From: Candidatus Magasanikiibacteriota bacterium
GTDB lineage: Bacteria > Patescibacteriota > Patescibacteriia > Magasanikbacterales > GWA2-37-8
Length of the DNA: 52,359 nucleotides
Direction: 5' to 3'
Assembly (NCBI GenBank): GCA_023246725.1
Contig: JAHFHV010000002.1
Span: forward strand, 1-52,359
Shown here: positions 1 through 52,359 of the stretch, piece by piece
How the letters are laid out: every line of letters starts with the position of its first letter
Numbering within the stretch: the first letter of the stretch is position 1
Program-made: the position numbers and the translations under genes
The notes under the pieces: generated by a model
Told to the model about the DNA's origin: nothing
Database searches by the model: none
What the model saw: the letters and a program-made list of their open reading frames with translations, nothing else

Positions 1-318
1 TGTTTGCCGCCACTCTCGGCAGCGCAGAGGACGGCAACCCCCTCTGTGCTCCCCCTTGGTAAGGGGGAGATACCAACGACCGAACAAAAACTGCGCGTCA
101 TGGTAGAACATACCTATCTTTTTGAAAAACTCCTCGGAGACAAAAAAAGCTTCCACATTATGAAGAAGCATTACAAAGCGTACGTGAATGGTTTTGACGG
201 AGCGAAAGAATTGCGGGTGGAGTTGATGGAGAGCGCTGCTGACGCATCTGAAGTTGAACAAATTATCAACAAATTTCTACTTACCAATTGTCATCCCGAA
301 TCCCCGTTCTCGGGGTGA
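1..318 (+). CDS. tRNA-dihydrouridine synthase (Dus family), C-terminal fragment; 5' end outside window
   Basis: The frame is open to the window edge. The stretch HIMKKHYKAYVNGFDGAKELRVELME...EQIINKFL resembles the C-terminal helical domain of Dus enzymes. The last ~9 codons (CHPESPFSG) and the stop lie inside repeat 290-465. Confidence 0.55.
   Translation, partial: CLPPLSAAQRTATPSVLPLGKGEIPTTEQKLRVMVEHTYLFEKLLGDKKSFHIMKKHYKAYVNGFDGAKELRVELMESAADASEVEQIINKFLLTNCHPESPFSG
49..69. repeat. GC-rich hairpin (family 2-like) inside the dus frame
   Basis: CTCCCCCTT-ggt-AAGGGGGAG is a perfect 9-bp stem, translated as ..LPLGKGE... It has the same style as the hairpins at 28606, 19213, 30605, 37387 and 40591. 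Confidence 0.4.
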
Positions 319-465
319 GGGATCTCTGTCCCAATCGTTGTCATTCCGACCGTAGTGGAGGAATCTCGCCAACAATCGCGAGATCCCTCGGCTGCGCTCG
401 GGATGACAGTTGCGACACCCCGCAACTGCGGGGCTCGTCGGCCGCGAGGCCTCGCTCGGAATGAC
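290..465. repeat. Family 1 palindromic element, composite/nested copy (arm order L-L-R-R)
   Basis: Arms in order: GTCATCCCGA..GAGGGATCTC, then GTCATTCCGA..GGAGGAATCTC, then GAGATCCCTC..TCGGGATGAC, then ..TCGCTCGGAATGAC. The arms are mutual reverse complements. Related copies are at 20859, 32435, 36059, 39075 and 51195. Confidence 0.85.
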
Positions 466-501
466 AATGCCAAAACCCATGTCGCAATAACACACCGCAG
501 A

Positions 502-1944
502 TTAACCGAACGGCAAATTCTCCGGCGGCGCGGCGTCACCAGCAGACGTTCCTTCGCCTTCGGCAGGGAGGGTGGGCGGCCCGGGCTCATGGTGCGCCGC
601 GGTAATGCCTTTGCGCCGCAGAGGCGTTTCGCTCCACTCAACCGGCAGGCCGGTGGGCGGCTCGCCGCGCTTATAGCCGGCTTTCTGTAATAGCGGCGTC
701 TTTACAAACGGCAATGGGAAATGCCAAATAGTGGCTAATTCTTCTATATTTAAAATATAGCTGGGGCAGCGCTTCCATTTAATTTTACGCTGCTTATAGG
801 CTTTTACAAACGTGCGCTTAAAGCGGTTGCTCTTAGCATGGTTGCGGTCATAATGCGCGTGCGTGGTCATGTAGGGCACAATCGCGTTCCGGTTCATCAT
901 GTGAAACTGGTTTAACGCGCCCACAAACCCGTCAATACAGCGGTTGGGCGCGAACACTTCTTTACGGGCGGCATACAAAACCCTTAGCTTACTTTTAAAT
1001 CCAATCTTCGAAATCTTATCTTCAATTGCTTCCACGGTTTTTTTGCCGCCCGGCGACAATTTATCCGCTCCACCGGCTTTTTCTTCATGGTGCTCTTCGG
1101 GCTCAAAACTCCAGTACCAAATATTTCCCAGTTCCTTCATAATCGCCATGGGTATACTGGCAAATTTGCCGGCTAGCGAATCATGGTGGTGCACCTCGTT
1201 GCCCATCAGTTTTTTTACCAAATCAATCCCCTTTTCTTTCCAGTGTCCGCTCACCGGTTCAATAATGAGTTGCATCCACAAATTTTCACCATGACCCAGG
1301 CGCGTAAAATTTTCCAGTATCGCGGCCATCGGGTCGCTAAATACCGCGTCTTTGCTTAACTGATATTCAAAATCATGGTAAGTGCGTATGGGGTACGCGT
1401 CTTCCTCGGCCAGCTTAAACTCTACCCCCAAAACGTCATGCGTCTCGCTGGGGTAGCGATTGGGAGTGCTGTCAACATAATCTTCCACTTCGGTAATCTC
1501 GGCTTCGGTGTACTGCGCGTAAATGGCCGCTTCCACCAAATCCCTAAATTCCACTTCGGTGCGGACTAAAAATTGAATATACCCTTCAATGCTAATGACT
1601 TCAAAACTAAACCATTTTTGTTTTTTGCCTTTCCAAAATTTTTCAAATACCGTAATGTGCGGGGAGGCGCCAGAGAGGTGGGCAAAGACCTGCTCCACCG
1701 CCTTGGGAGTTTGAATAAATAAAGGCGGAATATCCACCGCCAAAACCACCCACTCCCAATGCGGAATATATTTGGTTTTTTCGCGGTAATCCACCCACAA
1801 TTCCGCCAGAGTCTTAACAAAAAATAAAATAAGAATTACCCAGCCAATGAGCGCGAACAAAACCACGGCCATCTCGGGCACGCTCAAACTCATAAACCAA
1901 TCCCAAAAAGAAAGGTCGATTGTCAATCCGGGGAAAATCTCCAT
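502..1944 (-). CDS. conserved hypothetical membrane-anchored protein (N-terminal TM, ~430-aa soluble part)
   Basis: A 480-aa ORF with the hydrophobic segment AVVLFALIGWVILILFFV near the N terminus. It has no Walker or other catalytic motif that I can recognise. The ELATIWHFP motif lies near the C terminus. Confidence 0.7.
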   Translation of the reverse strand: MEIFPGLTIDLSFWDWFMSLSVPEMAVVLFALIGWVILILFFVKTLAELWVDYREKTKYIPHWEWVVLAVDIPPLFIQTPKAVEQVFAHLSGASPHITVFEKFWKGKKQKWFSFEVISIEGYIQFLVRTEVEFRDLVEAAIYAQYTEAEITEVEDYVDSTPNRYPSETHDVLGVEFKLAEEDAYPIRTYHDFEYQLSKDAVFSDPMAAILENFTRLGHGENLWMQLIIEPVSGHWKEKGIDLVKKLMGNEVHHHDSLAGKFASIPMAIMKELGNIWYWSFEPEEHHEEKAGGADKLSPGGKKTVEAIEDKISKIGFKSKLRVLYAARKEVFAPNRCIDGFVGALNQFHMMNRNAIVPYMTTHAHYDRNHAKSNRFKRTFVKAYKQRKIKWKRCPSYILNIEELATIWHFPLPFVKTPLLQKAGYKRGEPPTGLPVEWSETPLRRKGITAAHHEPGPPTLPAEGEGTSAGDAAPPENLPFG

Positions 1945-2033
1945 ACCACAGTTAAAAGTTCATAAAGTTTTTAAAGTTATAAAGGTTTGCGTTTACTTTA
2001 CAAGCCTTATAAACTTTCAACTTTATAAACTGG

Positions 2034-2219
2034 TCAATGTTTCTTCCCTCCATGCCCGCCCGCGTCCACAAATTTATACACGCCGCCGTAAATAATGAGG
2101 CAGCCAAACGCCACCCACCACCACCCATGGCCACCCGAAATATAGCCGCTCCAAAACGCCATTAGGGTAATAAGGGTAAACACAAACGCAATAACATGGC
2201 GGAGACCAGTATCGTTCAT
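2034..2219 (-). CDS. small two-TM membrane protein, hypothetical
   Basis: A 61-aa ORF with two hydrophobic stretches. It lies directly upstream of 502-1944 on the same strand, and a TGGTATACT extended -10 motif (complement of 2248-2256) sits 28 nt upstream of its ATG. Confidence 0.45.
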   Translation of the reverse strand: MNDTGLRHVIAFVFTLITLMAFWSGYISGGHGWWWVAFGCLIIYGGVYKFVDAGGHGGKKH

Positions 2220-2322
2220 ATAATTTAGATTATGGATTAACCAGTTTAGTATACCATATTGGCCTAAATTGCGGAATAAACAAAAATAGCCTATCTAAGA
2301 AGCTATTGTTGCCTGGTCTCTT

Positions 2323-2553
2323 TTAAATTTTTTTAAGCAAACCTTTAAATTCTTCTTTGCTGATTTGGGCCTGGCGAAGTATAGAGAAAAGCGTTCCGAT
2401 TGGCACAGATTTATTGTGAATCGCGATAGTTATCTTTCTGCCATCCGCGTGAGAGAACCGCGCATGGCTCCCGCTTTGCCGAACTATTATAAAGCCACAA
2501 TGCTCCAAAATAGCAACCAGCTGTTTGGGCATCACCTGGGGAAAGCCGGTCAT
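2323..2553 (-). CDS. hicA: HicA-family mRNA interferase toxin
   Basis: The sequence ..LVAILEHCGFIIVRQSGSHARFSHADGRKITIAIHNKSVPIGTL.. matches the HicA (YcfA-like) pattern. Its start overlaps the hicB stop in an ATGA overlap at 2550-2553. Confidence 0.8.
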   Translation of the reverse strand: MTGFPQVMPKQLVAILEHCGFIIVRQSGSHARFSHADGRKITIAIHNKSVPIGTLFSILRQAQISKEEFKGLLKKI

Positions 2554-2813
2554 ACGTTAGGCTGAAAGCTCACCCTGACAGACGTCAAAAGAGATCGTTC
2601 GTTTGCTTCATCCTCAATAACTTCGCCCTCAGCCGCGATTGATTGCAAATGAAAGGTGACAAGCTGTTTGATATTCTTTAAAGCCTCATCAATCGTTTCT
2701 CCCTCATCAGCCAGACCAAGCGCCGGGCACTGCACTGAATAGCAAAGTTCGCCCGTGCCACTGCGGCGGTCTGGCGTTACAATAACATTATAATTAAAAT
2801 CTTGGGATAACAT
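2550..2813 (-). CDS. hicB: HicB-family antitoxin (UPF0150-like fold)
   Basis: The pattern YNVIV...YSVQCPALGLADEGETIDEALKNIKQLVTFHLQSI.. is typical of HicB N-terminal domains. The gene is translationally coupled to hicA. Confidence 0.7.
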   Translation of the reverse strand: MLSQDFNYNVIVTPDRRSGTGELCYSVQCPALGLADEGETIDEALKNIKQLVTFHLQSIAAEGEVIEDEANERSLLTSVRVSFQPNV

Positions 2814-2842
2814 ACGTATGCAAAATTATATACATCACTAAT

Positions 2843-2871
2843 ATCATAATCAATTCTGACAGTCTTGTCAA
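2843..2871 (-). promoter_or_regulatory. sigma70-like promoter for hicBA with a palindrome over the -35
   Basis: The minus strand reads TTGACA-17 nt-TATGAT. The inverted repeat TGACAgtctTGTCA overlaps the -35 and could be an autoregulatory operator. Confidence 0.55.
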
Positions 2872-2900
2872 TATATATAAACAGGCCATCTATCCACAGA

Positions 2901-2970
2901 AACAAAAAACCAACCTACTCACCATAATTTCAGCGTACTGAAACTATAATGAGTCTCGTAGGTTGGTTTT
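2901..2970 (-). terminator. Rho-independent terminator (long imperfect hairpin plus T-run)
   Basis: The minus strand has AAAACCAACCTAC...GTAGGTTGGTTTT (13-bp outer stem with further inner pairing) followed by TTTTTTGTTT. It closes the small G+C-rich cassette at 2971-3354. Confidence 0.7.
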
Positions 2971-3073
2971 CCGCTTAGCCTTCCCGCGACCCTGCATTCC
3001 AGGCCGCGGCGAGCCTCTTGTAGGGTGTTTCCTCCGTTGGCTCCTCCTTTTCACTTGCTAGTAGCGACACACG

Positions 3074-3289
3074 TCACGAGGAACGGGGGTCTCTAGGCAA
3101 ATTCACGACCACAGGCTCTCCGGAGTAGGCGGCATAAGTTTGGCCGTCGACGTGTACGCCCTGACGACTCATTGCCTCGAGATAGTCCAGCCTCTGGCCG
3201 AACAGATTTCGCGGCATTGCGCCTTGTTCAGGGACACGCTCGGGCACTCGCGTTGTCTTCGCTCGTTTTTTGCCTTTTCCTTTGGCCAT
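3074..3289 (-). CDS. small basic protein, hypothetical, in a G+C-rich cassette
   Basis: The 71-aa product is MAKGKGKKRAKTTRVPERVPEQG.... GGAG lies 8 nt upstream of the ATG at 3289 (the ORF-track start at 3295 is a TTG). The gene has its own promoter and terminator. Coding status is not proven. Confidence 0.4.
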   Translation of the reverse strand: MAKGKGKKRAKTTRVPERVPEQGAMPRNLFGQRLDYLEAMSRQGVHVDGQTYAAYSGEPVVVNLPRDPRSS

Positions 3290-3325
3290 TGTCAAATCTC
3301 CGCGGGCAAATTTTTACCCACGGAG

Positions 3326-3354
3326 ATCCTACCATATTTAATCGTTTTCGTCAA
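3326..3354 (-). promoter_or_regulatory. sigma70-like promoter of the G+C-rich cassette
   Basis: The minus strand reads TTGACG-17 nt-TAGGAT (TGgTAGGAT, extended -10-like). It is followed by the 5' hairpin CTCCGTGGG..CCCGCGGAG. Confidence 0.5.
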
Positions 3355-3384
3355 TACAAAAACCTCTCCAAACTTGGAAAGGTT
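3355..3384 (-). terminator. Rho-independent terminator after secF
   Basis: The minus strand reads AACCTTTCC-aagttt-GGAGAGGTT followed by TTTGTATT, about 45 nt downstream of the secF stop. Confidence 0.6.
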
Positions 3385-3428
3385 TATAAATCTTTTAATC
3401 TTCGAATCTTTCAATTTTCACCTCGCAC

Positions 3429-4340
3429 TCATACTGCCCGCCGCTTATACCGCTCGGCCAATACCAAAAGCGGGCTGGCGATAAAAATAGAGGAATACGC
3501 CCCGCTGGCCATGCCAATAAAGAGGGCCAGAGCGAAATAGTGCACGGTGGGGCCGCCAATAAAATACAACGCTCCAAGCGGGATAAGAACGGTGAGCGTG
3601 GTATTTATCGAACGCATCAAAGTCTCATTTAAGCCGTTGTTAACCATAGTGGAAAAATCATCCGCGCGGCGGGTCTGTAAATTCTCGCGCACTCTGTCAA
3701 ACACCACAATCGTGTCGTTCACTGAATACCCTAAAACCGTCAAAAGCGCCACCACAAAGGCAATATCTACTTCAACCCCCGTAAAATGCCCCAGCGCGGC
3801 AAATACTCCCAAAACGAGTATCACGTCATGAATCATGGCCAATACCGCTACCGTGCCGAACTTCCAGCTGGCGACCGGCCGCGACACTTTGCGAAACGCG
3901 TAGGCCATATACAAAATAATACCAAGGCTGACGGCAATAATGGCCCAAATAGCGCGCTGGCGAAGCTGCCTACTCACGGACGCGCCAATGGTTTCAAAAC
4001 TTTTTTCGCTTACCACATTTCCATTCGTACCAAACTGGCTACGAATTTTTTTAAGAATAGCCTGGTGCTGTTCTTCGCTTAAAAAATTAGTGCGGATAAT
4101 CATTTCATTGTCACCTGATTTTTGAATCATCGTGTCTTTAAAACCGGCCTGGCTAAATATTTTTTCCACCAGCGCGCTGTCGGGCCTATTGGTGGCGAAA
4201 GACACATCTAACAGGGACCCGCCGGTAAAATCAATCCCCGGCTTTAACCGCCAGCCAATGAGCGCGACTAAACAGAGGAGCACGGTAATGGCGCCAATGG
4301 TGAGCCAGATTTTTGAGTATTTAATGAAAGGTATAGTCAT
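3429..4340 (-). CDS. secF: protein-export membrane protein SecF
   Basis: A 303-aa ORF with an N-terminal TM, the GIDFTGG motif and a C-terminal six-TM block (..VNDTIVVFDRVRENL..). It overlaps the secD stop by 4 nt. Confidence 0.9.
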   Translation of the reverse strand: MTIPFIKYSKIWLTIGAITVLLCLVALIGWRLKPGIDFTGGSLLDVSFATNRPDSALVEKIFSQAGFKDTMIQKSGDNEMIIRTNFLSEEQHQAILKKIRSQFGTNGNVVSEKSFETIGASVSRQLRQRAIWAIIAVSLGIILYMAYAFRKVSRPVASWKFGTVAVLAMIHDVILVLGVFAALGHFTGVEVDIAFVVALLTVLGYSVNDTIVVFDRVRENLQTRRADDFSTMVNNGLNETLMRSINTTLTVLIPLGALYFIGGPTVHYFALALFIGMASGAYSSIFIASPLLVLAERYKRRAV

Positions 4341-6385
4341 AATATTTTACTTCCTAAAAACATCCAATTCGCTTTGTCTTTAAAATAACCAAACACAAAC
4401 CGCATAATCACGCGCGTAATAATAATGTTGGTAAACAAACTTACAATGGTGCCAATGGCCAAAACCACCGCGAACCCCTGAATAAAGCCGCTGCCAAACC
4501 AAATTAAAAGAGCGCAGCTAATTAAACCGGTCACGTGGCCATCCCGAATGGACGGCCAGGCACGCAGAAATGACTCTTCGCTGGCGCTTTTAAGCATTTT
4601 CCCCAGGCGCAATTCTTCTTTCAGACGCTCAAATACTAATACGTTCGCATCCACCGCCATACCAATGGACAAGATAAACCCGGCAATGCCCGCTAAGGTC
4701 AAAGTCACTCCCAAAAGTTTAAACAGCGCCAAGTTTAAAGCGGCATACACCGCGAGCGAAAATACCGAAAGTAGCCCGGGCAAGCGATAATAAATCACCA
4801 TAAAAATCATGACAATAATAAGGCCAACCACGCCGGCTTTAAAACTCTTGGCAAGCGAATCCGCCCCCAGCGTAGCGTCTACTTTTTGCTGGCTAATCAA
4901 TTCTACTGGCACGGGGAGTGCGCCGGAATTAAGCCGCTGGGCCAAAAGCTTGGCTTCGGTAAATCCAAATGTGCCGCTAATCACCGCGCTACCACTCGTA
5001 ATTGGTTCGTTAACTCTGGGGACGCTAATGGCTTCGCCATCTAAAAATATGGCTACCTGCTTGCCCACGTTTCGGGTGGTGATATCGCCAAATAATTTGG
5101 TGCCGGCATCGTCAAATTGCAGACTGACTTGAATCTGGCCAGTGCGGGAATCTTCCGCCACTGCGGCGCGTTTTAATTGCTTGCCGGACAGCCCCGTGCT
5201 CTTCCATTGTTCGGACGGCGGCACAATATCGGATGTCTGTTTATATTTTAAGAAAATACGCGCCAGCTTGTACGTGAGCGGCGTGGTCTCCCCTTTTTTA
5301 TAAATTAGGTGATACCCAAACTGGGTTTCCACGGGGTCGGAAATACTGCCTACCGGCATTGAGAAGGCCATCGTTTCAAACGCCGGGACCATTTGTCCCT
5401 TTTTAAAACTTCCCAGATCACCGCCCCGGTCCCCGGCGCCCGGTTCAGTAGAGTTGGTTTTTACGAGCTGGGAAAAATTTTGCGGCGTGGCTTGTTTTTT
5501 AAGATCGCTAATTTTTGCTAATACTTCTTCTTTGGTAAGCGTGCCGGTGCAACCCGGCGCCCCTTTATAACAAATTAACAAATGCGCGGCCTGCACTTCT
5601 GGTTCGCCCGGTTGCTGGCCAAATCTTTTGACGATATTCACTCCGTCCAAAGTTTTAAGCGCCGGGCTGGAAATATCGCCGTCTTTATGAGTCTTGGCCC
5701 ACGCGTACAGTTCGGGGAATTGCTGGGCTGTAATAAGACCCAAATCACCGCCATTGTTCTTGGTTTTTTCATCCTGTGAATATTTGGTAACAACATCGGC
5801 AAACGGCACGCCACTCCGCACTTCTGCCAAAGCCTTGGTGGACGAAGCATCAACTTTGAGATTAAACGCGGCCATTTGTTTTTTTTCTTCAGCGGTTAGT
5901 TCGCGCGGCGCTTCCGTATTTTCTTCTTTAAATTCAAGAACTGGCGTTTCGCCAATCATTTTTATAGCTTGATTCACATCGGTAACGCCCGGGAGTTCCA
6001 CAATAATGCGATACGCCTGGCCAACCTGCGTAGTTTGGACCAGTGGTTCAGCCACGCCTAAGCCACCGCGCACGCGCCGTTCAATTACGTCCCTCACGCC
6101 TTCTACCGAACTGGCCCGGTCGCCCGGGGCAATGGTGTCAGTCTTCGCCTCATAAATTAAATGCGCCCCGCCTTGCAAATCTAAACCTAAATTAAAACCT
6201 TTGTCGGGAAGTGTAGGAATACCAAGGTTCGTTGTTCGGTTAACAGCGTTAATGGCTTTATTGGCAAAAGCAGGAGCCGTCACAACGAGGCACAACAAAA
6301 ATAACACCACCGAACCGGCCGTGCGCCAAACGATTTGTGAGCGAGTGTAGGTTTTAGAAGTCGGACGCTTGTATTTAACAGCCAT
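4337..6385 (-). CDS. secD: protein translocase subunit SecD with inserted parvulin-type PPIase modules
   Basis: SecD motifs are present: LGLDLQGGAHL, ..VAIFLDGEAISVPRV.., ..RLNSGALPVPVE.. and the C-terminal TM block. I trimmed the ORF-track start at 6475 to the ATG at 6385 (MAVKYKRP.., just before the TM). The periplasmic domain contains the rotamase-like stretch AAHLLICYKG...GGDLGSFKKGQMVPAFE...GYHLIYKK. Confidence 0.85.
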   Translation of the reverse strand: MAVKYKRPTSKTYTRSQIVWRTAGSVVLFLLCLVVTAPAFANKAINAVNRTTNLGIPTLPDKGFNLGLDLQGGAHLIYEAKTDTIAPGDRASSVEGVRDVIERRVRGGLGVAEPLVQTTQVGQAYRIIVELPGVTDVNQAIKMIGETPVLEFKEENTEAPRELTAEEKKQMAAFNLKVDASSTKALAEVRSGVPFADVVTKYSQDEKTKNNGGDLGLITAQQFPELYAWAKTHKDGDISSPALKTLDGVNIVKRFGQQPGEPEVQAAHLLICYKGAPGCTGTLTKEEVLAKISDLKKQATPQNFSQLVKTNSTEPGAGDRGGDLGSFKKGQMVPAFETMAFSMPVGSISDPVETQFGYHLIYKKGETTPLTYKLARIFLKYKQTSDIVPPSEQWKSTGLSGKQLKRAAVAEDSRTGQIQVSLQFDDAGTKLFGDITTRNVGKQVAIFLDGEAISVPRVNEPITSGSAVISGTFGFTEAKLLAQRLNSGALPVPVELISQQKVDATLGADSLAKSFKAGVVGLIIVMIFMVIYYRLPGLLSVFSLAVYAALNLALFKLLGVTLTLAGIAGFILSIGMAVDANVLVFERLKEELRLGKMLKSASEESFLRAWPSIRDGHVTGLISCALLIWFGSGFIQGFAVVLAIGTIVSLFTNIIITRVIMRFVFGYFKDKANWMFLGSKIL

Positions 6386-6527
6386 GTAAAAAAGAGGTAT
6401 TATACAAAAGTCCCAAAATTGTACCTCAAACCATTTTTTTTGGCAAGCGTTAGGTTGTGGACTATTTAAAACCACCCCGCCAATGCGGGGTGGTTTAGGG
6501 CTAATTATACTTAAGACAGCAACAAAA

Positions 6528-7502
6528 TTACAGGCTATGAGCCGCAGTAATTGTGTTTGTGCCAGTACAGGTGCCTTTCAAACTGCTGGTCGGAGAAGCT
6601 GGGACCAGCAATCTCCAGTAAGTAGACGACTGCGATGCGTTGGAGTCTTGCTGTTTATTGAGGTTCAACTGAAAGTCAGTCGCTGCCGAGGACAAAGCCG
6701 TGCCGTCAGCGTAAGCAAAACTAGACACGCCGCTGTACTTCTGTTGGCCCACCATCATAGTGCCGGTGGTGCAGTTTAAGTGCGTTCCACTATTCTGCAC
6801 GTCAACGTCAGCGTCATTACCCGTATCAGTTATCACCAGTGTCTTAATGCCTGAAGTGTCGCCAAGATTAAGATTGCCATAGGCAATTGAGCTGCCCACG
6901 TCAATCGCGGTGAGCAGGTTAACTTCAACGTTCGCGGAATTGGTGCCGGTCGTGCCATTGGGGTCACCGGCCGTGGCTTTATCGGTGGTAGTAACAAAGG
7001 CCACCCAAGTCTGCGCGCTATAGTTACCGACTCCGTCATTAGAATCAGTCGCGTCCGCGTAATACTTAACCGTAAAAGCGCAGGAATAATCGCCCGTAAT
7101 ATCCGATGCCCCGCCGCCGGAACAATTTGACAGGGTACAACCGGCATTGACATAACAATTTAAATCATTGGCCGCGCAACTAGACGCGCCGGCCACGGCG
7201 CTGCGATACAGCCGAGCCACCACACTGCCGTTCGGGTCAACTTCATCACACCCGTTCAAATCAGTGTATGAGCCAGACACCGTAACGCTAGTATCAGTAC
7301 TCTCGGAAAATGTCACTGGACTGGGCGCAATAACCACCGAATCGGTGGACGGGGCTTTGTTGAGAATTTCCGCGCTCGTGGAGGTGCTATCGGTCCGGGA
7401 ACGCAAGGAAACAAAAATCACCAAAATCAAAAGTCCGGCAATAAATAGCAACAGCCCCATTACGTAATGAAACTTAGAATTATTTTCGGTTCCTTCAATC
7501 AT
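6528..7502 (-). CDS. secreted/anchored Cys-containing beta-rich surface protein, paralog A
   Basis: It has an N-terminal TM/signal anchor (LLLFIAGLLILVIFV). It shares motifs with 7939-8841: NCY, YYAD(A/P)TD, VN.LTA, IT(D/N)TGN, NLNKQ, Y(W/F)(R/K)L.(V/A)P and G(T/S)CTG.NTITA at the C terminus. Confidence 0.75.
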   Translation of the reverse strand: MIEGTENNSKFHYVMGLLLFIAGLLILVIFVSLRSRTDSTSTSAEILNKAPSTDSVVIAPSPVTFSESTDTSVTVSGSYTDLNGCDEVDPNGSVVARLYRSAVAGASSCAANDLNCYVNAGCTLSNCSGGGASDITGDYSCAFTVKYYADATDSNDGVGNYSAQTWVAFVTTTDKATAGDPNGTTGTNSANVEVNLLTAIDVGSSIAYGNLNLGDTSGIKTLVITDTGNDADVDVQNSGTHLNCTTGTMMVGQQKYSGVSSFAYADGTALSSAATDFQLNLNKQQDSNASQSSTYWRLLVPASPTSSLKGTCTGTNTITAAHSL

Positions 7503-7548
7503 ATGAGGAATAAATTGAATTATTGATTAATTAATATAATACCGACCT

Positions 7549-7812
7549 TTACTTTTTGCCGCTAATGTTGGCTGAAGTCCCCACGTCTTTTCCGCCTGCG
7601 GGCGGTATTCCCACGGTGGCCTCTGTTTTCACCGTCGCATTATCAGGTACACCGCTCCCGCCGCCCCCTCGGATATAATTTATAATTGTTCCCCCGCTAC
7701 TGTTGCCGGTTCCCTGATTTTTCCGCAAAAGCGGCTGAAGCGCTAGGACTAATCCTAAAATTAACGCGAAAGCTAGCCACGCGGCCCCGATTGAAATAAA
7801 ATATTTATGCAT
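7549..7812 (-). CDS. small Gly-rich membrane-anchored protein, hypothetical
   Basis: An 87-aa ORF with a strong SD (AAGGAGGTG) 5 nt upstream of the ATG, an N-terminal TM (AAWLAFALILGLVLAL), and a TGCTATGAT extended -10 at the complement of 7867-7875. Confidence 0.7.
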   Translation of the reverse strand: MHKYFISIGAAWLAFALILGLVLALQPLLRKNQGTGNSSGGTIINYIRGGGGSGVPDNATVKTEATVGIPPAGGKDVGTSANISGKK

Positions 7813-7938
7813 AATTCACCTCCTTTGCCAAAATATTAAAATTTAGTCTAAACATATATTTCCTACATCATAGCATATTTTTAACAAAAAACCTACTTAA
7901 TTTAGGGTTATGGTTTTAATACCTGGGGATAACTTTTC

Positions 7939-8841
7939 TCAACCAGCGCTCACAGCTGTGATGGTATTAAGGCCGGTGCAACTGCCGCTAACGCCAAAAA
8001 CCGGCGCCACGAGCTTAAAATACATGGTGGCACCGGCGCTGGCCGCGCTGGTTTGTTTGTTTAGGTTGACAATATTCAAAGTCGGTGTGGCGGTAAGGCT
8101 AGTCATGACGGAAAAGTCCTGCCCGGGCGAAAAGGCATAATGTTGATTGGAGACCGGAATCGCGCCCCGCGCGCAAGCCATGTCCGCGCCAGATGCTTCC
8201 ACGTTCAAGGCCGTATTGCCAGTATTTGTAATGGTAAGAGCAACATCGCTGGTTGAAGTCGTTCCAAGACCAAAGGCGCCATAGCCTAAATCACCGCTTA
8301 AATTAAGGGCGGTCAGCGAGTTCACTTCGGTTGCGACCGTAACACTGCTAGTTGCGCCGCTCATATCAGTCGCCAAAATCCGCGCTTCCCACTGTTCCGC
8401 CCCCCAGGTCCCAATATCGGTTGGATCGGCATAATATTGGAGCGGAATAATACATTCGTAATCTTCCGAATTGGCTTGTTGATTGGTAATCTGGCAACCA
8501 CCCACTACGCGATAACAATTATTATTATCTTCCGGGCAGGCAAAAGTGTTGGCCAGTCCATTGCGATAAAAATCCACTTGCAACTGATCGGCATTAATAT
8601 CGCTCGCTCCATCGGCATCGCTCACGGTGCCATGCACATAAACTAGCGTCGTCGCAAGCTCGCTAAGGTTAATAGCGTCAACTGGCGCGCCATTGGGCGT
8701 GGTCACGCTCATTACGACGCTCCCCACTACTGGCTCGGCGTTCGCCCGGGCCGGCGTTGACATATAGCCTATAAAACCCGCTAACGCCAGGCTTGCCGCC
8801 ATTACAGCATACGCATAAATGAATCGATTTAACCAAACCAT
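7939..8841 (-). CDS. secreted Cys-containing beta-rich surface protein, paralog B
   Basis: It has a signal peptide (..AASLALAGFIGYMSTPARANA) and is a paralog of 6528-7502 (shared motifs listed there). Confidence 0.75.
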   Translation of the reverse strand: MVWLNRFIYAYAVMAASLALAGFIGYMSTPARANAEPVVGSVVMSVTTPNGAPVDAINLSELATTLVYVHGTVSDADGASDINADQLQVDFYRNGLANTFACPEDNNNCYRVVGGCQITNQQANSEDYECIIPLQYYADPTDIGTWGAEQWEARILATDMSGATSSVTVATEVNSLTALNLSGDLGYGAFGLGTTSTSDVALTITNTGNTALNVEASGADMACARGAIPVSNQHYAFSPGQDFSVMTSLTATPTLNIVNLNKQTSAASAGATMYFKLVAPVFGVSGSCTGLNTITAVSAG

Positions 8842-8867
8842 ACGCTACAGTTTAACAATTATCAGGG

Positions 8868-10151
8868 TCAGCTAACTTTACGAGCCGTTCGGACGGATGC
8901 TCGACCGGCTCCCCGGCCGCCGCCGCGCCGGCGGCGGAGTATCAGCCAAACCACCCCGCCCAAACCAACCAAAACCGCCGTACCACCGCCAATCGCCAGT
9001 AGCTTAGCCGTCCGGCTCAGGCCGGGCTCGGCTACCACAAAATCAATTGTTTTCAGTTCCGATTTGCTAACGCCGTATTCTAAATAGGCTTCAGCGCGAT
9101 AATGGCCAGTCTGGTTCAGACGATACGTTATAAGATATTCAGTGCTTTGACCCTTAAACACGCGTTTCGCTTCCGAGCGCAGCAAATCCAGGGTTTTTTC
9201 GCCGGATTTAATTTCCACATACAAAATTGGCTCCACCGCCACCGCCCCGCTGTTTTTTACCTGGGCTTTGAATTTAATTAGCTCGTTGGGCGCAAAGGCC
9301 AGGGCGCTACTCTCAAACAAAGAAAACTCCAAACGCTGGGCTAATGTCCCTGGCGGATGAATGCGAACATACATCTTATCCTTGCTAAAAACCACCCGCT
9401 CGCCATCATAAAACAGGGCTGTCACATTATAATCGCCTTGGGGAATCAATTCTGTTACCAGCGCCTTCAGGGACTGGCGCGCCTGCGGACCAGTATACGC
9501 CAGATCAGCTCCAGAAATAGTTTGATTTATCTCATGCGCTGGGTCAGTCACGTCGGTCAGACGCACGACAATCTTGTCCGGCCGGGCATCCACGTTGCCG
9601 GTATTCTCAAACATAAATGTCAGGAGCAGCGGGACCCCAACTTCAGTTTCTTCCACATAAGCTTGGCTAATTGACCAGGCCTTAATTTGGTTGTCGCTAA
9701 CCGAAAATTTAATTTGGGCAATAACGCCGGTCATAATCCCAACGTTCGCTCCAACCTGCTGCTCTTGGCCTCCCCCGCCGGCGGAGGCCGCCGCCGCGCC
9801 CAAAAGACGCAGGATGGCAGTATGCTGGCCGTTAGCGGCCGACCGCGGCGCCAGAACAAAGGCCACTTCAGCTGTTTTTTGCCCAACGGCCATGGTCACC
9901 GTTGCTTGGGGCAATTCAATATACTGGGCGCCTTCGCCCTCTACGGTGACGCTAAAAACTTGCGCCTCGGACGCGCCCGAACGGCTTAGTTGTATCTTGC
10001 GCTCCCAGCGTGTTCCGTTAATCACATCGGTAAGCACGGTAACGCTGGGCGATACGCCAATCGCCCCGGCCGCGCGCGGCCACAAAAATAGACTTAACAG
10101 TGCGACTATGACGCCGCCGCGAAAACAATTGCTAAAATTTCTAGTCTGCAT
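8868..10151 (-). CDS. surface protein with signal peptide and C-terminal TM anchor plus basic tail (DUF916/NEW3-like architecture)
   Basis: I trimmed the start to the ATG at 10151 (MQTRNF..ALLSLFLWPRAAGA). The mature N terminus is IGVSPSVTVL...ERKIQLSRS. The C terminus is ..LLAIGGGTAVLVGLGGVVWLILRRRRGGG... It is a paralog of 10171-11076. Confidence 0.7.
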   Translation of the reverse strand: MQTRNFSNCFRGGVIVALLSLFLWPRAAGAIGVSPSVTVLTDVINGTRWERKIQLSRSGASEAQVFSVTVEGEGAQYIELPQATVTMAVGQKTAEVAFVLAPRSAANGQHTAILRLLGAAAASAGGGGQEQQVGANVGIMTGVIAQIKFSVSDNQIKAWSISQAYVEETEVGVPLLLTFMFENTGNVDARPDKIVVRLTDVTDPAHEINQTISGADLAYTGPQARQSLKALVTELIPQGDYNVTALFYDGERVVFSKDKMYVRIHPPGTLAQRLEFSLFESSALAFAPNELIKFKAQVKNSGAVAVEPILYVEIKSGEKTLDLLRSEAKRVFKGQSTEYLITYRLNQTGHYRAEAYLEYGVSKSELKTIDFVVAEPGLSRTAKLLAIGGGTAVLVGLGGVVWLILRRRRGGGRGAGRASVRTARKVS

Positions 10152-10170
10152 AGTTAAAATAAAATAAAAA

Positions 10171-11076
10171 TTATAATTTTTTGGCACGGGTGCGGTAATG
10201 CTGGATAGCCGCCGCTGCTAAAACCAGCGCCCCGGCTCCGCCGACCGCAAAAATTAGCCTTAACTTTTTCCCGCCGCCGCGCGCGATCTTCTGCCAAAAC
10301 GGCGGCGCCGGCACAAACTCTCGGGTTAATTCTTTGGCGGCTACCACTTGGTTATGGGATATAAACTGCAGACGCACGAGGTACTGGCCGGCCGGAGCCG
10401 TAAGCGCGACTGGCAGTTTAACCGCTCGATCGTTAAACGGCGCGGTCGCGGTTTCCCGAGCCAACGGCGCCACATAATGATAAGCCACAGCGGGGGCGGT
10501 CTGATCAATAAAATCAATCCCCAGCTGATCGATGCCATCAAGGATATTGCCCTGATTATGCAAGCTAAATAAGACGTTAAACTGGCCTCCGGCTTCAGCG
10601 CCTTCCAAAAATATATTGTCAATTAAAAGCTGTCGCCTTTCTTCCGCCACCACCGTAAAGGCAAGCGACACCGCCAAGCTAAACGATAAACCAACTTCGT
10701 TCACGTCTCCAGCCGTTTTGCTGGGCTCAGCCGTTGGGCGCACCGCCACTTGGGCCTGATATTTGCCCACTACCCCGGTGGGGGGCGCGATCGTAAGCGT
10801 CAGGGGGGCGCTCCTGTGCCCAACTGGTAAAAAAACTCTCGGGGGGGCCGTTACCCAAACCGCTCCCGCCCCCTCCACCGCAATGTCATAATATTCCGCC
10901 AGCTCGGTCCGCGACCGTGAAACCGTGATCGTCCGCTCAATCTGGCTGCCGCTTTTAACCCCAATTAATGTAACCTGCCCGGGCGTTAGCCCCAAAGCCA
11001 AAGTTGGCGCCGCGCTCATAATGAAAAATAAAAAACTCCCCCCCGCGCCAAGGCTCCAAATTAAAAATTTATTCAT
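10171..11076 (-). CDS. surface protein with signal peptide and C-terminal TM anchor, paralog of 8868-10151
   Basis: It has a signal peptide (..MSAAPTLALG), the mature N terminus LTPGQVTLIGV...ERTITVSRS, and a C-terminal TM (FAVGGAGALVLAAAAI) plus the tail RTRAKKL. The ATG lies 7 nt after a TATACT -10. Confidence 0.7.
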   Translation of the reverse strand: MNKFLIWSLGAGGSFLFFIMSAAPTLALGLTPGQVTLIGVKSGSQIERTITVSRSRTELAEYYDIAVEGAGAVWVTAPPRVFLPVGHRSAPLTLTIAPPTGVVGKYQAQVAVRPTAEPSKTAGDVNEVGLSFSLAVSLAFTVVAEERRQLLIDNIFLEGAEAGGQFNVLFSLHNQGNILDGIDQLGIDFIDQTAPAVAYHYVAPLARETATAPFNDRAVKLPVALTAPAGQYLVRLQFISHNQVVAAKELTREFVPAPPFWQKIARGGGKKLRLIFAVGGAGALVLAAAAIQHYRTRAKKL

Positions 11077-11083
11077 ATAGATT

Positions 11084-11092
11084 AGTATACCA
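11084..11092 (-). promoter_or_regulatory. extended -10 promoter element (TGGTATACT); predicted leaderless start of the surface operon
   Basis: The minus strand reads TGGTATACT-aatctat-ATG (ATG at 11076). The 7-nt gap equals the usual -10 to TSS distance. Confidence 0.45.
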
Positions 11093-11247
11093 CATTTCTT
11101 TCACCGACGCGAGAAAGTTATCCGCCCCATTGTTTTCTTTTCGCCAACCTGCTACACTAATTTAACGCCCGCTTAATTTTTTTTAGATTGTAAAAAAATT
11201 GAAAAAGATGACAACTATTAATGTGTTTTTCTACAGTCTCAAGCTAT

Positions 11248-12246
11248 ATGGCTAATCATCCCAGCCGGTTTAATCGCCAGCGCACGCTAATTCTCATTAT
11301 CTGCGGCACTTTAATTAGCCTTAACCTGGCGCTCGCGGCCGTGGTATGGCGCCTGCGCCCCTGGAATTTTTTGCGAGTGGCTAATATTCCGCTCGCGGAA
11401 CAGCGCCAAAGTGAAAAAAACAGTCTGTTGGTGGTAACCTTACCTCCAGCCAACAGCCGCGCCGAACTTGGCTTAATGATTTTCCGGCCCATGGACGGCC
11501 GCGCGGAAACTTTGACCGGAACCTGGCAATTTGTCTGGCTCCAGCCGAGTATTCTCGCGCTCTTTGGATCTTTCCCCAATCAGTCCGGGGTACAGCGCCT
11601 CTACTTAGTAACCGCTAAGGGCAGCGTGGCCCTTGATATTTCGCGGCTCCCTGGCGCCATTGGCAACATCCGGCCGAATAAAAACGGATCTTTAATGATT
11701 GTGGATGGACGGAGAAATCAACCCCGCCCGGGCAAAAAATTCTACTCCTGCGTTCTGACTGATTTAAAAAAAGGGCTGTGTCGGGAAGCCAAGGAACTTA
11801 TCCCGGCCAAGAATTATCATTCCGACGCCAGCTACGCGCTTGAGTGGAACCCCGGCGCTGACTCCGAACTGATTATTACTGAATCCTCCGCCTCGCCCCA
11901 ACGGTTTGTCTATCACTTGTCGGACAGGCTGGCTACGCCCACCACTTCGCTGGCAAAAACTGCGACCACGACCGGCCCCAACTGGGCTCTGCCACAAACG
12001 CGCTATGCGATTAAACGTTACGCCTGGGTGACTGTTATTCACGATCGGCGTTTTAACCAGAAACATTATTTTATTTTACCGCCAACGGCTCGGCTCATCT
12101 GGGTAGGGCAAAAAACTCTGCTCGTAATTAATTGGCCCGACAGCTATCTGTTAAATATCTTCGCCCGGGAAAAAAGCCGCCTGCCGCCATGGCCGCCCAG
12201 TGCCAGGGCCGCGGCTACGTACTATGGGACATTGCCGCTTGACTAG
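11248..12246 (+). CDS. hypothetical membrane-anchored protein
   Basis: I trimmed the start to MANHPSRF.. (ORF-track start 11221). It has a single N-terminal TM (LILIICGTLISLNLALAAVVW) and no recognisable domain. Confidence 0.55.
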   Translation: MANHPSRFNRQRTLILIICGTLISLNLALAAVVWRLRPWNFLRVANIPLAEQRQSEKNSLLVVTLPPANSRAELGLMIFRPMDGRAETLTGTWQFVWLQPSILALFGSFPNQSGVQRLYLVTAKGSVALDISRLPGAIGNIRPNKNGSLMIVDGRRNQPRPGKKFYSCVLTDLKKGLCREAKELIPAKNYHSDASYALEWNPGADSELIITESSASPQRFVYHLSDRLATPTTSLAKTATTTGPNWALPQTRYAIKRYAWVTVIHDRRFNQKHYFILPPTARLIWVGQKTLLVINWPDSYLLNIFAREKSRLPPWPPSARAAATYYGTLPLD

Positions 12247-12607
12247 GCGGCGCGGCCAGCCGCTTAGCGCAGGCTACCACCGCTTCAAGCGGTGTGTTCG
12301 CTTTAATAAGATAAACGTGGGCGCCCAAGCTTTTGGCGTGAGCCATATCTTCCGGCTGGCCTAAATTAGACAGCACCGCCACCGGGGTACGCCGATCGCT
12401 CCGGCGGAATTGGTGGAGAAACGCGAACCCATCCATTTCCGGCATCAAAAGATCGAGCAGCACCACATCAAAAGCTTGGCCTGCCAAAATTCGCAGAGCT
12501 TCCTTGCCGTTATTCGCGCCGACCACTGTAAATCCCGCCTGGCGCAATTTGGCGGCCAACGCCTTAGCTAACGAATCTTCATCTTCCACTAATAAAATTT
12601 TAGGCAT
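12215..12607 (-). CDS. receiver-only response regulator (CheY-like)
   Basis: The product reads MPKILLVEDEDS...DVVLLDLLMPEMDG...YLIKA. The start is the ATG at 12607 (ORF-track 12652). There is no output domain. Confidence 0.8.
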   Translation of the reverse strand: MPKILLVEDEDSLAKALAAKLRQAGFTVVGANNGKEALRILAGQAFDVVLLDLLMPEMDGFAFLHQFRRSDRRTPVAVLSNLGQPEDMAHAKSLGAHVYLIKANTPLEAVVACAKRLAAPPSQAAMSHST

Positions 12608-12630
12608 AAATTTAAAAAAATTATTATAAA

Positions 12631-13215
12631 CTAGCTTCCCTGCCGCCACCACATCGCCTGGCCCACAATATACTCGCGGCTAACCGGCCCAAAATCGCGC
12701 GAATCGGTGCTGTGTTCGCGGTTATCGCCCAGCACAAAATATTGCCCGGGGAAAAGACGGAACTTCCGCGGTCCTGCTTGATTAACTATTTTGGTATAAA
12801 CAACAGTTGGTAGATAAGGCTCAATGATCTGGCGCTCCTGCCCCATATCCGGCGCTTGCACAAAAACTTTGCCGCGCTTAATTATAATGGTTTCGCCGGG
12901 AAGGCCCACCACTCTTTTGAGCATCACTTTGTCGCTCCCCGGCACCACCACCTGAACAATGTCGTGCCGCGCCGGCCGCCTGTAAAGATATCCCAGCCGG
13001 TTTACCACAAACAGCTGGTTATCAATAAAAGTCGGCTCCATTGATTGCCCGTCCACCTGGCCAACGTCCACAACCAAAAAACGCGTCGCGAGAATGAAAA
13101 AAATAAACACGCCTAACATGGTCGCCACCCGCCACAAATAACGCTCAAACAACAAGCGTAGGTGAGCCATCAGGTTCTGGAAAAATGTCAATGAAGTGAT
13201 GTCGTGGGCTGGCAC
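12631..13215 (-). CDS. lepB: signal peptidase I
   Basis: S26A motifs are present: VDGQSMEPT, MLKRVVGLPGE and GDNREHSTDSRDFGPV. It has an N-terminal TM. The start is uncertain (GTG at 13215 or ATG at 13170). Confidence 0.85.
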   Translation of the reverse strand: MPAHDITSLTFFQNLMAHLRLLFERYLWRVATMLGVFIFFILATRFLVVDVGQVDGQSMEPTFIDNQLFVVNRLGYLYRRPARHDIVQVVVPGSDKVMLKRVVGLPGETIIIKRGKVFVQAPDMGQERQIIEPYLPTVVYTKIVNQAGPRKFRLFPGQYFVLGDNREHSTDSRDFGPVSREYIVGQAMWWRQGS

Positions 13216-13257
13216 AAAATTAAAAAATAAGGTATGCTATCCGTGTAAATTTTTAGT

Positions 13258-13605
13258 ATGCGCATTAATTTTTTCTTCGGTCTGGCGGCGCTTGGTAATT
13301 ATATCAAAATTTATCTGGATAGTCTCCTCCATAATCAGACGCTCATCGGCTTTGCCGGCGGCGTGGTTATGAGTTGCCTGATTACCGGATTTGTTTTAAC
13401 CAAAGACCCGCGCCACCTGCCGCTCATGCTTCGTTATTCTGGCGCGGAAAGCTTCCAGCGCATCCACGCTCGTAATCCTCAAGGCAGCTATACCAAACCC
13501 TATATTGAATTTCTCAATCTCTACACGCAGGTCCGCCTGCTCGCGCTTGTCGCCATCATTGCTTTTTTTGTGATGATCGGCACGGTGGTGGTTTTAACCA
13601 AATAG
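13258..13605 (+). CDS. hypothetical two-TM membrane protein
   Basis: A 115-aa ORF with two hydrophobic segments and no recognisable motifs. Confidence 0.45.
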   Translation: MRINFFFGLAALGNYIKIYLDSLLHNQTLIGFAGGVVMSCLITGFVLTKDPRHLPLMLRYSGAESFQRIHARNPQGSYTKPYIEFLNLYTQVRLLALVAIIAFFVMIGTVVVLTK

Positions 13606-13612
13606 ACTTTGC

Positions 13613-14560
13613 TTAACGAAAATAGCCCACGATTGTGTTGGCGAGAGAGCGGATTGCTGATACGGCCGCGGCCGCTACCTGCTCGGAAGTGGCGCTAATA
13701 ACTGCCGCCGCCCCTTGAGTAAATACCGCCACGCTGGCCACCGCGCGCCCGGCGCTACGGGCCACCAAGACTACTGTTTGCTGGCTAACGCGCGCCACCT
13801 GCCCATAAGTCGCTGTTACCGCGGCCAGGGCAGTTTGGGCCGCCACCACCACCGCCTCCCCGCCGTTTGCCGCAATGGTTTGAAATGCCGCCACTACCTG
13901 TTGCCCGGCGGCGCCGGCTGTTTCCAGCGCTTGGCTAACCGCTCCGCCAATATTGGCGGTGGCGGCCGCCACTGCCGCTCCGAGTGACCCTGATTCTACT
14001 GTTAATTCACTATTGGTTTGGCTAGAAGCTAGGGGCACAGCCTCGCTCTCGCTGTCTCCGGTCTGGTCTTCTAGAGAATGTTCATCGGCCGCCTCGTCCT
14101 TAATTGCCAAATCGCTGTTCGGCTGGCCAACTTCTTTTTCAAAATTATGTTCCGCCGCGCCATTGTTTTCCACGTCCGGCGTGGCCGCTTGTTCTGAAGT
14201 CGCCGCTTGTTCTGATTCAGAGATCACCGCAGGAACAAACTCGCCGCTCGCCGCGTCATGAGCCTGGCTCGCCTCAACCGAATCAGCTGTGTCAGGGCTG
14301 GTTTCAGAAGGCGGCGCTGTTGTCTGCCAATCATTTCCGCCCCCGCCGCCAGTACTGCCGCCCCGAGCGTAGTCGAGGGGCGGGCAATCTTCCCGGCACT
14401 CCGCCGGCTCCTCAAAGGACTCGCAGCGGCCATTGTGGTTACAAGCAATAATGGTGACCGAAGTTTTAATGTATGCCAAACCGCGAGCCGGCCACATAAG
14501 GCTGATCGCAACAATCACGCTGAGCGCGCGGCGAAACAAAAAAAATAAACGTCTGGGCAT
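13613..14560 (-). CDS. secreted protein: Cys-rich N-terminal module, acidic low-complexity linker, Ala-rich C-terminal region
   Basis: It has a signal peptide (..ISLMWPARGLA), then CNHNGRCESFEEPAECREDCPP, a D/E/S/T-rich region with the short duplication SEQAATSEQAAT, and an Ala/Val/Gln-rich tail. Confidence 0.6.
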   Translation of the reverse strand: MPRRLFFLFRRALSVIVAISLMWPARGLAYIKTSVTIIACNHNGRCESFEEPAECREDCPPLDYARGGSTGGGGGNDWQTTAPPSETSPDTADSVEASQAHDAASGEFVPAVISESEQAATSEQAATPDVENNGAAEHNFEKEVGQPNSDLAIKDEAADEHSLEDQTGDSESEAVPLASSQTNSELTVESGSLGAAVAAATANIGGAVSQALETAGAAGQQVVAAFQTIAANGGEAVVVAAQTALAAVTATYGQVARVSQQTVVLVARSAGRAVASVAVFTQGAAAVISATSEQVAAAAVSAIRSLANTIVGYFR

Positions 14561-14584
14561 GGTAAATTTACCAATACAAATAAG

Positions 14585-15916
14585 CTAGACTTTAAAGATG
14601 GTTGCCCACCAACGGCGCCACCACGGGGCGCCGCTTGGCGAACGACGCGCGGCTGACTGACCGGACGGAATGTCAACAGACCCGGCGGCAAAAACATAAT
14701 TATCCGCGTGATCAAAAACCTGGGCAAAAATGTTATGCGGTCCGTAAATATTAGCCGGAAGCCTAACGGACAGCTGGCCGGAGCTGACCACTGCCGGCAG
14801 GGAAACATAATCGCCATTATCCACTTTGACTGTCACATGATCAACCCCGGAAATCGCGTCTGATGCCGCCAGCGTTAAGACTGGCCAAGAGCCGTTCCTG
14901 CCTGGATTAGTCGCGGCTACGATCGTAGACGCGCGCGGGGCCTCGGTATCAATATGCAAAGCAAAATGAGTGCTGTCGCTCCAGCCGCGGCCAGTCTTAA
15001 ATTGACTGTGGAAATACCAAACGCCATTGCTCAAATTCTTAAATCGTTTAAAGCGGATTGGGGGAATAGACACCGTAGTTGGTTCTGAATCCGGATTTTG
15101 ATTCAAAGACCAGCGGACCGCTGTCACGTTCGGAGGCAAGGGCCAGGCAATATCCACATCCGGCGCGTTGTACCAGGCGCTCTGGTCAGGATGAGTGAAC
15201 GAACTCACGCCATCAGGCTCTTCGTTCGGGTTGACAAATTCAGCGATCCCCAAACGAGGTGAGGCGCTCGAGGCGCGTCCAGCCTGGCTCAAGGCCCCTG
15301 GATTGCCTAATTGGAGAGCGGTAACGCCAGGCGCGCTCAAGGGCAACTTGGCGGCGGGCGCAATTGTAAGCGCGGAGTTATCTGTAATTACCGGAAAAAA
15401 CCCGGCCAAACTCCCGCCTTCCACTCCCCCGCCTGGCACTGGCACCGGTGTTGCAATGGAACGGACGCTCGCCGGACGCCAATCAGTCGCCACCGCGCAA
15501 TGCGCGCAGTCAAATGCCAGCGTCCCAATTATGTCTCCGGCCGCATTGCCATGAAAAATTCCAGCGTTGTCAATGGTAACACCGGCAAAATTAATCCAAC
15601 CCAGAGCCGCTCCCCAGGCGTAGCCAGACAGAACCCCGGCGCCATTGTTGATAACCCCGCCAGTGGCGGGACTCAAATTTAGCCAGCCATAATTGGCGCT
15701 CCAGGCAAAACCAGTCAGGGCGCTGTCGGTGATATGAATATCGCCCTGGCTGACGCCAAAATTAATCCAGCCGCTCTGGTTGCTCCAAGCGTATTGTCCG
15801 CTACTGTCAATGGTGCCATTGGTTGGCGAAGCAACCGCAACCACAGGCGTCAAAAGCGCCGCGCCTGCCAGACACCAAATAAATTTATTGATCGCGCGGA
15901 ACATTGTTTGGTGCAT
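14585..15916 (-). CDS. secreted protein with GW(I/L)NF repeats and C-terminal Ig-like region
   Basis: It has a signal peptide (..LLTPVVAVASP) and the repeats YAWSNQSGWINFG, GFAWSANYGWLNLS and GYAWGAALGWINFAG. The start overlaps the upstream gene by about 30 nt. Confidence 0.7.
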   Translation of the reverse strand: MHQTMFRAINKFIWCLAGAALLTPVVAVASPTNGTIDSSGQYAWSNQSGWINFGVSQGDIHITDSALTGFAWSANYGWLNLSPATGGVINNGAGVLSGYAWGAALGWINFAGVTIDNAGIFHGNAAGDIIGTLAFDCAHCAVATDWRPASVRSIATPVPVPGGGVEGGSLAGFFPVITDNSALTIAPAAKLPLSAPGVTALQLGNPGALSQAGRASSASPRLGIAEFVNPNEEPDGVSSFTHPDQSAWYNAPDVDIAWPLPPNVTAVRWSLNQNPDSEPTTVSIPPIRFKRFKNLSNGVWYFHSQFKTGRGWSDSTHFALHIDTEAPRASTIVAATNPGRNGSWPVLTLAASDAISGVDHVTVKVDNGDYVSLPAVVSSGQLSVRLPANIYGPHNIFAQVFDHADNYVFAAGSVDIPSGQSAARRSPSGAPWWRRWWATIFKV

Positions 15917-18332
15917 CTAATTGAATAGGTTCGACTAGCGGGAGAGCGCCAGCGGGCGCGGGCCCGACCGGCCCAATTTCAACTGGCGGCGGCGCCAGCG
16001 CGTCGGTTTCGGCGCTCGTAGTCACCACCACCGCTTCAGTCTCGGTAATTGGCGATTCAACAATCTGTGGCCATAGCGCGCCTTCCGTGCCAGGCGCGGG
16101 CAAACTTAAGGGTATGTCGCAAGTCCCTGGCTGTTTCTGCCAATCGCCATGCACAATGCGCAGACAGTAAGCGTCGCCGGTCGCGGCGTCTTTTATTTCC
16201 AGATCATTAGTTTTCACTCGTTCAAACACGCCCACCAACGCGGTAATTTTTTGGACAAAAATTTCTTTCACAATTTTAAAGCCTTGGTTGATTTTATCCG
16301 TCAAATACTGAAGAGCGCCCGCCATTTTGTTAGCCAAAACATCGCCGAGCAAACCAGTCGTTGACGCGCTGATATAATCTTCCGTGGCTGTGGCACTCGC
16401 AATCCCTAAATTCTCCAGCCATTCATTCGCCTCAATTTGGTTGCCGGTAAAGTGGCTGTTTTTCACAAAAACTAAGGCTGAACCAACGTCCTCGCCAGCG
16501 TAGCCCGTAAGGGCTTGGCCAATAATCGGACCGGGCTTGGTCGCTTTCATGGCCACCCCCGGAATATCCGAACTGGTTAGAAAATCACCTGCCAAAATAG
16601 GGCCATTCGCCGCCGATACTCTAACCGGCACGCGCCCGGCCAAAGCGACCGGCAAGGCGTTTACGCCCTCTTTAGAAACACTGCCCACTAACAGCGCCGG
16701 TTTGGTGGCAATAACTCCAATCACCGAGCGGCCATAGGCGTGATCGGATTTTTTAACGCCAACGGCAAGGGCCTCGTCGGGCATTACTACATCGCCTGCT
16801 TGGAGTGAAGGATCGTTGGTCGCATAGAGTTCCGCCACATCCGCTCCCGTATCAATTACTAGCAAATCAAGCGATGACAGACGTACATTATGGCTTTGCG
16901 TAACAGCGCTGGCGCAAAAAGCGTACGTTTGCACAGCCGCTCCCGGATCAACATCCGTACCGCTCAATTGTATCGTCCCAACCAATGTGCCGTTAGCAAC
17001 AGTTACCAGAACTTTTGTTTCTCCGATAACTGTTCCCGTGCAGTTGGTCTTTCGAATCGCCAAAATTGCGCTGCCGTCAGTATTGCTGCCGCTGACAAGC
17101 AAGGTTTGGGCATTAATATAAACATCGCCTTGCGCCGTAGCTGGCGTGATGGTGAGCGTTAAGAGCGTGCTAGTCGCGGCCGTGCTTAAGGCTGTATTAG
17201 TATCATTGCCGGAATCAGTATGGGCTCGTTGCGAATCAGACCCGCGGATGCAGACCCCGTTTTGGGCAAGGCACCCGCCGGTAACATTAATGCCACCGGC
17301 GAAGGTGGAGGTATTAGCAGTGGACGTGGCCGTAATGTAATTAACCGTTGGCGAGGTAGACGCGGTCAGAGCGTTACCGCTTCCGGAGGAGGACAGCCAC
17401 CCTTGGCCAAATGAGCTGGCGCCAGTTCCGCCGCTATCCACGGTAAGAGCCGCGGCCAGCGTGAGAGCGCCGGCGCTGGAAAATGATGAGGTGGCAGTGG
17501 CGCCAAAATACGCCTTATTAAAAACCGATAATTGCGACGAAGAGGCAGTGGTGAGCGACACGAAGGCTGGCAACGAAAGCGTGAGAGCGCCGGTAGCGGC
17601 CGAAGCGGTAATTTGGTTGGCCGTCCCAGCCAACGCAGTAACCCCGGTGTTGGTAAACACGCCAGTTAGAGAATCGTAGGCAATACCCGCCCCAGCCGAA
17701 AGCGAGGATGACGAAATTTTGTTATTAAATAGGGCCCAATCTACTGCCGAGATAAACCCGCTGGCGCTGGATCCAGCCTGCGCCACTTGAATAGTAGCGC
17801 CGCCCCCCAAAACAGCATTACTACCGCCTGTAATCGTAAGAATTGCGGAACCAGTTTCGATTAGATTCCCGCGGGTTGTCGTGGCCAAAGCGCCGCCGCC
17901 ATTTCCGAGCAAGACGGTGCCGGATGCCAGATTTGACCACCCGGTGCCGCCATTAGCAATGCCCAAAACGCCGGTAACATCGGACGCTAAATTGATTAGA
18001 GCCGCGGACACAGCACCGGAAACAGCTTTGAGCAATCCAGATAAAGCCCCAAGACTAAAATTAGTGGCCGCCAAATTGGTTGACGTAACATTGGTACTAG
18101 TGAAATTGGTGGTGGCCAGGCTTAGGGAAGTGGTGGCCACGGTGCAGTTGGGGTCGGTTGGGGAACAAGCCGGATCAAGGGTTTCTCCCGGGTTATAAAT
18201 AATAGCGCGCGCTAAATTCCCTACGGGGGAAATAGCAATAAACAGCAGTAATAAAAAAACTGCCGTCGTTTGTACGATTTTTCTTGTGGCTTGTCCTTTT
18301 TTCATAGGCGCCTCGGTGGCTCCTTTTAACAT
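15885..18332 (-). CDS. large fibre-like secreted protein (tail-fibre-like Gly/Ala/Thr repeats, conserved C-terminal domain)
   Basis: An 815-aa ORF with an N-terminal anchor (AVFLLLLFIAI), motifs such as VTGVLGIANGGTGWSNL, and a C-terminal block ..AELYATNDPSLQAGDVVMPDE...SVIGVIATKPALLVG..ALAGRVPVRVSAANGPILAGDFLTSS... An alternative start is M10 at 18305. Confidence 0.7.
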   Translation of the reverse strand: MLKGATEAPMKKGQATRKIVQTTAVFLLLLFIAISPVGNLARAIIYNPGETLDPACSPTDPNCTVATTSLSLATTNFTSTNVTSTNLAATNFSLGALSGLLKAVSGAVSAALINLASDVTGVLGIANGGTGWSNLASGTVLLGNGGGALATTTRGNLIETGSAILTITGGSNAVLGGGATIQVAQAGSSASGFISAVDWALFNNKISSSSLSAGAGIAYDSLTGVFTNTGVTALAGTANQITASAATGALTLSLPAFVSLTTASSSQLSVFNKAYFGATATSSFSSAGALTLAAALTVDSGGTGASSFGQGWLSSSGSGNALTASTSPTVNYITATSTANTSTFAGGINVTGGCLAQNGVCIRGSDSQRAHTDSGNDTNTALSTAATSTLLTLTITPATAQGDVYINAQTLLVSGSNTDGSAILAIRKTNCTGTVIGETKVLVTVANGTLVGTIQLSGTDVDPGAAVQTYAFCASAVTQSHNVRLSSLDLLVIDTGADVAELYATNDPSLQAGDVVMPDEALAVGVKKSDHAYGRSVIGVIATKPALLVGSVSKEGVNALPVALAGRVPVRVSAANGPILAGDFLTSSDIPGVAMKATKPGPIIGQALTGYAGEDVGSALVFVKNSHFTGNQIEANEWLENLGIASATATEDYISASTTGLLGDVLANKMAGALQYLTDKINQGFKIVKEIFVQKITALVGVFERVKTNDLEIKDAATGDAYCLRIVHGDWQKQPGTCDIPLSLPAPGTEGALWPQIVESPITETEAVVVTTSAETDALAPPPVEIGPVGPAPAGALPLVEPIQLDAPNNVPRDQ

Positions 18333-18399
18333 CCCCCTAAACTAACTTAGTTAACCCTAATTAATAGTATACCACACTTCGCCCTTGCTTCATATTATC

Positions 18400-18430
18400 A
18401 AAAAAAGACCCCGGAAAGGAGTCTTTTTTT
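18400..18430. terminator. bidirectional Rho-independent terminator after secA
   Basis: AAAAAA-AGACCCC-ggaaa-GGAGTCT-TTTTTT; the stem has one mismatch. It starts 2 nt downstream of the secA stop codon (18432-18434). Confidence 0.65.
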
Positions 18431-18431
18431 A

Positions 18432-21400
18432 TTATCTGCCATGGCAGTGTTTGAACTTCTTGGAACGTCCGTCCGCGTGAGTGGCGCCGCAATAACAAGG
18501 GTCATTGCGACCAATATCTTCGCCGGTTGGCGTTTTTGGTTTAGAGCTGGAATAAACAATTTTCGCGCCTCCGTCCGGATCCGCCGCTCCGCTCTGGGCT
18601 AAGCCAAATGACCCGCCGATATTGCTATCGCTCGCACCTTGCAGAATTAAATTGCGCTGTTGCATCACGCTTGGCGCCAAATCTATTCCCAGGCTCACTT
18701 TATAGATAGAGTACACCACCTCTTTTTGAATCAAACTTAAAAGTTCATTAAACATCCGGTAAGTTTCTTTTTTATACTCCACCAGCGGGTCCCGCTGCCC
18801 GTAGCCGCGCAGGCCAATGCCAGTGCGGAGGTAATCAATCGCCACCAAATGCTCCACCCACAAATTATCAATGGAGCGGAGCAGAATTTGTTTTTCAATT
18901 TCTAGCATCATCTCGGTGTGGGGCACTTTTTTTACCAGCAGCTCATCATATTTTTCCTGCGCGAGACTCGCGAGATACTCAATAATGGTTGTGCGCGCTT
19001 CGACGTCTTTGAGTTTGGCTTCGCCATTCTTGCCAAATGATAGGAGCGTATTTTTTTCCGCTTCGGATAGTGGAAAGATGGTAGTCACCGTTTCAGCGAC
19101 TTCCTTCATGTCCCAGTCGTGAGCGTCTTCGGCATTGGTATGGAATGATACGACCTGCTCAATTTCTTCGTTAATCATCTCAAACACCATGGCGCGGAGC
19201 GAGACAAGCGAGCCCTCACCCTGCCCTCTCCATTGCGATGGAGAGGGTTCACGCCCCCCCTCCACCACAGTGGAGGGGGTGGGGGGAGGATTTACCGATG
19301 GTGACATCACGGCAAACCCCGCCTTCTCTCTCGCAAACGCCTCCCCGCCTACGCGCAACGCTTCGCGTTCGCTTCGGTGGGCAAGTAAAATATTCCGCCG
19401 TTTTTCATAAATCACCTGACGATGGCGATTGATCACGTCGTCATATTCCAGCAAATGTTTACGGGTGTCAAAGTGAAATCCTTCCACTTTCTTTTGGGCG
19501 GATTCAATCAGCCGTGTAATGGTCCGCTGTTCAATCGGCATGTCATCAGGGACCTTGAGTGTGTTCATAACGCTTTTAATGCGCTCGCCGGCAAAAATCC
19601 GCATTAAATCATCATCCGTGGACAAATAAAACTGCGTTTCTCCCTGGTCGCCCTGGCGCGCCGCGCGGCCGCGGAGCTGATTATCAATCCGGCGCGATTC
19701 ATGCCGCTCGGTACCGAGGACGAAAAGCCCCCCAGCCTCCCGAGCTTTCCGAGCCTCCCCAGCATCCGGTGGATTTCCCCCTAAAATAATATCCACGCCG
19801 CGGCCCGCCATGTTGGTGGCCAAGGTGACCGCGCCCAGCCGGCCCGCTTGCGCGATAATCTCGCCTTCGCGTTCGTGGTTTTTAGCGTTTAAAATCTCGT
19901 GCTTAATTCCCTCTTGTTCCAAATACAAACTTAACCGCTCGTTTTTTTCTACGCTAATCGTGCCGATTAAAACCGGCTGGCCTTTCTCTTGGAGCGCGCG
20001 CACTTCTGTGGCAATAGCTTTGTTTTTGGCGTCCTCGGTTTTGTAAATTCGGTCCGGCCGGTCAAACCGCTGGTTGTGTTTGTGGGTGGGAATTACCACC
20101 ACTTCTAATTTATAAATTTTGCCAAACTCTTCGGCTTCGGTTACGGCCGTACCGGTCATGCCCGCGAGCTTGCGGTACATCCTAAAATAATTTTGAAAAG
20201 TAATGGTAGCCATGGTTTGGCTCTCGCGCTGAATGGGCACGTTTTCTTTGGCCTCAATGGCCTGATGCAAACCTTCCGAATAACGCCTCCCCGGCATTTT
20301 GCGACCGGTAAATTCGTCAACGATGATAACTTCGCCCTGTTCAATCACGTAATCTCGGTCGCGCTTAAACAGCGCCTTGGCGCGCAAGGCCTGCTCCACG
20401 TGGTGCACCATTGCCATGCCGCCTTCGGCGTAAATATTCGCCACCCCAAGGAACCCTTCCATTTTTTTAATCCCAACATCAGTAAGCGTGGCCGCGCGCA
20501 TTTTTTCATCAATATTATAATCTTCATTTTCCAGCAAGCGTTCCACCAGCTCCGCGTATTTGTAATACATCTCGGTGGCTTTTTCGGCCGGCGCGGAAAT
20601 AATTAACGGCGTCCGAGCCTCGTCAATCAAAATTGAGTCAACTTCATCCACAATGGCGTAATTGAGTCCGCGCTGACTCATGTCCTTTAAATCCCCCACC
20701 ATGTTATCGCGCAAATAATCAAAACCAAATTCATTATTCGTGCCATAGACGATATCACACTGGTACGCGTCCTGACGGCCGCATTTTTCCAAATGGTCGT
20801 ACTCAACTTTAAACACCGCCGCTTTTTCTTCGTCGTCTTTTGCTGTATTTTCGTTTTTGTCATCCCGAGCGAGGCTCGCGTCGACGATGGATCTCTGTCC
20901 GCTGTCATTCCGACCGATCGTCTCAGGGAGCGGAGGAATCTCGCCAATTGACAAGCGAGATCCCTCGGCTGCGCTCGGGATGACAAGTGATTGAGACGGA
21001 GATTCTTCCGGAGCCTGCACTGAGTGTAGCGAACGTGTCGTCGGAATGATAGATTGTTGTGCCTGATATTTATACGACACCAGCAAGTTCTGAATAATCC
21101 CCACACTCAACCCAAGGTAGTCATAAATCTGCCCCATCCATACCGCGTCGCGCTTGGCCAAATAATCATTCACGGTTACCACGTGCACCCCTTTGCCAGT
21201 GAGGGCGTTTAAATACGCCGGCAAGGTGGCCACCAGCGTCTTGCCCTCACCAGTCCTCATTTCCGAAATCGTGCCACGGTGCAGGGCCACGCCGCCAATC
21301 AGCTGGACATCAAAATGGCGCATGCCGGTTACGCGTTTGGAAGCTTCGCGCACCACGGCAAAGGCTTCGGGAAGAATATCATCAAGCGTTTCGCCTGTCT

Positions 21401-21557
21401 CTAAACGGTTTTTGAATTCCGGAGTTTTAGCTTTCAAATCAACATCAGAAAGAGCTTGAAGGACCGGCTCAAACGAATTAATTTTTTCAAGCAGAGGCTG
21501 AATTTCGGCAATGACTTTGGCGTTCGGATCGCCGAATAATTTGGTTAAAAAAGACAT
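18432..21557 (-). CDS. secA: preprotein translocase ATPase SecA carrying two repeat-derived in-frame insertions
   Basis: SecA motifs are present: MRTGEGKTLVATLP, YGTNNEFGFDYLRDNM, LAGMTGTA, NMAGRGVDI, LRGRAARQGD and the C-terminal Zn finger CYCG..KFKHCHG. It is 1041 aa and reads through repeats at 20859-21049 and 19213-19289 without stops. Confidence 0.9.
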   Translation of the reverse strand: MSFLTKLFGDPNAKVIAEIQPLLEKINSFEPVLQALSDVDLKAKTPEFKNRLETGETLDDILPEAFAVVREASKRVTGMRHFDVQLIGGVALHRGTISEMRTGEGKTLVATLPAYLNALTGKGVHVVTVNDYLAKRDAVWMGQIYDYLGLSVGIIQNLLVSYKYQAQQSIIPTTRSLHSVQAPEESPSQSLVIPSAAEGSRLSIGEIPPLPETIGRNDSGQRSIVDASLARDDKNENTAKDDEEKAAVFKVEYDHLEKCGRQDAYQCDIVYGTNNEFGFDYLRDNMVGDLKDMSQRGLNYAIVDEVDSILIDEARTPLIISAPAEKATEMYYKYAELVERLLENEDYNIDEKMRAATLTDVGIKKMEGFLGVANIYAEGGMAMVHHVEQALRAKALFKRDRDYVIEQGEVIIVDEFTGRKMPGRRYSEGLHQAIEAKENVPIQRESQTMATITFQNYFRMYRKLAGMTGTAVTEAEEFGKIYKLEVVVIPTHKHNQRFDRPDRIYKTEDAKNKAIATEVRALQEKGQPVLIGTISVEKNERLSLYLEQEGIKHEILNAKNHEREGEIIAQAGRLGAVTLATNMAGRGVDIILGGNPPDAGEARKAREAGGLFVLGTERHESRRIDNQLRGRAARQGDQGETQFYLSTDDDLMRIFAGERIKSVMNTLKVPDDMPIEQRTITRLIESAQKKVEGFHFDTRKHLLEYDDVINRHRQVIYEKRRNILLAHRSEREALRVGGEAFAREKAGFAVMSPSVNPPPTPSTVVEGGREPSPSQWRGQGEGSLVSLRAMVFEMINEEIEQVVSFHTNAEDAHDWDMKEVAETVTTIFPLSEAEKNTLLSFGKNGEAKLKDVEARTTIIEYLASLAQEKYDELLVKKVPHTEMMLEIEKQILLRSIDNLWVEHLVAIDYLRTGIGLRGYGQRDPLVEYKKETYRMFNELLSLIQKEVVYSIYKVSLGIDLAPSVMQQRNLILQGASDSNIGGSFGLAQSGAADPDGGAKIVYSSSKPKTPTGEDIGRNDPCYCGATHADGRSKKFKHCHGR
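19213..19289. repeat. Family 2 GC-rich double-hairpin element, in frame within secA
   Basis: It contains CCCTCTCC-attgcgat-GGAGAGGG and CCCCCTCCAC-caca-GTGGAGGGGG, flanked by CCTCACCC/GGGTGGGG. It is translated as ..VNPPPTPSTVVEGGREPSPSQWRGQGEGS... Confidence 0.75.
20859..21049. repeat. Family 1 palindromic element, nested L-L-R-R copy, in frame within secA
   Basis: Arms in order: GTCATCCCGA..GGATCTC, GTCATTCCGA..GGAGGAATCTC, GAGATCCCTC..TCGGGATGAC, GGAGATTCTTCC..TCGGAATGA. It is translated as ..SLVIPSAAEGSRLSIGEIPPLPETIGRNDSGQRSIVDASLARDD... Confidence 0.85.
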
Positions 21558-21615
21558 AGCACAGATTACAAAGATTTATTGAGGATTACACGGATTGTGA
21601 CTAAATAATAAGCGC

Positions 21616-21644
21616 AGTATAGCATCAGAATAAAACTTTGTCTA
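21616..21644 (-). promoter_or_regulatory. sigma70-like promoter for secA
   Basis: The minus strand reads TAGACA-17 nt-TATACT (TGCTATACT extended -10), about 60 nt upstream of the secA ATG. Confidence 0.5.
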
Positions 21645-21732
21645 CCCTTGACTCCGCAGCCGCTTCTCTGTTATTTTATATAGTAAACAACCACGAGGTG
21701 GCCCATGAGTAAAGAGGGGACGATCTGATATA

Positions 21733-21774
21733 AAAAAATATCCCGCCCCGCAACTGCGGGGCGGGTTTTATTTT
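21733..21774. terminator. bidirectional Rho-independent terminator after vapC
   Basis: CCCGCCCCGC-aact-GCGGGGCGGG is a 10-bp GC stem flanked by an A-run and TTTTATTTT. The core CCCCGCAACTGCGGGG is identical to a segment inside repeat 290-465. Confidence 0.7.
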
Positions 21775-21788
21775 AAATATGACAGCAA

Positions 21789-22151
21789 CTATAAAATCTT
21801 TAATCCGTGAACCTTTTTAAATATTTTATCACTCGTTATTAAACGTCCGCCGTTTAATAGCGCAGTAGCGGCAATAACGGCATCCGGTGTTTTTAAATGA
21901 CAGTGACGGCGCACTTCAGCGGCTTTCTGGGCCACTTTTGAATCTACCGGCAAAATAAAAACCTCATTGAACCATAGAGTAAACCGCACAATCTCTTCCG
22001 GTGAAATATTGGGAAAACTTAATAGCTCAAGTTCGGTTATAGTTGAAATAACAAACTGTTCCCCATTTTGACGCTCAATTTCCACAAACTTACGGAGATT
22101 TTCATCGCCGTTAAAATAATAAATAACCGTGTTTGTGTCTAGGGTAATCAT
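21789..22151 (-). CDS. vapC: PIN-domain ribonuclease toxin VapC
   Basis: The product reads MITLDTNTVIYY...TELELL...PDAVIAATA..ITSD, giving the acidic PIN residues. The ATG at 22151 overlaps the upstream stop in an ATGA overlap. Confidence 0.8.
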   Translation of the reverse strand: MITLDTNTVIYYFNGDENLRKFVEIERQNGEQFVISTITELELLSFPNISPEEIVRFTLWFNEVFILPVDSKVAQKAAEVRRHCHLKTPDAVIAATALLNGGRLITSDKIFKKVHGLKIL

Positions 22152-22339
22152 ACCCACTCGCGCCGCATCTTTTTTTGGAAACGCAGTCCATCAATCTTTT
22201 TGTTTCGCCACATCCCTTGCACCGCCGCCCACCCATCCATTATCTGAAGACTGGCCAAGAGTTTAGACCTCACAGCTAAAACTTTCTTGGCTTCGGCAGG
22301 TGTTTGTTTTTTAATTGTTTTTGTTAAAACTAAATTCAT
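22148..22339 (-). CDS. putative VapB-type antitoxin (small protein coupled to vapC)
   Basis: A 63-aa ORF translationally coupled to vapC. I chose the ATG at 22339 over the TTG at 22360. I do not recognise a fold family. Confidence 0.5.
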   Translation of the reverse strand: MNLVLTKTIKKQTPAEAKKVLAVRSKLLASLQIMDGWAAVQGMWRNKKIDGLRFQKKMRREWV

Positions 22340-22375
22340 ATAAACTAAATAATTTTTCAACGCCTTTCATTATCT

Positions 22376-22403
22376 AGTATACCAAAACAATAATTTTTGT
22401 CAA
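22376..22403 (-). promoter_or_regulatory. sigma70-like promoter for the vapBC module
   Basis: The minus strand reads TTGACA-16 nt-TATACT with TGG immediately upstream (TGGTATACT). Confidence 0.55.
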
Positions 22404-22428
22404 GCCTTTTCCAGCCGTTTTCTAGGCG

Positions 22429-24381
22429 TCAATCTACTTTCACCGGCAGCACTTCCATTGCCAATCTAACATCGTTGCCCAGGCCGTAATAATAATGGGC
22501 GGGTTGGGAATTTTGCCGCAAAAAATGAAAAAGCCCTAACCGCAAACGGCGAATAAACGAAGTTTTATCAGTCGCGATAAGGCGCTCCACTCCAAGCTCA
22601 ATAATCCAATCGCGGTGGTTGTCGCTCGTGGGAATCGCTCGGTTGCGCTCAATTTCTTGCAAAATCGCTTCCACGTTCTGCTCTTCCATAAAACCAAAAT
22701 TAACCATTAAACTGGTTACGCTCCCCTGGCCGGGGGCGCATTTAAATTTCACAATGTCATAACGCTCACCGTGTTCGCCATGCGAATACGGGTGTGGCGA
22801 CACCGCCACGGTTAAAAAAATAATGTGTTTGGGAAGCACCTGATAGCGTTCCCAAAAAAATTGCATCACAGCCGTCACGCGGTCGGATGCTACCAAGGCC
22901 GACTTTGGATCCATAATAATCATGGTCCGGTCCACCATTGGGGCGGCTTTCTTTAACGCCAGGAGTTGCTTCACGGTCATACGCTCCAAACGACTAAAAG
23001 CTTCCGCGGTTTTGCGCCTTCCCCACTGCCACGTGGTCATAATAATAAACAGCCCGACGCCAAATGTGAGCGGAATAAATCCGCCTTCAAAAAATTTTAG
23101 ACTGTTAGAAAACAAAAATACCATATCTACCATGGCTAAAAACCCAAACAAAAGCCAGGTGGAAAAAGCGGACCAATGCCAGCGCTGTTTCGCCACAATC
23201 AGCATGCCAAGCGAGGTGGCTAGCATTACCCCGGATTCGGCCAAACCATAGGCTGAAGCCAAAGCGGTACTGCTCCTAAATACCAGCACCATGATGACGC
23301 AACCAACGTACAAACTCCAATTAATCAAGGGCACATAAATTTGGCCTTGGTGGCTCGCGTGCGTAAAGATAACTTTTAAACGCGGAAAAAAATTAAGGGC
23401 AATGCCTTGTTTCGCCAGCGAAAAGGCTCCGGAAATAAGCGCTTGCGAAGCAATCACGGTAGCCATGGTCGCGAGCGCGATAACCGGGTACAACCAAACC
23501 GTAGGCACCAAACTATAAAAAACATTTCCATTCACAATCGGCGCGCCGCTAATTAAATACGCTCCTTGGCCTAAATAAATTAAAAGGAGCGCCGGATAAA
23601 CCACAAAAAACCAACTTACTCGAATCGGTTTTATGCCAAAATGGCCTAAATCGGCGTAGAGCGCTTCGCCCCCGGTAAAAGCCAGCATCACAAATCCCAG
23701 CACATATAACGCCGGCTTAAAACCAATCCGGCCTAAAAAACTAGCCCCCCACCACGGGTTAAACGCGTTCAAAATAGCGGGATGAAAAATAATTTGCCGC
23801 GCTCCTAATATTGCAATGACAATAAACCACAAGGTAACAATGGGCCCAAAAACACTGCCGACTTTAGCCGTTCCCTTGTGCTGAAAAGCAAACAAAATGG
23901 TTAGAATAACAATGGTGATGGGAACAACTAAATGTTCAAAGGTTGGCGTGGCCACTTTAAGCCCCTCGACCGCCGACAAAACACTTATGGCCGGCGTAAT
24001 CAGTCCGTCGCCAAACAAAAATCCGGCCGCCAAAAGCAATACCCAGGTAATAATTCTAATCCCCAGACGCCCTTTGGCTTTAATTAACCCATAGAGCGCG
24101 AACACGCCGCCTTGTCCTTCATTATCGGCGCGCAGTACCAATAGGACATATTTTACCAAGACTACAGTGGTTAATCCCCAAATCACAAGCGAGATTCCGC
24201 CATAGATGTCGGCGACGCTAGCCGCTAAATTACCGTGTCCAAAAAATATTTCGTTTATAGTATACAATGGCGACGTGCCGATATCGCCAAACACAACTCC
24301 CAAAGCTCCCAGCGCCAAAAGCCCAAAACGGCCAAGCTGGTGGCCGGAACGATGCGTACTGTGAGATGACTGTAATGACAT
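22429..24381 (-). CDS. kup: KUP/HAK/KT-family potassium transporter
   Basis: It has the GDIGTSPLY signature and about 12 TM segments plus a C-terminal cytoplasmic domain. I trimmed the start to the ATG at 24381 (MSLQSS..). TGGTATACT lies 13 nt upstream. Confidence 0.9.
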   Translation of the reverse strand: MSLQSSHSTHRSGHQLGRFGLLALGALGVVFGDIGTSPLYTINEIFFGHGNLAASVADIYGGISLVIWGLTTVVLVKYVLLVLRADNEGQGGVFALYGLIKAKGRLGIRIITWVLLLAAGFLFGDGLITPAISVLSAVEGLKVATPTFEHLVVPITIVILTILFAFQHKGTAKVGSVFGPIVTLWFIVIAILGARQIIFHPAILNAFNPWWGASFLGRIGFKPALYVLGFVMLAFTGGEALYADLGHFGIKPIRVSWFFVVYPALLLIYLGQGAYLISGAPIVNGNVFYSLVPTVWLYPVIALATMATVIASQALISGAFSLAKQGIALNFFPRLKVIFTHASHQGQIYVPLINWSLYVGCVIMVLVFRSSTALASAYGLAESGVMLATSLGMLIVAKQRWHWSAFSTWLLFGFLAMVDMVFLFSNSLKFFEGGFIPLTFGVGLFIIMTTWQWGRRKTAEAFSRLERMTVKQLLALKKAAPMVDRTMIIMDPKSALVASDRVTAVMQFFWERYQVLPKHIIFLTVAVSPHPYSHGEHGERYDIVKFKCAPGQGSVTSLMVNFGFMEEQNVEAILQEIERNRAIPTSDNHRDWIIELGVERLIATDKTSFIRRLRLGLFHFLRQNSQPAHYYYGLGNDVRLAMEVLPVKVD

Positions 24382-24466
24382 AGTAATTATGCAAAGTATA
24401 CCACAATAAAAAATCCCCAACAAGTCCGTTGAGGAAATTACTGCCATCTTTTAATGCAAGGCTTAA

Positions 24467-24844
24467 TTATGTTTTCATGCCCAATTTTTCGTGCACCTTT
24501 TTTACCAAATCTTGCAGCATCCAATCGGACTTAACCAAATAATCACCCACATCTTGCTGCAGCGCCTCGGCCACTTTTTGGGAATCGCTTAAATTGGTTA
24601 AAATAATTATGGGCGTTGCTTTGCCCCAGGCATCTTGGCGGAGTTCATGGAGCACGCTCATGCCAGGCAGGCCCGGTAAAATTAAATCCAAGAGGAGCAA
24701 ATCCGGATGGTGGCTTTTGGCCATCGCCAGCCCTTCAATGCCGTCTTTGGCCTGGAGAATATTAAAACCTTCTTTCTCAAATTTTTGAGTCAGAATGCGC
24801 AACAAGGGCAGTTCGTCTTCAATAATCAAAATTGTTTGAGCCAT
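24467..24844 (-). CDS. receiver-only response regulator (CheY-like)
   Basis: The product reads ILIIEDELP...DLLLLDLILPGLPG...YLVKS. It has no output domain and lies directly downstream of the histidine kinase. Confidence 0.8.
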   Translation of the reverse strand: MAQTILIIEDELPLLRILTQKFEKEGFNILQAKDGIEGLAMAKSHHPDLLLLDLILPGLPGMSVLHELRQDAWGKATPIIILTNLSDSQKVAEALQQDVGDYLVKSDWMLQDLVKKVHEKLGMKT

Positions 24845-24907
24845 AGAATTTCTGCATAATAAATATTACCAACTCTAGCACGGATCGCGTTTCGCGTCAA
24901 CCTTGGG

Positions 24908-26170
24908 CTACTTGGCGGCCAGTGCGGCCGGCGCTTTTATGGTAATAAGTTCGCGATCGCCGCCGCGATGGGTGCTGCCGGACAGGGGGATACTGACATA
25001 AAACGTGGTACCTTTTTTTTCCACCGATTCAAACCAAATTTTGCAATTTGACGCTTCCGCGATCATTTTGGAAATGTAGAGGCCAATGCCGGAACCGTCG
25101 GTAACCGCGTGAATGGCATTTTCGGTTCTAAAAAACTTTTCAAAAATCCTGGGCTGAACATCGGCGGGTATGCCAATGCCGTCATCGTGCACGCTAATCA
25201 CAAAATCTCGCGCTTGACCTTTTTCCAGCTTCACGGCTACCGTGCATTTGCCTTCGGGCGAATAGCGCAAGGCGTTGGTCAATAAATTATGCACTACCTG
25301 GCGCATCAGGATTCCATCAAGCGGAATAAAGGGAAGGGTTGGAGCGGGCTTAGTAAATGAAATTGTGCAATTGCGGGCGCGGGCCAATGGTTCAACTTCT
25401 TTAATAATATCGTTAACAAACAAGGCGATATCCAAGGGCTTGGGAACAATTTTAAGTCTGCCCGATTCCAGCCGCGACACATTCAGAAATTCATTCACAA
25501 TCTGAATCAGCCGGTTGCTGCCTTTGTAGACCTCTTGTAAAAAAGATTTCTGCTCGTCAGTTAATGGCCCGGCATCGCCCGATAAGAGCATTTCGATGTA
25601 CCAATTGATCGCCGTAAGCGGGGTGCGCAGCTGGTGAGACGCGAGCGAGACGAATTCGGTTTTGGCTTCATCAACTTCTTTTTCATGGGTAATATCGCGA
25701 AAGGTAACCACCGCCCCAATGATTTTTTTATTTACCACCACGGGAGCCGCCGTCACGGCCGCCGGAAAACGCGCTTTGCTGTCGGCGCGTTCAAAATAAT
25801 AAGCGGCGGCGGTAAGCGACGTAGAAATAACTTTTTGACCGGAAGAAGTTGCTAAATAAATTGGCCGTTGCTCGGGGGCTAGAGGCGCGCCATTTGATTG
25901 CACCATGGTAATCGCGTCCACCACGTACTTCCCTAAAACATCCGAGAGCCGCAAACCCAAAAGATCTTCGGCAGACCGGTTCACCAGCACGATTTTTCCT
26001 TGGTCGTCAGTCACAATCAGACCATCGCCAATGCTGGATAAAAAAACTTTATCCAAAGCTTGTTCTTCGGCTAGGCGCTGGCTCTGGCGCCTGGCGCCAA
26101 GATACCAGCCCACAAGAGCGCCGGCTATGCCGGCGCTCACAATAAGAAGAATAACACTTAAAAAGCCCAT
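24908..26170 (-). CDS. sensor histidine kinase (TM, PAS-like, HisKA, HATPase_c)
   Basis: H-box SHQLRTPL, N-box HNLLTNALRYSP, G1 DDGIGIP and G2 GSGIGLYISK are present, with an N-terminal TM. Confidence 0.85.
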   Translation of the reverse strand: MGFLSVILLIVSAGIAGALVGWYLGARRQSQRLAEEQALDKVFLSSIGDGLIVTDDQGKIVLVNRSAEDLLGLRLSDVLGKYVVDAITMVQSNGAPLAPEQRPIYLATSSGQKVISTSLTAAAYYFERADSKARFPAAVTAAPVVVNKKIIGAVVTFRDITHEKEVDEAKTEFVSLASHQLRTPLTAINWYIEMLLSGDAGPLTDEQKSFLQEVYKGSNRLIQIVNEFLNVSRLESGRLKIVPKPLDIALFVNDIIKEVEPLARARNCTISFTKPAPTLPFIPLDGILMRQVVHNLLTNALRYSPEGKCTVAVKLEKGQARDFVISVHDDGIGIPADVQPRIFEKFFRTENAIHAVTDGSGIGLYISKMIAEASNCKIWFESVEKKGTTFYVSIPLSGSTHRGGDRELITIKAPAALAAK

Positions 26171-26196
26171 AAAAAAACGCTTGGCGTTAGGGCAAG

Positions 26197-26664
26197 TTAG
26201 CGCGTTACGCTAATGGTAGCGCCTTGTTCGGCATTGGGAGCCGACACCGTAACGCGGCTATTGGCGGTCCTTAAAACACGATACCCGGTGCCGTTGGCCA
26301 CGCCGGGACTAGACGGATCAATCGGCAGGGACGTCAGATACTTTTCATTCAGAGTTAAGACGGATAAGTCAATCATGTTAAAATTCTGGCAATTAGCTAT
26401 GCCGGTGCGGCAAATTTCAAACGGGGTATTTACCTGGAGAGCCGTAATCGTCGCCGGTATGCCGCCGTTATTATCAATGGAATACTGGTACACCGCGTCA
26501 ATAATTGTTTTTACGTCAACGCGTCGCGTCGCGTTCCTGGTATCGCCAAGCTGTTTCGTTGGGTTAATGGCAATAATAACGATGCTGGCCAAAATGGCAA
26601 TGGCCGCCACCACCAGCAAAATTTCAATTAATGTAAAGCCTTTAGAAAATTTATAGAATCTCAT
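26197..26664 (-). CDS. type IV pilin-like protein (prepilin N-terminal cleavage/methylation motif), copy 1
   Basis: It has the leader MRFYKFSKG|FTLIEILLVVAAIAILASIVI. It shares an identical 39-nt N-terminal segment and an identical 25-nt 3' end with 26673-27164. Confidence 0.85.
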   Translation of the reverse strand: MRFYKFSKGFTLIEILLVVAAIAILASIVIIAINPTKQLGDTRNATRRVDVKTIIDAVYQYSIDNNGGIPATITALQVNTPFEICRTGIANCQNFNMIDLSVLTLNEKYLTSLPIDPSSPGVANGTGYRVLRTANSRVTVSAPNAEQGATISVTR

Positions 26665-26672
26665 AAAAAATT

Positions 26673-27164
26673 TTAACGAGTTACGCTAATGGTAGCGCCT
26701 TGTTCCGCGCCTGGAGCGCAAACGGTTATGCGTCCATTGGCGGATTTAGATACTCTATAACACACGCCGTTGGCATTGCACGTAGCGTTTGGATCAAATG
26801 GTAAAGCCGTCAAATATTTTTCATTTAGGGTTAGGGCTGTAATATCTACCAAACCAACCCCGCAAGGAGCAGTTTTGCAAATTTCGCTATTCGCGAGCGC
26901 GCCCGAACAGACCCCCACTGGAATTGGATTGCCGATGGTATCCGGCAACTTGCCGCTATTGTCAATAATATACTGGTACACGGCATCGAGGATAGTGCTT
27001 ACATTTACCCGGCGCTGGGCGTTACGCGTATCAGCCAATTGCTTGCCCGGGTTAATGGCCACAATCACAATGCCGGCCAAAATGGCAATGGCCGCCACCA
27101 CCAGCAAAATTTCGAGAAGCGTAAAACCTCTCTGCGTCCGGGCGCGCTGTATGTTGTTTCGCAT
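26673..27164 (-). CDS. type IV pilin-like protein, copy 2 (tandem paralog)
   Basis: It has the leader MRNNIQRARTQRG|FTLLEILLVVAAIAILAGIVI. I trimmed the start to the ATG at 27164. Its C terminus ..APGAEQGATISVTR matches copy 1. Confidence 0.85.
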   Translation of the reverse strand: MRNNIQRARTQRGFTLLEILLVVAAIAILAGIVIVAINPGKQLADTRNAQRRVNVSTILDAVYQYIIDNSGKLPDTIGNPIPVGVCSGALANSEICKTAPCGVGLVDITALTLNEKYLTALPFDPNATCNANGVCYRVSKSANGRITVCAPGAEQGATISVTR

Positions 27165-27260
27165 ATGATTTGAGGAAATGAAATAAGGAATAAATAAGTT
27201 AGCTCTAGTATAGCACATCCTGAACAAGCTGGACAGAAGTAGGCGCAAGCCTGTTGATAA

Positions 27261-27653
27261 CTAAAAATCAGCCACTTCCTGCCAACTCGTTAGGTTAATT
27301 TGTGGGTTGATGGCATCAAGGGAAACTTTTACCTTGCGCGCTATCGTCCCGATTGTTCCAACAGAGGTAATTTGACGATTTTCACCGGCCAATTTCGCTA
27401 CCGTGTACCCGCACGTTCCCTGCCCTAGAACCAAATTACTCGAACCAGAGAAATCGGTAGTCTCGCGAATTTGTTCAAGCGCGTCTTCAACGCAGGCAGC
27501 GGCTAACCCCCTGGCGGCATTGGATTGATCGATTGCCAAACTACTCTTGCCCGTCCCAACGCCAAACCAGAGTAGCGTCGCACCAATACTAAAGCCAATC
27601 GCGCCAATTAGGAGCACGCTTAAAAGGGTGATGAAACCGCGGGGTGTTGCCAT
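27261..27653 (-). CDS. minor pilin / PilX-like protein
   Basis: The product begins MATPRG|FITLLSVLLIGAIGFSIG... It has a hydrophobic N-terminal helix without Glu5 and sits within the pseudopilin run. Confidence 0.55.
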   Translation of the reverse strand: MATPRGFITLLSVLLIGAIGFSIGATLLWFGVGTGKSSLAIDQSNAARGLAAACVEDALEQIRETTDFSGSSNLVLGQGTCGYTVAKLAGENRQITSVGTIGTIARKVKVSLDAINPQINLTSWQEVADF

Positions 27654-27674
27654 AATTTTTAAATTTTGATTCTC

Positions 27675-28181
27675 TTATCTAATACTAGCCGCGCCAATAA
27701 AATTCTGGGCATAAGCAAATTCACTTCGTCCAATTTGGTTAACGTGCGTCAGAATAAATTGGAGCTCTACAGCGCCTGGAGTTTGGGCTCGACTCAAATT
27801 TTTAAAATCTACTCCGCTCGCAATCACTCGATTATTAGTAAGCGCGACTGGCGCATTGTTCCCTTCGGTAAGGGTAAGAGTTCCATTTATCACACTCACA
27901 ATCGCTGGGCTCTTGGCGCCATTAGGAACTGTGAAGCTTAAACTGGCGCCGCTGCCTTGCGCCGCCGGCGCGGTAATTTGTATAGCATTCCGAACCAGTT
28001 GAGTAATAATTGTCATAACCTGCCGGCCTTGCCCATCCACCTCGGCAATAATCTGGCTATGCACCCGGGCGCGGAGGAGAAACGACAAAAAAATCGATAC
28101 TGTGGTCAGCATGATCGCGGCGCAGGAGATGTAGAGCAAAAGCTCAATGAGGGTGAATCCGGAATGAGATGTGATTTTCAT
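27675..28181 (-). CDS. pseudopilin (prepilin-type N-terminal motif)
   Basis: It has the leader MKITSHSG|FTLIELLLYISCAAIML. I trimmed the start to the ATG at 28181. Confidence 0.7.
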   Translation of the reverse strand: MKITSHSGFTLIELLLYISCAAIMLTTVSIFLSFLLRARVHSQIIAEVDGQGRQVMTIITQLVRNAIQITAPAAQGSGASLSFTVPNGAKSPAIVSVINGTLTLTEGNNAPVALTNNRVIASGVDFKNLSRAQTPGAVELQFILTHVNQIGRSEFAYAQNFIGAASIR

Positions 28182-28183
28182 AA

Positions 28184-28699
28184 TTATGGCACTGGCGGAG
28201 GTACTATCCGCCGCCAATTTGTCAAATAGGTGGTGAACTGCGCCTGTCCATTCCGGCGCAGATTTTCTTGCCACGTAACCGTCGCGACTAATTTTTTTCG
28301 GTTCGGATCAACTGTGGTAATAATCAGCTGGCGAGTGAACAGGCCGGTTAAGTCTGATGTGCCGGCAAACGACCATTGATTGCCTAGGGTTGAGAGGCCG
28401 TGCGGACCATCGGTTAAATTCGCATAATCTTGATCCCGCATGTTGCGTGCCGCCTCTAGCGCTTCATCCGCCAGCATAATCGCCCTAAAACGCTGGCCGC
28501 CAATCGCTGTGCTTTCTTGCCCATACATAAGCACCCCTGCCAAGCCAGTAACAATTAACGCAAACAAGGTCGCGGATAAAATTACCTCGACTATGGTAAA
28601 CCCAGCCCCGCCCTTCGCGAAGGGCGGGGTCTGCTCTACTTCCCCATCCCTAATAGGAAAGCGTGCCTTTAGATGTGAGTGTAATCGCGCGAACATCAT
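28184..28699 (-). CDS. pseudopilin with an unusually long leader containing a repeat hairpin
   Basis: The motif ..GGAG|FTIVEVILSATLFALIV is present. The only in-frame ATGs are at 28699 and 28696, which gives a ~33-aa leader that overlaps the upstream gene by 50 nt and reads through hairpin 28606-28629 (EQTPPFAKGGAG). Confidence 0.6.
   Translation of the reverse strand: MMFARLHSHLKARFPIRDGEVEQTPPFAKGGAGFTIVEVILSATLFALIVTGLAGVLMYGQESTAIGGQRFRAIMLADEALEAARNMRDQDYANLTDGPHGLSTLGNQWSFAGTSDLTGLFTRQLIITTVDPNRKKLVATVTWQENLRRNGQAQFTTYLTNWRRIVPPPVP
28606..28629. repeat. GC-rich hairpin (family 2-like) inside the prepilin leader
   Basis: CCCCGCCCTT-cgcg-AAGGGCGGGG is a perfect 10-bp stem. Confidence 0.6.
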
Positions 28700-29105
28700 T
28701 ATTAGAAGCAGTTACGGTGAGCGTGCCCGCCGGGGTTGGCTCGCCCAGCATTTTAGAAAACACCACGTCAGTCAGTCCGGCCAAAGTAATTGTATTGGAA
28801 AAAGTAAACACTTCGTCAAAGGCTATTGCCCGCCCGACATAATTAGGGCCTTGGAATAAAGTGACGCTACCAGTTTGCACGTGTACGCCCCAGGTACTGT
28901 CGCCATCAACCGCCTGCGCCAGTAATTGCGCCCGCCGCCAATCCTGCACAATCGCGCTGGCGGCTAAATCCAAATCATTTTTTACGTACACCGCGCTATA
29001 CAGCGGCAAAAACATTCCGGCCAGCAGGGCGATAAGTGAAATCGACAGAAGCATTTCAAGGAGGGTGAAACCTTGCGACTGGCTCTCATTAATGGCTAAA
29101 GTCAT
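28650..29105 (-). CDS. pseudopilin (GspH/FimT-like)
   Basis: It has the leader MTLAINESQSQG|FTLLEMLLSISLIALLAG. Confidence 0.7.
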   Translation of the reverse strand: MTLAINESQSQGFTLLEMLLSISLIALLAGMFLPLYSAVYVKNDLDLAASAIVQDWRRAQLLAQAVDGDSTWGVHVQTGSVTLFQGPNYVGRAIAFDEVFTFSNTITLAGLTDVVFSKMLGEPTPAGTLTVTASNNDVRAITLTSKGTLSY

Positions 29106-29120
29106 ATGCCAAAAAAACGC

Positions 29121-30587
29121 TTACTCAACAACTTTCACATACTTGGCCGACACCCACCCGACTGACGCGTTCGGCAAAATAATTTGGTACCAATCGCCCT
29201 CGCGAGCTTGGAATTGATACGTCTTGCCCACCGCGGCCTTGCCAATAATACCGCCCTTGCTCGCTGGTTCGCTGCGGATTTTAAGATAGCCGATTTCGGT
29301 TGGTAAAATTTGGAGCTGGCCGCTTTGGACAGAGGAAGATGCAGAGGCGGCGCCCCCTGACGTAAGAATGCCCTGGAGAGAAGTGGTCGCAGGCAGGAGT
29401 ATTTCCCCTGGAGGGATAACCGGCGCGGTTGTTTCCTCGGCAGGCGGCGCGGCGGCGCCCGAAGGATTGTTCAAGCCGCCAATTAAACTATAAATTGGTA
29501 AAATTACGGACAGCGCCACCGCCACTACCCCCAGCCACACCGTGACGAGGAGTAGCGGTTCCAAAATCACCGTCAAATTTTTCGTAGTAAGTTCGGTTTT
29601 GGCTTCGTATACCAGGCCGATGTTTAGAAGCGTCCCCGCGAGCTTGCCGGATTGTTCTCCGGCGCCAATGAGTTGTTGGATGGCCGGGGGGAATAATTTA
29701 TTGGCTTTGGGGAACAGCCTGAAACTATTCTGGAAAGAATGCCCTTCTTCTACCCGATCGTGAATAAAATTATACAGGTATTTAAAACTGCGAAACACCG
29801 TGGCGTCACGAATCGCGATAAGCGCCGCCGTAACCGGCAAGCCGGCTTCCAGGAGCGTGCCTAAAATATACCCAAACCGCCCAATTTCCACTTCTTGCAA
29901 GAGCCGCCCAACGCCCGGCAAATGGAATAAAACTGCCTGGCCAATAAACTTGGTAGCCGGAAAAACAAATAAAAAATACAGAACGGCAAACAAACAGACT
30001 AAAAACAGCGGAATAACAACCGCGCCCCATTCCCCTAAAAAAATCCCTAACGCCATTAAGCCGCGGGTAATAAGCGGGAGCGGAATATTAAGGCCGGTAA
30101 AAATGCTGGTGAGGCGGGGCAAAATAAACCAAGCAATGCCCAGGCCAACGACAAGCGCGAGGCCAAGAACAAAGAGCGGATACATCATAGCCGAGCGCAT
30201 TTTGGAGCGGAAACTTTTTTCTTTGCGCTGCTGTTCCACAATCACGTTAAGGTTGTGAGAGAGCGTGCCGGCCTCCTCGCCGATTTTAATAAGGGCGTTA
30301 ATGTGCGGCGGCAAGAGCTGGCTTTTGTCGAGTGCCCGCCAAATCGGGGAGCCGCCTTCAATGTCCGCCTGCATCCCCTCCACCACCTGCTTCAGCGGCT
30401 TGGAGCGGATGCTGGTTTTAATTGCGTCAAGCGCCGACAAAATATCCATGCCTGCGGAAACGAGCATGGCAAAATTTTCCACAAAATTATCTTTTTCCTT
30501 ACCCGAACCAATCAGCGACAAACGGCGCGCCAATGCCGACTGCTCGGCTGGCGCTTTGGCGGGTGATTTGGCGTTTTTCAGAGGCAT
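29121..30587 (-). CDS. pilC: type IV pilus platform protein PilC (GspF family) with C-terminal SH3b-like extension
   Basis: It has two T2SSF-type repeats and three TMs. I trimmed the start to the ATG at 30587 (MPLKNAKSP..), because the ORF-track extension reads through repeat 30605-30693. The ~130-aa C-terminal tail ends ..GYLKIRSEPASKGGIIGKAAVGKTYQFQAREGDWYQIILPNASVGWVSAKYVKVVE. Confidence 0.85.
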   Translation of the reverse strand: MPLKNAKSPAKAPAEQSALARRLSLIGSGKEKDNFVENFAMLVSAGMDILSALDAIKTSIRSKPLKQVVEGMQADIEGGSPIWRALDKSQLLPPHINALIKIGEEAGTLSHNLNVIVEQQRKEKSFRSKMRSAMMYPLFVLGLALVVGLGIAWFILPRLTSIFTGLNIPLPLITRGLMALGIFLGEWGAVVIPLFLVCLFAVLYFLFVFPATKFIGQAVLFHLPGVGRLLQEVEIGRFGYILGTLLEAGLPVTAALIAIRDATVFRSFKYLYNFIHDRVEEGHSFQNSFRLFPKANKLFPPAIQQLIGAGEQSGKLAGTLLNIGLVYEAKTELTTKNLTVILEPLLLVTVWLGVVAVALSVILPIYSLIGGLNNPSGAAAPPAEETTAPVIPPGEILLPATTSLQGILTSGGAASASSSVQSGQLQILPTEIGYLKIRSEPASKGGIIGKAAVGKTYQFQAREGDWYQIILPNASVGWVSAKYVKVVE

Positions 30588-30604
30588 AATAGTCGTGTCG
30601 AGCG

Positions 30605-30693
30605 AGACCTCTCCTCCTGTCCTCCCCTCTGCAGAGGGGAGGCAGAATCGACCCCTCTCCTTGGCAAAGGAGAGGGCAGGGAGAGGTCTGACA
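30605..30693. repeat. Family 2 GC-rich element (outer stem plus two hairpins), pilB-pilC intergenic
   Basis: The outer stem is GACCTCTCC...GGAGAGGTC. The inner hairpins are CCTCCCCTC-tgca-GAGGGGAGG and CCCTCTCC-ttggcaaa-GGAGAGGG. Its reverse complement aligns with 37387-37477. Confidence 0.85.
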
Positions 30694-30714
30694 GGCGTTT
30701 CATAGTACAATATT

Positions 30715-32382
30715 TTACGAGCGGTGCTTCGCATCCGGCGGGGCGGCTACGCGCGCTAATTCTTCCAGCGTGGACAAGCCATTTTTCACTTTTTCCACCC
30801 CGTCTTCAAACATAGACTTAGCGCCCTGGCTACTAGCTAGATCCCAAATTTGGTTGGTAGAGGGGTGGTGCAGGAGCAGTTCTTGCATTTCCGGGGTCAT
30901 GACAATAAATTCAAAAATTGCCGTACGCCCCTTAAACCCGGTGCCGCCGCAGTTGGCGCAACCTTTGCCCGCATACAGCGTGAGCGATTTTTTAGGAAAA
31001 TAATGCGCCGCGCCAGGCACGGATTTTTCGAGTTCACTAGGCGACACTATAATGGCATGTCGGCAATTCTCACAAATTTTACGCACTAAGCGCTGGGCAA
31101 TTACCACTTCTAACGTTGACGCGAGTAAAAATGGTTCAATCCCCATATCGAGGAGCCGCGGCACAGCCGTAGCCGCGTCATTGGCGTGGAACGTGGAAAG
31201 CAAAAGATGTCCGGTTAAAGCGGCGTTCACCGCAATCTCGGCGGTCTCGCTGTCACGAATTTCACCAACTAAAATAATATCCGGATCTTGGCGCGCAATG
31301 GAACGCAAGCCTTTGGCAAACGTAAGGTTGGTCTGAGTATTAATTTGAATTTGGTTAATGCCGGGAATATGATATTCCACCGGGTCTTCAATGGTGGTAA
31401 TGTTCACTTCGGGTCGGTTAAGTGTTTTTAACAGCGCGTAGAGCGTGGTAGTTTTGCCCGAACCAGTCGGCCCGGTCACGAGTATCATGCCAAATGGTTT
31501 TTTGGCAGCCTTAAAAAATAATTCCTGATCCGGCGCGGACAGGCCAACATCGGTAAGCGCGAACCCTTGAACGTATTGCGATAGTACCCGCATCACAATC
31601 TTTTCACCGCTCAGAGTGGGCAAAATGGACACGCGAAAATCCAGCACTTGATTTTGTTTATTCGTGTAGCGAATGGCCCCATCCTGGGCTGAAAAATGGT
31701 CATCAATGCGCAAATGCGCTTGCACTTTAACGCGGTTCAAGACGTTATCATAATTTTCTTTGGGAATGCGCCCGGCTTCGTGAAGAACTCCATCGATGCG
31801 GAACCGCACTTCCACATCCGCGCCCTGCGGCTCAAAATGAATATCCGAACAGCGAAACGCCACGGCATCATCAATAATCGCGTCAATTAATTCCGGCGCC
31901 ACCCGTTTGCTGGTTTTAATAATTTCGGTAAAGCGGGTGGATAATTTTTGGCGATAGTGAATGAGAGTTGACTCAATATCTTCCGGGAGCGCGTACGCCA
32001 CGGTCACTTTACTGGTTCCAAAAATCTTTTTCAACTCCGCCTCCAGCTGTTCCTGGACGGGATTATCAGTGGCCACCGTAACGCCCTTTTTGCTTTCCGT
32101 AAACCAAACCACGCGGTACTTGGTGGCTACCTCCTCGGGAATTTTAGCAATTTGTTCCGCGGTGGGCTGGGAGCTGTTTAAATCGGCGTAGGGCGCTTTA
32201 AATGATTCGGCCATGGCTTGCCCCACCAAATCTTTGGTCACCAAGCCCTCGGCCAAAAACCAATCAAGGACACCCACATGAGTTTTTTCTTTGGCTGCCT
32301 CGGCCGCCTTTACGTCATCCGCCGTCACGTAATTACCCTTCAGGAGCAATTCTTTAATAATATCGTCGGCGATGTTTTGCAT
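30715..32382 (-). CDS. pilB: type IV pilus assembly ATPase PilB (GspE family)
   Basis: It has Walker A GPTGSGKTTT, the Asp and His boxes, the tetracysteine motif CENC...CANCGGTG, and an N-terminal GspE_N-like domain. Confidence 0.9.
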   Translation of the reverse strand: MQNIADDIIKELLLKGNYVTADDVKAAEAAKEKTHVGVLDWFLAEGLVTKDLVGQAMAESFKAPYADLNSSQPTAEQIAKIPEEVATKYRVVWFTESKKGVTVATDNPVQEQLEAELKKIFGTSKVTVAYALPEDIESTLIHYRQKLSTRFTEIIKTSKRVAPELIDAIIDDAVAFRCSDIHFEPQGADVEVRFRIDGVLHEAGRIPKENYDNVLNRVKVQAHLRIDDHFSAQDGAIRYTNKQNQVLDFRVSILPTLSGEKIVMRVLSQYVQGFALTDVGLSAPDQELFFKAAKKPFGMILVTGPTGSGKTTTLYALLKTLNRPEVNITTIEDPVEYHIPGINQIQINTQTNLTFAKGLRSIARQDPDIILVGEIRDSETAEIAVNAALTGHLLLSTFHANDAATAVPRLLDMGIEPFLLASTLEVVIAQRLVRKICENCRHAIIVSPSELEKSVPGAAHYFPKKSLTLYAGKGCANCGGTGFKGRTAIFEFIVMTPEMQELLLHHPSTNQIWDLASSQGAKSMFEDGVEKVKNGLSTLEELARVAAPPDAKHRS

Positions 32383-32434
32383 ATCAGGGTTAATAGTTAA
32401 TATTTATTAATCATCGTGCTTCAGGCTCGCTACT

Positions 32435-32539
32435 GTCATTCCGAATCCCCATTCGCATGGGGTGAGGAATCTCTGTCTCAATCAACCAACGGACAGAGAT
32501 CCCTCGTCGTCCCGCAGTGCGGGACTCGCTCGGGATGAC
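32435..32539. repeat. Family 1 palindromic element, single full unit
   Basis: The unit reads GTCATTCCGA-atccccattcgcatggggt-GAGGAATCTC...GAGATCCCTC-gtcgtcccgcagtgcgggac-TCGCTCGGGATGAC. It lies in the intergenic space between the response regulator and pilB. Confidence 0.85.
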
Positions 32540-32567
32540 AACGGTGAACATTGCCTCGCAATGACGC

Positions 32568-32945
32568 TCACTTTACCACCTCTTGTACATGCTGTACCAA
32601 TTCAGATAATGGCGTATTGGATTTTACAAAATACCCTTTTGCGCCCAGCTCGCGCGCTTTTTTCTCGTCTTCTTCCTGGCCCAGGTTTGAGGTAACAATC
32701 ACCGGCGGATGTTTGCCTTTTTTCTTTAACGTTTCCAAAAATTCAAACCCATTCATTTTAGGCAGTATCAAATCGAGCAAGATTAAATCAAAATCTTCGG
32801 CCGTGGCCAACTTAAGCGCCTCCTCGCCATCGCTCGCCACCTTGGTTTCAAAACCACAAAAATGCAATTTCAGCTCCAGCGCCCTGGCCACCGGCCTCTC
32901 ATCTTCCACAATCAAAATTTTTTTTCCAGTGGCCGTTTTAGGCAT
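32568..32945 (-). CDS. receiver-only response regulator (CheY-like) upstream of pilB
   Basis: The product reads KKILIVEDERP...DLILLDLILPKMNG...YFVKS. I trimmed the start to the ATG at 32945. TGGTATAAT is at the complement of 33007-33015. Confidence 0.8.
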   Translation of the reverse strand: MPKTATGKKILIVEDERPVARALELKLHFCGFETKVASDGEEALKLATAEDFDLILLDLILPKMNGFEFLETLKKKGKHPPVIVTSNLGQEEDEKKARELGAKGYFVKSNTPLSELVQHVQEVVK

Positions 32946-33060
32946 AATGTATTCAGAAGCTGGAGATAAAACAAACAATCCTGGCTTAGGAGCTTCCAGT
33001 AAGTTTATTATACCATACATTGAACGAAAGGACTATAAATTTACTGGGCGTAACATAGTA

Positions 33061-33903
33061 TTATTTTTTGGGCAACTGTTTCTTTTTAAACGTTTTAAAT
33101 TTCCCTGATGAAAGGGCGGAGCGGCCGATTTTTTGTTCAATTTGTTTACGAGCATTCCCCGCAATGGCGCCACCCTCACGGGCAACCCGCTTATTCTCTA
33201 AAAAATCTTTTGGTTCTCGTTTTTCGGAAATTGCCGTAGTAGCGGTTTCAGCAAGCATGTTAAGCACGAGTTCTAAATTCGTCATGTTGTCCCGCAGATT
33301 TTCTTTTTTTAGTCCTTTGAGATTTTTGTATTGTTTCGTAGTGAGACCGGCCCACGCTTCGCTAATTTCATCGGTCAAAATCGCAAACTCAACGCCTTCC
33401 CTCACGCCGCGTTTCTCCCATTCGTCAGTAAGCGCTTTACGGACTTCAATACTCTTTAACCGCTGGTTAATCCACTCACGACTGTAACCTTTTTGCACAT
33501 AGGTCTTAAGCGCCCGGTTAATAGCCAATTCCGGGTCAGCAGTTTCTTCTAAACGTTCGTAACCAACTCGGGCTAACCATAGTTTAAAAGGCTCGGCGTT
33601 AGGGGAAGGAATAGACTGGATAAGACGCAGCATAGTTTCGGTATCAGCAACGTCCGTGAGGTAAAATTTGCCGTCAGAAGCACGCATTTTCAGTTGGTTA
33701 CATTTTGTAACCACCTCACTTCCTTCATTTTTTAACCTATTTTTAAGCACTTTCCAATAATTTCTTGGGTCAACGCTCCCCGTAAGTACTCCGATAATAT
33801 CTACTACCGAAAAATACCACAGATCTTTTTCATCATCCCAGTGGCGACGAATATGGTGCCCTTCGAAAAGAGCAATTTGATTGTTTTTGCCTTCTTGTTT
33901 CAT
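33061..33903 (-). CDS. Bro-N domain / DinD-like protein (phage antirepressor-like)
   Basis: The N terminus ..FEGHHIRRHWDDEKDLWYFSVVDIIGVL.. fits the Bro-N pattern. The C-terminal part ..KGLKKENLRDNMTNLELVLNMLAE.. resembles DinD. I trimmed the start to the ATG at 33903. Confidence 0.65.
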   Translation of the reverse strand: MKQEGKNNQIALFEGHHIRRHWDDEKDLWYFSVVDIIGVLTGSVDPRNYWKVLKNRLKNEGSEVVTKCNQLKMRASDGKFYLTDVADTETMLRLIQSIPSPNAEPFKLWLARVGYERLEETADPELAINRALKTYVQKGYSREWINQRLKSIEVRKALTDEWEKRGVREGVEFAILTDEISEAWAGLTTKQYKNLKGLKKENLRDNMTNLELVLNMLAETATTAISEKREPKDFLENKRVAREGGAIAGNARKQIEQKIGRSALSSGKFKTFKKKQLPKK

Positions 33904-33976
33904 AGAGTTAAAATCAATAAAATAAAAATATCTCACTCAAAATTATTGGTATTAAAATTAACTGCCTGAATCATAA

Positions 33977-34009
33977 CAAAAAACAAGGTTGCGGGCAACC
34001 CAAAAAAAA
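33977..34009 (-). terminator. terminator-like hairpin, member of a 3-copy motif
   Basis: AAAAAACAAGGTTGCGGGCAACCCAAAAAAAA on the plus strand. On the minus strand the GGTTG/CAACC stem is followed by a T-rich run. It lies downstream of 34053-34511. Confidence 0.45.
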
Positions 34010-34052
34010 TCCAACGGTTTAGGAAGGATTTTTTGTCTTGATGCAATTTGGA

Positions 34053-34511
34053 TTATTTCCCGCGCGGACGGGTATCAAAGGTGGCGCGCAAAACTTTCAA
34101 AGCCCGCTCGGCATACTTTTTCGCTACCGGATCGGTGGAGTCTAATTGTGATAATAAAAATGTCAAATCAACTCTCATGCGTTGCACGGCTACCGCTAAA
34201 GCTCCCCTGTTAATTTCTGTATCGCTTCCATAACCAGTAGCCGCTTCGGTCCCCTCACGCAGTAACTTTTTCGTTTCATCATCCAAATCAACTGACGATT
34301 TCTTGGGCTTTTCTTCATCAGCTCTAGCGAGGAAATCTCTCAGCGGATTTTCTTCATCAGCTCTAGCGAGGAAATCTTCTAGCCCAGCCTTTTTCTTTGG
34401 ACTTTTTACAACCTCTTGGTGCGCGTCTTTAGGATTGGGTGGTTTGGCTTCGGCGCTACCTCCTGCCAGCAAAGCGGCTAATCCTAACGCCCCAATTTCT
34501 TTTCTTCCCAT
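34053..34511 (-). CDS. small secreted protein with a 39-nt in-frame tandem duplication
   Basis: It has a signal peptide (MGRKEIGALGLAALLAGGSAEA). A 28-nt core is repeated exactly at 34311-34338 and 34350-34377, giving (E)DFLARADEE twice. I trimmed the start to 34511. Confidence 0.55.
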   Translation of the reverse strand: MGRKEIGALGLAALLAGGSAEAKPPNPKDAHQEVVKSPKKKAGLEDFLARADEENPLRDFLARADEEKPKKSSVDLDDETKKLLREGTEAATGYGSDTEINRGALAVAVQRMRVDLTFLLSQLDSTDPVAKKYAERALKVLRATFDTRPRGK

Positions 34512-34596
34512 ATAATAAAAAATTAGAATGATTAAAACCAATCGCCAAGGCTTATAGTACTCTCTCTCTCTCTAAAATGCAAATCCGCTTGTGGAT

Positions 34597-34623
34597 AAAA
34601 AAAACAAGGCTCATGCAACCTTG
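34597..34623 (-). terminator. terminator-like hairpin, member of a 3-copy motif
   Basis: AAAAAAAACAAGGCTCATGCAACCTTG lies downstream of hepT and is near-identical to 36011-36046. Confidence 0.45.
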
Positions 34624-34644
34624 CTGTTAATAATTCCAGCTTAC

Positions 34645-35055
34645 TTACAACCGCCGTAGAATCTCATCTATTTTTACCCCGCCTTTTTTAATTTTGGTAA
34701 AATCTATCACTTTTCCGGCCAGCTTGTTCTGAATTTCTAAAATCTGCTTTTTCAGCTTTGGAATATCTTTTCTAACAATCTTCCATATAATCTCCAAATC
34801 AATCCCAAAATATTCATGAATGAGAACATCGCGCAAATTGGCCATTTTCCTCCAGGGCACTTCCGGATAATCCGCTTTTAAAATTTCGGTAAGATTTTTT
34901 GTGGCTTCACCAATAATTTCCAAACGACGTATGACCGAGTCTTGCAAAGCAACGGAATTTAAAAATTGCCGCGCGGTTTTACGCCTGGCATAGCGCTCAA
35001 TCAATGCAATACATTCAGTGATGTGGCTAATAAGAATTCGCGGATCTTTGCTCAT
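34645..35055 (-). CDS. hepT: HepT (DUF86 HEPN-domain) toxin
   Basis: It has the R(x)4-6H motif in ..NLRDVLIHEYFGIDLEIIW... It is about 136 aa and overlaps mntA by 4 nt. Confidence 0.8.
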   Translation of the reverse strand: MSKDPRILISHITECIALIERYARRKTARQFLNSVALQDSVIRRLEIIGEATKNLTEILKADYPEVPWRKMANLRDVLIHEYFGIDLEIIWKIVRKDIPKLKKQILEIQNKLAGKVIDFTKIKKGGVKIDEILRRL

Positions 35056-35342
35056 AAAATTGGCCGCTGTTCACTCATAATTCGATCGCGCAGGAGAGGA
35101 TGAATGGAGCGGTAGGTTATTACGTCTACTTTTCGATGCAAACGGTCTTCCAGAGCCAATTTGAGGCCGATTAAATCAAAGAGACTTTTTTTCTTACTCG
35201 AAAATTCGATTAGCAAATCAAGGTCGCTCTTAATGGTACTTTCTCCGCGCGCCACCGAACCAAAAACGGCCGCGCGTTTAACGCCATGGCTTTTGAGAAT
35301 AGGGGGAATGGTTTTTTTAATTTTCTGGAATTGGAGATTCAT
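35052..35342 (-). CDS. mntA: MntA minimal nucleotidyltransferase antitoxin
   Basis: It has the motif ..AAVFGSVARGES...SDLDLLIEF.. (GSxxRG...DxD), is 96 aa, and lies upstream of and coupled to hepT. Confidence 0.8.
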   Translation of the reverse strand: MNLQFQKIKKTIPPILKSHGVKRAAVFGSVARGESTIKSDLDLLIEFSSKKKSLFDLIGLKLALEDRLHRKVDVITYRSIHPLLRDRIMSEQRPIL

Positions 35343-35350
35343 ACATTGTT

Positions 35351-35379
35351 AGTATAGCAAAAAGAGCTGGCTTCGGCAA
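35351..35379 (-). promoter_or_regulatory. sigma70-like promoter for mntA-hepT; predicted leaderless
   Basis: The minus strand reads TTGCCG-17 nt-TATACT (TGCTATACT), then 8 nt, then the ATG at 35342. Confidence 0.55.
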
Positions 35380-35381
35380 GT

Positions 35382-35978
35382 CTACGCAACTTCATCATCT
35401 TTATACAACTCCAAAAGCTGTTCTACTGTTCGCTCTTCTTCCGCCCATTTATGGACCATCAATTCGTCTTCCGAGTTATCACTGTCATTTACATTTAATA
35501 CAATACTATCTTTTCGAAGAATACCCATACCCAATAACTGCCGAATTTTATCGCGACAATCACGGCAGGGGTGGAGGGCGTCATGCGCTTTACTATCGTC
35601 ACCAGTTGAGAGTTCTTTTGAAACTGTCACAATTGCCACAATTAACGAAGCGCCGTGTTCCAGGGCTGCCCACATGGCGTTGCTCTCGGCGCACGTTTTT
35701 TCCCAACCTCTTCTCTTAGTGGCATCGGGGGTAAAATTATAGGCAGAATAAACACTATAGTCTCCGGGCAGATTGCCACCATCGATTGTCATCATGGTAC
35801 AACCAACTTTAAATGGCTTGGGTCGGTGCGAATGGGCGTTGTCTCGATTGCGTGCCGCCGCTTGAATCATGGCCTTTTTAAAACGATGGCGAAAATCATC
35901 CACAAACTCTGCCATTTCTCCATCAGTAAAAGCATGCTCTGGCTCTTCGTAACGGCGGACCGCTGATTCTGGTGACAT
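35382..35978 (-). CDS. cytidine/deoxycytidylate deaminase-like zinc enzyme with N-terminal extension
   Basis: It has the CAE motif (..KTCAESNAMWAA..) and the PCxxC motif (..HPCRDCRDKI..), preceded by FKVGCTMMT.. as in tetrameric Cdd enzymes. There is a ~55-aa N-terminal extension and an acidic C-terminal tail. Confidence 0.65.
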   Translation of the reverse strand: MSPESAVRRYEEPEHAFTDGEMAEFVDDFRHRFKKAMIQAAARNRDNAHSHRPKPFKVGCTMMTIDGGNLPGDYSVYSAYNFTPDATKRRGWEKTCAESNAMWAALEHGASLIVAIVTVSKELSTGDDSKAHDALHPCRDCRDKIRQLLGMGILRKDSIVLNVNDSDNSEDELMVHKWAEEERTVEQLLELYKDDEVA

Positions 35979-36010
35979 ATAAAGTAAAGATTAGATGAAA
36001 GAATGGTAAC

Positions 36011-36046
36011 AAAAAAACAAGGCTTATGCAACCTTGTTTTTGTTTT
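36011..36046 (-). terminator. terminator-like hairpin after the DEAD-box helicase, member of a 3-copy motif
   Basis: AAAAAAACAAGGCTTATGCAACCTTGTTTTTG has an ACAAGG/CCTTGT stem with A/T runs on both sides. Confidence 0.5.
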
Positions 36047-36058
36047 CACTACAGCCAA

Positions 36059-36086
36059 GGGATTCCTCGGCTTCGCTCGGAATGAC
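36059..36086. repeat. Family 1 element, solo right arm
   Basis: GGGATTCCTC-ggcttcgc-TCGGAATGAC abuts the helicase stop codon at 36089-36091. Confidence 0.6.
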
Positions 36087-36088
36087 AG

Positions 36089-37360
36089 TTAAAACCGTCT
36101 CCGAAAACCACCACTACGTCCGGGACGCCCGCCACTCGATCGCCCGCCAGACTGCGAGCGTCCACCACTCTGTTGACGAGGCGCGAAAGAATTAAAATTA
36201 TCCCGCGCGACAAAAACCGGCGCGCGGCGCGGGGGCAATACGGGAAGGGCGAGAATCGGTAGGGTTTTACGAATGAGCCGTTCAATCCCTTTTAAATCCG
36301 CGCGCTGATCCGGCGAGGCAAATGAAATGGCTTTGCCGGATTGGCCAGCGCGAGCCGTGCGGCCAATGCGGTGTACATAATCTTCGTGCGCGTCCGGCAA
36401 ATCGTAATTAATCACGATTGAAATATCTTTCACATCAATGCCGCGCGCCGCAATGTCCGTGGCCACCATAATGCGGTACTTGCCGCTTTTGAATCCAGCC
36501 AAGGCTTCTTTGCGCTGGGCCAAGGAGCGGTTAGAGTGAATTTCTACCGCCGTGTGGCCCATGTGCCGAATGCCGGCCGCGATTTTTTTGGCGCCATGTT
36601 TGGTGCGGGAAAAAATTAGAATCGTGCCAAGATTATCAGTGAGCAATTTATCCAAAAGCTGCATTTTAACTTCCTTGGCCACCATAAACACTTCCTGTTC
36701 CACTTTAGTGGCGGCAGTTCCGGCTGGCGCTACTTCAACGCGCAGAGGCATGCGCATATATTTACCGGCCAGCTGGGCAATTTCAGAAGGCATAGTGGCG
36801 GAAAACAACATGGTCTGCCGGTCCGTGGGGACCAGACTCAAAATTTGTTTTATTTGCGGGAGGAATCCAATGTCGAGCATCCGGTCAGCTTCATCCAGCA
36901 CAATAATTTTTACATTGTGGAGCGAAACCGTTTTTTGCTGCAGGTGGTCAACCAACCGGCCGGGCGTGGCCACAATAACGTGCGGCGTACGGCGAAGCCC
37001 CTGAATTTGCAAATGCATGGACGCGCCACCTATTAAAACAACGGTCTTAAGGCCAATGGCGCGGCCTACTTTTTGCAATGTTTCCTCCACTTGCAAGGCC
37101 AGCTCACGGGTAGGTAAAAGAATCAAGCCTTGCCCGCGGCCGGCGGCCAAACGCTGAATCATGGGGATGCCAAAAGCCAGGGTTTTGCCCGTGCCGGTTT
37201 GGGCAATACCCACTAAATCTTTACCCTCCATGGCCGGTGGAATAGCCTGGTGCTGAATGGGCGTTGGCTCGGTAAATTTCTGCTGTTCCAAAATGGCGAG
37301 CAGTTTGGGGGCGATGCCTAAATCGCTGAAGCGCGGCATTGCTGTGTTTTGTTGTGTCAT
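36089..37360 (-). CDS. DEAD-box ATP-dependent RNA helicase with RGG-type C-terminal tail
   Basis: Motifs present: Q motif, AQTGTGKT, PTRELA, DEADRM, SAT and HRIGRTARAG. The tail is ..SGGRSQSGGRSSGGRPGRSGGFRRRF. The start may instead be M8 at 37339. Confidence 0.9.
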   Translation of the reverse strand: MTQQNTAMPRFSDLGIAPKLLAILEQQKFTEPTPIQHQAIPPAMEGKDLVGIAQTGTGKTLAFGIPMIQRLAAGRGQGLILLPTRELALQVEETLQKVGRAIGLKTVVLIGGASMHLQIQGLRRTPHVIVATPGRLVDHLQQKTVSLHNVKIIVLDEADRMLDIGFLPQIKQILSLVPTDRQTMLFSATMPSEIAQLAGKYMRMPLRVEVAPAGTAATKVEQEVFMVAKEVKMQLLDKLLTDNLGTILIFSRTKHGAKKIAAGIRHMGHTAVEIHSNRSLAQRKEALAGFKSGKYRIMVATDIAARGIDVKDISIVINYDLPDAHEDYVHRIGRTARAGQSGKAISFASPDQRADLKGIERLIRKTLPILALPVLPPRRAPVFVARDNFNSFAPRQQSGGRSQSGGRSSGGRPGRSGGFRRRF

Positions 37361-37386
37361 AGTATGGTGAATTACGAAACTAACGC

Positions 37387-37477
37387 CAGACCTCTCCCTG
37401 CCATCTCCTTTGCCAAGGAGAGGGTTTGGCGATTCCTTCTCTCCTTCACAAAGGAGAGAACGGGAAGAGAGGTCTCG
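37387..37477. repeat. Family 2 GC-rich element, inverted relative to 30605-30693
   Basis: The outer stem is GACCTCTCCC...GGGAAGAGAGGTC. The hairpins are TCTCC-tttgccaa-GGAGA and TTCTCTCC-ttcacaaa-GGAGAGAA. It is followed at 37561-37613 by two more GC hairpins (GATGGGGC..GCCCCATC and CCCCTGGC..GCCAGGGG). Confidence 0.8.
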
Positions 37478-37617
37478 TCGCTAATAACTCAAAAATTAGT
37501 GACCCGATTCTCCCGGGCCAATAACAATGACACAAAGAAGTTCGCCTGGCATACGCCGGGCGATGGGGCAGATGCCCCATCGAGTCTTCCCCTGGCGAAT
37601 GCCAGGGGGAAAAGTTT

Positions 37618-37950
37618 CTAAATAATTTTTATTCCAGTCTGTTTAATTTCATTTATCAAGCTTGATCCTTCTCTAAAATCTCTGGGGCTAAAACCAATCG
37701 GCTCAATGGTTGGCTGATAGGGGTTGCCATTCGGCTGGACCCTTTTGAGTAAATATCGCAATGCTTCCCAAGCATCCGTAAAACGCCGAGAAACAACACA
37801 GACATCAATATCGCTCCATTGCCGCGGCGTGCCTTTGGCGTATGAACCAAATACATAAACACCAGCGATCGGCAGACGCGCTTGACGCAACGATTCAACA
37901 TATTGATCAACTTCTTTTAAGATTTTTTTTGGTATTCTCTTTTTAGCCAT
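37618..37950 (-). CDS. minimal nucleotidyltransferase (MNT-type), partner of the HEPN protein
   Basis: It has the motif ..VYVFGSYAKGTPRQWSDIDVCVVS... I trimmed the start to the ATG at 37950. It overlaps the upstream HEPN gene by 34 nt. Confidence 0.75.
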   Translation of the reverse strand: MAKKRIPKKILKEVDQYVESLRQARLPIAGVYVFGSYAKGTPRQWSDIDVCVVSRRFTDAWEALRYLLKRVQPNGNPYQPTIEPIGFSPRDFREGSSLINEIKQTGIKII

Positions 37951-38321
37951 AAATAGATTTGCTGGCAGATGGCATACTGGCGCTTGGTATAAGCGGCCGT
38001 ACACTTTTTATAAAACGCGTATTTCTCGTTATCGTAGCGCCCCGCGATATTAAAAGCGGTAATCTCTTTCAATTGCTGGGCTTGTTTTGCCCTTAGAACC
38101 AAACCTGCCAGCTCGCCCAATCGCGGCAAATTATGAAGATAGGGTGCAAAATCCTTCGTGTGCGCTACCACTAATCCTTTTAAAAGTTTTTCAATTGCTA
38201 AATGGCAAAAGAATAAACAGGCATCGTAACGCCGACCGCGCAACAAATAGCTTGCCGTAGTCATGTTTCGCTCTGCCGTATTTTGCCAGTATTCAAGCTG
38301 GCGGATCATGTTTAACGCCAT
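37917..38321 (-). CDS. HEPN domain protein
   Basis: The pattern ..ASYLLRGRRYDACLFFCHLAIEKLLKGLV...ITAFNIAGRYD.. is typical of HEPN. I trimmed the start to the ATG at 38321. Confidence 0.7.
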   Translation of the reverse strand: MALNMIRQLEYWQNTAERNMTTASYLLRGRRYDACLFFCHLAIEKLLKGLVVAHTKDFAPYLHNLPRLGELAGLVLRAKQAQQLKEITAFNIAGRYDNEKYAFYKKCTAAYTKRQYAICQQIYLWLKREYQKKS

Positions 38322-38428
38322 AATCTTTAAGGAAGCATACCATAAAGGTTTAAAAAGATCAACTTTAGACCAGTTACCAAAGATAAAAATCGATTTTCTT
38401 CCACAGGTGTCATCCACAGCTGCCGATC

Positions 38429-38457
38429 TTGACTTTTACCAGAATAAATGATACCAT
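38429..38457 (+). promoter_or_regulatory. sigma70-like promoter of the second G+C-rich cassette
   Basis: TTGACT-17 nt-TACCAT (TGaTACCAT) lies about 45 nt upstream of the ATG at 38501. Confidence 0.45.
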
Positions 38458-38500
38458 TGTAAATCCGCAATCACGCGGAAAAGAGAAAGGAAGGTGACCG

Positions 38501-38899
38501 ATGTCGCGAGAGGAGCTCCAAGCCATACTCGATGGCAGCCCCGTCGCCAAGTACCACCGGCTGTTAGCCCGCGATGACGGAAGTGTGAGGTGCGTCGTCC
38601 GAAAGGAGGAAACCGGGGCAGATGGGTATCTCTGCCCTTCCGTCATCGACTTGATGCTTCGCGCGGTCGGCCACGGGCTGGTGGAGAAATCGACGATGGG
38701 ACCCAGGTTCCAGATGGACGAGTACGGCAAGGTCAGGGTGGGTGCCGTCGTCGTGGCCACTGGTCGGATCGCTCTGAACACCGATGTTCGGGACGTCCTC
38801 ATAATCATCGAAGCTGAGCTTCACGAGGAGGGCGCCAGCCAAGGAGTCTCATCGGAACGAGTCGCATCGGCGGCATACGGCAGACGCCGGACGAAGTAA
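38501..38899 (+). CDS. hypothetical protein in a G+C-rich island (weak hotdog/PaaI-like pattern)
   Basis: The SD AGGAAGG lies 7 nt upstream of the ATG. Third codon positions are mostly G/C. The ORF track shows overlapping ORFs in several frames across 38410-39032, typical of high-GC DNA. The N terminus EELQAIL..SPVAKYHRLLA...VRCVV and the later GKVRVGAVVVATGRI faintly resemble PaaI-type thioesterases, but the HGG motif is absent. Confidence 0.5.
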   Translation: MSREELQAILDGSPVAKYHRLLARDDGSVRCVVRKEETGADGYLCPSVIDLMLRAVGHGLVEKSTMGPRFQMDEYGKVRVGAVVVATGRIALNTDVRDVLIIIEAELHEEGASQGVSSERVASAAYGRRRTK

Positions 38900-38976
38900 C
38901 CAACCCACACAACAACAAGGAGGAGAACATGCGCACGCGCGCGCCCCCGTAACAGGCAGGCGTGTGTGTGACATAC

Positions 38977-39052
38977 GGCCACTCGCACCCCTGCTCAAGT
39001 CCCGATACAATCGAGGTTTGAGTAGGAGACAATTGCGAGTGGCCTTTTGTTT
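38977..39052 (+). terminator. structured 3' element ending in a Rho-independent terminator
   Basis: GGCCACTCGCA...TGCGAGTGGCC is an 11-bp stem enclosing about 46 nt with internal pairing, followed by TTTTGTTT. Confidence 0.55.
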
Positions 39053-39074
39053 ACTACGAGGCGTTTAGGCAGTT

Positions 39075-39152
39075 GTCATTTCGACCGAGTGAAACGAGTG
39101 GAGAAATCTCGCACAATTGACGACGAGATCCCTCGACTTCGCTCGGGATGAC
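39075..39152. repeat. Family 1 palindromic element, single full unit
   Basis: The unit reads GTCATTTCGA-ccgagtgaaacgagt-GGAGAAATCTC...GAGATCCCTC-gacttcgc-TCGGGATGAC. Confidence 0.85.
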
Positions 39153-39203
39153 AACGAACCGCGTGAATCTGCGTTACTATCCGCGTTTATCCGCTTCTAC
39201 AAA

Positions 39204-41003
39204 CTAGCCAAAAGTAAAAGCGAAAACTTCCACCCCCGGAGTCTCAAATTCCAAACGGAGGAAATGGTCGCCCGGTTTGCCTTTAAGATCAATTACATTG
39301 TAGAGCTTGTCCGTATCAACGGTCACAACACCATCTTTCACATCGGCCCCGGCCTGAAGGGTTTTTACCAGCGATCCGTCTAAATATACTTTGACCGTAG
39401 CGCTGGTATTCGCTCCCGGCCGCATAACCAAAAATACTTTATCGGCATAAAAATGGTATTGCAAAATTGCTTTATCGCCAGCCGCTGCCTGCTCGCCTTG
39501 AATATCCCACTCCCCGCCCAAGGTAAACGAATTAACCGGAATATTGGGGGCAATGGTAAACACATCCTTGCCCGGGAGTATTTTTTCCGAAGGAAAATAA
39601 TACTGCATTCTTTGATAACCAAGATACGTTTCGGGCGAGCGGCTGGTTTTGGGAGTTTCGTCTGGCATGGCCTGTAAACTGGTGGTAACATTTTTTCCGC
39701 CTTCTAACAACAGCGCCTGAATGGCTTTTTCCATTTCGTCATATTCCCCTTCGCCAAAATGGGTGCGGCGAATATTGCCGCTCATATCAATTAAATACTC
39801 GGCTGGCCAATAGTGATTGCTGTAGGCGTTCCAGGTGGCAAAATTATTATCCTGCGCCACGGGGTAATTAATGCTGTATTGTTTAATGGCGTTTTCCACA
39901 TTCTTGGTGTTTTTTTCAAATTCAAATTCCGGAGAATGCACGCCAATAACGACAAACCCTTGATCTTTGTATTTATTGTACCAGCCCGTAACGTGCGGCA
40001 GGGTGCGGATGCAGTTGATGCAGGTGTAGGTCCAAAAATCTATCAACACGACCTTGCCTCGCAACTCCATTAAATTCAACGGACCGCTATTAAGCCAATT
40101 GGTAATTCCTCTTAATTCTGGCGCTGGGGTTTTAATATTAAATAATCCGGTGGTGTCAATCTGCGGCATAGGAGTGGGAGAAGTTTTATTAGTCACTGCC
40201 TGGAGTTTACTTGTAACAACTTGGCTAGTTTCAAACTTGCCCACGGTTTCGGAAAATGACGGCAACGTGGTAGCCAGTTTAAGCTGAATCACTTTGTCAT
40301 AATTATAATAAATCGCCAAGGCGGTAAGGATCATAATAACACCAAAGACTTGTTGAATGCGCCCGGTGTAAGGCGACAAACTGCGGGAGCGAGTTAACAG
40401 CTGCTGCCCGCCATAGGCAAAAATAAATAAAGGGATGCCAACGCCAAGCACATACGCAATCGTCAAGGCTACTACATACCCAGTTACTTTGCCTGTGGCC
40501 GCTAAGGCCGCAATAGTCGCGAGTATTGGCCCGGCGCACGGCGCCCACACAATACCCAAGGAAAGCCCGGTGAGGAGTCCGGCCGCAAATTCCCCCCTGG
40601 CAGGGGGGCTCACGGGGGGTGTTGGCTTCCCCTCCTGCCCGAGGAGGGGCTCGGGGGTGGTGGGAGCCTTTGGTTTACTCCAAAAATTATTTAGCCTACT
40701 CACCCACCCCTCCAGTATTGCGGACAGTTTGGGGACAATCATCACCACGCCCAAAAAGGTAATAACTACCACCGCAATAAGACGCAGGTTATTGGGATCA
40801 AAACCAAACACGCGAATTAAACTGGAAATAGCCAGGGTAAACAGGGTAAAACTTACCATGATGCCAAGCACAATCCCTGCGGGGCGGTGCTTGCCCCGCC
40901 CGGCAATAGAGGAAGATAAAATAATGGGCAGGAGAGGCCAAATACACGGGGCCAAAATTGTTACAATGCCGGAGAGAAACGCGAAGCCAAGGAGAAGAAG
41001 CAT
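39204..41003 (-). CDS. DipZ-like thiol:disulfide oxidoreductase (CcdA/DsbD TM domain, thioredoxin-like domain, C-terminal beta domain)
   Basis: It has ..ILAPCIWPLLP.. and ..VWAPCAGPIL.. (CcdA-type Cys) and WTYTCINCIRTLPH (CxxC thioredoxin fold). The long C-terminal domain matches mycobacterial DipZ architecture. It reads through repeat 40591-40668. Confidence 0.8.
   Translation of the reverse strand: MLLLLGFAFLSGIVTILAPCIWPLLPIILSSSIAGRGKHRPAGIVLGIMVSFTLFTLAISSLIRVFGFDPNNLRLIAVVVITFLGVVMIVPKLSAILEGWVSRLNNFWSKPKAPTTPEPLLGQEGKPTPPVSPPARGEFAAGLLTGLSLGIVWAPCAGPILATIAALAATGKVTGYVVALTIAYVLGVGIPLFIFAYGGQQLLTRSRSLSPYTGRIQQVFGVIMILTALAIYYNYDKVIQLKLATTLPSFSETVGKFETSQVVTSKLQAVTNKTSPTPMPQIDTTGLFNIKTPAPELRGITNWLNSGPLNLMELRGKVVLIDFWTYTCINCIRTLPHVTGWYNKYKDQGFVVIGVHSPEFEFEKNTKNVENAIKQYSINYPVAQDNNFATWNAYSNHYWPAEYLIDMSGNIRRTHFGEGEYDEMEKAIQALLLEGGKNVTTSLQAMPDETPKTSRSPETYLGYQRMQYYFPSEKILPGKDVFTIAPNIPVNSFTLGGEWDIQGEQAAAGDKAILQYHFYADKVFLVMRPGANTSATVKVYLDGSLVKTLQAGADVKDGVVTVDTDKLYNVIDLKGKPGDHFLRLEFETPGVEVFAFTFG
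40591..40668. repeat. Family 2-like GC-rich double hairpin, in frame within the DipZ-like gene
   Basis: It contains CCCCCCT-ggc-AGGGGGG and CCCCTCCT-gcccg-AGGAGGGG, translated as ..PTTPEPLLGQEGKPTPPVSPPARGE.. in a loop between TM helices. Confidence 0.65.
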
Positions 41004-41114
41004 AATAAAGTGTTATAGAGCTTAGCGATTATTCACCAAGCTCAAATGTTATATGTTACTTGACTTTAATTCCCTATTGATGTATAGTAAAAATGATCAT
41101 TTCGATCACGAATT

Positions 41115-41891
41115 CTAGAGCTTGGGGGCCCCTTCACCGGGGTCCCCTTTGCGTTCTAACTCCCTCTTCCAACAAATAAAGTCACGTATTTTCTGAATGT
41201 CAAAAATCATGAGTCCTTTTTGGGTCAATGCAGACAGTTCTTTTGATACTTTTCTCGCGGTAGCAAATAATACAACTTTTTTACCCGCAGCCATAAGTTT
41301 CTCAATTGGATCCGCAAAATCGCTATCTCCGCTCCAAAGCACAAATGTTTCCGCACTATTACGCTCGCAGTCAAGAAGCATGTCTACTCCTATTTCCACG
41401 TCAAAATTACATTTCATGTCTTCAATGACATGCTCACCTTTTTTATTCATATCGTAAAAACGCTGGTTCAGATATTCAATTGTCGCAATTTCATACTTCT
41501 TCAGTAACGCCCGACGAATAAATTGATCCAACAATACCGTTGAATCAGGTAATATACTAGATGCATTGATTGAAAATTTCAGAATTTTAACCGGTTTTGT
41601 TCTTAAAACATACTTACAATTCTCCGCCTCAGATTTCTCTTTCTCCGATCGCTCATTGCCAGCAAGGTAACCATTATAAAAATTAACCACTTTTATTGTA
41701 TCAAAAGAATTTAAAAATTGTTTAAGGCGCTTCAACTCGATATGCCAGCCAAGTTTTTCGCTCCAAGGTCGGACATTCGCATAGTCAATATAGATATGGG
41801 TTTCGGCAACAAAAATACTTTCAAGCTGTTCAATGACTGCTCGTTTATCTGCAACAATCTGCTGAATTTTTTCTGTTTTTGGAGAAAACAT
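41115..41891 (-). CDS. NYN-domain (LabA-like, PIN-related) protein
   Basis: The pattern ..THIYIDYANV...VLWSGDSDFADPIEKL...VVLFAT.. fits NYN/LabA. The gene is A+T-rich and lies 4 nt after the KTSC gene. Confidence 0.65.
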   Translation of the reverse strand: MFSPKTEKIQQIVADKRAVIEQLESIFVAETHIYIDYANVRPWSEKLGWHIELKRLKQFLNSFDTIKVVNFYNGYLAGNERSEKEKSEAENCKYVLRTKPVKILKFSINASSILPDSTVLLDQFIRRALLKKYEIATIEYLNQRFYDMNKKGEHVIEDMKCNFDVEIGVDMLLDCERNSAETFVLWSGDSDFADPIEKLMAAGKKVVLFATARKVSKELSALTQKGLMIFDIQKIRDFICWKRELERKGDPGEGAPKL

Positions 41892-41895
41892 AAAA

Positions 41896-42108
41896 TCAGC
41901 TAACTTTTTGGTAGCGATAATTATATTTAATATGGTCTTTTAAAAAACTTCCTTTCGATGAAGAGCCCATTAATCCACCATATAAATTCTCTGGAACGTC
42001 AAAATACTGATAAATATCGCCCGATATAAACTCAACCTCCAAAATTGCGGAGGATCTATCATAACCTACTGAGCGAATGTTTGTTGAAGAAACGGAAGTT
42101 CTATTCAT
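41896..42108 (-). CDS. KTSC domain protein
   Basis: The 70-aa product ..SSTNIRSVGYDRSSAILEVEFISGDIYQYFDVPENLYGGLM.SSSKGSF.. matches the KTSC pattern. Confidence 0.65.
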   Translation of the reverse strand: MNRTSVSSTNIRSVGYDRSSAILEVEFISGDIYQYFDVPENLYGGLMGSSSKGSFLKDHIKYNYRYQKVS

Positions 42109-42121
42109 GAACCAAAATCAA

Positions 42122-42484
42122 TTATTTATAATTTTCGTATGCTTTTAACAACAAAACCTTCAAAATTTCTCTTTTAATCTTAACATCTTCTTTCTCTACC
42201 CGAAGCCGATATAGGCCCCATCGTTTTTGATAACCCATGTCGTTTAACTCATTATCCTCGATAATCTTCTGGATATCCTCCGAATAAGGTAATTTAATTT
42301 CAATATTTAGCGTATTTTTACGAGGCCTAAACGATGCAAAATTATTAGCCTGGCCATCTTTGCTTAAGCCAATATAAAATAAAATATTATTTTTTCTTAC
42401 GTTTGGACGCATGTTCGTCCAATAAACTCGCCAACGGACTAAGGTTGGGTTTAAATTTTGCAGGCGCAGAGAAAATCGGCCCAT
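42122..42484 (-). CDS. hypothetical protein (DUF5655-like pattern), possibly a 5'-truncated remnant
   Basis: A 120-aa ORF with ..FASFRPRKNTLNIEIKLPYSED... Its ATG is only 12 nt from the tRNA-Trp 3' end, and the gene is A+T-rich. Confidence 0.4.
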   Translation of the reverse strand: MGRFSLRLQNLNPTLVRWRVYWTNMRPNVRKNNILFYIGLSKDGQANNFASFRPRKNTLNIEIKLPYSEDIQKIIEDNELNDMGYQKRWGLYRLRVEKEDVKIKREILKVLLLKAYENYK

Positions 42485-42495
42485 TTACGATTGTG

Positions 42496-42566
42496 CAGGC
42501 GCGGTAAGAATCGAACTCACGCATCTTCTTTTGGAGAGAAGTGTACTACCATTATACGACGCGCCC
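42496..42566 (-). tRNA. tRNA-Trp (anticodon CCA)
   Basis: Folded by hand as a cloverleaf: acceptor GGGCGCG/CGCGCCT (G1-U72), D arm GTAT-AATGGTA-GTAC, anticodon arm CTTCT-CTCCAAA-AGAAG, T arm GTGAG-TTCGATT-CTTAC, discriminator G. CCA is not encoded. Confidence 0.85.
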
Positions 42567-42630
42567 AAATCAATTACCCCTCGTTTGAGGGGTAATACTA
42601 CTATAAATGATGAGAAAAATCAAGTTTTGT

Positions 42631-43467
42631 TTAAGCCGCTGGCGGAGGAGGATTTTGAGGAGGGGCCACCGGAGCGGTTTCACCCTGCGTGAGCACCAAG
42701 GCCAGCATAAAGGCGCTTAAGACCAAAAACGGAATATGGCCGATGTTGACGCCAAGGAGCGGCAGGACAAGTGAGATAATTGACGGCAAGGTGATGGCAA
42801 AAAGGCCAACCGTAAATAATTCTCCCCACTGCCACGGACGCTTGGCCAGGCGCGCCACAATAAGTGCGATGAGTGAAACAATAATAATGAGAAACAATTT
42901 GCCAATACTAAGCCCGACAAAAAGAAACAAGCCAATTACTACCAGCAGAATTCCAATGAATACCGGGCTCAAAAACTTTTGTATCCAGCCTAACACGCGC
43001 GCGCGGTTAAACGACGTATCCGGCATGTCTTTAAAATACTGGGTGCGGCCATTGTTTTGATTGGTGTCAAAAAACTCCACTTTTTCTTTGGTCACTAAAA
43101 CCCCGCTTTCGTCAGTTTCTAAAATATAATTAAGATCAGGAGTACTCGTAGACACAGTATCAACCATAACCACAAATGTATCACCTTCGTCGTCTTCACC
43201 TCGGTACGTAAATGGCTGTTCAAGGCCAGCAATAGATAATTCGCCACTTTTAAACGTGGCAACAAATTCGGGAATTACCTCACCGGCTCGCGAGCGAATT
43301 TCGGGGACAACTTTAAACAAACTCACCGCCATACCAGCTAGCACGACAATAGTAACCAGCGCTACCAAACCAAAAAAATACTTCCACGCGCCAGCGCGGT
43401 TAGCTTTATTGGCTTTCAGCCACCCTACATCGTACAGACTTTTATACAAAGAAGTAAAAAAAGCCAT
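42631..43467 (-). CDS. DUF1189-like polytopic membrane protein
   Basis: The N terminus MAFFTSLYKSLYDVGWLKAN.. resembles the start of DUF1189/YvdJ-type proteins. It has several TMs and a Pro-rich tail. Confidence 0.55.
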   Translation of the reverse strand: MAFFTSLYKSLYDVGWLKANKANRAGAWKYFFGLVALVTIVVLAGMAVSLFKVVPEIRSRAGEVIPEFVATFKSGELSIAGLEQPFTYRGEDDEGDTFVVMVDTVSTSTPDLNYILETDESGVLVTKEKVEFFDTNQNNGRTQYFKDMPDTSFNRARVLGWIQKFLSPVFIGILLVVIGLFLFVGLSIGKLFLIIIVSLIALIVARLAKRPWQWGELFTVGLFAITLPSIISLVLPLLGVNIGHIPFLVLSAFMLALVLTQGETAPVAPPQNPPPPAA

Positions 43468-43478
43468 AGAGAATGGAG

Positions 43479-43634
43479 TTATTTGGTTTCTTTATGCAGG
43501 GTGTGCTGGCGGCACGAGCGGCAATATTTTTTTAATTCCAGCCGCCCTTTGAGCATTTTTTTATTTTTCTTGCTGAAGTTGCCCACGCGCTTGCACACCG
43601 TGCATTCAAATTTTACGAGATTGTCTTGAGACAT
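43479..43634 (-). CDS. rpmG: 50S ribosomal protein L33
   Basis: The product is MSQDNLVKFECTVCKRVGNFSKKNKKMLKGRLELKKYCRSCRQHTLHKETK, with two CxxC pairs. I trimmed the start to the ATG at 43634. Confidence 0.85.
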   Translation of the reverse strand: MSQDNLVKFECTVCKRVGNFSKKNKKMLKGRLELKKYCRSCRQHTLHKETK

Positions 43635-43768
43635 ATGATTTGACGAAATTATGTGATTTAACGAAATCATGCAGCGCAACGACAGTTGAAGCGCTGCCCG
43701 CGTCCTTTGAGGCGCGGCGCGACTCGCAGGAAGCGAAGAAGATTCCTTGCTGTAAATTAATTACTAAG

Positions 43769-43841
43769 AGCCGTTGTCGGGATTTGAACCCGAGACCTTT
43801 TCCTTACCATGGAAATGCTCTACCAACTGAGCTACAACGGC
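43769..43841 (-). tRNA. tRNA-Thr (anticodon GGT)
   Basis: Cloverleaf: GCCGTTG-TA-GCTC-AGTTGGTA-GAGC-A-TTTCC-ATGGTAA-GGAAA-AGGTC-TCGGG-TTCAAAT-CCCGA-CAACGGC-T. Confidence 0.9.
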
Positions 43842-43861
43842 AATAAAATTAAGTTAATCCG

Positions 43862-43933
43862 AGCCAACAGTCGGGCTCGAACCGACGACCTGCTGTTTAC
43901 AAAACAGCTGCTCTACCGCTGAGCTATGTTGGC
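43862..43933 (-). tRNA. tRNA-Thr (anticodon TGT)
   Basis: Cloverleaf: GCCAACA-TA-GCTC-AGCGGTA-GAGC-A-GCTGT-TTTGTAA-ACAGC-AGGTC-GTCGG-TTCGAGC-CCGAC-TGTTGGC-T. Confidence 0.9.
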
Positions 43934-44080
43934 GATTACATAGAAAGACAAAACAGCTGCTCCCGTGCACCACAAGGATACACGGCCATGAACCCTTGTG
44001 GTTCATGATACCAACTGCCTGCCCGCCTCTGGTGGGAGTTACTCCGGCGCAATTGGCCCCTATCATACCAAAACAGCCAA
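43934..44080 (-). ncRNA. candidate structured RNA / leader upstream of the tRNA-Thr pair (class unknown)
   Basis: The minus strand shows a nested helix ATGATA..CCAATTG..CGCC..GGAG-taa-CTCC..GGCG..CAGTTGG..TATCAT, then the hairpin CATGAACC-acaag-GGTTCATG, then CCGTG..CACGG. The alternative 9-bp pairing ACCACAAGG/CCTTGTGGT is mutually exclusive with the last two hairpins. There is no credible ORF. Confidence 0.25.
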
Positions 44081-44165
44081 AAAATGTCTAGTCGGGAGGC
44101 CGGTGGTTGGATTATTCCCAAAATAAAAGCTTTAAGCTATACTATACTGTAGAAAACTACACACT

Positions 44166-44771
44166 ATGCAAGACTTATTCGTAACACTTAAGCCGTACTT
44201 TCTTTTTTTACACGCCATTGGGTTTATTGTTGGCCTGGGGAGTGCTATTGTGGCCGATACGCTCTTTTTTAGATTCTTAAAAGACCTGCGCATTTCTAAA
44301 GAAGAAGAATACATACTCTCCTATGTGGGGCGACTGGTGATTATAGGGCTGATTGTGCTCCTTATAAGCGGAATTGGGATCTTTCTTTCAGACCCCGTTA
44401 AATACCTGGCATCGTCTAAATTTTTAACCAAAATGGCAATTGTAGTAGTTATTGCCATTAATGGATTTCTCCTCCACAGATACCTGGCGCCTCGCCTTAC
44501 GCTCATTGAGTGGGACAAAGGAGCGCATGCCAAAAATCGGCGCGCGCGCAAAATGGCCGCCGCGCTCGGCGCGGTGTCATCAACCTCATGGTTTAGCGCC
44601 CTCCTCTTGGGGTATCTGCGCTCAATTCCCTTTACCTTTGGGCAGGCTTTTTGGTGCTATATTTTACTCCTACTTTGCGCCATAGGAGTAAGCCAAATAC
44701 TAGAAAATTATTTTGCCCGCCAAATGGATCATGTCTTTGAAGTCTTTGATCCATTTAAAGATAACGAATAG
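44166..44771 (+). CDS. hypothetical polytopic membrane protein
   Basis: A 201-aa ORF with about 5 hydrophobic helices. TATACT motifs lie at 44139-44150 upstream and a terminator follows. Confidence 0.6.
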   Translation: MQDLFVTLKPYFLFLHAIGFIVGLGSAIVADTLFFRFLKDLRISKEEEYILSYVGRLVIIGLIVLLISGIGIFLSDPVKYLASSKFLTKMAIVVVIAINGFLLHRYLAPRLTLIEWDKGAHAKNRRARKMAAALGAVSSTSWFSALLLGYLRSIPFTFGQAFWCYILLLLCAIGVSQILENYFARQMDHVFEVFDPFKDNE

Positions 44772-44783
44772 GAAGTTACAAGA

Positions 44784-44813
44784 CAAAATCGTGCGGCAAA
44801 GCACGATTTTTTT
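44784..44813. terminator. bidirectional Rho-independent terminator (membrane protein gene / tRNA-Tyr)
   Basis: AAAATCGTGC-ggcaaa-GCACGATTTTTTT has an 8-bp stem with an A-run and a T-run on either side. Confidence 0.7.
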
Positions 44814-44814
44814 G

Positions 44815-44896
44815 TGGGCAGGCTAGGATTCGAACCTAGGAAGGCGTAGCCAGCTGATTTACAGTCAGCCCTCGTTGACCGCTTGAGTACCTGCCC
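44815..44896 (-). tRNA. tRNA-Tyr (anticodon GTA), long variable arm
   Basis: GGGCAGG acceptor, anticodon arm GCTGA-CTGTAAA-TCAGC, 13-nt variable arm, T arm CTAGG-TTCGAAT-CCTAG, discriminator A. Confidence 0.9.
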
Positions 44897-44900
44897 ATCG

Positions 44901-45797
44901 TTACATTTTCTCAATTCTCTCTTTAAACTGTACCAATTTCTGATTGTCCGGATTAACCAAGCGCAGTTCCTGGAATGATTCGGCGGCTAAATTCTTATCG
45001 CCCGCTAGTATAGCAGTTTCAATAAGCAAGTCAAGATACTTGGGATTCTTGGGTTCTAAGGCCACGGCTGATAGTATCGCCTCACGGGCGGTTTGCGGCT
45101 CTTTAACCTGGAGCAACAGTTCCGCCAAGCGATAAAAACGCGGCGATAAAGAATCATTTAAAAGCGCCGCTTGCTGGTACCATTCAATCGCTTCCTGGAG
45201 ATTATTTTTTAGAGCGGCGAGTTCGCCTAATTTAACCGCGACGGCATCATTAGTGGAATCCAGCTTAAACAAAAACCGGTAGGTTTCCTCAGCTTCACTG
45301 TTTGACCCCTCTGCCACGTAGGTATCGGCCAGCCCGCGGTAAGCCGGAATGGATTTAGTGTCCAGCTTTATAGCGGCGATAAAATGCTCCTCGGCTTTGT
45401 CAAAATGTTCGCTTGCAAGAGCGCTTTCGCCGGCGCGGATAAGATCCGTAAGCTGGTCGGTTTTTTCAGTCTCGGAAAGGCGTGATTTTTCAAAACGCTT
45501 TTTGACTGATTGTTCATGTCGCCACAAACGCTCTACCCTGGCCACATACTGCCTAAATTTAAGCTGCGCCAGTTCCCACACACCTTTAAGCGGGGTCAGA
45601 CGTTTTTGCCAACGCTCGCGCGCGGCCCGGGCTTCCACCTCAATGCGATTAAGAAGCAATTCTTTTTTCTTTCGCGCTTCACGCTCGGCCGGCAGATGCT
45701 GCGTGTCTACATTGGCCAGCTGAGGCAATTTTGGCACTACCACATACCCAACAGCACAGAGAGCCAAAAGAATTATAATCGGAAAAATAATCATCAT
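44901..45797 (-). CDS. TPR-repeat protein with N-terminal TM anchor
   Basis: It has an N-terminal TM (IIFPIIILLALCAVGYVV), a coiled basic region, then TPR-like repeats (..AEEHFIAAIKLD.., ..AIEWYQQAALLN.., ..AREAILSAVALEPKN..). Confidence 0.7.
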   Translation of the reverse strand: MMIIFPIIILLALCAVGYVVVPKLPQLANVDTQHLPAEREARKKKELLLNRIEVEARAARERWQKRLTPLKGVWELAQLKFRQYVARVERLWRHEQSVKKRFEKSRLSETEKTDQLTDLIRAGESALASEHFDKAEEHFIAAIKLDTKSIPAYRGLADTYVAEGSNSEAEETYRFLFKLDSTNDAVAVKLGELAALKNNLQEAIEWYQQAALLNDSLSPRFYRLAELLLQVKEPQTAREAILSAVALEPKNPKYLDLLIETAILAGDKNLAAESFQELRLVNPDNQKLVQFKERIEKM

Positions 45798-46534
45798 AGG
45801 GCCTCAAGAATAGCCTGCCAGCTGTCTTCATGGGTGCTGGCCGCTCCAACCAACACTCCGCTAATGTGCGTTTGGTTAATATACGCCGACACGTTATCTG
45901 GCCGCACGCTCCCGCCATACAAAATAATCAGGGCAAACTCCGGTCCCATAAGCGCGGTGGTCCAGCTGGCAACAAGGCCGGCAATTCGCTCGGCTTCCTC
46001 TGGTTCGCAAGCCGCGCCGGTGCCAATTGCCCACACCGGTTCATAGGCAATAATAAAATCTCTACCCGCTGGCCAGGCCACATCGGTAAACGCCGAACGA
46101 ATCTGGGCTTCTAAGACTTCCGCTGTTTCATTCTTGTCGCGCTGTTCTTTTGTTTCGCCTATGCACAAAACAGGAATGATTTTTGTTGTGACAACTGCAT
46201 CAATTTTTTGCCGCACCACATGGTTAGTTTCGCCAAACAAGTGGCGCCGCTCCGAATGCCCGACCAGCGCAAACTCGCACCCGGTAGCCTGAAACATGGC
46301 GGCTGAAATTTCACCAGTCACGCCGCCTTTGTCAACAAAGTAAACGTTTTGCGCCCCCACGGCAATGGCGCTCCCTTGTAATGCCGCAACCACACTTGTT
46401 GCGGCAAGGGCAGACGGAAAAACAGCTGTAGAAATTTCGGACGATTGCTTTAAATTTTTAAACGCGCGCGCCAAAGCCACGCTTTCCGCGACATCTAGAT
46501 ACATTTTCCAATTGGCAAATAAATATTTTTTCAT
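45794..46534 (-). CDS. tpiA: triosephosphate isomerase
   Basis: Motifs ANWKMY, VGHSERR and IAYEPVWAIGTG are present. I trimmed the start to the ATG at 46534, which makes an ATGA overlap with the upstream peptidase stop. Confidence 0.9.
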   Translation of the reverse strand: MKKYLFANWKMYLDVAESVALARAFKNLKQSSEISTAVFPSALAATSVVAALQGSAIAVGAQNVYFVDKGGVTGEISAAMFQATGCEFALVGHSERRHLFGETNHVVRQKIDAVVTTKIIPVLCIGETKEQRDKNETAEVLEAQIRSAFTDVAWPAGRDFIIAYEPVWAIGTGAACEPEEAERIAGLVASWTTALMGPEFALIILYGGSVRPDNVSAYINQTHISGVLVGAASTHEDSWQAILEAL

Positions 46535-47829
46535 ATCATCTTCATTATTTTTTCTTTGCTTACGGTTCCAACCGGCCCAATCACCGCCAGACGCGTTTGA
46601 CTTCCGACAAATAATTTTTTGGCAACGCGCTGTACCTCGGCGGCAGTTACTTTTTTTATCTGTGTCATTACCCACTCCGGCGTTTCAATGGTAGGGCTAA
46701 AAATAAATTCTTTAGCGTACCACTGCGCCTGAAAGCCGCTGTTTTCTAATTTGAGCGCGAGCGCGCCAGCCATACTGCTCTTGGCATCCTTCAGTTCGCT
46801 TCTTGAAACCGGTTCGGTGGTCATGCGCATCATTTCGGTTTGAATGACGGCCAAGGCTTCCTTAAGCCTGGCCGGGTCAAGCCCCGCCTGCGCGTACACC
46901 AAACCCACATCGCGGTAGCTCGTGCTCGCGGCATGTACCATATAGGCCAATCCCCGGCGCTCGCGCACTTCTACAAACAAGCGTGAACTCATGCCCGCGC
47001 CTAAAATATTGAGTAGAATTGACGCCGCGAACCGATCCGGGTGATTGTTTGGAATCCCTGGAAATCCAACTATAACTTGCGCCTGGTCAATTTTTTTCTC
47101 TTGCACCAGCACCCGTTTAGCCAGCGAGACCTTGCCCTTTGGCCAGGTGAATACCGGGAACCCGTGTTTATAAAAAACAAAATTTTTCGCCTCACGTGGC
47201 GCTTTCTGACTAACAAAATATCCAAGCATTTTTTTCATCTGTGGCTTTTTGATGTTTCCGGCCACGACCAAAACCATATTCCGCGGCGAATAGTGCTTTT
47301 GGTAATACTGCCACAATTCTGGTTGGCTTAGCCCCTGCACCGTTTTTTCTGTGCCGCCAATATCCCGCCCCAAAGCAGAGTCGCCAAAAGCTAATCCTTC
47401 AAACAACTGGTCAATCGCCATCAGCGGATTATCTTTGTACATGCGTAGTTCTTCCACAATCGGGCCTTTTTCTTTGTCCACTTCCACCGGTTCAAGTTTA
47501 GAATGGTAAATCATGTCCGACAATAAATCAAACGCCACCGCCTGGTCATCACCGTTAATTCTAATATAATAACCGGTGTAATCTTTATTGGTAAACGCAT
47601 TGTAGTCGGCGCCATAAGCTTCAATCGCGCGCGAAATATCCTGCGCCGACGGACGCTTGTTGGTTCCCTTAAACAACATGTGCTCCACAAAATGCGACGC
47701 GCCGGATAACTTGTTGGTTTCATAGCGCGACCCAACCGGAAACATAGCTAAAATAGTGGTGGCTTTAGTGCCAGTCACTGGGACGGTAATAAGAGTAATG
47801 CCGTTTTTGAGTTTAGAAATTTTGTGCAT
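46531..47829 (-). CDS. M16-family (pitrilysin-like) zinc peptidase
   Basis: It has the HxxEH motif in ..GASHFVEHMLFKGT.. and a two-domain length of 432 aa. Confidence 0.85.
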   Translation of the reverse strand: MHKISKLKNGITLITVPVTGTKATTILAMFPVGSRYETNKLSGASHFVEHMLFKGTNKRPSAQDISRAIEAYGADYNAFTNKDYTGYYIRINGDDQAVAFDLLSDMIYHSKLEPVEVDKEKGPIVEELRMYKDNPLMAIDQLFEGLAFGDSALGRDIGGTEKTVQGLSQPELWQYYQKHYSPRNMVLVVAGNIKKPQMKKMLGYFVSQKAPREAKNFVFYKHGFPVFTWPKGKVSLAKRVLVQEKKIDQAQVIVGFPGIPNNHPDRFAASILLNILGAGMSSRLFVEVRERRGLAYMVHAASTSYRDVGLVYAQAGLDPARLKEALAVIQTEMMRMTTEPVSRSELKDAKSSMAGALALKLENSGFQAQWYAKEFIFSPTIETPEWVMTQIKKVTAAEVQRVAKKLFVGSQTRLAVIGPVGTVSKEKIMKMI

Positions 47830-47832
47830 AAA

Positions 47833-48267
47833 TTATTTTTCGGACAGTTTTAGAGCGCGAGCGCGCGCCCGAGCAATTTCTGCGGGGCCATCATCATCAA
47901 CTGTTGCATAATCCGGATTAACAGCAAACTCGGCAGGAAATTGTATTCCCTTTTTTTGTAAAAATTCATCAATTAATTTTTCAAATTCCTCCATGCGTTT
48001 CCTATCTTCATTGGTAACTTCTGAATTAAGCGGAGGCTGAAGCTTGCCGGCTTCGGAAATTCGCAAGCCTGTAATTTCTTTGCAGGCCTGTTCAATAAGC
48101 TTGCCGAGCGGCCCGTATTTATCCGAAGTAAGCTCGCCAGCTTCTGGCGTGGAAGGAACAGGTTCTAAATGACGTGGGACCCGCGCTTCATGAGGCCTGC
48201 TAACTTCAGGCGGAGCGGGCGGATGCCAACCAGCGTGCTCTGCGTCAGTTGCTCGTTCGGCTGTCAT
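47833..48267 (-). CDS. hypothetical protein
   Basis: I trimmed the start to the ATG at 48267 (MTAERATD..), because the longer ORF-track version overlaps the glyQS 3' end. It has a Pro-rich N-terminal half and a helical acidic C-terminal half. Confidence 0.5.
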   Translation of the reverse strand: MTAERATDAEHAGWHPPAPPEVSRPHEARVPRHLEPVPSTPEAGELTSDKYGPLGKLIEQACKEITGLRISEAGKLQPPLNSEVTNEDRKRMEEFEKLIDEFLQKKGIQFPAEFAVNPDYATVDDDGPAEIARARARALKLSEK

Positions 48268-48271
48268 ATAC

Positions 48272-49690
48272 TTATTGCTTAAACTTTTCTTGTAGAAACT
48301 CCCCCACGTTGGCAATCGCCACTCGTTCCTGCGCCATGGTATCGCGGTCGCGCACCGTTGCTTTTTTATCTTGGAGCGTATCAAAATCCACGGTAACGCA
48401 GTACGGCGTGCCAATTTCATCCTGTCGGCGGTAGCGCTTGCCAATGCTTTGCGTTTCGTCATACTCCACCGAAAAATGCTGGCGCAGTTCCGCCGCGAGC
48501 GGCTGTGAAATTTTAGACAGCTCTTCTTTTTTGGATAACGGCAACACCGCTACCTGAATTGGCGCCAGATGTTTGGGAAATTTCATTACCACTCTGGTTT
48601 CTGTTTCTCCGTCTTGAGAGGTTGGCGCCGCCTCTTCGTGGTACGCTTCCAAAAGACAGACGAGGAGCATGCGATCAATGCCAAACGCTGGCTCAATTAC
48701 ATGCGGTAAAAATTTCTCGTTCGTTTCCGGGTCGGTATACTGTAAATCCTGGCCGCTCACCTCTTGATGCCGCTCTAAATCAAAATCCGTCCGGTAGGCA
48801 ATACCGTGGAGCTCCTTAACGCCAAACGGATATTTGTATTCAATGTCCACGGTGCGTTTGCTATAGTGGGCGCGCTCACCGTCCGGAATTTCATGCCATA
48901 CTAAATTCTCCATGTTCACTTGCATCACATCTTTCCACCAGCGTTTTATTTCACTAAGCCACATCTCAAAAATATCTTGCCATGGCTCATTTTGATTTTT
49001 TGCTTTATTGTTTTCTTGTTTTTTTGGATCAAAAAAATACTCAAACTCGCCAATTTCAAATTCACGCGTCCTAAAAATAAAATTACCCGGCGTAATTTCA
49101 TTCCGGAAATTTTTACCAATTTGCGCGATACCAAACGGCAAACGCCGTCGCGTAACTTGCTGGATATTCTTAAAGTTAACAAACATGCCGCCGGCAGTTT
49201 CTGGCCTAAGGTACGCGACAGTGGACGAATCTTCGGTGGTGCCTAAAAACGTTTTAAACATCATATTAAACCGCCTGGGCTCGGTTAATCCCCCGCCACA
49301 ATCCGGGCACATTACATCGGCCAAGGACCGCACCGGCTCGCGTTCGCCTCTTGGTTCCAGCCCATCGGCTTCCAGCAAATGATCAGCGCGAAAACGATGG
49401 TGACATTTCTTGCATTCTACGAGTTCATCGCTAAAATTTTGCAGATGGCCAGAAGCTTCCCATGCCTTGGGATTCATAATGATGGCGCTGTCGAGCGACA
49501 CCATGTCGGCGCGTTCTTGCACAAAAAATTTCCACCACGCTTTTTTAATATTTTGTTTTAAGAGGTGGCCAAGCGGCCCGTAGTCCCAACTATTGGCCAG
49601 CCCGCCGTAAATTTCACTGCCCGGAAACACAAACCCCCGCCGTTTGCATAACGAAATTATTTTATCCATTTTTTCGCTATTATTTGACAT
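48272..49690 (-). CDS. glyQS: glycine--tRNA ligase (dimeric class II GlyQS type)
   Basis: The N terminus ..LCKRRGFVFPGSEIYGGLANSWDYGPLG.. and the motifs ..YLRPETAGGMF.., ..FGIAQIGKNFRNEI.. and ..EPAFGIDR.. are present, with a C-terminal anticodon-binding domain. Confidence 0.9.
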   Translation of the reverse strand: MSNNSEKMDKIISLCKRRGFVFPGSEIYGGLANSWDYGPLGHLLKQNIKKAWWKFFVQERADMVSLDSAIIMNPKAWEASGHLQNFSDELVECKKCHHRFRADHLLEADGLEPRGEREPVRSLADVMCPDCGGGLTEPRRFNMMFKTFLGTTEDSSTVAYLRPETAGGMFVNFKNIQQVTRRRLPFGIAQIGKNFRNEITPGNFIFRTREFEIGEFEYFFDPKKQENNKAKNQNEPWQDIFEMWLSEIKRWWKDVMQVNMENLVWHEIPDGERAHYSKRTVDIEYKYPFGVKELHGIAYRTDFDLERHQEVSGQDLQYTDPETNEKFLPHVIEPAFGIDRMLLVCLLEAYHEEAAPTSQDGETETRVVMKFPKHLAPIQVAVLPLSKKEELSKISQPLAAELRQHFSVEYDETQSIGKRYRRQDEIGTPYCVTVDFDTLQDKKATVRDRDTMAQERVAIANVGEFLQEKFKQ

Positions 49691-49702
49691 ATTCTAATTC
49701 TA

Positions 49703-50167
49703 TTAACTTCTGAATTTTGCCACTCCTTCCCGTATCGTTTTTTCAGCATTAATGATCCCTGCTTCTTTGGCAATATCTTTCTCGCTTAGCTGTCCCTCAA
49801 ATGCTGCCAAAATTTCGTCTATTTCTTTTCTCATTCTGTCATCAGTATCGTCTTTTTTATCCTCGTCTTCAGCATAGCTTTCCAACCCTTTGCGCATTCG
49901 TATAAGATACAGCGCACAAAGACGCTCTAACGTTTTAACATTTTGCCCCTCTTCCTCTTCTTCTAACCATTCCAAAAGATCTATAATAACTTCCTTTTGT
50001 CCATCTCTTGTTCCTGGTAACAAGGCTGTAATTTGTTCTTCCCCTTCTATTTTCCCAGCGCTAGATAGCTCTAAATCAGAAATCAAAGTTAACATATCCA
50101 ATAACTTCGCATACTGCTGGTCAGGTAACGCTTCTATGTCTTGGACTAATTTTACTAAATCTGTCAT
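49703..50167 (-). CDS. hypothetical acidic helical protein
   Basis: A 154-aa ORF, strongly acidic (EEEEE and DED runs), with no recognisable motif. Confidence 0.45.
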   Translation of the reverse strand: MTDLVKLVQDIEALPDQQYAKLLDMLTLISDLELSSAGKIEGEEQITALLPGTRDGQKEVIIDLLEWLEEEEEGQNVKTLERLCALYLIRMRKGLESYAEDEDKKDDTDDRMRKEIDEILAAFEGQLSEKDIAKEAGIINAEKTIREGVAKFRS

Positions 50168-50190
50168 ATTTTTTTAATTTTCCTACAACA

Positions 50191-50607
50191 TTACAAGGTT
50201 GACTTCTCTAATTGAACCGTATGATATTTACAATCAATCGTGGCCTTATAACTAAACTTGGTCAATAGACCAATTCCAGCCAAGAGGGAGCTGTCTGAAA
50301 TGAACACTTCGATATAATTTTTTACGCCCTCCATTCTATCTGTCCACAAAGATTTTGCCATCATCTCCGCAACATCAAAGCCGATTTTGACTACATAAAA
50401 AACTTTATCCGGATGTTTCTCCTTAGCTAAAACTAAGGCCTCAGCACTTGTTTGGCCCAAATAGACGTCTTTGCTATCAATATCAATAGCTAAAAATTTT
50501 CCACGCTCTTTCGGGTCGAACTGAATCTTAACTTGCTCATAAATTTTTGAGCCTTCGTCCGCAATTTTTTGAATATCAACTTTTTTAATAAGTTCGTCGT
50601 CTTGCAT
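50191..50607 (-). CDS. hypothetical protein (DUF5678-like N-terminal pattern)
   Basis: The stretch ..ERGKFLAIDIDSKDVYLGQTSAEALVLAKEKHPDKVFYVVKIG.. resembles DUF5678. The C-terminal ..LLAGIGLLTKFSYKATIDCKYHTVQLE.. resembles the tail of retropepsin-like folds. Both resemblances are weak. Confidence 0.4.
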   Translation of the reverse strand: MQDDELIKKVDIQKIADEGSKIYEQVKIQFDPKERGKFLAIDIDSKDVYLGQTSAEALVLAKEKHPDKVFYVVKIGFDVAEMMAKSLWTDRMEGVKNYIEVFISDSSLLAGIGLLTKFSYKATIDCKYHTVQLEKSTL

Positions 50608-50631
50608 ATTAATTATTTGTTATTAGTCATT

Positions 50632-51189
50632 TCACACGGTCGTTATCTCTTTTTCCTTATCTTCCCCAATTTTCTGAATTTCTTCGTTAAAACTTTTTAC
50701 CATTTTTTCTAAGTCTTCTTGTAAACGGAATTTTTCGTCTTCGCTAATACTTTTATCTTTTTCCTCACCGGCAATCAACCCCCGTACGTCTTCGCGTATT
50801 TTGCGCAAAGATATCCTCCCCTGCTCTAATTTTTGGTGCAGCACCTTGACCAGTTCAGCGCGCCGCTCGCTGGTGAGTTCCGGAAGCGCCAATCGAATCA
50901 AACGGCCATCGTTGACTGGGTTCATGCCAAGGCCAGAATCGCGAATGCCTTTTTCTACTGCCTGAAGCAAGCCCTTGTCCCACGGTTCCACGGTTATAGT
51001 TTTGGCGTCGGCCACCATAATAGTACCAACGGCCTTGAGCGGTTGGCGGCTGCCGTACGCCTCCACCGAAATATCTTCCACCAAGGCGGTAGAGGCGCGG
51101 CCGGTCCTAAGCTGGGCAACATCATTCTTAAAAAATGTAATGGCCCCCTCAAAATCTTTTTTAAATTGATTTATTTGCATAGAGTTCAT
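50632..51189 (-). CDS. frr: ribosome recycling factor
   Basis: A 185-aa product with ..LRTGRASTALVEDISVEAYG...ITVEPWDK...GLGMNPVNDG..IRLALPELTSERR... Confidence 0.9.
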   Translation of the reverse strand: MNSMQINQFKKDFEGAITFFKNDVAQLRTGRASTALVEDISVEAYGSRQPLKAVGTIMVADAKTITVEPWDKGLLQAVEKGIRDSGLGMNPVNDGRLIRLALPELTSERRAELVKVLHQKLEQGRISLRKIREDVRGLIAGEEKDKSISEDEKFRLQEDLEKMVKSFNEEIQKIGEDKEKEITTV

Positions 51190-51194
51190 CTTCT

Positions 51195-51278
51195 GTCATT
51201 CCGACCGAGGCTCGCGCCGAGCGGAGGAATCTGGCCGAGATTTGGTGAGCGAGATCTCTCGGCTGCGCTCGGAATGAC
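51195..51278. repeat. Family 1 palindromic element, single full unit
   Basis: The unit reads GTCATTCCGA-ccgaggctcgcgccgagc-GGAGGAATCT...GAGATCTCTC-ggctgcgc-TCGGAATGAC. It starts 6 nt upstream of the frr ATG. Confidence 0.85.
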
Positions 51279-51291
51279 AAACGGTCCCATG

Positions 51292-52359
51292 TTACGGAGA
51301 GTCCGTAAATCCTAAAAACAAAACATTATTCTTGTCGGGATGAATCCGGAGAGCGACCGGAATAGCGTTGGTGGGGAGCTTTTTGGTTATCCAATTTTTA
51401 CCCCCATCAACGGATTTATACAGCGTGGATCGGCCCGAGGGCGGCGGAGTACTGCCCGACAAGGCAGATTTTACTTCATCTGGCTTGTTTAAAATGGTGC
51501 CCACATAGTAGAGCGCCTTATCATTTTTGGGGTCAATCGCGAACGCGTAAATATTTACCGCGCCGGGCGGCGTAATTAATTTATAATCACTCCAGGTTCG
51601 CCCCGCGTCAGTGGAGCGTAAAATGCCGTATTTGGAAATCCAAAACAATCCATCGCGCTTAGTGGGATGGAGAATGAGCCGATAAAAATCTTCACTGCCG
51701 CTATACGACGCCAAACCATCAGAGAGATTGTCAAAACTTACGCCGCCATTATCACTCCTAAACAAACCTTTTTTGGGAGACGCTATATAGAGACGGCCGG
51801 CCGCGAGCGGGTCCGACACCATTACCTGCACGGTAAAACCAAATCGCTGAATCACTTGCCAACTCTCGCCCCCATCTTTACTGGATAAAATATCGCCGTT
51901 AAGAAGCGCCGCGTACACCAAGGGGGATTTGGCGAAGTCCACGGCCAAGGCCACCACGCGCTGGCCGGGACGCTCTTCGGTATACATTAATTCCCAGGTG
52001 CGCAAACAGTCTTTGGTTTTATAAACATGCGCCCCGTCGCTCACGTACACCAAGCATTTATTCTGCGGGTCAATGGTAAGGGCGTAAATAAATTTACCGC
52101 TTAACGGCAGCACCCTCTGCCAGCTGTCGCCGCTGTCGTACGTTACAAACAACCCTTCGCCGCGCGCCGCCAGGTACATCGTGTCCGCATCGGTCGGGTC
52201 GGGGAAAATTTTATACACGCTTACCCCGGCCATACTCTTTACGCCGCCAGAGGTTAACACGTTATCAATGGGCGCCCACGTTTCGGCGCGGTCGCTGGAG
52301 CGGTACATGCCCCTTGGCCCCACTTGCGGCGCGGCCGGACCAAACACAATGCAACCCGC
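51292..52359 (-). CDS. BNR/Asp-box repeat beta-propeller protein (Ycf48/sortilin-like), N terminus outside window
   Basis: It has repeated SxDxGxTW-type Asp boxes: SSDRAETW, SGDSWQRV, SKDGGESWQ, STDAGRTWS and SVDGGKNW. The frame stays open to the window edge beyond the ORF-track GTG at 52347. Confidence 0.7.
   Translation of the reverse strand, partial: AGCIVFGPAAPQVGPRGMYRSSDRAETWAPIDNVLTSGGVKSMAGVSVYKIFPDPTDADTMYLAARGEGLFVTYDSGDSWQRVLPLSGKFIYALTIDPQNKCLVYVSDGAHVYKTKDCLRTWELMYTEERPGQRVVALAVDFAKSPLVYAALLNGDILSSKDGGESWQVIQRFGFTVQVMVSDPLAAGRLYIASPKKGLFRSDNGGVSFDNLSDGLASYSGSEDFYRLILHPTKRDGLFWISKYGILRSTDAGRTWSDYKLITPPGAVNIYAFAIDPKNDKALYYVGTILNKPDEVKSALSGSTPPPSGRSTLYKSVDGGKNWITKKLPTNAIPVALRIHPDKNNVLFLGFTDSP

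Follow-up and report, generated by a model that had tools for sequence, protein, structure and literature searches.

A stretch of 52,359 nucleotides from a genome of the Candidatus Magasanikbacteria group (referred to below as the window; the best match to its SecA is 80% identical) carries a palindromic repeat at six scattered loci, and the question is what kind of element this is and which enzyme, if any, it depends on. The initial annotation described the repeat as a MITE/REP-like element of six copies and stated that no transposase is present in the window. We confirmed the latter statement and found all six loci where they had been placed, except that the second copy ends at 21050 and not at 21049. 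The copies and their parts are as follows.

290..326, plus strand: outer arm of copy 1, type A, composed of TGTCATCCCGA-hairpin core-GAGGGATCTC
340..407: inner unit of copy 1, type B, with an arm on the plus strand (340-367) and an arm on the minus strand (380-407)
434..465, minus strand: degenerate outer partner arm of copy 1, with the tag and the core GCGAGGCCTCGCGGCCGACGAG retained and the tail gone
20859..20895, plus strand: outer arm of copy 2, inside secA, common to relatives P0002 and P0003
20904..20984: inner unit of copy 2, 81 nt, with arms at 20904-20942 (plus) and 20957-20984 (minus)
20999..21050, minus strand: outer partner arm of copy 2, decaying, its tag now ATCAT and its stem broken
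32435..32539: copy 3, a dimer of type A whose loop is unoccupied, with arms at 32435-32473 (plus) and 32496-32539 (minus)
32549..32565, minus strand: degenerate mini-arm of a sibling subtype (GTCATTGCGAGGCAATG), adjoining copy 3
36059..36086, minus strand: copy 4, a solo arm 2 nt from the helicase stop codon
39075..39152: copy 5, a type B dimer with arms at 39075-39110 (plus) and 39125-39152 (minus)
51195..51278: copy 6, a type B dimer with arms at 51195-51233 (plus) and 51251-51278 (minus)

Dimers make up five of the six loci, and five of the six lie at gene ends. The stop codon of dus (316-318; ORF 4..318) falls within the outer arm of copy 1, which encodes the final dus codons and the stop, and the inner unit of that copy is nested in the loop of the outer unit. 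The core of its degenerate partner arm recurs in an intact arm of a relative (L243, 1776-1812). Copy 3 is flanked by the T2SS-E ATPase gene and a response-regulator gene, the solo arm of copy 4 is located upstream of a hairpin resembling an intrinsic terminator, the left arm of copy 5 has a compensated stem (ATTTC/GAAAT), and copy 6 separates the stop of the BNR-repeat gene from frr. The copy in secA is in frame and contributes 192 nt, or 64 codons (residues about 170-233). The placement at gene borders holds for dus and the helicase gene, but the 6-nt distance to frr probably does not. The frr ORF as listed starts at 51189, and 118 of 120 homologues among the matches listed are 182-184 aa long and align from the fourth codon; because the homologues have 182 aa, translation probably starts with the ATG at 51180, which leaves 15 nt to the unit.

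The repeat is far more frequent than chance would allow. The head motif GTCATYCCGA, with at most one mismatch, occurs 21 times in the window (3.8 expected), a number reached in none of 100 shuffles, and the tail motif occurs 22 times (7.6 expected). A motif-free search, which required only GTC, the stem AT-NNN ... N'N'N'-AT with its three stem bases free, and a C, yielded 11 intact arms against 0.69 expected and a maximum of four in 200 Markov shuffles; T precedes GTC in all 11. One near-match to the head motif at 18501-18510 (GTCATTGCGA) was rejected as a copy, as it is a coding coincidence that specifies the conserved GRND of the SecA C-terminal zinc-binding tail, which is also found in the relative L129.

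It had been suggested that a whole unit folds into one long hairpin. Whole units do fold in this way with RNA parameters (z of -2.5 to -7.9) as well as DNA parameters (-21 to -30 kcal/mol, z of -4.9 to -5.9), and a single arm is only marginally stable when nearest-neighbour DNA energies are used (-2.7 kcal/mol, z about -0.4). As a conserved structure, however, the long hairpin could not be upheld, since what is conserved is each arm's own hairpin. The layout of an arm is YY, GTC, AT-NNN, GA, core, GA, N'N'N'-AT and CTC, in that order. In a set of 304 arms, taken from the window and other fetched loci and collected with the sixth head base and the third tail base free in the pattern, the head and tail of the same arm were TCC and GGA in 156 cases, CCC and GGG in 103, and crossed in 2 (259:2). 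The left head and the right tail of one unit were weakly coupled (TA 42, CG 23, CA 20, TG 17). An unbiased scan of IMG/VR with GTCATNNNGAGCGNAGCGANNNATCTC, in which three stem positions were free, returned 116 arms, and in 108 of these the triplets were perfectly complementary, with seven stem types represented and about two such arms expected by chance. A partner arm was found within 70 nt in 32 of the 116, while the other 84 were solo. It is the single arm, and not the left-right hairpin as a whole, that forms the conserved module.

The base before GTC is T in 98 and C in 14 of the 116 scanned arms, and the flank logo reads YY-GTC...GAC-RR, with a pyrimidine at position -1 in 96%; beyond this YY/RR flank, neither conservation nor target-site duplication was seen in 101 units. 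The GA..GA pair is retained in 257-260 of 279 arms. The core is often GCGNAGC, with all four bases represented at N, a sequence known as an extraordinarily stable DNA mini-hairpin (PMC13037366), and many arms have instead a long core, of up to 49 nt, that forms a perfect hairpin. The stem of a short arm consists of 5 bp, GA/GA, 2 bp and a 3-nt loop, which amounts to nine stem positions with the GA pairs included. Nine of the 11 window arms have CTC as the tail, and a C lies directly 3' of the stem (...AT-C) in every window arm by direct reading; because the search patterns required this C, its presence outside the window is not independent evidence. Units are 64-116 nt long with inverted ends and TG...CA termini. 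The earlier view of a dispersed, REP-like, non-autonomous palindromic repeat under structural constraint is supported.

A literature search by exact arm sequence returned nothing relevant, and the family was identified through the text and supplement of Di Nocera (2013) together with the dRS3 literature. To judge from tag and stem, the arms belong to the CGTC/TGTC-tagged REP superfamily, which includes the Neisseria dRS3/NTS and the Rickettsia RPE-6 repeats, and they have the architecture of the Ssn-related motifs (SRM) described in 2025. In the superfamily, the CGTC tag is "changed to TGTC" in many repeats, the stem starts with AT and a 3-nt tail follows; inverted dimers and in-frame intragenic units occur, and there is no dedicated transposase (Di Nocera 2013, PMC3733652). 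In that classification, CGTC-1 is equivalent to dRS3 and RPE-6, and CGTC-4 to RPE-4 (PMC3733652). The window arms have in common with CGTC-1 to CGTC-4 the CGTC/TGTC tag, AT at stem positions 1-2 and the unpaired 3-nt tail, as well as the prevalence of inverted dimers, the intragenic in-frame units and the lack of a linked transposase. They differ in that the tail is CTC, whereas the consensus of the CGTC REPs is CCA, and in that the stem/loop layout or the long cores of the window arms fit none of the four families. The published stems are of 8-9 bp with loops of 4-5 nt. The earlier study covered five phyla, as compared with at least 14 in our scan.

For the NTS, the enzyme is known. The NTS, the 28-nt sequence CGTCATTCCCGCGMAVGCGGGAATCYRG, is bound and cut, as single-stranded DNA and on one strand only, by SsnA, a GIY-YIG nuclease of 94 aa (Chenal et al. 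2025, PMC11893778). NTS/SRM and the window arms share the Y-GTC tag, the AT at the stem start and the C directly after the stem, and both are strand-specific in orientation and tolerate variation in the loop. Hundreds of dispersed NTS/SRM copies are found per genome, and dispersal is also a property of the present arms. The inner stem is different, being GA/GA plus GCGNAGC or a long hairpin in the window but CCGC-GMAV-GCGG in NTS/SRM, and the window arms reside, unlike NTS/SRM, in Patescibacteria, in a genome in which no ssn gene has yet been seen. The published SRM pattern, HGTCWYN(0-2)YYVSBRHN(0-5)WNVSBRGN(0-2)RNCYNB, had no match in the window; the canonical arm fails it, and an NTS control matches. 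The window subtype is, therefore, outside the published definition.

Two further groups of repeats deserve comparison. RPE-6 and RPE-4 resemble the window repeats in being inserted in frame at permissive sites of essential protein-coding genes, and the encoded peptides are of one style: VIPAKAGI and DSRFRGND in Rickettsia, VIPSAAEGS and IGRNDS in the window. The supplement for CGTC-1 lists the peptides VIPAKAGI, SFPRKRES and DSRFRGND (PMC3733652). The RPEs have another stem sequence and another host and, unlike them, the present repeats have hit one SecA site repeatedly across lineages, and the relatives make it possible to date a nested insertion. The REP/BIME and REPIN-RAYT systems of Enterobacteria and Pseudomonas are also short imperfect palindromes with an unpaired tag that occur as inverted dimers and solo copies without target-site duplication, and a single-copy partner gene is bracketed by the repeats in REPIN-RAYT as in the present family. 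However, the REPIN tag is GT[AG]G rather than GTCA, and the partner is a Y1 HUH transposase rather than a GIY-YIG nuclease.

The initial annotation had proposed a RAYT or an IS200/IS605-type TnpA as the mobilising enzyme. Neither is associated with the arms in 2 Mb of element-bearing DNA; the linked gene instead encodes a small GIY-YIG nuclease of the Ssn type. At one locus (L227), a GIY-YIG gene of 94-101 aa (Pfam E-value 1.4e-10) is preceded by an arm at a distance of about 65 nt and followed by a dimer after 28 nt. A metagenome scan with the L227 GIY-YIG protein gave 80 loci, and in 68 of these an arm lies within 250 nt of the gene. Of the 59 loci in which the sequence to the left and right was long enough, 41 have arms both upstream and downstream of the gene, just as the NTS/SRM flank a gene of about 94 aa. 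Arm density is 5.17 per kb near the GIY-YIG gene and 0.25 per kb elsewhere, a 21-fold difference. Most of the sampled arms flanking these genes have ATTCT or ATCCT stems, and 11 have ATTCC or ATCCC; the exact ATTCC/ATCCC-GA (ATYCC) subtype of the window flanks a GIY-YIG gene at L299, L309, L311 and L319. The products of the arm-flanked genes appear to be Ssn-like members of the cd10448 clade, as indicated by the Pfam GIY-YIG hit, the size, and the presence of Tyr17 and Glu64 at the positions mutated in SsnA. These observations establish that the repeat family is coupled to Ssn-like genes. The finding agrees with the report that ssn homologues are flanked by such motifs across phyla (Chenal et al., PMC11893778). 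Neither the window nor about 100 kb of loci from relatives contains an ssn gene, and hence a cognate enzyme in the present genome is an assumption.

Comparison with relatives whose proteins are 79-86% identical shows three copy gains specific to the window lineage: the unit upstream of frr, the copy at the 3' end of dus, and the 81-nt inner unit in secA. In three relatives, in which the site is empty, 3-42 nt separate the BNR-repeat gene from frr; the corresponding distance in the window, between the BNR stop and the probable frr start (51180), is 111 nt. In L129, dus and DUF8128 are convergent and overlap, whereas in the window they are separated by the 176-nt nested copy, which now encodes the C-terminus and stop codon of dus. 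Empty orthologous sites, which the initial annotation had named as a check, thus exist at frr (three relatives) and at dus (L129), although the insertion junctions at both are defined with less than nucleotide precision because the flanking intergenic DNA has diverged. In P0002 and P0003, secA has a single unit, the loop of which is CAAYCA-ACCGA-CGGACAG. In the window, the 81-nt unit has been inserted into the loop of this older unit with a net gain of 27 codons, and it is absent from both relatives. The nested L-L-R-R arm order that had been noted is real in both copies, the secA relatives having the outer unit alone, and the two nested copies (dus and secA) entered at the same loop position in opposite orientations.

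Other copies are older, as the outer secA unit and the helicase solo arm are common to relatives. The stem of the latter is ATTCC/GGAAT in the window and ATTCT/AGAAT in L133, which is a compensatory change; in L131, a different repeat replaces this arm. Synteny around the helicase gene, on which a comparison of the sites of copies 3 and 5 would depend, is poorly conserved. The insertion in secA follows LLVSYKY in nucleotide-binding domain 1, where the Thermotoga SecA has an extra segment of its own, and the site is a permissive loop of SecA. Among 16 aligned SecA sequences of the Magasanikbacteria group, 10 are empty at this site and the others have one unit, a nested pair or other subtypes. 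Such varied occupancy points to repeated independent hits at one site.

We think it likely that the individual arm is the module, a strand-specific DNA hairpin that belongs to the CGTC/TGTC-tagged REP superfamily and is coupled to Ssn, and that the cognate Ssn is encoded in the present genome outside the window. In the case of SsnA, cutting depends on the three bases 5' of the palindrome (GTC) and binding on the C that follows it, and the cut is made a few nucleotides upstream of the hairpin on the tagged strand (PMC11893778). By analogy, Ssn would bind the hairpin of the tagged strand when it is single-stranded and cut a few bases upstream; single-stranded TGTCATTCCGAGCGAAGCGAGGAATCTC is the predicted substrate of Ssn from the arm-flanked loci. 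Because the usual unit consists of two inverted arms, there would be one cuttable arm on each DNA strand. The repeats might in this way act on the fate of single-stranded DNA in uptake, recombination or replication, and their spread might depend on the ssn-flanked element. To our knowledge, GIY-YIG nucleases do not rejoin DNA, and Ssn alone is therefore insufficient to explain how copies are inserted. A bolder version, which we regard as doubtful, is that the hairpin units are actively inserting in this Patescibacteria genome of about 1 Mb by an undescribed route that uses no transposase, depends on or is started by Ssn, leaves no duplication and prefers the loops of hairpins already present. 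The ssn-flanked element and its arms would then be a new class of mobile element, which would have reached at least 14 phyla by horizontal movement linked to DNA uptake. Components of a type IV pilus/T2SS are encoded in the window.

Among the alternatives to an Ssn-coupled module, the one to be taken most seriously, though we consider it unlikely, is that the arms are orphans or relics in a reduced genome without a cognate Ssn, which persist or spread by recombination, gene conversion or the uptake of foreign DNA. The lack of an ssn gene in the window and in the relatives' loci is in keeping with this idea, as is the decay of the arms at 434-465 and 20999-21050. In addition, the fraction of genomes with more than 200 SRMs that encode Ssn is 81% and not 100% (PMC11893778), and extinction has been suggested by Di Nocera as a possible fate of the CGTC families (PMC3733652). 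Relics, however, would hardly account for three lineage-specific gains in 52 kb with tags and stems intact or for the compensatory stem change in the orthologous solo arm, and the inspected share is only about 15% of a genome of roughly 1 Mb. We consider it improbable that the repeat is instead a host cis-element that acts as RNA (a terminator, 3'-end stabiliser, processing site or translational-control hairpin) and has been selected at gene borders. The location of five of six loci at gene ends, the strong RNA folding of the units and the position of copy 6 just upstream of the frr start are what such an element would show, and REPs are reported mostly downstream of ORFs (PMC3733652). This reading does not fit well with an in-frame copy within secA, with the nesting of copies, with a primary sequence kept across at least 14 phyla, or with the separate terminator that follows the helicase solo arm. 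Moreover, SsnA binds no RNA (PMC11893778), and no Rfam family scored above noise: at gathering thresholds the window gave four tRNAs only, and the permissive mode gave sub-threshold miRNA-hairpin noise. A secondary use as RNA may nevertheless occur at single loci.

That the arms form a canonical REPIN, mobilised by a RAYT or an IS200/IS605-type TnpA encoded elsewhere in the genome, is very unlikely, even though the unpaired tag, the hairpin, the inverted dimers and the absence of target-site duplication resemble REP/REPIN (PMC6006769) and 2 Mb of element-bearing loci yielded four Y1 genes. These four were the only hits when 12,361 ORFs were searched by jackhmmer with the E. coli RayT, and all have other flanking repeats, namely a GGGG-type terminal inverted repeat (L005) or GTGG-type REPs (L159 and L168); none is flanked by TGTC arms. 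The arms begin with GTCA and lack the 5' GT[AG]G that defines REPINs (PMC6006769), and an association with Y1 genes was found for no CGTC family (PMC3733652). The MITE label of the initial annotation, by which the repeat would be a deletion derivative of an IS with a DDE transposase and the arms its terminal inverted repeats, is the least plausible explanation and one that we regard as having almost no chance of being correct. The TG...CA termini and the units of 64-116 nt with inverted ends gave reason to consider it. Target-site duplications, however, were found in 0 of 101 units, there is no parent IS (about 2 Mb contained no full-length element with such ends), many arms are solo (84 of 116), and the internal hairpin of the arm co-varies, which terminal inverted repeats have no need to do. 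When ORFs from 120 element-bearing loci were clustered, no recurrent neighbour gene emerged, the clusters being ABC ATPases, response regulators and similar genes only. A search for an autonomous element between distant inverted arms produced a sole candidate (L049), which was rejected, as inspection of the sequence of its 496-aa protein revealed no transposase features.

The Ssn-coupled family is widespread. A 26-position pattern of the full unit, run against GTDB contigs with one genome per species, gave at least 120 matches in at least 14 phyla, where about 1.5 would be expected by chance according to our own estimate. Cultured isolates are among the matches (Flavobacterium, Spirosoma, Sphingomonas and Reyranella), and PLSDB plasmids and GenBank phages contain almost no arms. 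In other phyla, the units that fall in long ORFs lie mostly upstream of the real domain, and hence are likely read-through artefacts. The repeat family and its partner enzyme were already known, and the novelty lies in the host group, in a subtype that the published pattern does not cover, and in the dated insertions. Since the subtype is missed by the SRM pattern and is yet coupled to Ssn, the family is probably wider than reported. The three gains that can be dated, including the one in the loop of an older copy, bear on how CGTC/NTS-type repeats multiply without a transposase. The independent in-frame insertions in one loop of the essential SecA ATPase in different lineages constitute a natural experiment in the tolerance of a protein to selfish DNA. 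Finally, with recently active copies in a genome of about 1 Mb, the genes that might carry out the insertion step are few.

Several other repeats were encountered in the window and in related loci. A second dispersed palindromic family (CCCTCTCC-loop-GGAGAGGG) occurs in the window at 38-75, 19208-19249, 30604-30720 and 37357-37477, and one copy lies in frame at a second variable site of secA, where it encodes the peptide EPSPSQWRGQGEG, which is also found in P0006. GGGG-type repeats similar to this family bracket the Y1/RAYT gene of L005 and replace the helicase solo arm in L131. The loci L159:1045-1851 and L168:1200-2940 are canonical REPtrons, in which GTGG-tagged REPs (GTGGCGCAGGCTTCAGCCTG...) enclose Y1 genes; a pair of these REPs in L168 has a TGTC unit (2805-2894) nested inside it, which is another insertion into an existing palindrome. 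Larger repeats of 190-213 nt that contain the unit were seen in a Kiritimatiellae MAG and a Francisellaceae MAG (L021:4569-4764, L021:6390-6585 and L091:7176-7366; L040:5128-5321 and L040:7052-7264), which suggests composite (mosaic) elements built round arms.

Apart from repeats, the window contains a block of about 12 kb (about 6500-18400) between secD and secA with a G+C content of 53-56%, as compared with 43-49% around it; the secD-secA gap is only about 1 kb in L129. The block encodes mostly proteins without a Pfam match, plus a signal peptidase and a response regulator, and no integrase or transposase. Genes of the toxin-antitoxin type (HepT/MNT, HEPN and PIN) are located at 34645-35342, 37917-38417 and 21789-22157, and a deaminase and HepT/MNT block of about 2.1 kb separates the helicase and Bro-N genes, which are adjacent in L131. 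Within the pilin/T2SS cluster, the adjacent ORFs 26197-26664 and 26673-27248 share DNA segments that are 73% identical (repeat families D1 and D4) and look like tandem paralogues.

Follow-up and report, generated by a model that had tools for sequence, protein, structure and literature searches.

REPINs are inverted doublets that are mobilised by RAYT transposases and lie outside genes. To our knowledge, in-frame 'selfish' palindromes within essential genes have been documented mainly from Rickettsia. The Rickettsia palindromic elements (RPEs; Ogata et al. 2000, 2002, summarised in PMC10969869) are dispersed palindromes of ~150 bp that lie in frame in many unrelated genes, essential ones included. 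Intragenic in-frame copies are not described in the paper on the SRM repeats and the SsnA GIY-YIG ssDNA nuclease (Chenal et al. 2025, PMC11893778), and our literature search found no paper on Patescibacteria/CPR with in-frame palindromic repeats or MITEs. Here we describe the secA gene in a 52,359-nucleotide stretch of DNA (the window) from the ultra-small Candidatus Magasanikiibacteriota bacterium, contig JAHFHV010000002.1, which carries two different repeat families in two of its loops. By analogy, the secA inserts match the Rickettsia pattern of "selfish DNA inside genes", in a new phylum.

The open reading frame described in an earlier note on this DNA, with the peptides quoted there, was found in the ORF list (Table 1). 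All four SecA Pfam families match the protein with E-values of 1e-125 to 1e-40, SecA_DEAD and SecA_SW each being broken into two stretches by the inserts, and the PDB sequence matches reach 1e-229. SecA_DEAD, the PPXD, the second P-loop domain and the wing/scaffold domains are present together with the overall SecA fold; the AlphaFold2 model aligns with solved SecA structures, the target-normalised TM-scores being 0.7-0.84. The genome is a repeat-rich draft of 1.16 Mb in 56 contigs, as would suit the idea that the gene is a decaying pseudogene or that its inserts are artefacts of collapsed or mis-joined repeats. However, the genome is 99.35% complete and contains this secA locus alone; the second, uninterrupted copy that the earlier note had named, together with no expression of the present one, as evidence of decay was not found, and every motif and the reading frame are intact. 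Moreover, an independent ENA metagenome assembly contains the same gene with both inserts and 5 nt differences in 3126, three of which are at third codon positions, and element A or the family-2 element stands at identical positions in the separate assemblies of relatives. Decay or artefact is thus extremely improbable, in line with that note's view of the gene. We take it to be, in all probability, a functional single-copy gene, inserts included.

Table 1. Features of secA and its two insertion sites, in positions of the window.
Feature	Position	Strand	Description
secA CDS	18432..21557	(-)	1041 aa ORF, four SecA Pfam domains
Site 1 variable loop, NBD1	20811..21065	(-)	aa 165-249
Element A, left arm	20988..21052	(-)	older family-1 element, identical boundaries in L001 and L002
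Element B, 86-nt family-1 palindrome	20902..20987	(-)	CTTGTCATCCCGAGCG...GGTCGGAATGACAG, termini found by search
Element A, right arm	20855..20901	(-)	..CGGACAGAGATCC..CTCGCTCGGGATGACAAAA, translated ..GQRSIVDASLARDDK..; from alignments
42-nt palindromic insertion	19344..19385	(-)	LAHRSEREALRVGG, immediately after RQVIYEKRRNIL helix
Family-2 element	19208..19292	(-)	85 nt; inverted doublet, two ~35-nt G/C-rich hairpin units

Family-1 elements measure 68-90 nt and have the termini GTCATYCCGASCG, and those of family 2 are inverted doublets built from CCCTCTCC-loop-GGAGAGGG-CAGGGAGAGG hairpins. Site 1 is located at the tip of an extension specific to Patescibacteria, between the strand SYKY and the helix/strand KVEYDHLEKC, and its variable core has 85 aa compared with a median of 29 among 120 relatives. 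The spacing from GLSVG to YGTNNE is 117 residues, compared with 20 in many metagenome bacterial SecA loci, so that the figures given before (about 115 and about 15) were essentially correct. The extra length had been described as including a nested family-1 element, which is present, but much of it, about 60 of the 117 residues, is a lineage-wide Patescibacteria extension without repeat DNA. The nesting of a family-1 pair is likewise real, except that the outer element is older and common to the closest orthologues, L001 and L002. Element B lies inside the loop of element A and is translated as ..LVIPSAAEGSRLSIGEIPPLPETIGRNDS..; it shares 91% identity over 87 nt with the copy at C53:11457-11541 and 100% identity over 31-33 nt with several further copies in the genome. 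In element A, the left-arm terminus GTCAT has mutated to ATCAT, and the internal modules are 93% identical to the intergenic copy at C49:18880-19020; this module variant differs from that of L001 and L002, within identical boundaries. The RNA of site 1 folds at -77 kcal/mol (z -3.3), and residues 168-250 have a pLDDT < 50 in the AlphaFold2 model.

Site 2 is located where the scaffold helix meets the helical wing domain and measures 62 aa, compared with a median of 23 in the same 120 relatives. Its 42-nt hairpin folds at -23 kcal/mol and is modelled by AlphaFold2 as a prolongation of the long scaffold helix; a search across the genome found no paralogues of it, and it is without counterpart in L001, L002, and the relative L004. 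The family-2 element, translated as ..NPPPTPSTVVEGGREPSPSQWRGQGEG.., forms a long hairpin inside the site 2 fold of -103 kcal/mol (z -4.7), and residues 747-782 have a pLDDT < 50. The two folds bear out the claim that both inserts can form very stable hairpins. Peptides encoded by the inserts include LSIGEIPPLPETIGR, SIVDASLAR, and EPSPSQWR.

Alignment with orthologues, which the earlier note had proposed as a check, found versions that lack an insert: L001 and L002 are without element B and without the site 2 material, although L002 keeps a short remnant of family 2. The inserts are thus recent in comparison with these close orthologues. Relative to both, the gene has gained a net 34 aa at site 1 (+81 nt for the nested element, with indels of +15 and +6 nt) and 52 aa (+156 nt) at site 2, and all length differences are multiples of 3. 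In L004, the family-2 element has the same position and frame as in the secA under study, and in relatives where remnants have decayed the frame is still kept. Insertions of at least 8 aa occur at site 1 in 28 and at site 2 in 45 of the 120 SecA relatives, and elsewhere in the folded body as single cases only. The insert sequences vary between lineages, most of the homologues manage without inserts of this kind, and three sequences (P0046, P0086, and P0081) each carry one repeat peptide that is present at both sites. A search of metagenome contigs with an exact 30-nt element A pattern gave no match, and in the related-locus search for empty-site strains no SecA relative exceeded 62% identity.

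Between L001 and L002, element A is 90.6% identical (87/96 nt, p about 9e-5), whereas the remainder of the gene reaches 74.9% and third codon positions 50%. That the nucleotides of the element are better conserved than the codons around it is unexpected for a purely neutral translated loop, and this local peak would be accounted for if the inserts were kept for a function and not just tolerated. Such a function could act at the DNA level, with hairpin-specific nucleases targeting the hairpins and a fixed landing site where gene conversion or re-insertion takes place; at the RNA level, in translation pausing or mRNA stability; or in the protein, through loops co-opted for SecA. The variant of element A that resembles an intergenic copy at unchanged boundaries, the family-2 element retained in L004, and the small GIY-YIG and DUF559 nuclease genes bordered by the same hairpin types point the same way. 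However, close relatives and most homologues do without these inserts, whose sequences are not alike between lineages; the site 2 element has been lost in L001 and left as a remnant in L002; and the element A differences between L001 and L002 are not compensatory. Gene conversion toward the family consensus would also account for the conservation without any host function. Taken jointly, the three variants are quite unlikely.

It is possible, if on the unlikely side, that the in-gene copies are maintained by a DNA-level process and are not passive debris. Nucleases encoded beside the repeats, the candidates being small GIY-YIG proteins for family 1 and DUF559 proteins, such as that at C24:4422-4739, for family 2, would cut the single-stranded hairpins, and repair would use other members of the family as templates. 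In essential genes such as secA and recG, the permissive loops would serve as fixed landing pads that are repeatedly re-invaded or converted. Such maintenance would explain the identical interspecies boundaries, the module swaps with intergenic copies, and the excess nucleotide conservation.

Across the genome, there are 259 family-1 termini versus 23 in a shuffled sequence, and 81 family-2 units versus none. ORFs that are ≥150 aa long and free of stops contain 79 of the 259 termini and 43 of 83 units, and 77 such ORFs carry copies of one family or the other, though these copies were located via open frames, which makes frame-keeping partly circular as evidence. The same preselection applies to frame usage, in which every stop-free frame is used and the TGA-containing frame is avoided. 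Independent evidence on frames comes solely from in-silico excision, which rescued no genuinely broken gene, and no gene was convincingly broken by a family-1 element. In the search for genes that elements had split, four cases that looked like rescues proved to be neighbouring genes fused together. In-frame copies are present in RecG, LigA, UvrA, a UvrD-like helicase, RecJ, a class I aminoacyl-tRNA synthetase, and a P-type ATPase, and Pfam domains lie on either side of the inserts in all seven proteins, which bears out the parallel with Rickettsia palindromic elements that had been drawn from secA. In a genome of the same genus, the same two RecG sites are filled by different element variants.

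In the AlphaFold2 model, both inserts appear as low-confidence unstructured loops, the SecA fold being normal in other respects, and apart from the inserts the pLDDT falls below 50 just in the C-terminal linker and in some short loops. Exposure was judged from pLDDT and secondary structure only, and a low pLDDT would fit a disordered loop but is no proof of surface exposure or harmlessness. An intein was rejected, with no Hint/intein domain and only the four SecA families in the whole-protein Pfam search. A self-splicing intron or described RNA element was also rejected: the Rfam search gave no family at or near threshold, just miRNA-precursor look-alikes that scored 21-32 bits where 66-100 is the gathering score. 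No sense-strand terminator was found inside the inserts. The mature protein might instead lack the inserts, if these were excised from the RNA, processed away at the hairpins, or bypassed in translation; the very stable hairpins in both are the single point in favour of this. Removal gives no reason why the in-gene copies are all stop-free with a net length that is a multiple of 3, or why the decayed remnants in relatives stay in frame; no gene in the genome requires excision to be read, and no intron or other RNA family is matched. We judge removal very improbable. Because the frames are kept, excision rescues no gene, intron, intein, and terminator signals are lacking, and AlphaFold2 models loops, the indirect evidence favours translation, and the best reading, which we hold to be probable, is that the inserts are translated as tolerated, harmless surface loops. 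Hairpins of -77 and -103 kcal/mol in an essential mRNA could nevertheless have effects.

We propose that short palindromic, non-autonomous repeat elements have inserted in frame into secA and occupy two permissive loops, the tip of the NBD1 extension and the junction of the scaffold helix with the helical wing. Insertion would take place at the DNA level, often into or beside existing hairpins, which would explain the nesting. Selection would purge insertions that break the frame, bring a stop codon, or strike structured parts of the protein, and the survivors would pile up in a few permissive loops, where transcription and translation would turn them into hydrophilic, disordered loops at the protein surface. 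With time, the inserts may decay, be deleted, or be overwritten by other copies.

In-gene palindromes of this sort occur here in a free-standing CPR/Patescibacteria genome, in at least 77 ORFs in 1.16 Mb, with several families active at once, and two SecA loops are refilled over and over across a lineage. The lineage would offer a natural map of SecA loops that tolerate 30-60 extra residues, of use in engineering tags or insertions, and a tractable system for the spread of hairpin repeats and the small nucleases adjoining them. For annotation, overlong CPR proteins may just contain repeat DNA.

Like REPINs, both families consist of a short hairpin unit arranged as an inverted doublet, with copy numbers in the dozens to hundreds. 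However, 30-50% of the copies here are inside ORFs, and no Y1_Tnp/RAYT (PF01797) gene was found in this genome, whereas control genomes do match; a REPIN-RAYT system was therefore rejected. In the case of the Neisseria NTS/dRS3 repeats, the family-1 half GTCAT-(T)CCC...GGG(A)-ATCTCG resembles NTS CGTCATTCCCGCGMAVGCGGGAATCYRG (Chenal et al. 2025, PMC11893778), and the GIY-YIG ORF at C23:19276-19491 lies between two family-1 termini, similar to the NTS-ssnA-NTS arrangement (PMC11893778). Nine small GIY-YIG ORFs are present in the genome, three of which have family-1 termini within 400 nt, compared with 16% of random 1-kb windows; an NCBIfam search gave these proteins no name. Compared with NTS/SRM, the local stem of family 1 has only ~5 bp, and the real pairing is between the halves of the inverted doublet. 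Membership of the SRM group was rejected, as the published degenerate SRM pattern HGTCWYN(0-2)YYVSBRHN(0-5)WNVSBRGN(0-2)RNCYNB has 4 matches in the genome versus 4-11 in mononucleotide shuffles, and none within secA.

The likeness to RPEs is claimed by analogy, for behaviour and not for sequence homology. As in RPEs, a dispersed palindromic repeat family is inserted in frame in unrelated genes with intact flanking domains. Both systems also share kept downstream frames, inserts predicted to be compatible with the fold, and small, reduced genomes. In contrast to RPEs, the host phylum is Patescibacteria/CPR, and the elements are shorter, 68-90 nt against the length of about 150 bp given in the review (PMC10969869). 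Furthermore, one gene hosts at least two unrelated families, active side by side, the elements nest in one another, and two loops are invaded repeatedly across the lineage, each time by the genome's own repeats.

The secA gene (see the table) is a single open reading frame that contains the SecA peptides reported in the earlier note. Pfam recovers SecA_DEAD, SecA_PP_bind, P-loop_SecA, and SecA_SW, and both SecA_DEAD and SecA_SW match as two separate stretches. The nearest SecA proteins, annotated as Candidatus Magasanikbacteria or Patescibacteria, are 913-999 aa long (954 aa for the top one). Across the whole genome (G000; 1.16 Mb in 56 contigs, the window being contig C5; 47.5% GC, 99.35% complete, 1.59% contamination), SecA_DEAD is confined to this locus, where its two halves flank insert 1, besides a sub-threshold match in recG; the genome thus has no second secA. 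The 3126-nt secA of a separate, independent ENA assembly (L003) has the same length and both inserts and differs by five substitutions, three of them at third codon positions. The gene is thus no obvious pseudogene, as had been claimed: as far as these analyses reach, both a pseudogene and an assembly artefact are ruled out, and either reading is very improbable. At the SecA C-terminus, the zinc-binding motif has a 6-residue insertion relative to the usual CPCGSGKKFKKCHG, which is common to three relatives (P0002, P0004, and P0035). The hairpin upstream of secA lies between this gene and a PIN-like gene and resembles a bidirectional terminator.

Features of the secA region and of the candidate nuclease loci (positions without a prefix refer to the window; C, contigs of the same genome)
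Feature	Position	Strand	Description
secA ORF	18432-21557	minus	1041 aa
Element A in orthologue loci	L001:3508-3603; L002:3508-3603		family 1, site 1
Element B	20902-20987		family 1, site 1; 86 nt, CTTGTCATCCCGAGCG...GGTCGGAATGACAG
42-nt palindrome	19344-19385		site 2; LAHRSEREALRVGG
Family-2 element	19208-19292		site 2; 85 nt, inverted doublet of two G/C-rich hairpin units
Zinc-binding motif of SecA	18435-18497	minus	CYCGATHADGRSKKFKHCHG
Hairpin upstream of secA	21742-21765		perfect 10-bp G/C hairpin, T-runs on both strands
PIN-like gene	21789-22157
GIY-YIG ORF	C23:19276-19491	minus	96 aa, between two family-1 termini (region C23:19180-19547)
Similar GIY-YIG ORF	C55:22154-22336		adjoined by a family-1 terminus
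DUF559 locus	C18:9898-11055	minus	hairpin-flanked copy, in frame inside a YrdC/Sua5-like ORF
DUF559 locus	C24:4332-4883		family-2-type hairpins on both sides
DUF559 locus	C13:10919-11407		family-2-type hairpins on both sides

At the DNA level, we compared this gene by alignment with its closest orthologues, L001 (from the same genus and identical to genome G001) and L002. At site 1, the variable NBD1 loop, the palindromic element A lies at identical nucleotide boundaries in all three genes, after ...SYKYQAQQ. The nested element described earlier is correct: element B sits within the apical loop of element A and is absent from L001 and L002. It adds a net 81 nt, and two minor indels (15 and 6 nt) make up the rest of the site-1 difference of 34 codons. 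Contig C53 carries a copy with 91% identity to element B over 87 nt, and several further copies match B at 100% over 31-33 nt. Element A is the older insertion. The spacing from GLxVG to YGTNNE is only 20 residues in many bacterial SecA loci, 48-62 in Patescibacteria relatives, and 83-117 in repeat carriers, most of which show strongly negative fold z-scores. The spacing of about 115 residues versus about 15 given in the earlier note is therefore essentially right (117 in the window versus 20), but about 60 of the 117 are a lineage-wide extension rather than repeat; the repeats occupy its tip. A third NBD1 position, after ...EMSQ (window residue ~295), holds a 14-aa insertion (LRRPEGRSPDLASG) in P0003, the L002 protein, alone among 120 sequences.

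At site 2, the junction of the scaffold helix and the wing domain, the window has 156 nt more than L001, following ...RQVIYEKRRNIL. We found no paralogue of the 42-nt palindrome in the genome. The more distant relative L004 (protein P0006, ~75% identical) has the family-2 doublet in an identical position and frame, down to its unusual loop CCATCGCAATGG. Only a short remnant survives in L002, and L001 lacks the doublet; the insertion is therefore old and has been eroded or lost in some lineages.

Element A is identical at 87 of 96 nt (90.6%) between L001 and L002, compared with 74.9% in the rest of secA and 49.8% at third codon positions, and this local identity peak falls exactly on the element (p ~9e-5). 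Within G001, no paralogue of the element exceeds 87% identity. The window holds a different module variant at the same boundaries, which shares 93% identity with an intergenic copy from contig C49. Such a peak does not fit simple neutrality; three processes could each account for this conservation and turnover, namely gene conversion between dispersed copies, renewed insertion at a fixed site, and constraint acting on the hairpin.

Both families are dispersed throughout the genome. Family-1 termini (GTCATYCCGASCG...CGSTCGGRATGAC) number 259 versus 23 in a shuffle, with 58 complete elements, mostly of 68-90 nt; family-2 units (CCCTCTCC-loop-GGAGAGGG-CAGGGAGAGG) number 81 versus 0, mostly as inverted doublets. 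The inserts fold stably as RNA (site 1, -77 kcal/mol, z -3.3; site 2, -103 kcal/mol, z -4.7), and Rfam returned only sub-threshold miRNA-precursor look-alikes for them, the result expected for a generic hairpin. A copy was counted as lying in an ORF if the ORF was stop-free, 150 aa or longer, and open for 150 nt or more to either side of the copy. On this criterion, 79 of the 259 family-1 termini and 43 of the 83 family-2 units fall in ORFs, 77 of them in all. Pfam confirms seven of these as real genes, with domains on either side of the inserts, namely RecG and LigA (both families), UvrA (two family-1 copies), a UvrD-like helicase, a copper P-type ATPase, a class I aminoacyl-tRNA synthetase, and RecJ.

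The inserts could be removed at the RNA level or skipped by translational bypass, but among the 56 complete family-1 elements tested, 18 are read through, 34 are intergenic, and the four with an ORF only after in-silico excision proved on inspection to be fusions of neighbouring genes rather than broken genes; hence, none of these elements has to be removed for a gene to be read. All in-gene copies (defined by open frames) and decayed remnants keep the frame, the secA inserts show no intron or intein signature (Rfam, Pfam) and no sense-strand terminator, and their peptides are rich in Ser, Pro, Gly, Glu, and Arg. These properties make removal or bypass very improbable and favor translation, and the inserts are probably tolerated loops of the protein. 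An AlphaFold2 model built with a 120-sequence alignment (mean pLDDT 71.9, pTM 0.71) agrees with solved SecA structures. The T. maritima protein aligns on either side of both sites, with 27 residues where site 1 has 74. Confidence falls below 50 at site 1 (residues 168-250), site 2 (747-782), the C-terminal linker (968-1004), and some short loops. The 42-nt insert is modelled as an extension of the long scaffold helix. The model thus shows the inserts mostly as low-pLDDT loops in an otherwise normal SecA, as would be expected of tolerated, disordered loops, although it does not measure exposure.

Among the 120 aligned SecA relatives (921 core columns), an insertion of 8 aa or longer is present at site 1 in 28 sequences and at site 2 in 45, versus 12 in the C-terminal linker (longest at most 17 aa), six at the N-terminus (up to 39 aa, taken to be start-codon call differences), and one to three at each of a few isolated positions elsewhere. 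Many carry hallmark repeat peptides (VIPSE..., VILSEAKDL..., ...SLGMT, ...RDD/NDN, and SPLGRGRGG), and in three relatives (P0046, P0086, and P0081) one repeat-derived peptide recurs at both sites, such as VIPAPFFNGVNSAG...FRRDDS in P0046. The same two loops have thus been reached by each genome's own repeats. Within the loop, the exact insertion points are scattered over a few residues, a pattern more in line with filtering by selection than with a strict target sequence. In G001, RecG likewise bears elements at both RecG sites used in the window's genome, with different variants and extra inserts. This RecG (locus L028, contig G001:C55) is 823 aa long versus 776, and in-frame inserts such as AGGVSLLRVRSPQPIGDATVLHPHYPPRGGIAKS are missing from the shorter protein.

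Comparison with known mobile repeats gives several partial likenesses. A family-1 half-element resembles the NTS sequence of the SRM/NTS system (Chenal et al., PMC11893778), and one of nine small GIY-YIG ORFs in the genome is flanked by family-1 termini, in parallel with the NTS-ssnA-NTS arrangement. Matches to the published SRM pattern show no enrichment (4 in the genome versus 4-11 in shuffles); therefore, we regard the likeness of family 1 as resemblance rather than membership. No RAYT gene was found in the genome. All three DUF559 (PF04480) endonuclease loci have family-2-type hairpin units on both sides; they look like hairpin-nuclease-hairpin cassettes, and family 2 may have its autonomous partner in such a cassette. 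Our literature search found no paper describing such in-gene palindromic repeats for Patescibacteria or CPR. The repeats behave like the Rickettsia palindromic elements, whose in-gene behavior is reviewed in PMC10969869, and the parallel drawn in the earlier note is borne out by in-frame copies in RecG, LigA, UvrA, RecJ, and others. The recurrent two-loop hot spots, the element turnover at identical boundaries, and the excess nucleotide conservation could lift the present case beyond the Rickettsia-type pattern.

Follow-up and report, generated by a model that had tools for sequence, protein, structure and literature searches.

Focal copies and related units in the window

Two GC-rich units with very stable predicted folds lie in opposite orientations just upstream of a pilC-like gene and of a DEAD-box helicase gene, which raises the question of whether they are RNA structures that serve these genes or copies of something that is recognized as DNA. 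The window, i.e. the whole stretch of 52,359 nucleotides that was analyzed (contig C5:1-52359), belongs to a 1.16-Mb genome of Ca. Magasanikbacteria (CPR) in 56 contigs with 47.5% GC. As had been predicted from the sequence, 30605-30693 and 37387-37477 are reverse-complement versions of one unit; their 87-nt arms are 74% complementary, and a further 48-nt arm is 75% complementary. Both fold into a three-way junction in which an outer stem encloses two 10-bp hairpins. The minimum free energy is about -60.6 to -60.8 kcal/mol for the copy at 30601-30698, whose outer stem is GAGACCTCTCC/GGAGAGGTCTG, and -49 to -56 kcal/mol for the copy at 37383-37481 (z = -4.3 to -5.6); none of 200 shuffled sequences was equally stable. 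The predicted gene context also agrees with the coordinates. The first copy lies between T2SSE (pilB-like, 30715-32382) and T2SSF (pilC-like, 29121-30587) in the orientation of transcription, and the second lies upstream of the DEAD-box helicase gene (36089-37360; start at 37360) against transcription. All three genes are on the minus strand, and both copies occupy a 5′ or intercistronic position in minus-strand operons.

Upon inspection of the hairpins, each was found to be part of a larger unit, consisting of a pyrimidine (C) arm, a loop, a purine (G) arm, a linker of 2-4 nt and a third purine block. The third block mirrors the purine arm, as in GGAGAGAA-CGGG-AAGAGAGG and GGAGAGGA-CGGG-AGGAGAGG; read on the other strand, CCTCTCCC-TG-CCCTCTCC becomes CCCCTCCC-TA-CCCTCCCC in another subfamily. 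A copy of the repeat, which we call Family 2, is two such units placed head to head. Their third blocks are complementary and pair as the outer stem, and this pairing gives rise to the apparent three-way junction. The following features of the window are either copies of Family 2 or had been proposed as its relatives:

30601 to 30698, minus strand: Family 2 copy composed of two head-to-head hairpin and mirror-block units (covariance model (CM) score 101.8 bits)
37383 to 37481, plus strand: intergenic Family 2 copy (CM 95.3 bits)
19207 to 19296, plus strand: diverged Family 2 copy inside secA (18432-21557, minus strand; CM 66.6 bits, E = 1.9e-15)
40592 to 40660, plus strand: two tandem (direct) hairpin and mirror-block units of another subfamily (strict detector)
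38 to 69, minus strand: single hairpin and mirror-block unit, CTCCCCCTT/AAGGGGGAG/GAGGGGG (strict detector)
28606 to 28629, no strand assigned: plain GC hairpin with no mirror block, outside the family, CCCCGCCCTTCGCGAAGGGCGGGG
37561 to 37613, no strand assigned: two plain hairpins, outside the family (strict detector)

The proposed relative within secA is thus a true, if diverged, member of the family, and it contains two strict units, at 19215-19247 on the minus strand and 19256-19288 on the plus strand. The proposed relative at 40591-40668, in a DsbD/DipZ-like gene (39204-41003, minus strand), matches neither the nhmmer profile nor the CM of Family 2 and has a fold z of -0.4; what it does contain is two units of the same hairpin and mirror-block type, at 40592-40620 (CCCCCCT/AGGGGGG/GGGGGGT) and 40629-40660 (CCCCTCCT/AGGAGGGG/GGGGTGG). 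Among the single hairpins described as being of the same style, only that at 38-69 proved to be a unit of this type, while those at 28606-28629 and 37561-37613 have no third block.

A separate repeat, Family 1, has the motif TTGTCATTCCGA...TCGGAATGACAA and resembles the NTS/SRM motif described with the Ssn nuclease (PMC11893778). It is present at these positions of the window:

335 to 408: Family 1 repeat
20855 to 20985: Family 1 repeat inside secA, read through
32487 to 32541: Family 1 repeat
36057 to 36087: Family 1 repeat
39109 to 39157: Family 1 repeat
51191 to 51280: Family 1 repeat

The window also holds two adjacent minus-strand ORFs (26197-26664 and 26673-27248) that are direct repeats of 73% identity, indicating a tandem gene duplication, a near-perfect 33-nt direct repeat with 39-nt spacing (34306-34377, within the minus-strand ORF 34053-34541) and four tRNA genes on the minus strand (42496-44896).

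Copy number and distribution

A search of the genome with nhmmer, seeded with the two focal copies, retrieved 49 separate loci, and Family 2 is therefore a dispersed repeat rather than a pair. Copies are ~92 nt long. No two copies in the genome are identical, the maximum being 95.7%, which argues that activity has not been very recent. The two closest paralogues are the copies in ligA and uvrC, neither of which is present in a genome of the same genus (G001); that the copies most alike are also those missing from this relative suggests that they were gained after the genus split. In the proposed scan of related genomes with a covariance model, 24 of the 61 genomes of the same GTDB family gave matches, spread over 19 of its 41 genera. 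The number of CM matches per genome ranges from 1 to 87, and one genus spans genomes with no copies and a genome with 67-87 matches (both strands are counted in these figures, and the loci are roughly half as numerous). Only four assemblies out of 185,579 species genomes contained an exact 25-mer; they are labeled Ca. Magasanikbacteria, Patescibacteria group and, in two cases, 'uncultured Gammaproteobacteria'. The last two are the metagenome-assembled records CAYHHR01 and CAZHNI01, and their labels look wrong.

Some copies occur as a long variant of 112-117 nt in which a secondary hairpin of ~21 nt (GACCGAAGGCCCTCCGAGGAGGG) is nested within the loop of hairpin 2:

C38:8452-8566, nested hairpin in hairpin 2
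C27:9960-10073, nested hairpin in hairpin 2
C16:5499-5610, nested hairpin in hairpin 2
C44:10113-10225, nested hairpin in hairpin 2
C46:44-154, nested hairpin in hairpin 2
C32:2194-2310, nested hairpin in hairpin 2

Two other copies (C20:55704 and C15:1790) have the nested hairpin within hairpin 1 instead, oriented the opposite way. The nested hairpin is an element within an element.

Copies inside housekeeping genes

Thirty-four of the 49 copies (69%) lie inside long ORFs, with at least 60 codons on either side, and 15 lie outside such ORFs. Set against a crude coding fraction of 0.86, this is a modest depletion from genes (p = 0.003). The in-gene copies are divided evenly between the two orientations relative to the host frame (17:17) and several frames are used, in keeping with the prediction that the family occurs in both orientations and within reading frames. 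Ten hosts scored above the Pfam cut-off: UvrB, RecG, LigA, UvrC, PolA (Pol I), AtpG (ATP synthase gamma), MnmA, Fpg, Gnd (6-phosphogluconate dehydrogenase) and a class-V aminotransferase, for which 'SufS-like' is our own naming. In most of the ten, Pfam domains flank the insert on both sides. The core (AGACC...GGTCT) has a length divisible by three in 22 of 30 in-gene copies (binomial p = 9e-6) compared with 4 of 13 intergenic copies, an excess that points to a selection filter on insertions into existing frames. Together, these data demonstrate that in housekeeping ORFs only stop-free copies of 3n length survive and that the frames stay open across the insert. A consensus free of stop codons in all six frames had been expected, but this is true of only 6 of 43 copies.

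Judging from the reading frames, the inserts would be translated as segments rich in Pro, Gly, Ser, Arg and Glu. Predicted insert peptides include ARPLPTLSFAKERG..., RDLSLPSPL... and SETSPPVLSSAEERKNREPSPSQRRGQGEVS; the secA copy is in frame and reads ...NPPPTPSTVVEGGREPSPSQWRGQGEGS..., and the predicted peptide at the insert junction of UvrB is ...RPITARPLPALSFAKERG... An AF2 model of SecA, built on a 6-sequence alignment and unreliable overall (mean pLDDT 37.7), predicts the inserts to be coil. The amino acid composition of the inserts is what would be expected if the units were nothing more than Pro/Gly-rich coding sequence of low complexity and no element were involved, the case that the original prediction had named as its refutation. 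The same unit is nevertheless found at 15 places outside long ORFs, in both orientations and in several frames; its conservation is at the DNA level and includes the palindromic structure, and orthologous genes have empty sites (below). The intergenic members and the diversity of frame and orientation refute the low-complexity reading, to which we attach practically no credence.

Empty sites in relatives

The synteny comparison that had been suggested revealed presence/absence polymorphism. SecA proteins from 30 relatives align with the SecA of this genome in three pieces, with gaps exactly at the two repeat-derived segments, and the Family 2 segment is found in none of the 30, including a protein from the same genus that is 87% identical. 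With a chimeric query built from 12 host windows, the flanks were adjacent at nearly all 12 host sites in two genomes that are free of the family (G003 and G009). The same-genus genome G001 is without the insert in gnd, uvrC, queA, ligA and secA and, judging by match lengths, seems to have it in common with the genome under study in leuS, the SufS-like gene, fpg, uvrB, atpG, recG and polA. DNA alignments of filled and empty sites in gnd and uvrC against G001 have clean gaps of 84 and 90-93 nt. No target-site duplication is visible in these two alignments, the only two sites concerned. Classical MITEs combine a target-site duplication with terminal inverted repeats; Family 2 does have terminal inverted repeats, GCGAGACC...GGTCTCGC. 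Neither focal copy is kept within the genus: the pilB/pilC spacer of G001 holds a Family 1 element (GTCATCC...GAATGAC) in place of Family 2, and the helicase spacer holds a tail-to-tail pair of units in G001 and is an empty 50-nt spacer in G050, a member of another genus. Thus, Family 2 is dispersed, patchy among related genomes and polymorphic at orthologous sites.

The ligA site is also filled in G072, a genome of a different genus, by a far more diverged copy, and it is either a hot spot or the site of an old insertion that was lost in G001. At the insert position of ligA, G001 has an A-rich linker of ~36 nt instead of Family 2; at the same codon position of queA it has a small palindrome (TCCCCCCTCGAGGGGGA). 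The loops in ligA and queA seem either to vary or to be used repeatedly as landing sites.

Stem covariation

The compensatory substitutions in the stems that the original prediction anticipated were found in a set of 43 full-length copies with 33 stem pairs. The hairpins are 92-99% paired and 94% Watson-Crick, and one-sided G-U changes are almost absent. Two-sided switches between CG and UA occur at 11 of 33 pairs (8 in the hairpins) and total 77 cells, a level reached by none of 500 shuffles. We also compared G·U with A·C mismatches on the sense strand of the in-gene copies; the ratio was 7:6 for the hairpins and 21:29 for the outer stem. The lack of a G·U bias, together with the 17:17 split and the opposite orientations of the focal copies, means that the constraint operates at the level of the DNA, or of both strands, rather than of the transcript.

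These results bear directly on the suggestion that the intergenic copies are cis-acting RNAs, in which a transcribed three-way junction would stabilize the mRNA or modulate translation of pilC and the helicase. The very stable predicted folds, the covarying stems and the 5′ or intercistronic location of both focal copies would suit such a role. However, the two copies face opposite ways relative to transcription, 34 of the 49 loci are in ORFs with no preferred orientation, the covariation is Watson-Crick only with no G·U bias on the sense strand, and a genome of the same genus does without the focal copies. No Rfam family gave a match at or above the gathering threshold, and permissive thresholds yielded only chance matches to miRNA-like hairpins. 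We therefore regard a regulatory RNA as very unlikely. A stable hairpin may still have a local side-effect on an mRNA, though this is not the nature of the family.

The mirror block and comparison with known repeats

We assessed the mirror relationship in 113 units, drawn from the genome under study and, for the rest, from 14 other genomes (30 loci) and covering many genera and arm sequences; T opposite A was allowed, as in the TM(ECO) motif, and arms re-paired with foreign tails served as the control. Agreement was perfect (8/8) in 82 of 113 units (73%) compared with 16% of the re-paired control, which itself already reaches 6.7 of 8; low-complexity G/A composition partly favors symmetry. Near-perfect three-way covariation was observed at two positions (columns 54/75/82 and 10/23/36), where the outer stem gives up its Watson-Crick pairing (C·A in 15 of 43 copies, C·T in 5 of 43) and the mirror is kept. 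At two other hairpin positions the arm changes without a matching change in the third block. The ligA copies of this genome and of G072 appear, in our reading of their alignment, to be distinguished by another such three-way change. The three-way covariation provides comparative evidence for constraint on the mirror block. As a candidate nuclease site we also considered the BsaI-like termini (GAGACC...GGTCTC) and rejected them, as CAGACC and GGTCTG variants occur in all combinations.

Intrastrand-triplex motifs are known from E. coli and other bacteria. The triplex motif TM(ECO) of E. coli is defined as a C-rich stem, a loop of 3-6 nt, a G-rich stem, a loop of 3 nt and then another G-rich stem, with the published pattern CCCTCNCCC-N3-6-GGGNGAGGG-N3-GGGNGAGGG; in E. 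coli K-12, each of the 23 copies is intergenic (Holder et al. 2015, PMC4666352, which also covers the earlier work on BoxC and the PIT work of the Maher group). Like BoxC, PIT and TM(ECO), Family 2 has a C-rich arm, loop, G-rich arm, linker and mirror block with T allowed opposite A, its arms are similar (CCCTCTCC/GGAGAGGG), its units form inverted pairs, and it has neither strand bias nor a transposase. There are differences as well. Family 2 units pair head to head and form an outer stem, whereas in our reading of the published Table 1 those of E. coli pair tail to tail; and in contrast to E. coli BoxC, which is always intergenic, 69% of Family 2 copies are in ORFs, and the host is a CPR bacterium. 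The published 9-nt consensus of TM(ECO) has no strict match in the genome. A relaxed pattern with 8-nt blocks has 53 matching sites in the genome as a whole and fits 29 of the 49 Family 2 copies. Because the strict consensus is unmatched and the relaxed version matches 29 of 49, we file Family 2 as a variant of the triplex-motif type, not as TM(ECO) proper.

In its behavior the family is like the Rickettsia palindromic elements (RPEs), which are elements of ~150 bp that are palindromic and lie in frame in unrelated housekeeping genes of a reduced genome, with the ORFs left open (PMC10969869). Family 2 shares with RPEs the lack of a known transposase. It is shorter, at ~92 nt, and is of another sequence class, with a mirror-repeat third block; it is further set apart by its use of both orientations and several frames and by a candidate partner nuclease, DUF559 (below). 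Based on all of these observations we conclude that Family 2 is very probably a non-autonomous, RPE-like selfish DNA repeat of the BoxC/PIT/TM(ECO) type. The data show Rickettsia-style repeats inside essential genes to be widespread, and denser, in a lineage of the CPR, where the 34 in-gene copies of this one family bear on annotation, protein-length statistics and structure prediction, and they tie the repeats described here to the 30-year-old and functionally orphan BoxC, PIT and triplex motifs of E. coli.

REP sequences and REPINs are extragenic palindromic doublets, present in many copies and thought to be recognized as folded single-stranded DNA. Family 2 also consists of palindromic doublets dispersed in many copies, and the resemblance of its inverted hairpin doublets to REP doublets raises the possibility of a REPIN-type element moved by a RAYT (an IS200/IS605-like Y1 transposase). 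Unlike REPINs, which are extragenic and go with RAYT, Family 2 enters ORFs. PF01797 (Y1_Tnp) is unmatched in the copy-richest genomes (the genome under study, G001, G050, G072, G017 and G052) in a search that was positive for the control genomes and for 15 further members of the GTDB family. Mobilization by a RAYT is accordingly an extremely improbable account.

Association with DUF559 nucleases

In tsaC (Sua5/YciO/YrdC; C18:9898-11055) we found a nested in-frame insert of the form repeat, DUF559 domain, repeat. A 129-codon DUF559 segment (PF04480, E = 2.6e-31) has a Family 2 copy abutting each of its ends to the exact base. Its IVDF and IEVDGD motifs align with PDB 3HRL, and the nested fusion is kept in seven genera of the family at 47-64% identity. 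The genome also has two stand-alone DUF559 genes, on contigs C24 and C13, each with a single unit on either side whose third block points toward the gene; the first of these is

C24:4422-4739, stand-alone DUF559 gene of the genome under study

Several gene-less tail-to-tail pairs of units have the inner ends of the cassettes in common (GGGTGAGGTC..GTT.CGC / TAACG.TTTGACCTCACCC), and on this basis they look like cassette deletion derivatives. In the GTDB family, Family 2 is present in 17 of 18 genomes with a strong DUF559 hit and in 7 of 43 without one (Fisher p = 1e-8, uncorrected for phylogeny), leaving one genome with a strong hit and no repeat. Strict units lie within ~200 nt of a DUF559 ORF at 11 of 14 loci in the GTDB family, and across the phylum they adjoin the ORF at 19 of 29 loci from 29 genomes. 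Their density near DUF559 is 3.17 per kb compared with 0.13 per kb elsewhere in the same loci (24-fold, again uncorrected for phylogeny). The sequences of the units vary by lineage, and the prevailing layout is unit(+)-gene-unit(-).

A comparable arrangement has been described for SRM/NTS hairpin repeats, which go with the Ssn family of GIY-YIG single-stranded DNA nucleases (Chenal et al. 2025, PMC11893778). In both cases a dispersed hairpin repeat flanks a small nuclease gene and co-occurs with it across genomes. Unlike the GIY-YIG Ssn nucleases, DUF559 has a PD-(D/E)XK/Vsr-like fold, and it is Family 1, not Family 2, that resembles SRM: the SRM/NTS core motif CGTCATTCC...GGAATC is in 0 of 49 Family 2 copies, and GTCATTC...GAATGAC is likewise in no Family 2 copy.

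From this pattern of bracketing, co-occurrence and deletion derivatives we infer a mechanism in which DUF559 drives the mobility of Family 2. The recognized form may be a folded single strand, consisting of the hairpin plus a third strand; DUF559 (Vsr-like PD-(D/E)XK) nucleases would nick or cut at the folded units, copies would spread through break-induced copying (homing or gene conversion), and both Family 2 and the tail-to-tail pairs would be gene-less derivatives of nuclease cassettes. In its full form, the proposal is that DUF559 (YcjD-like) proteins are the missing partner enzymes of the BoxC, PIT and triplex repeats and recognize folded DNA, that triplex potential is selected in vivo, and that Family 2 derives from cassettes that lost the gene. 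We put this forward tentatively and consider it rather doubtful as a whole. If it is true, the three-way covariation across Patescibacteria lineages would mean that triple-helix potential is under selection in vivo. In any case, co-occurrence, bracketing and the deletion derivatives make DUF559 a testable candidate enzyme. To our knowledge, neither nuclease activity nor a cut site nor binding has been described for any DUF559 protein, and a literature search at the level of titles and abstracts found no paper that links DUF559 to BoxC, PIT or triplex-motif repeats.

Another possible, though somewhat unlikely, reading is that the repeat spreads by itself or through host recombination or template switching, with DUF559 either a passenger (a homing-type gene that lands at repeats) or a controlling host nuclease. 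The seven genomes that have the repeat and no strong DUF559 hit are consistent with a passenger, as is the large excess of solo copies (Family 2 has 49 copies and strict units number 132, compared with 3-4 DUF559 genes in the genome under study), and the DUF559 domain embedded in tsaC is old and vertically inherited. Three of the observations above speak against a passenger: in many families with different repeat sequences, the units to either side of the gene are consistently inverted and turn their third blocks toward it; the deletion derivatives retain the cassette ends; and the co-occurrence is strong.

In E. coli K-12, the only DUF559 gene, ycjD, also has a triplex-motif repeat next to it, a TM(ECO) copy 168 nt past its stop codon. 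Within this region (1351040-1351830), a duplicate of ~39 nt of the 3′ end of ycjD (ggttcag..ccagcaccgtctcc) is found downstream of the gene and ahead of the TM(ECO) copy. A degenerate hairpin of the BoxC type overlaps the stop codon of ycjD.
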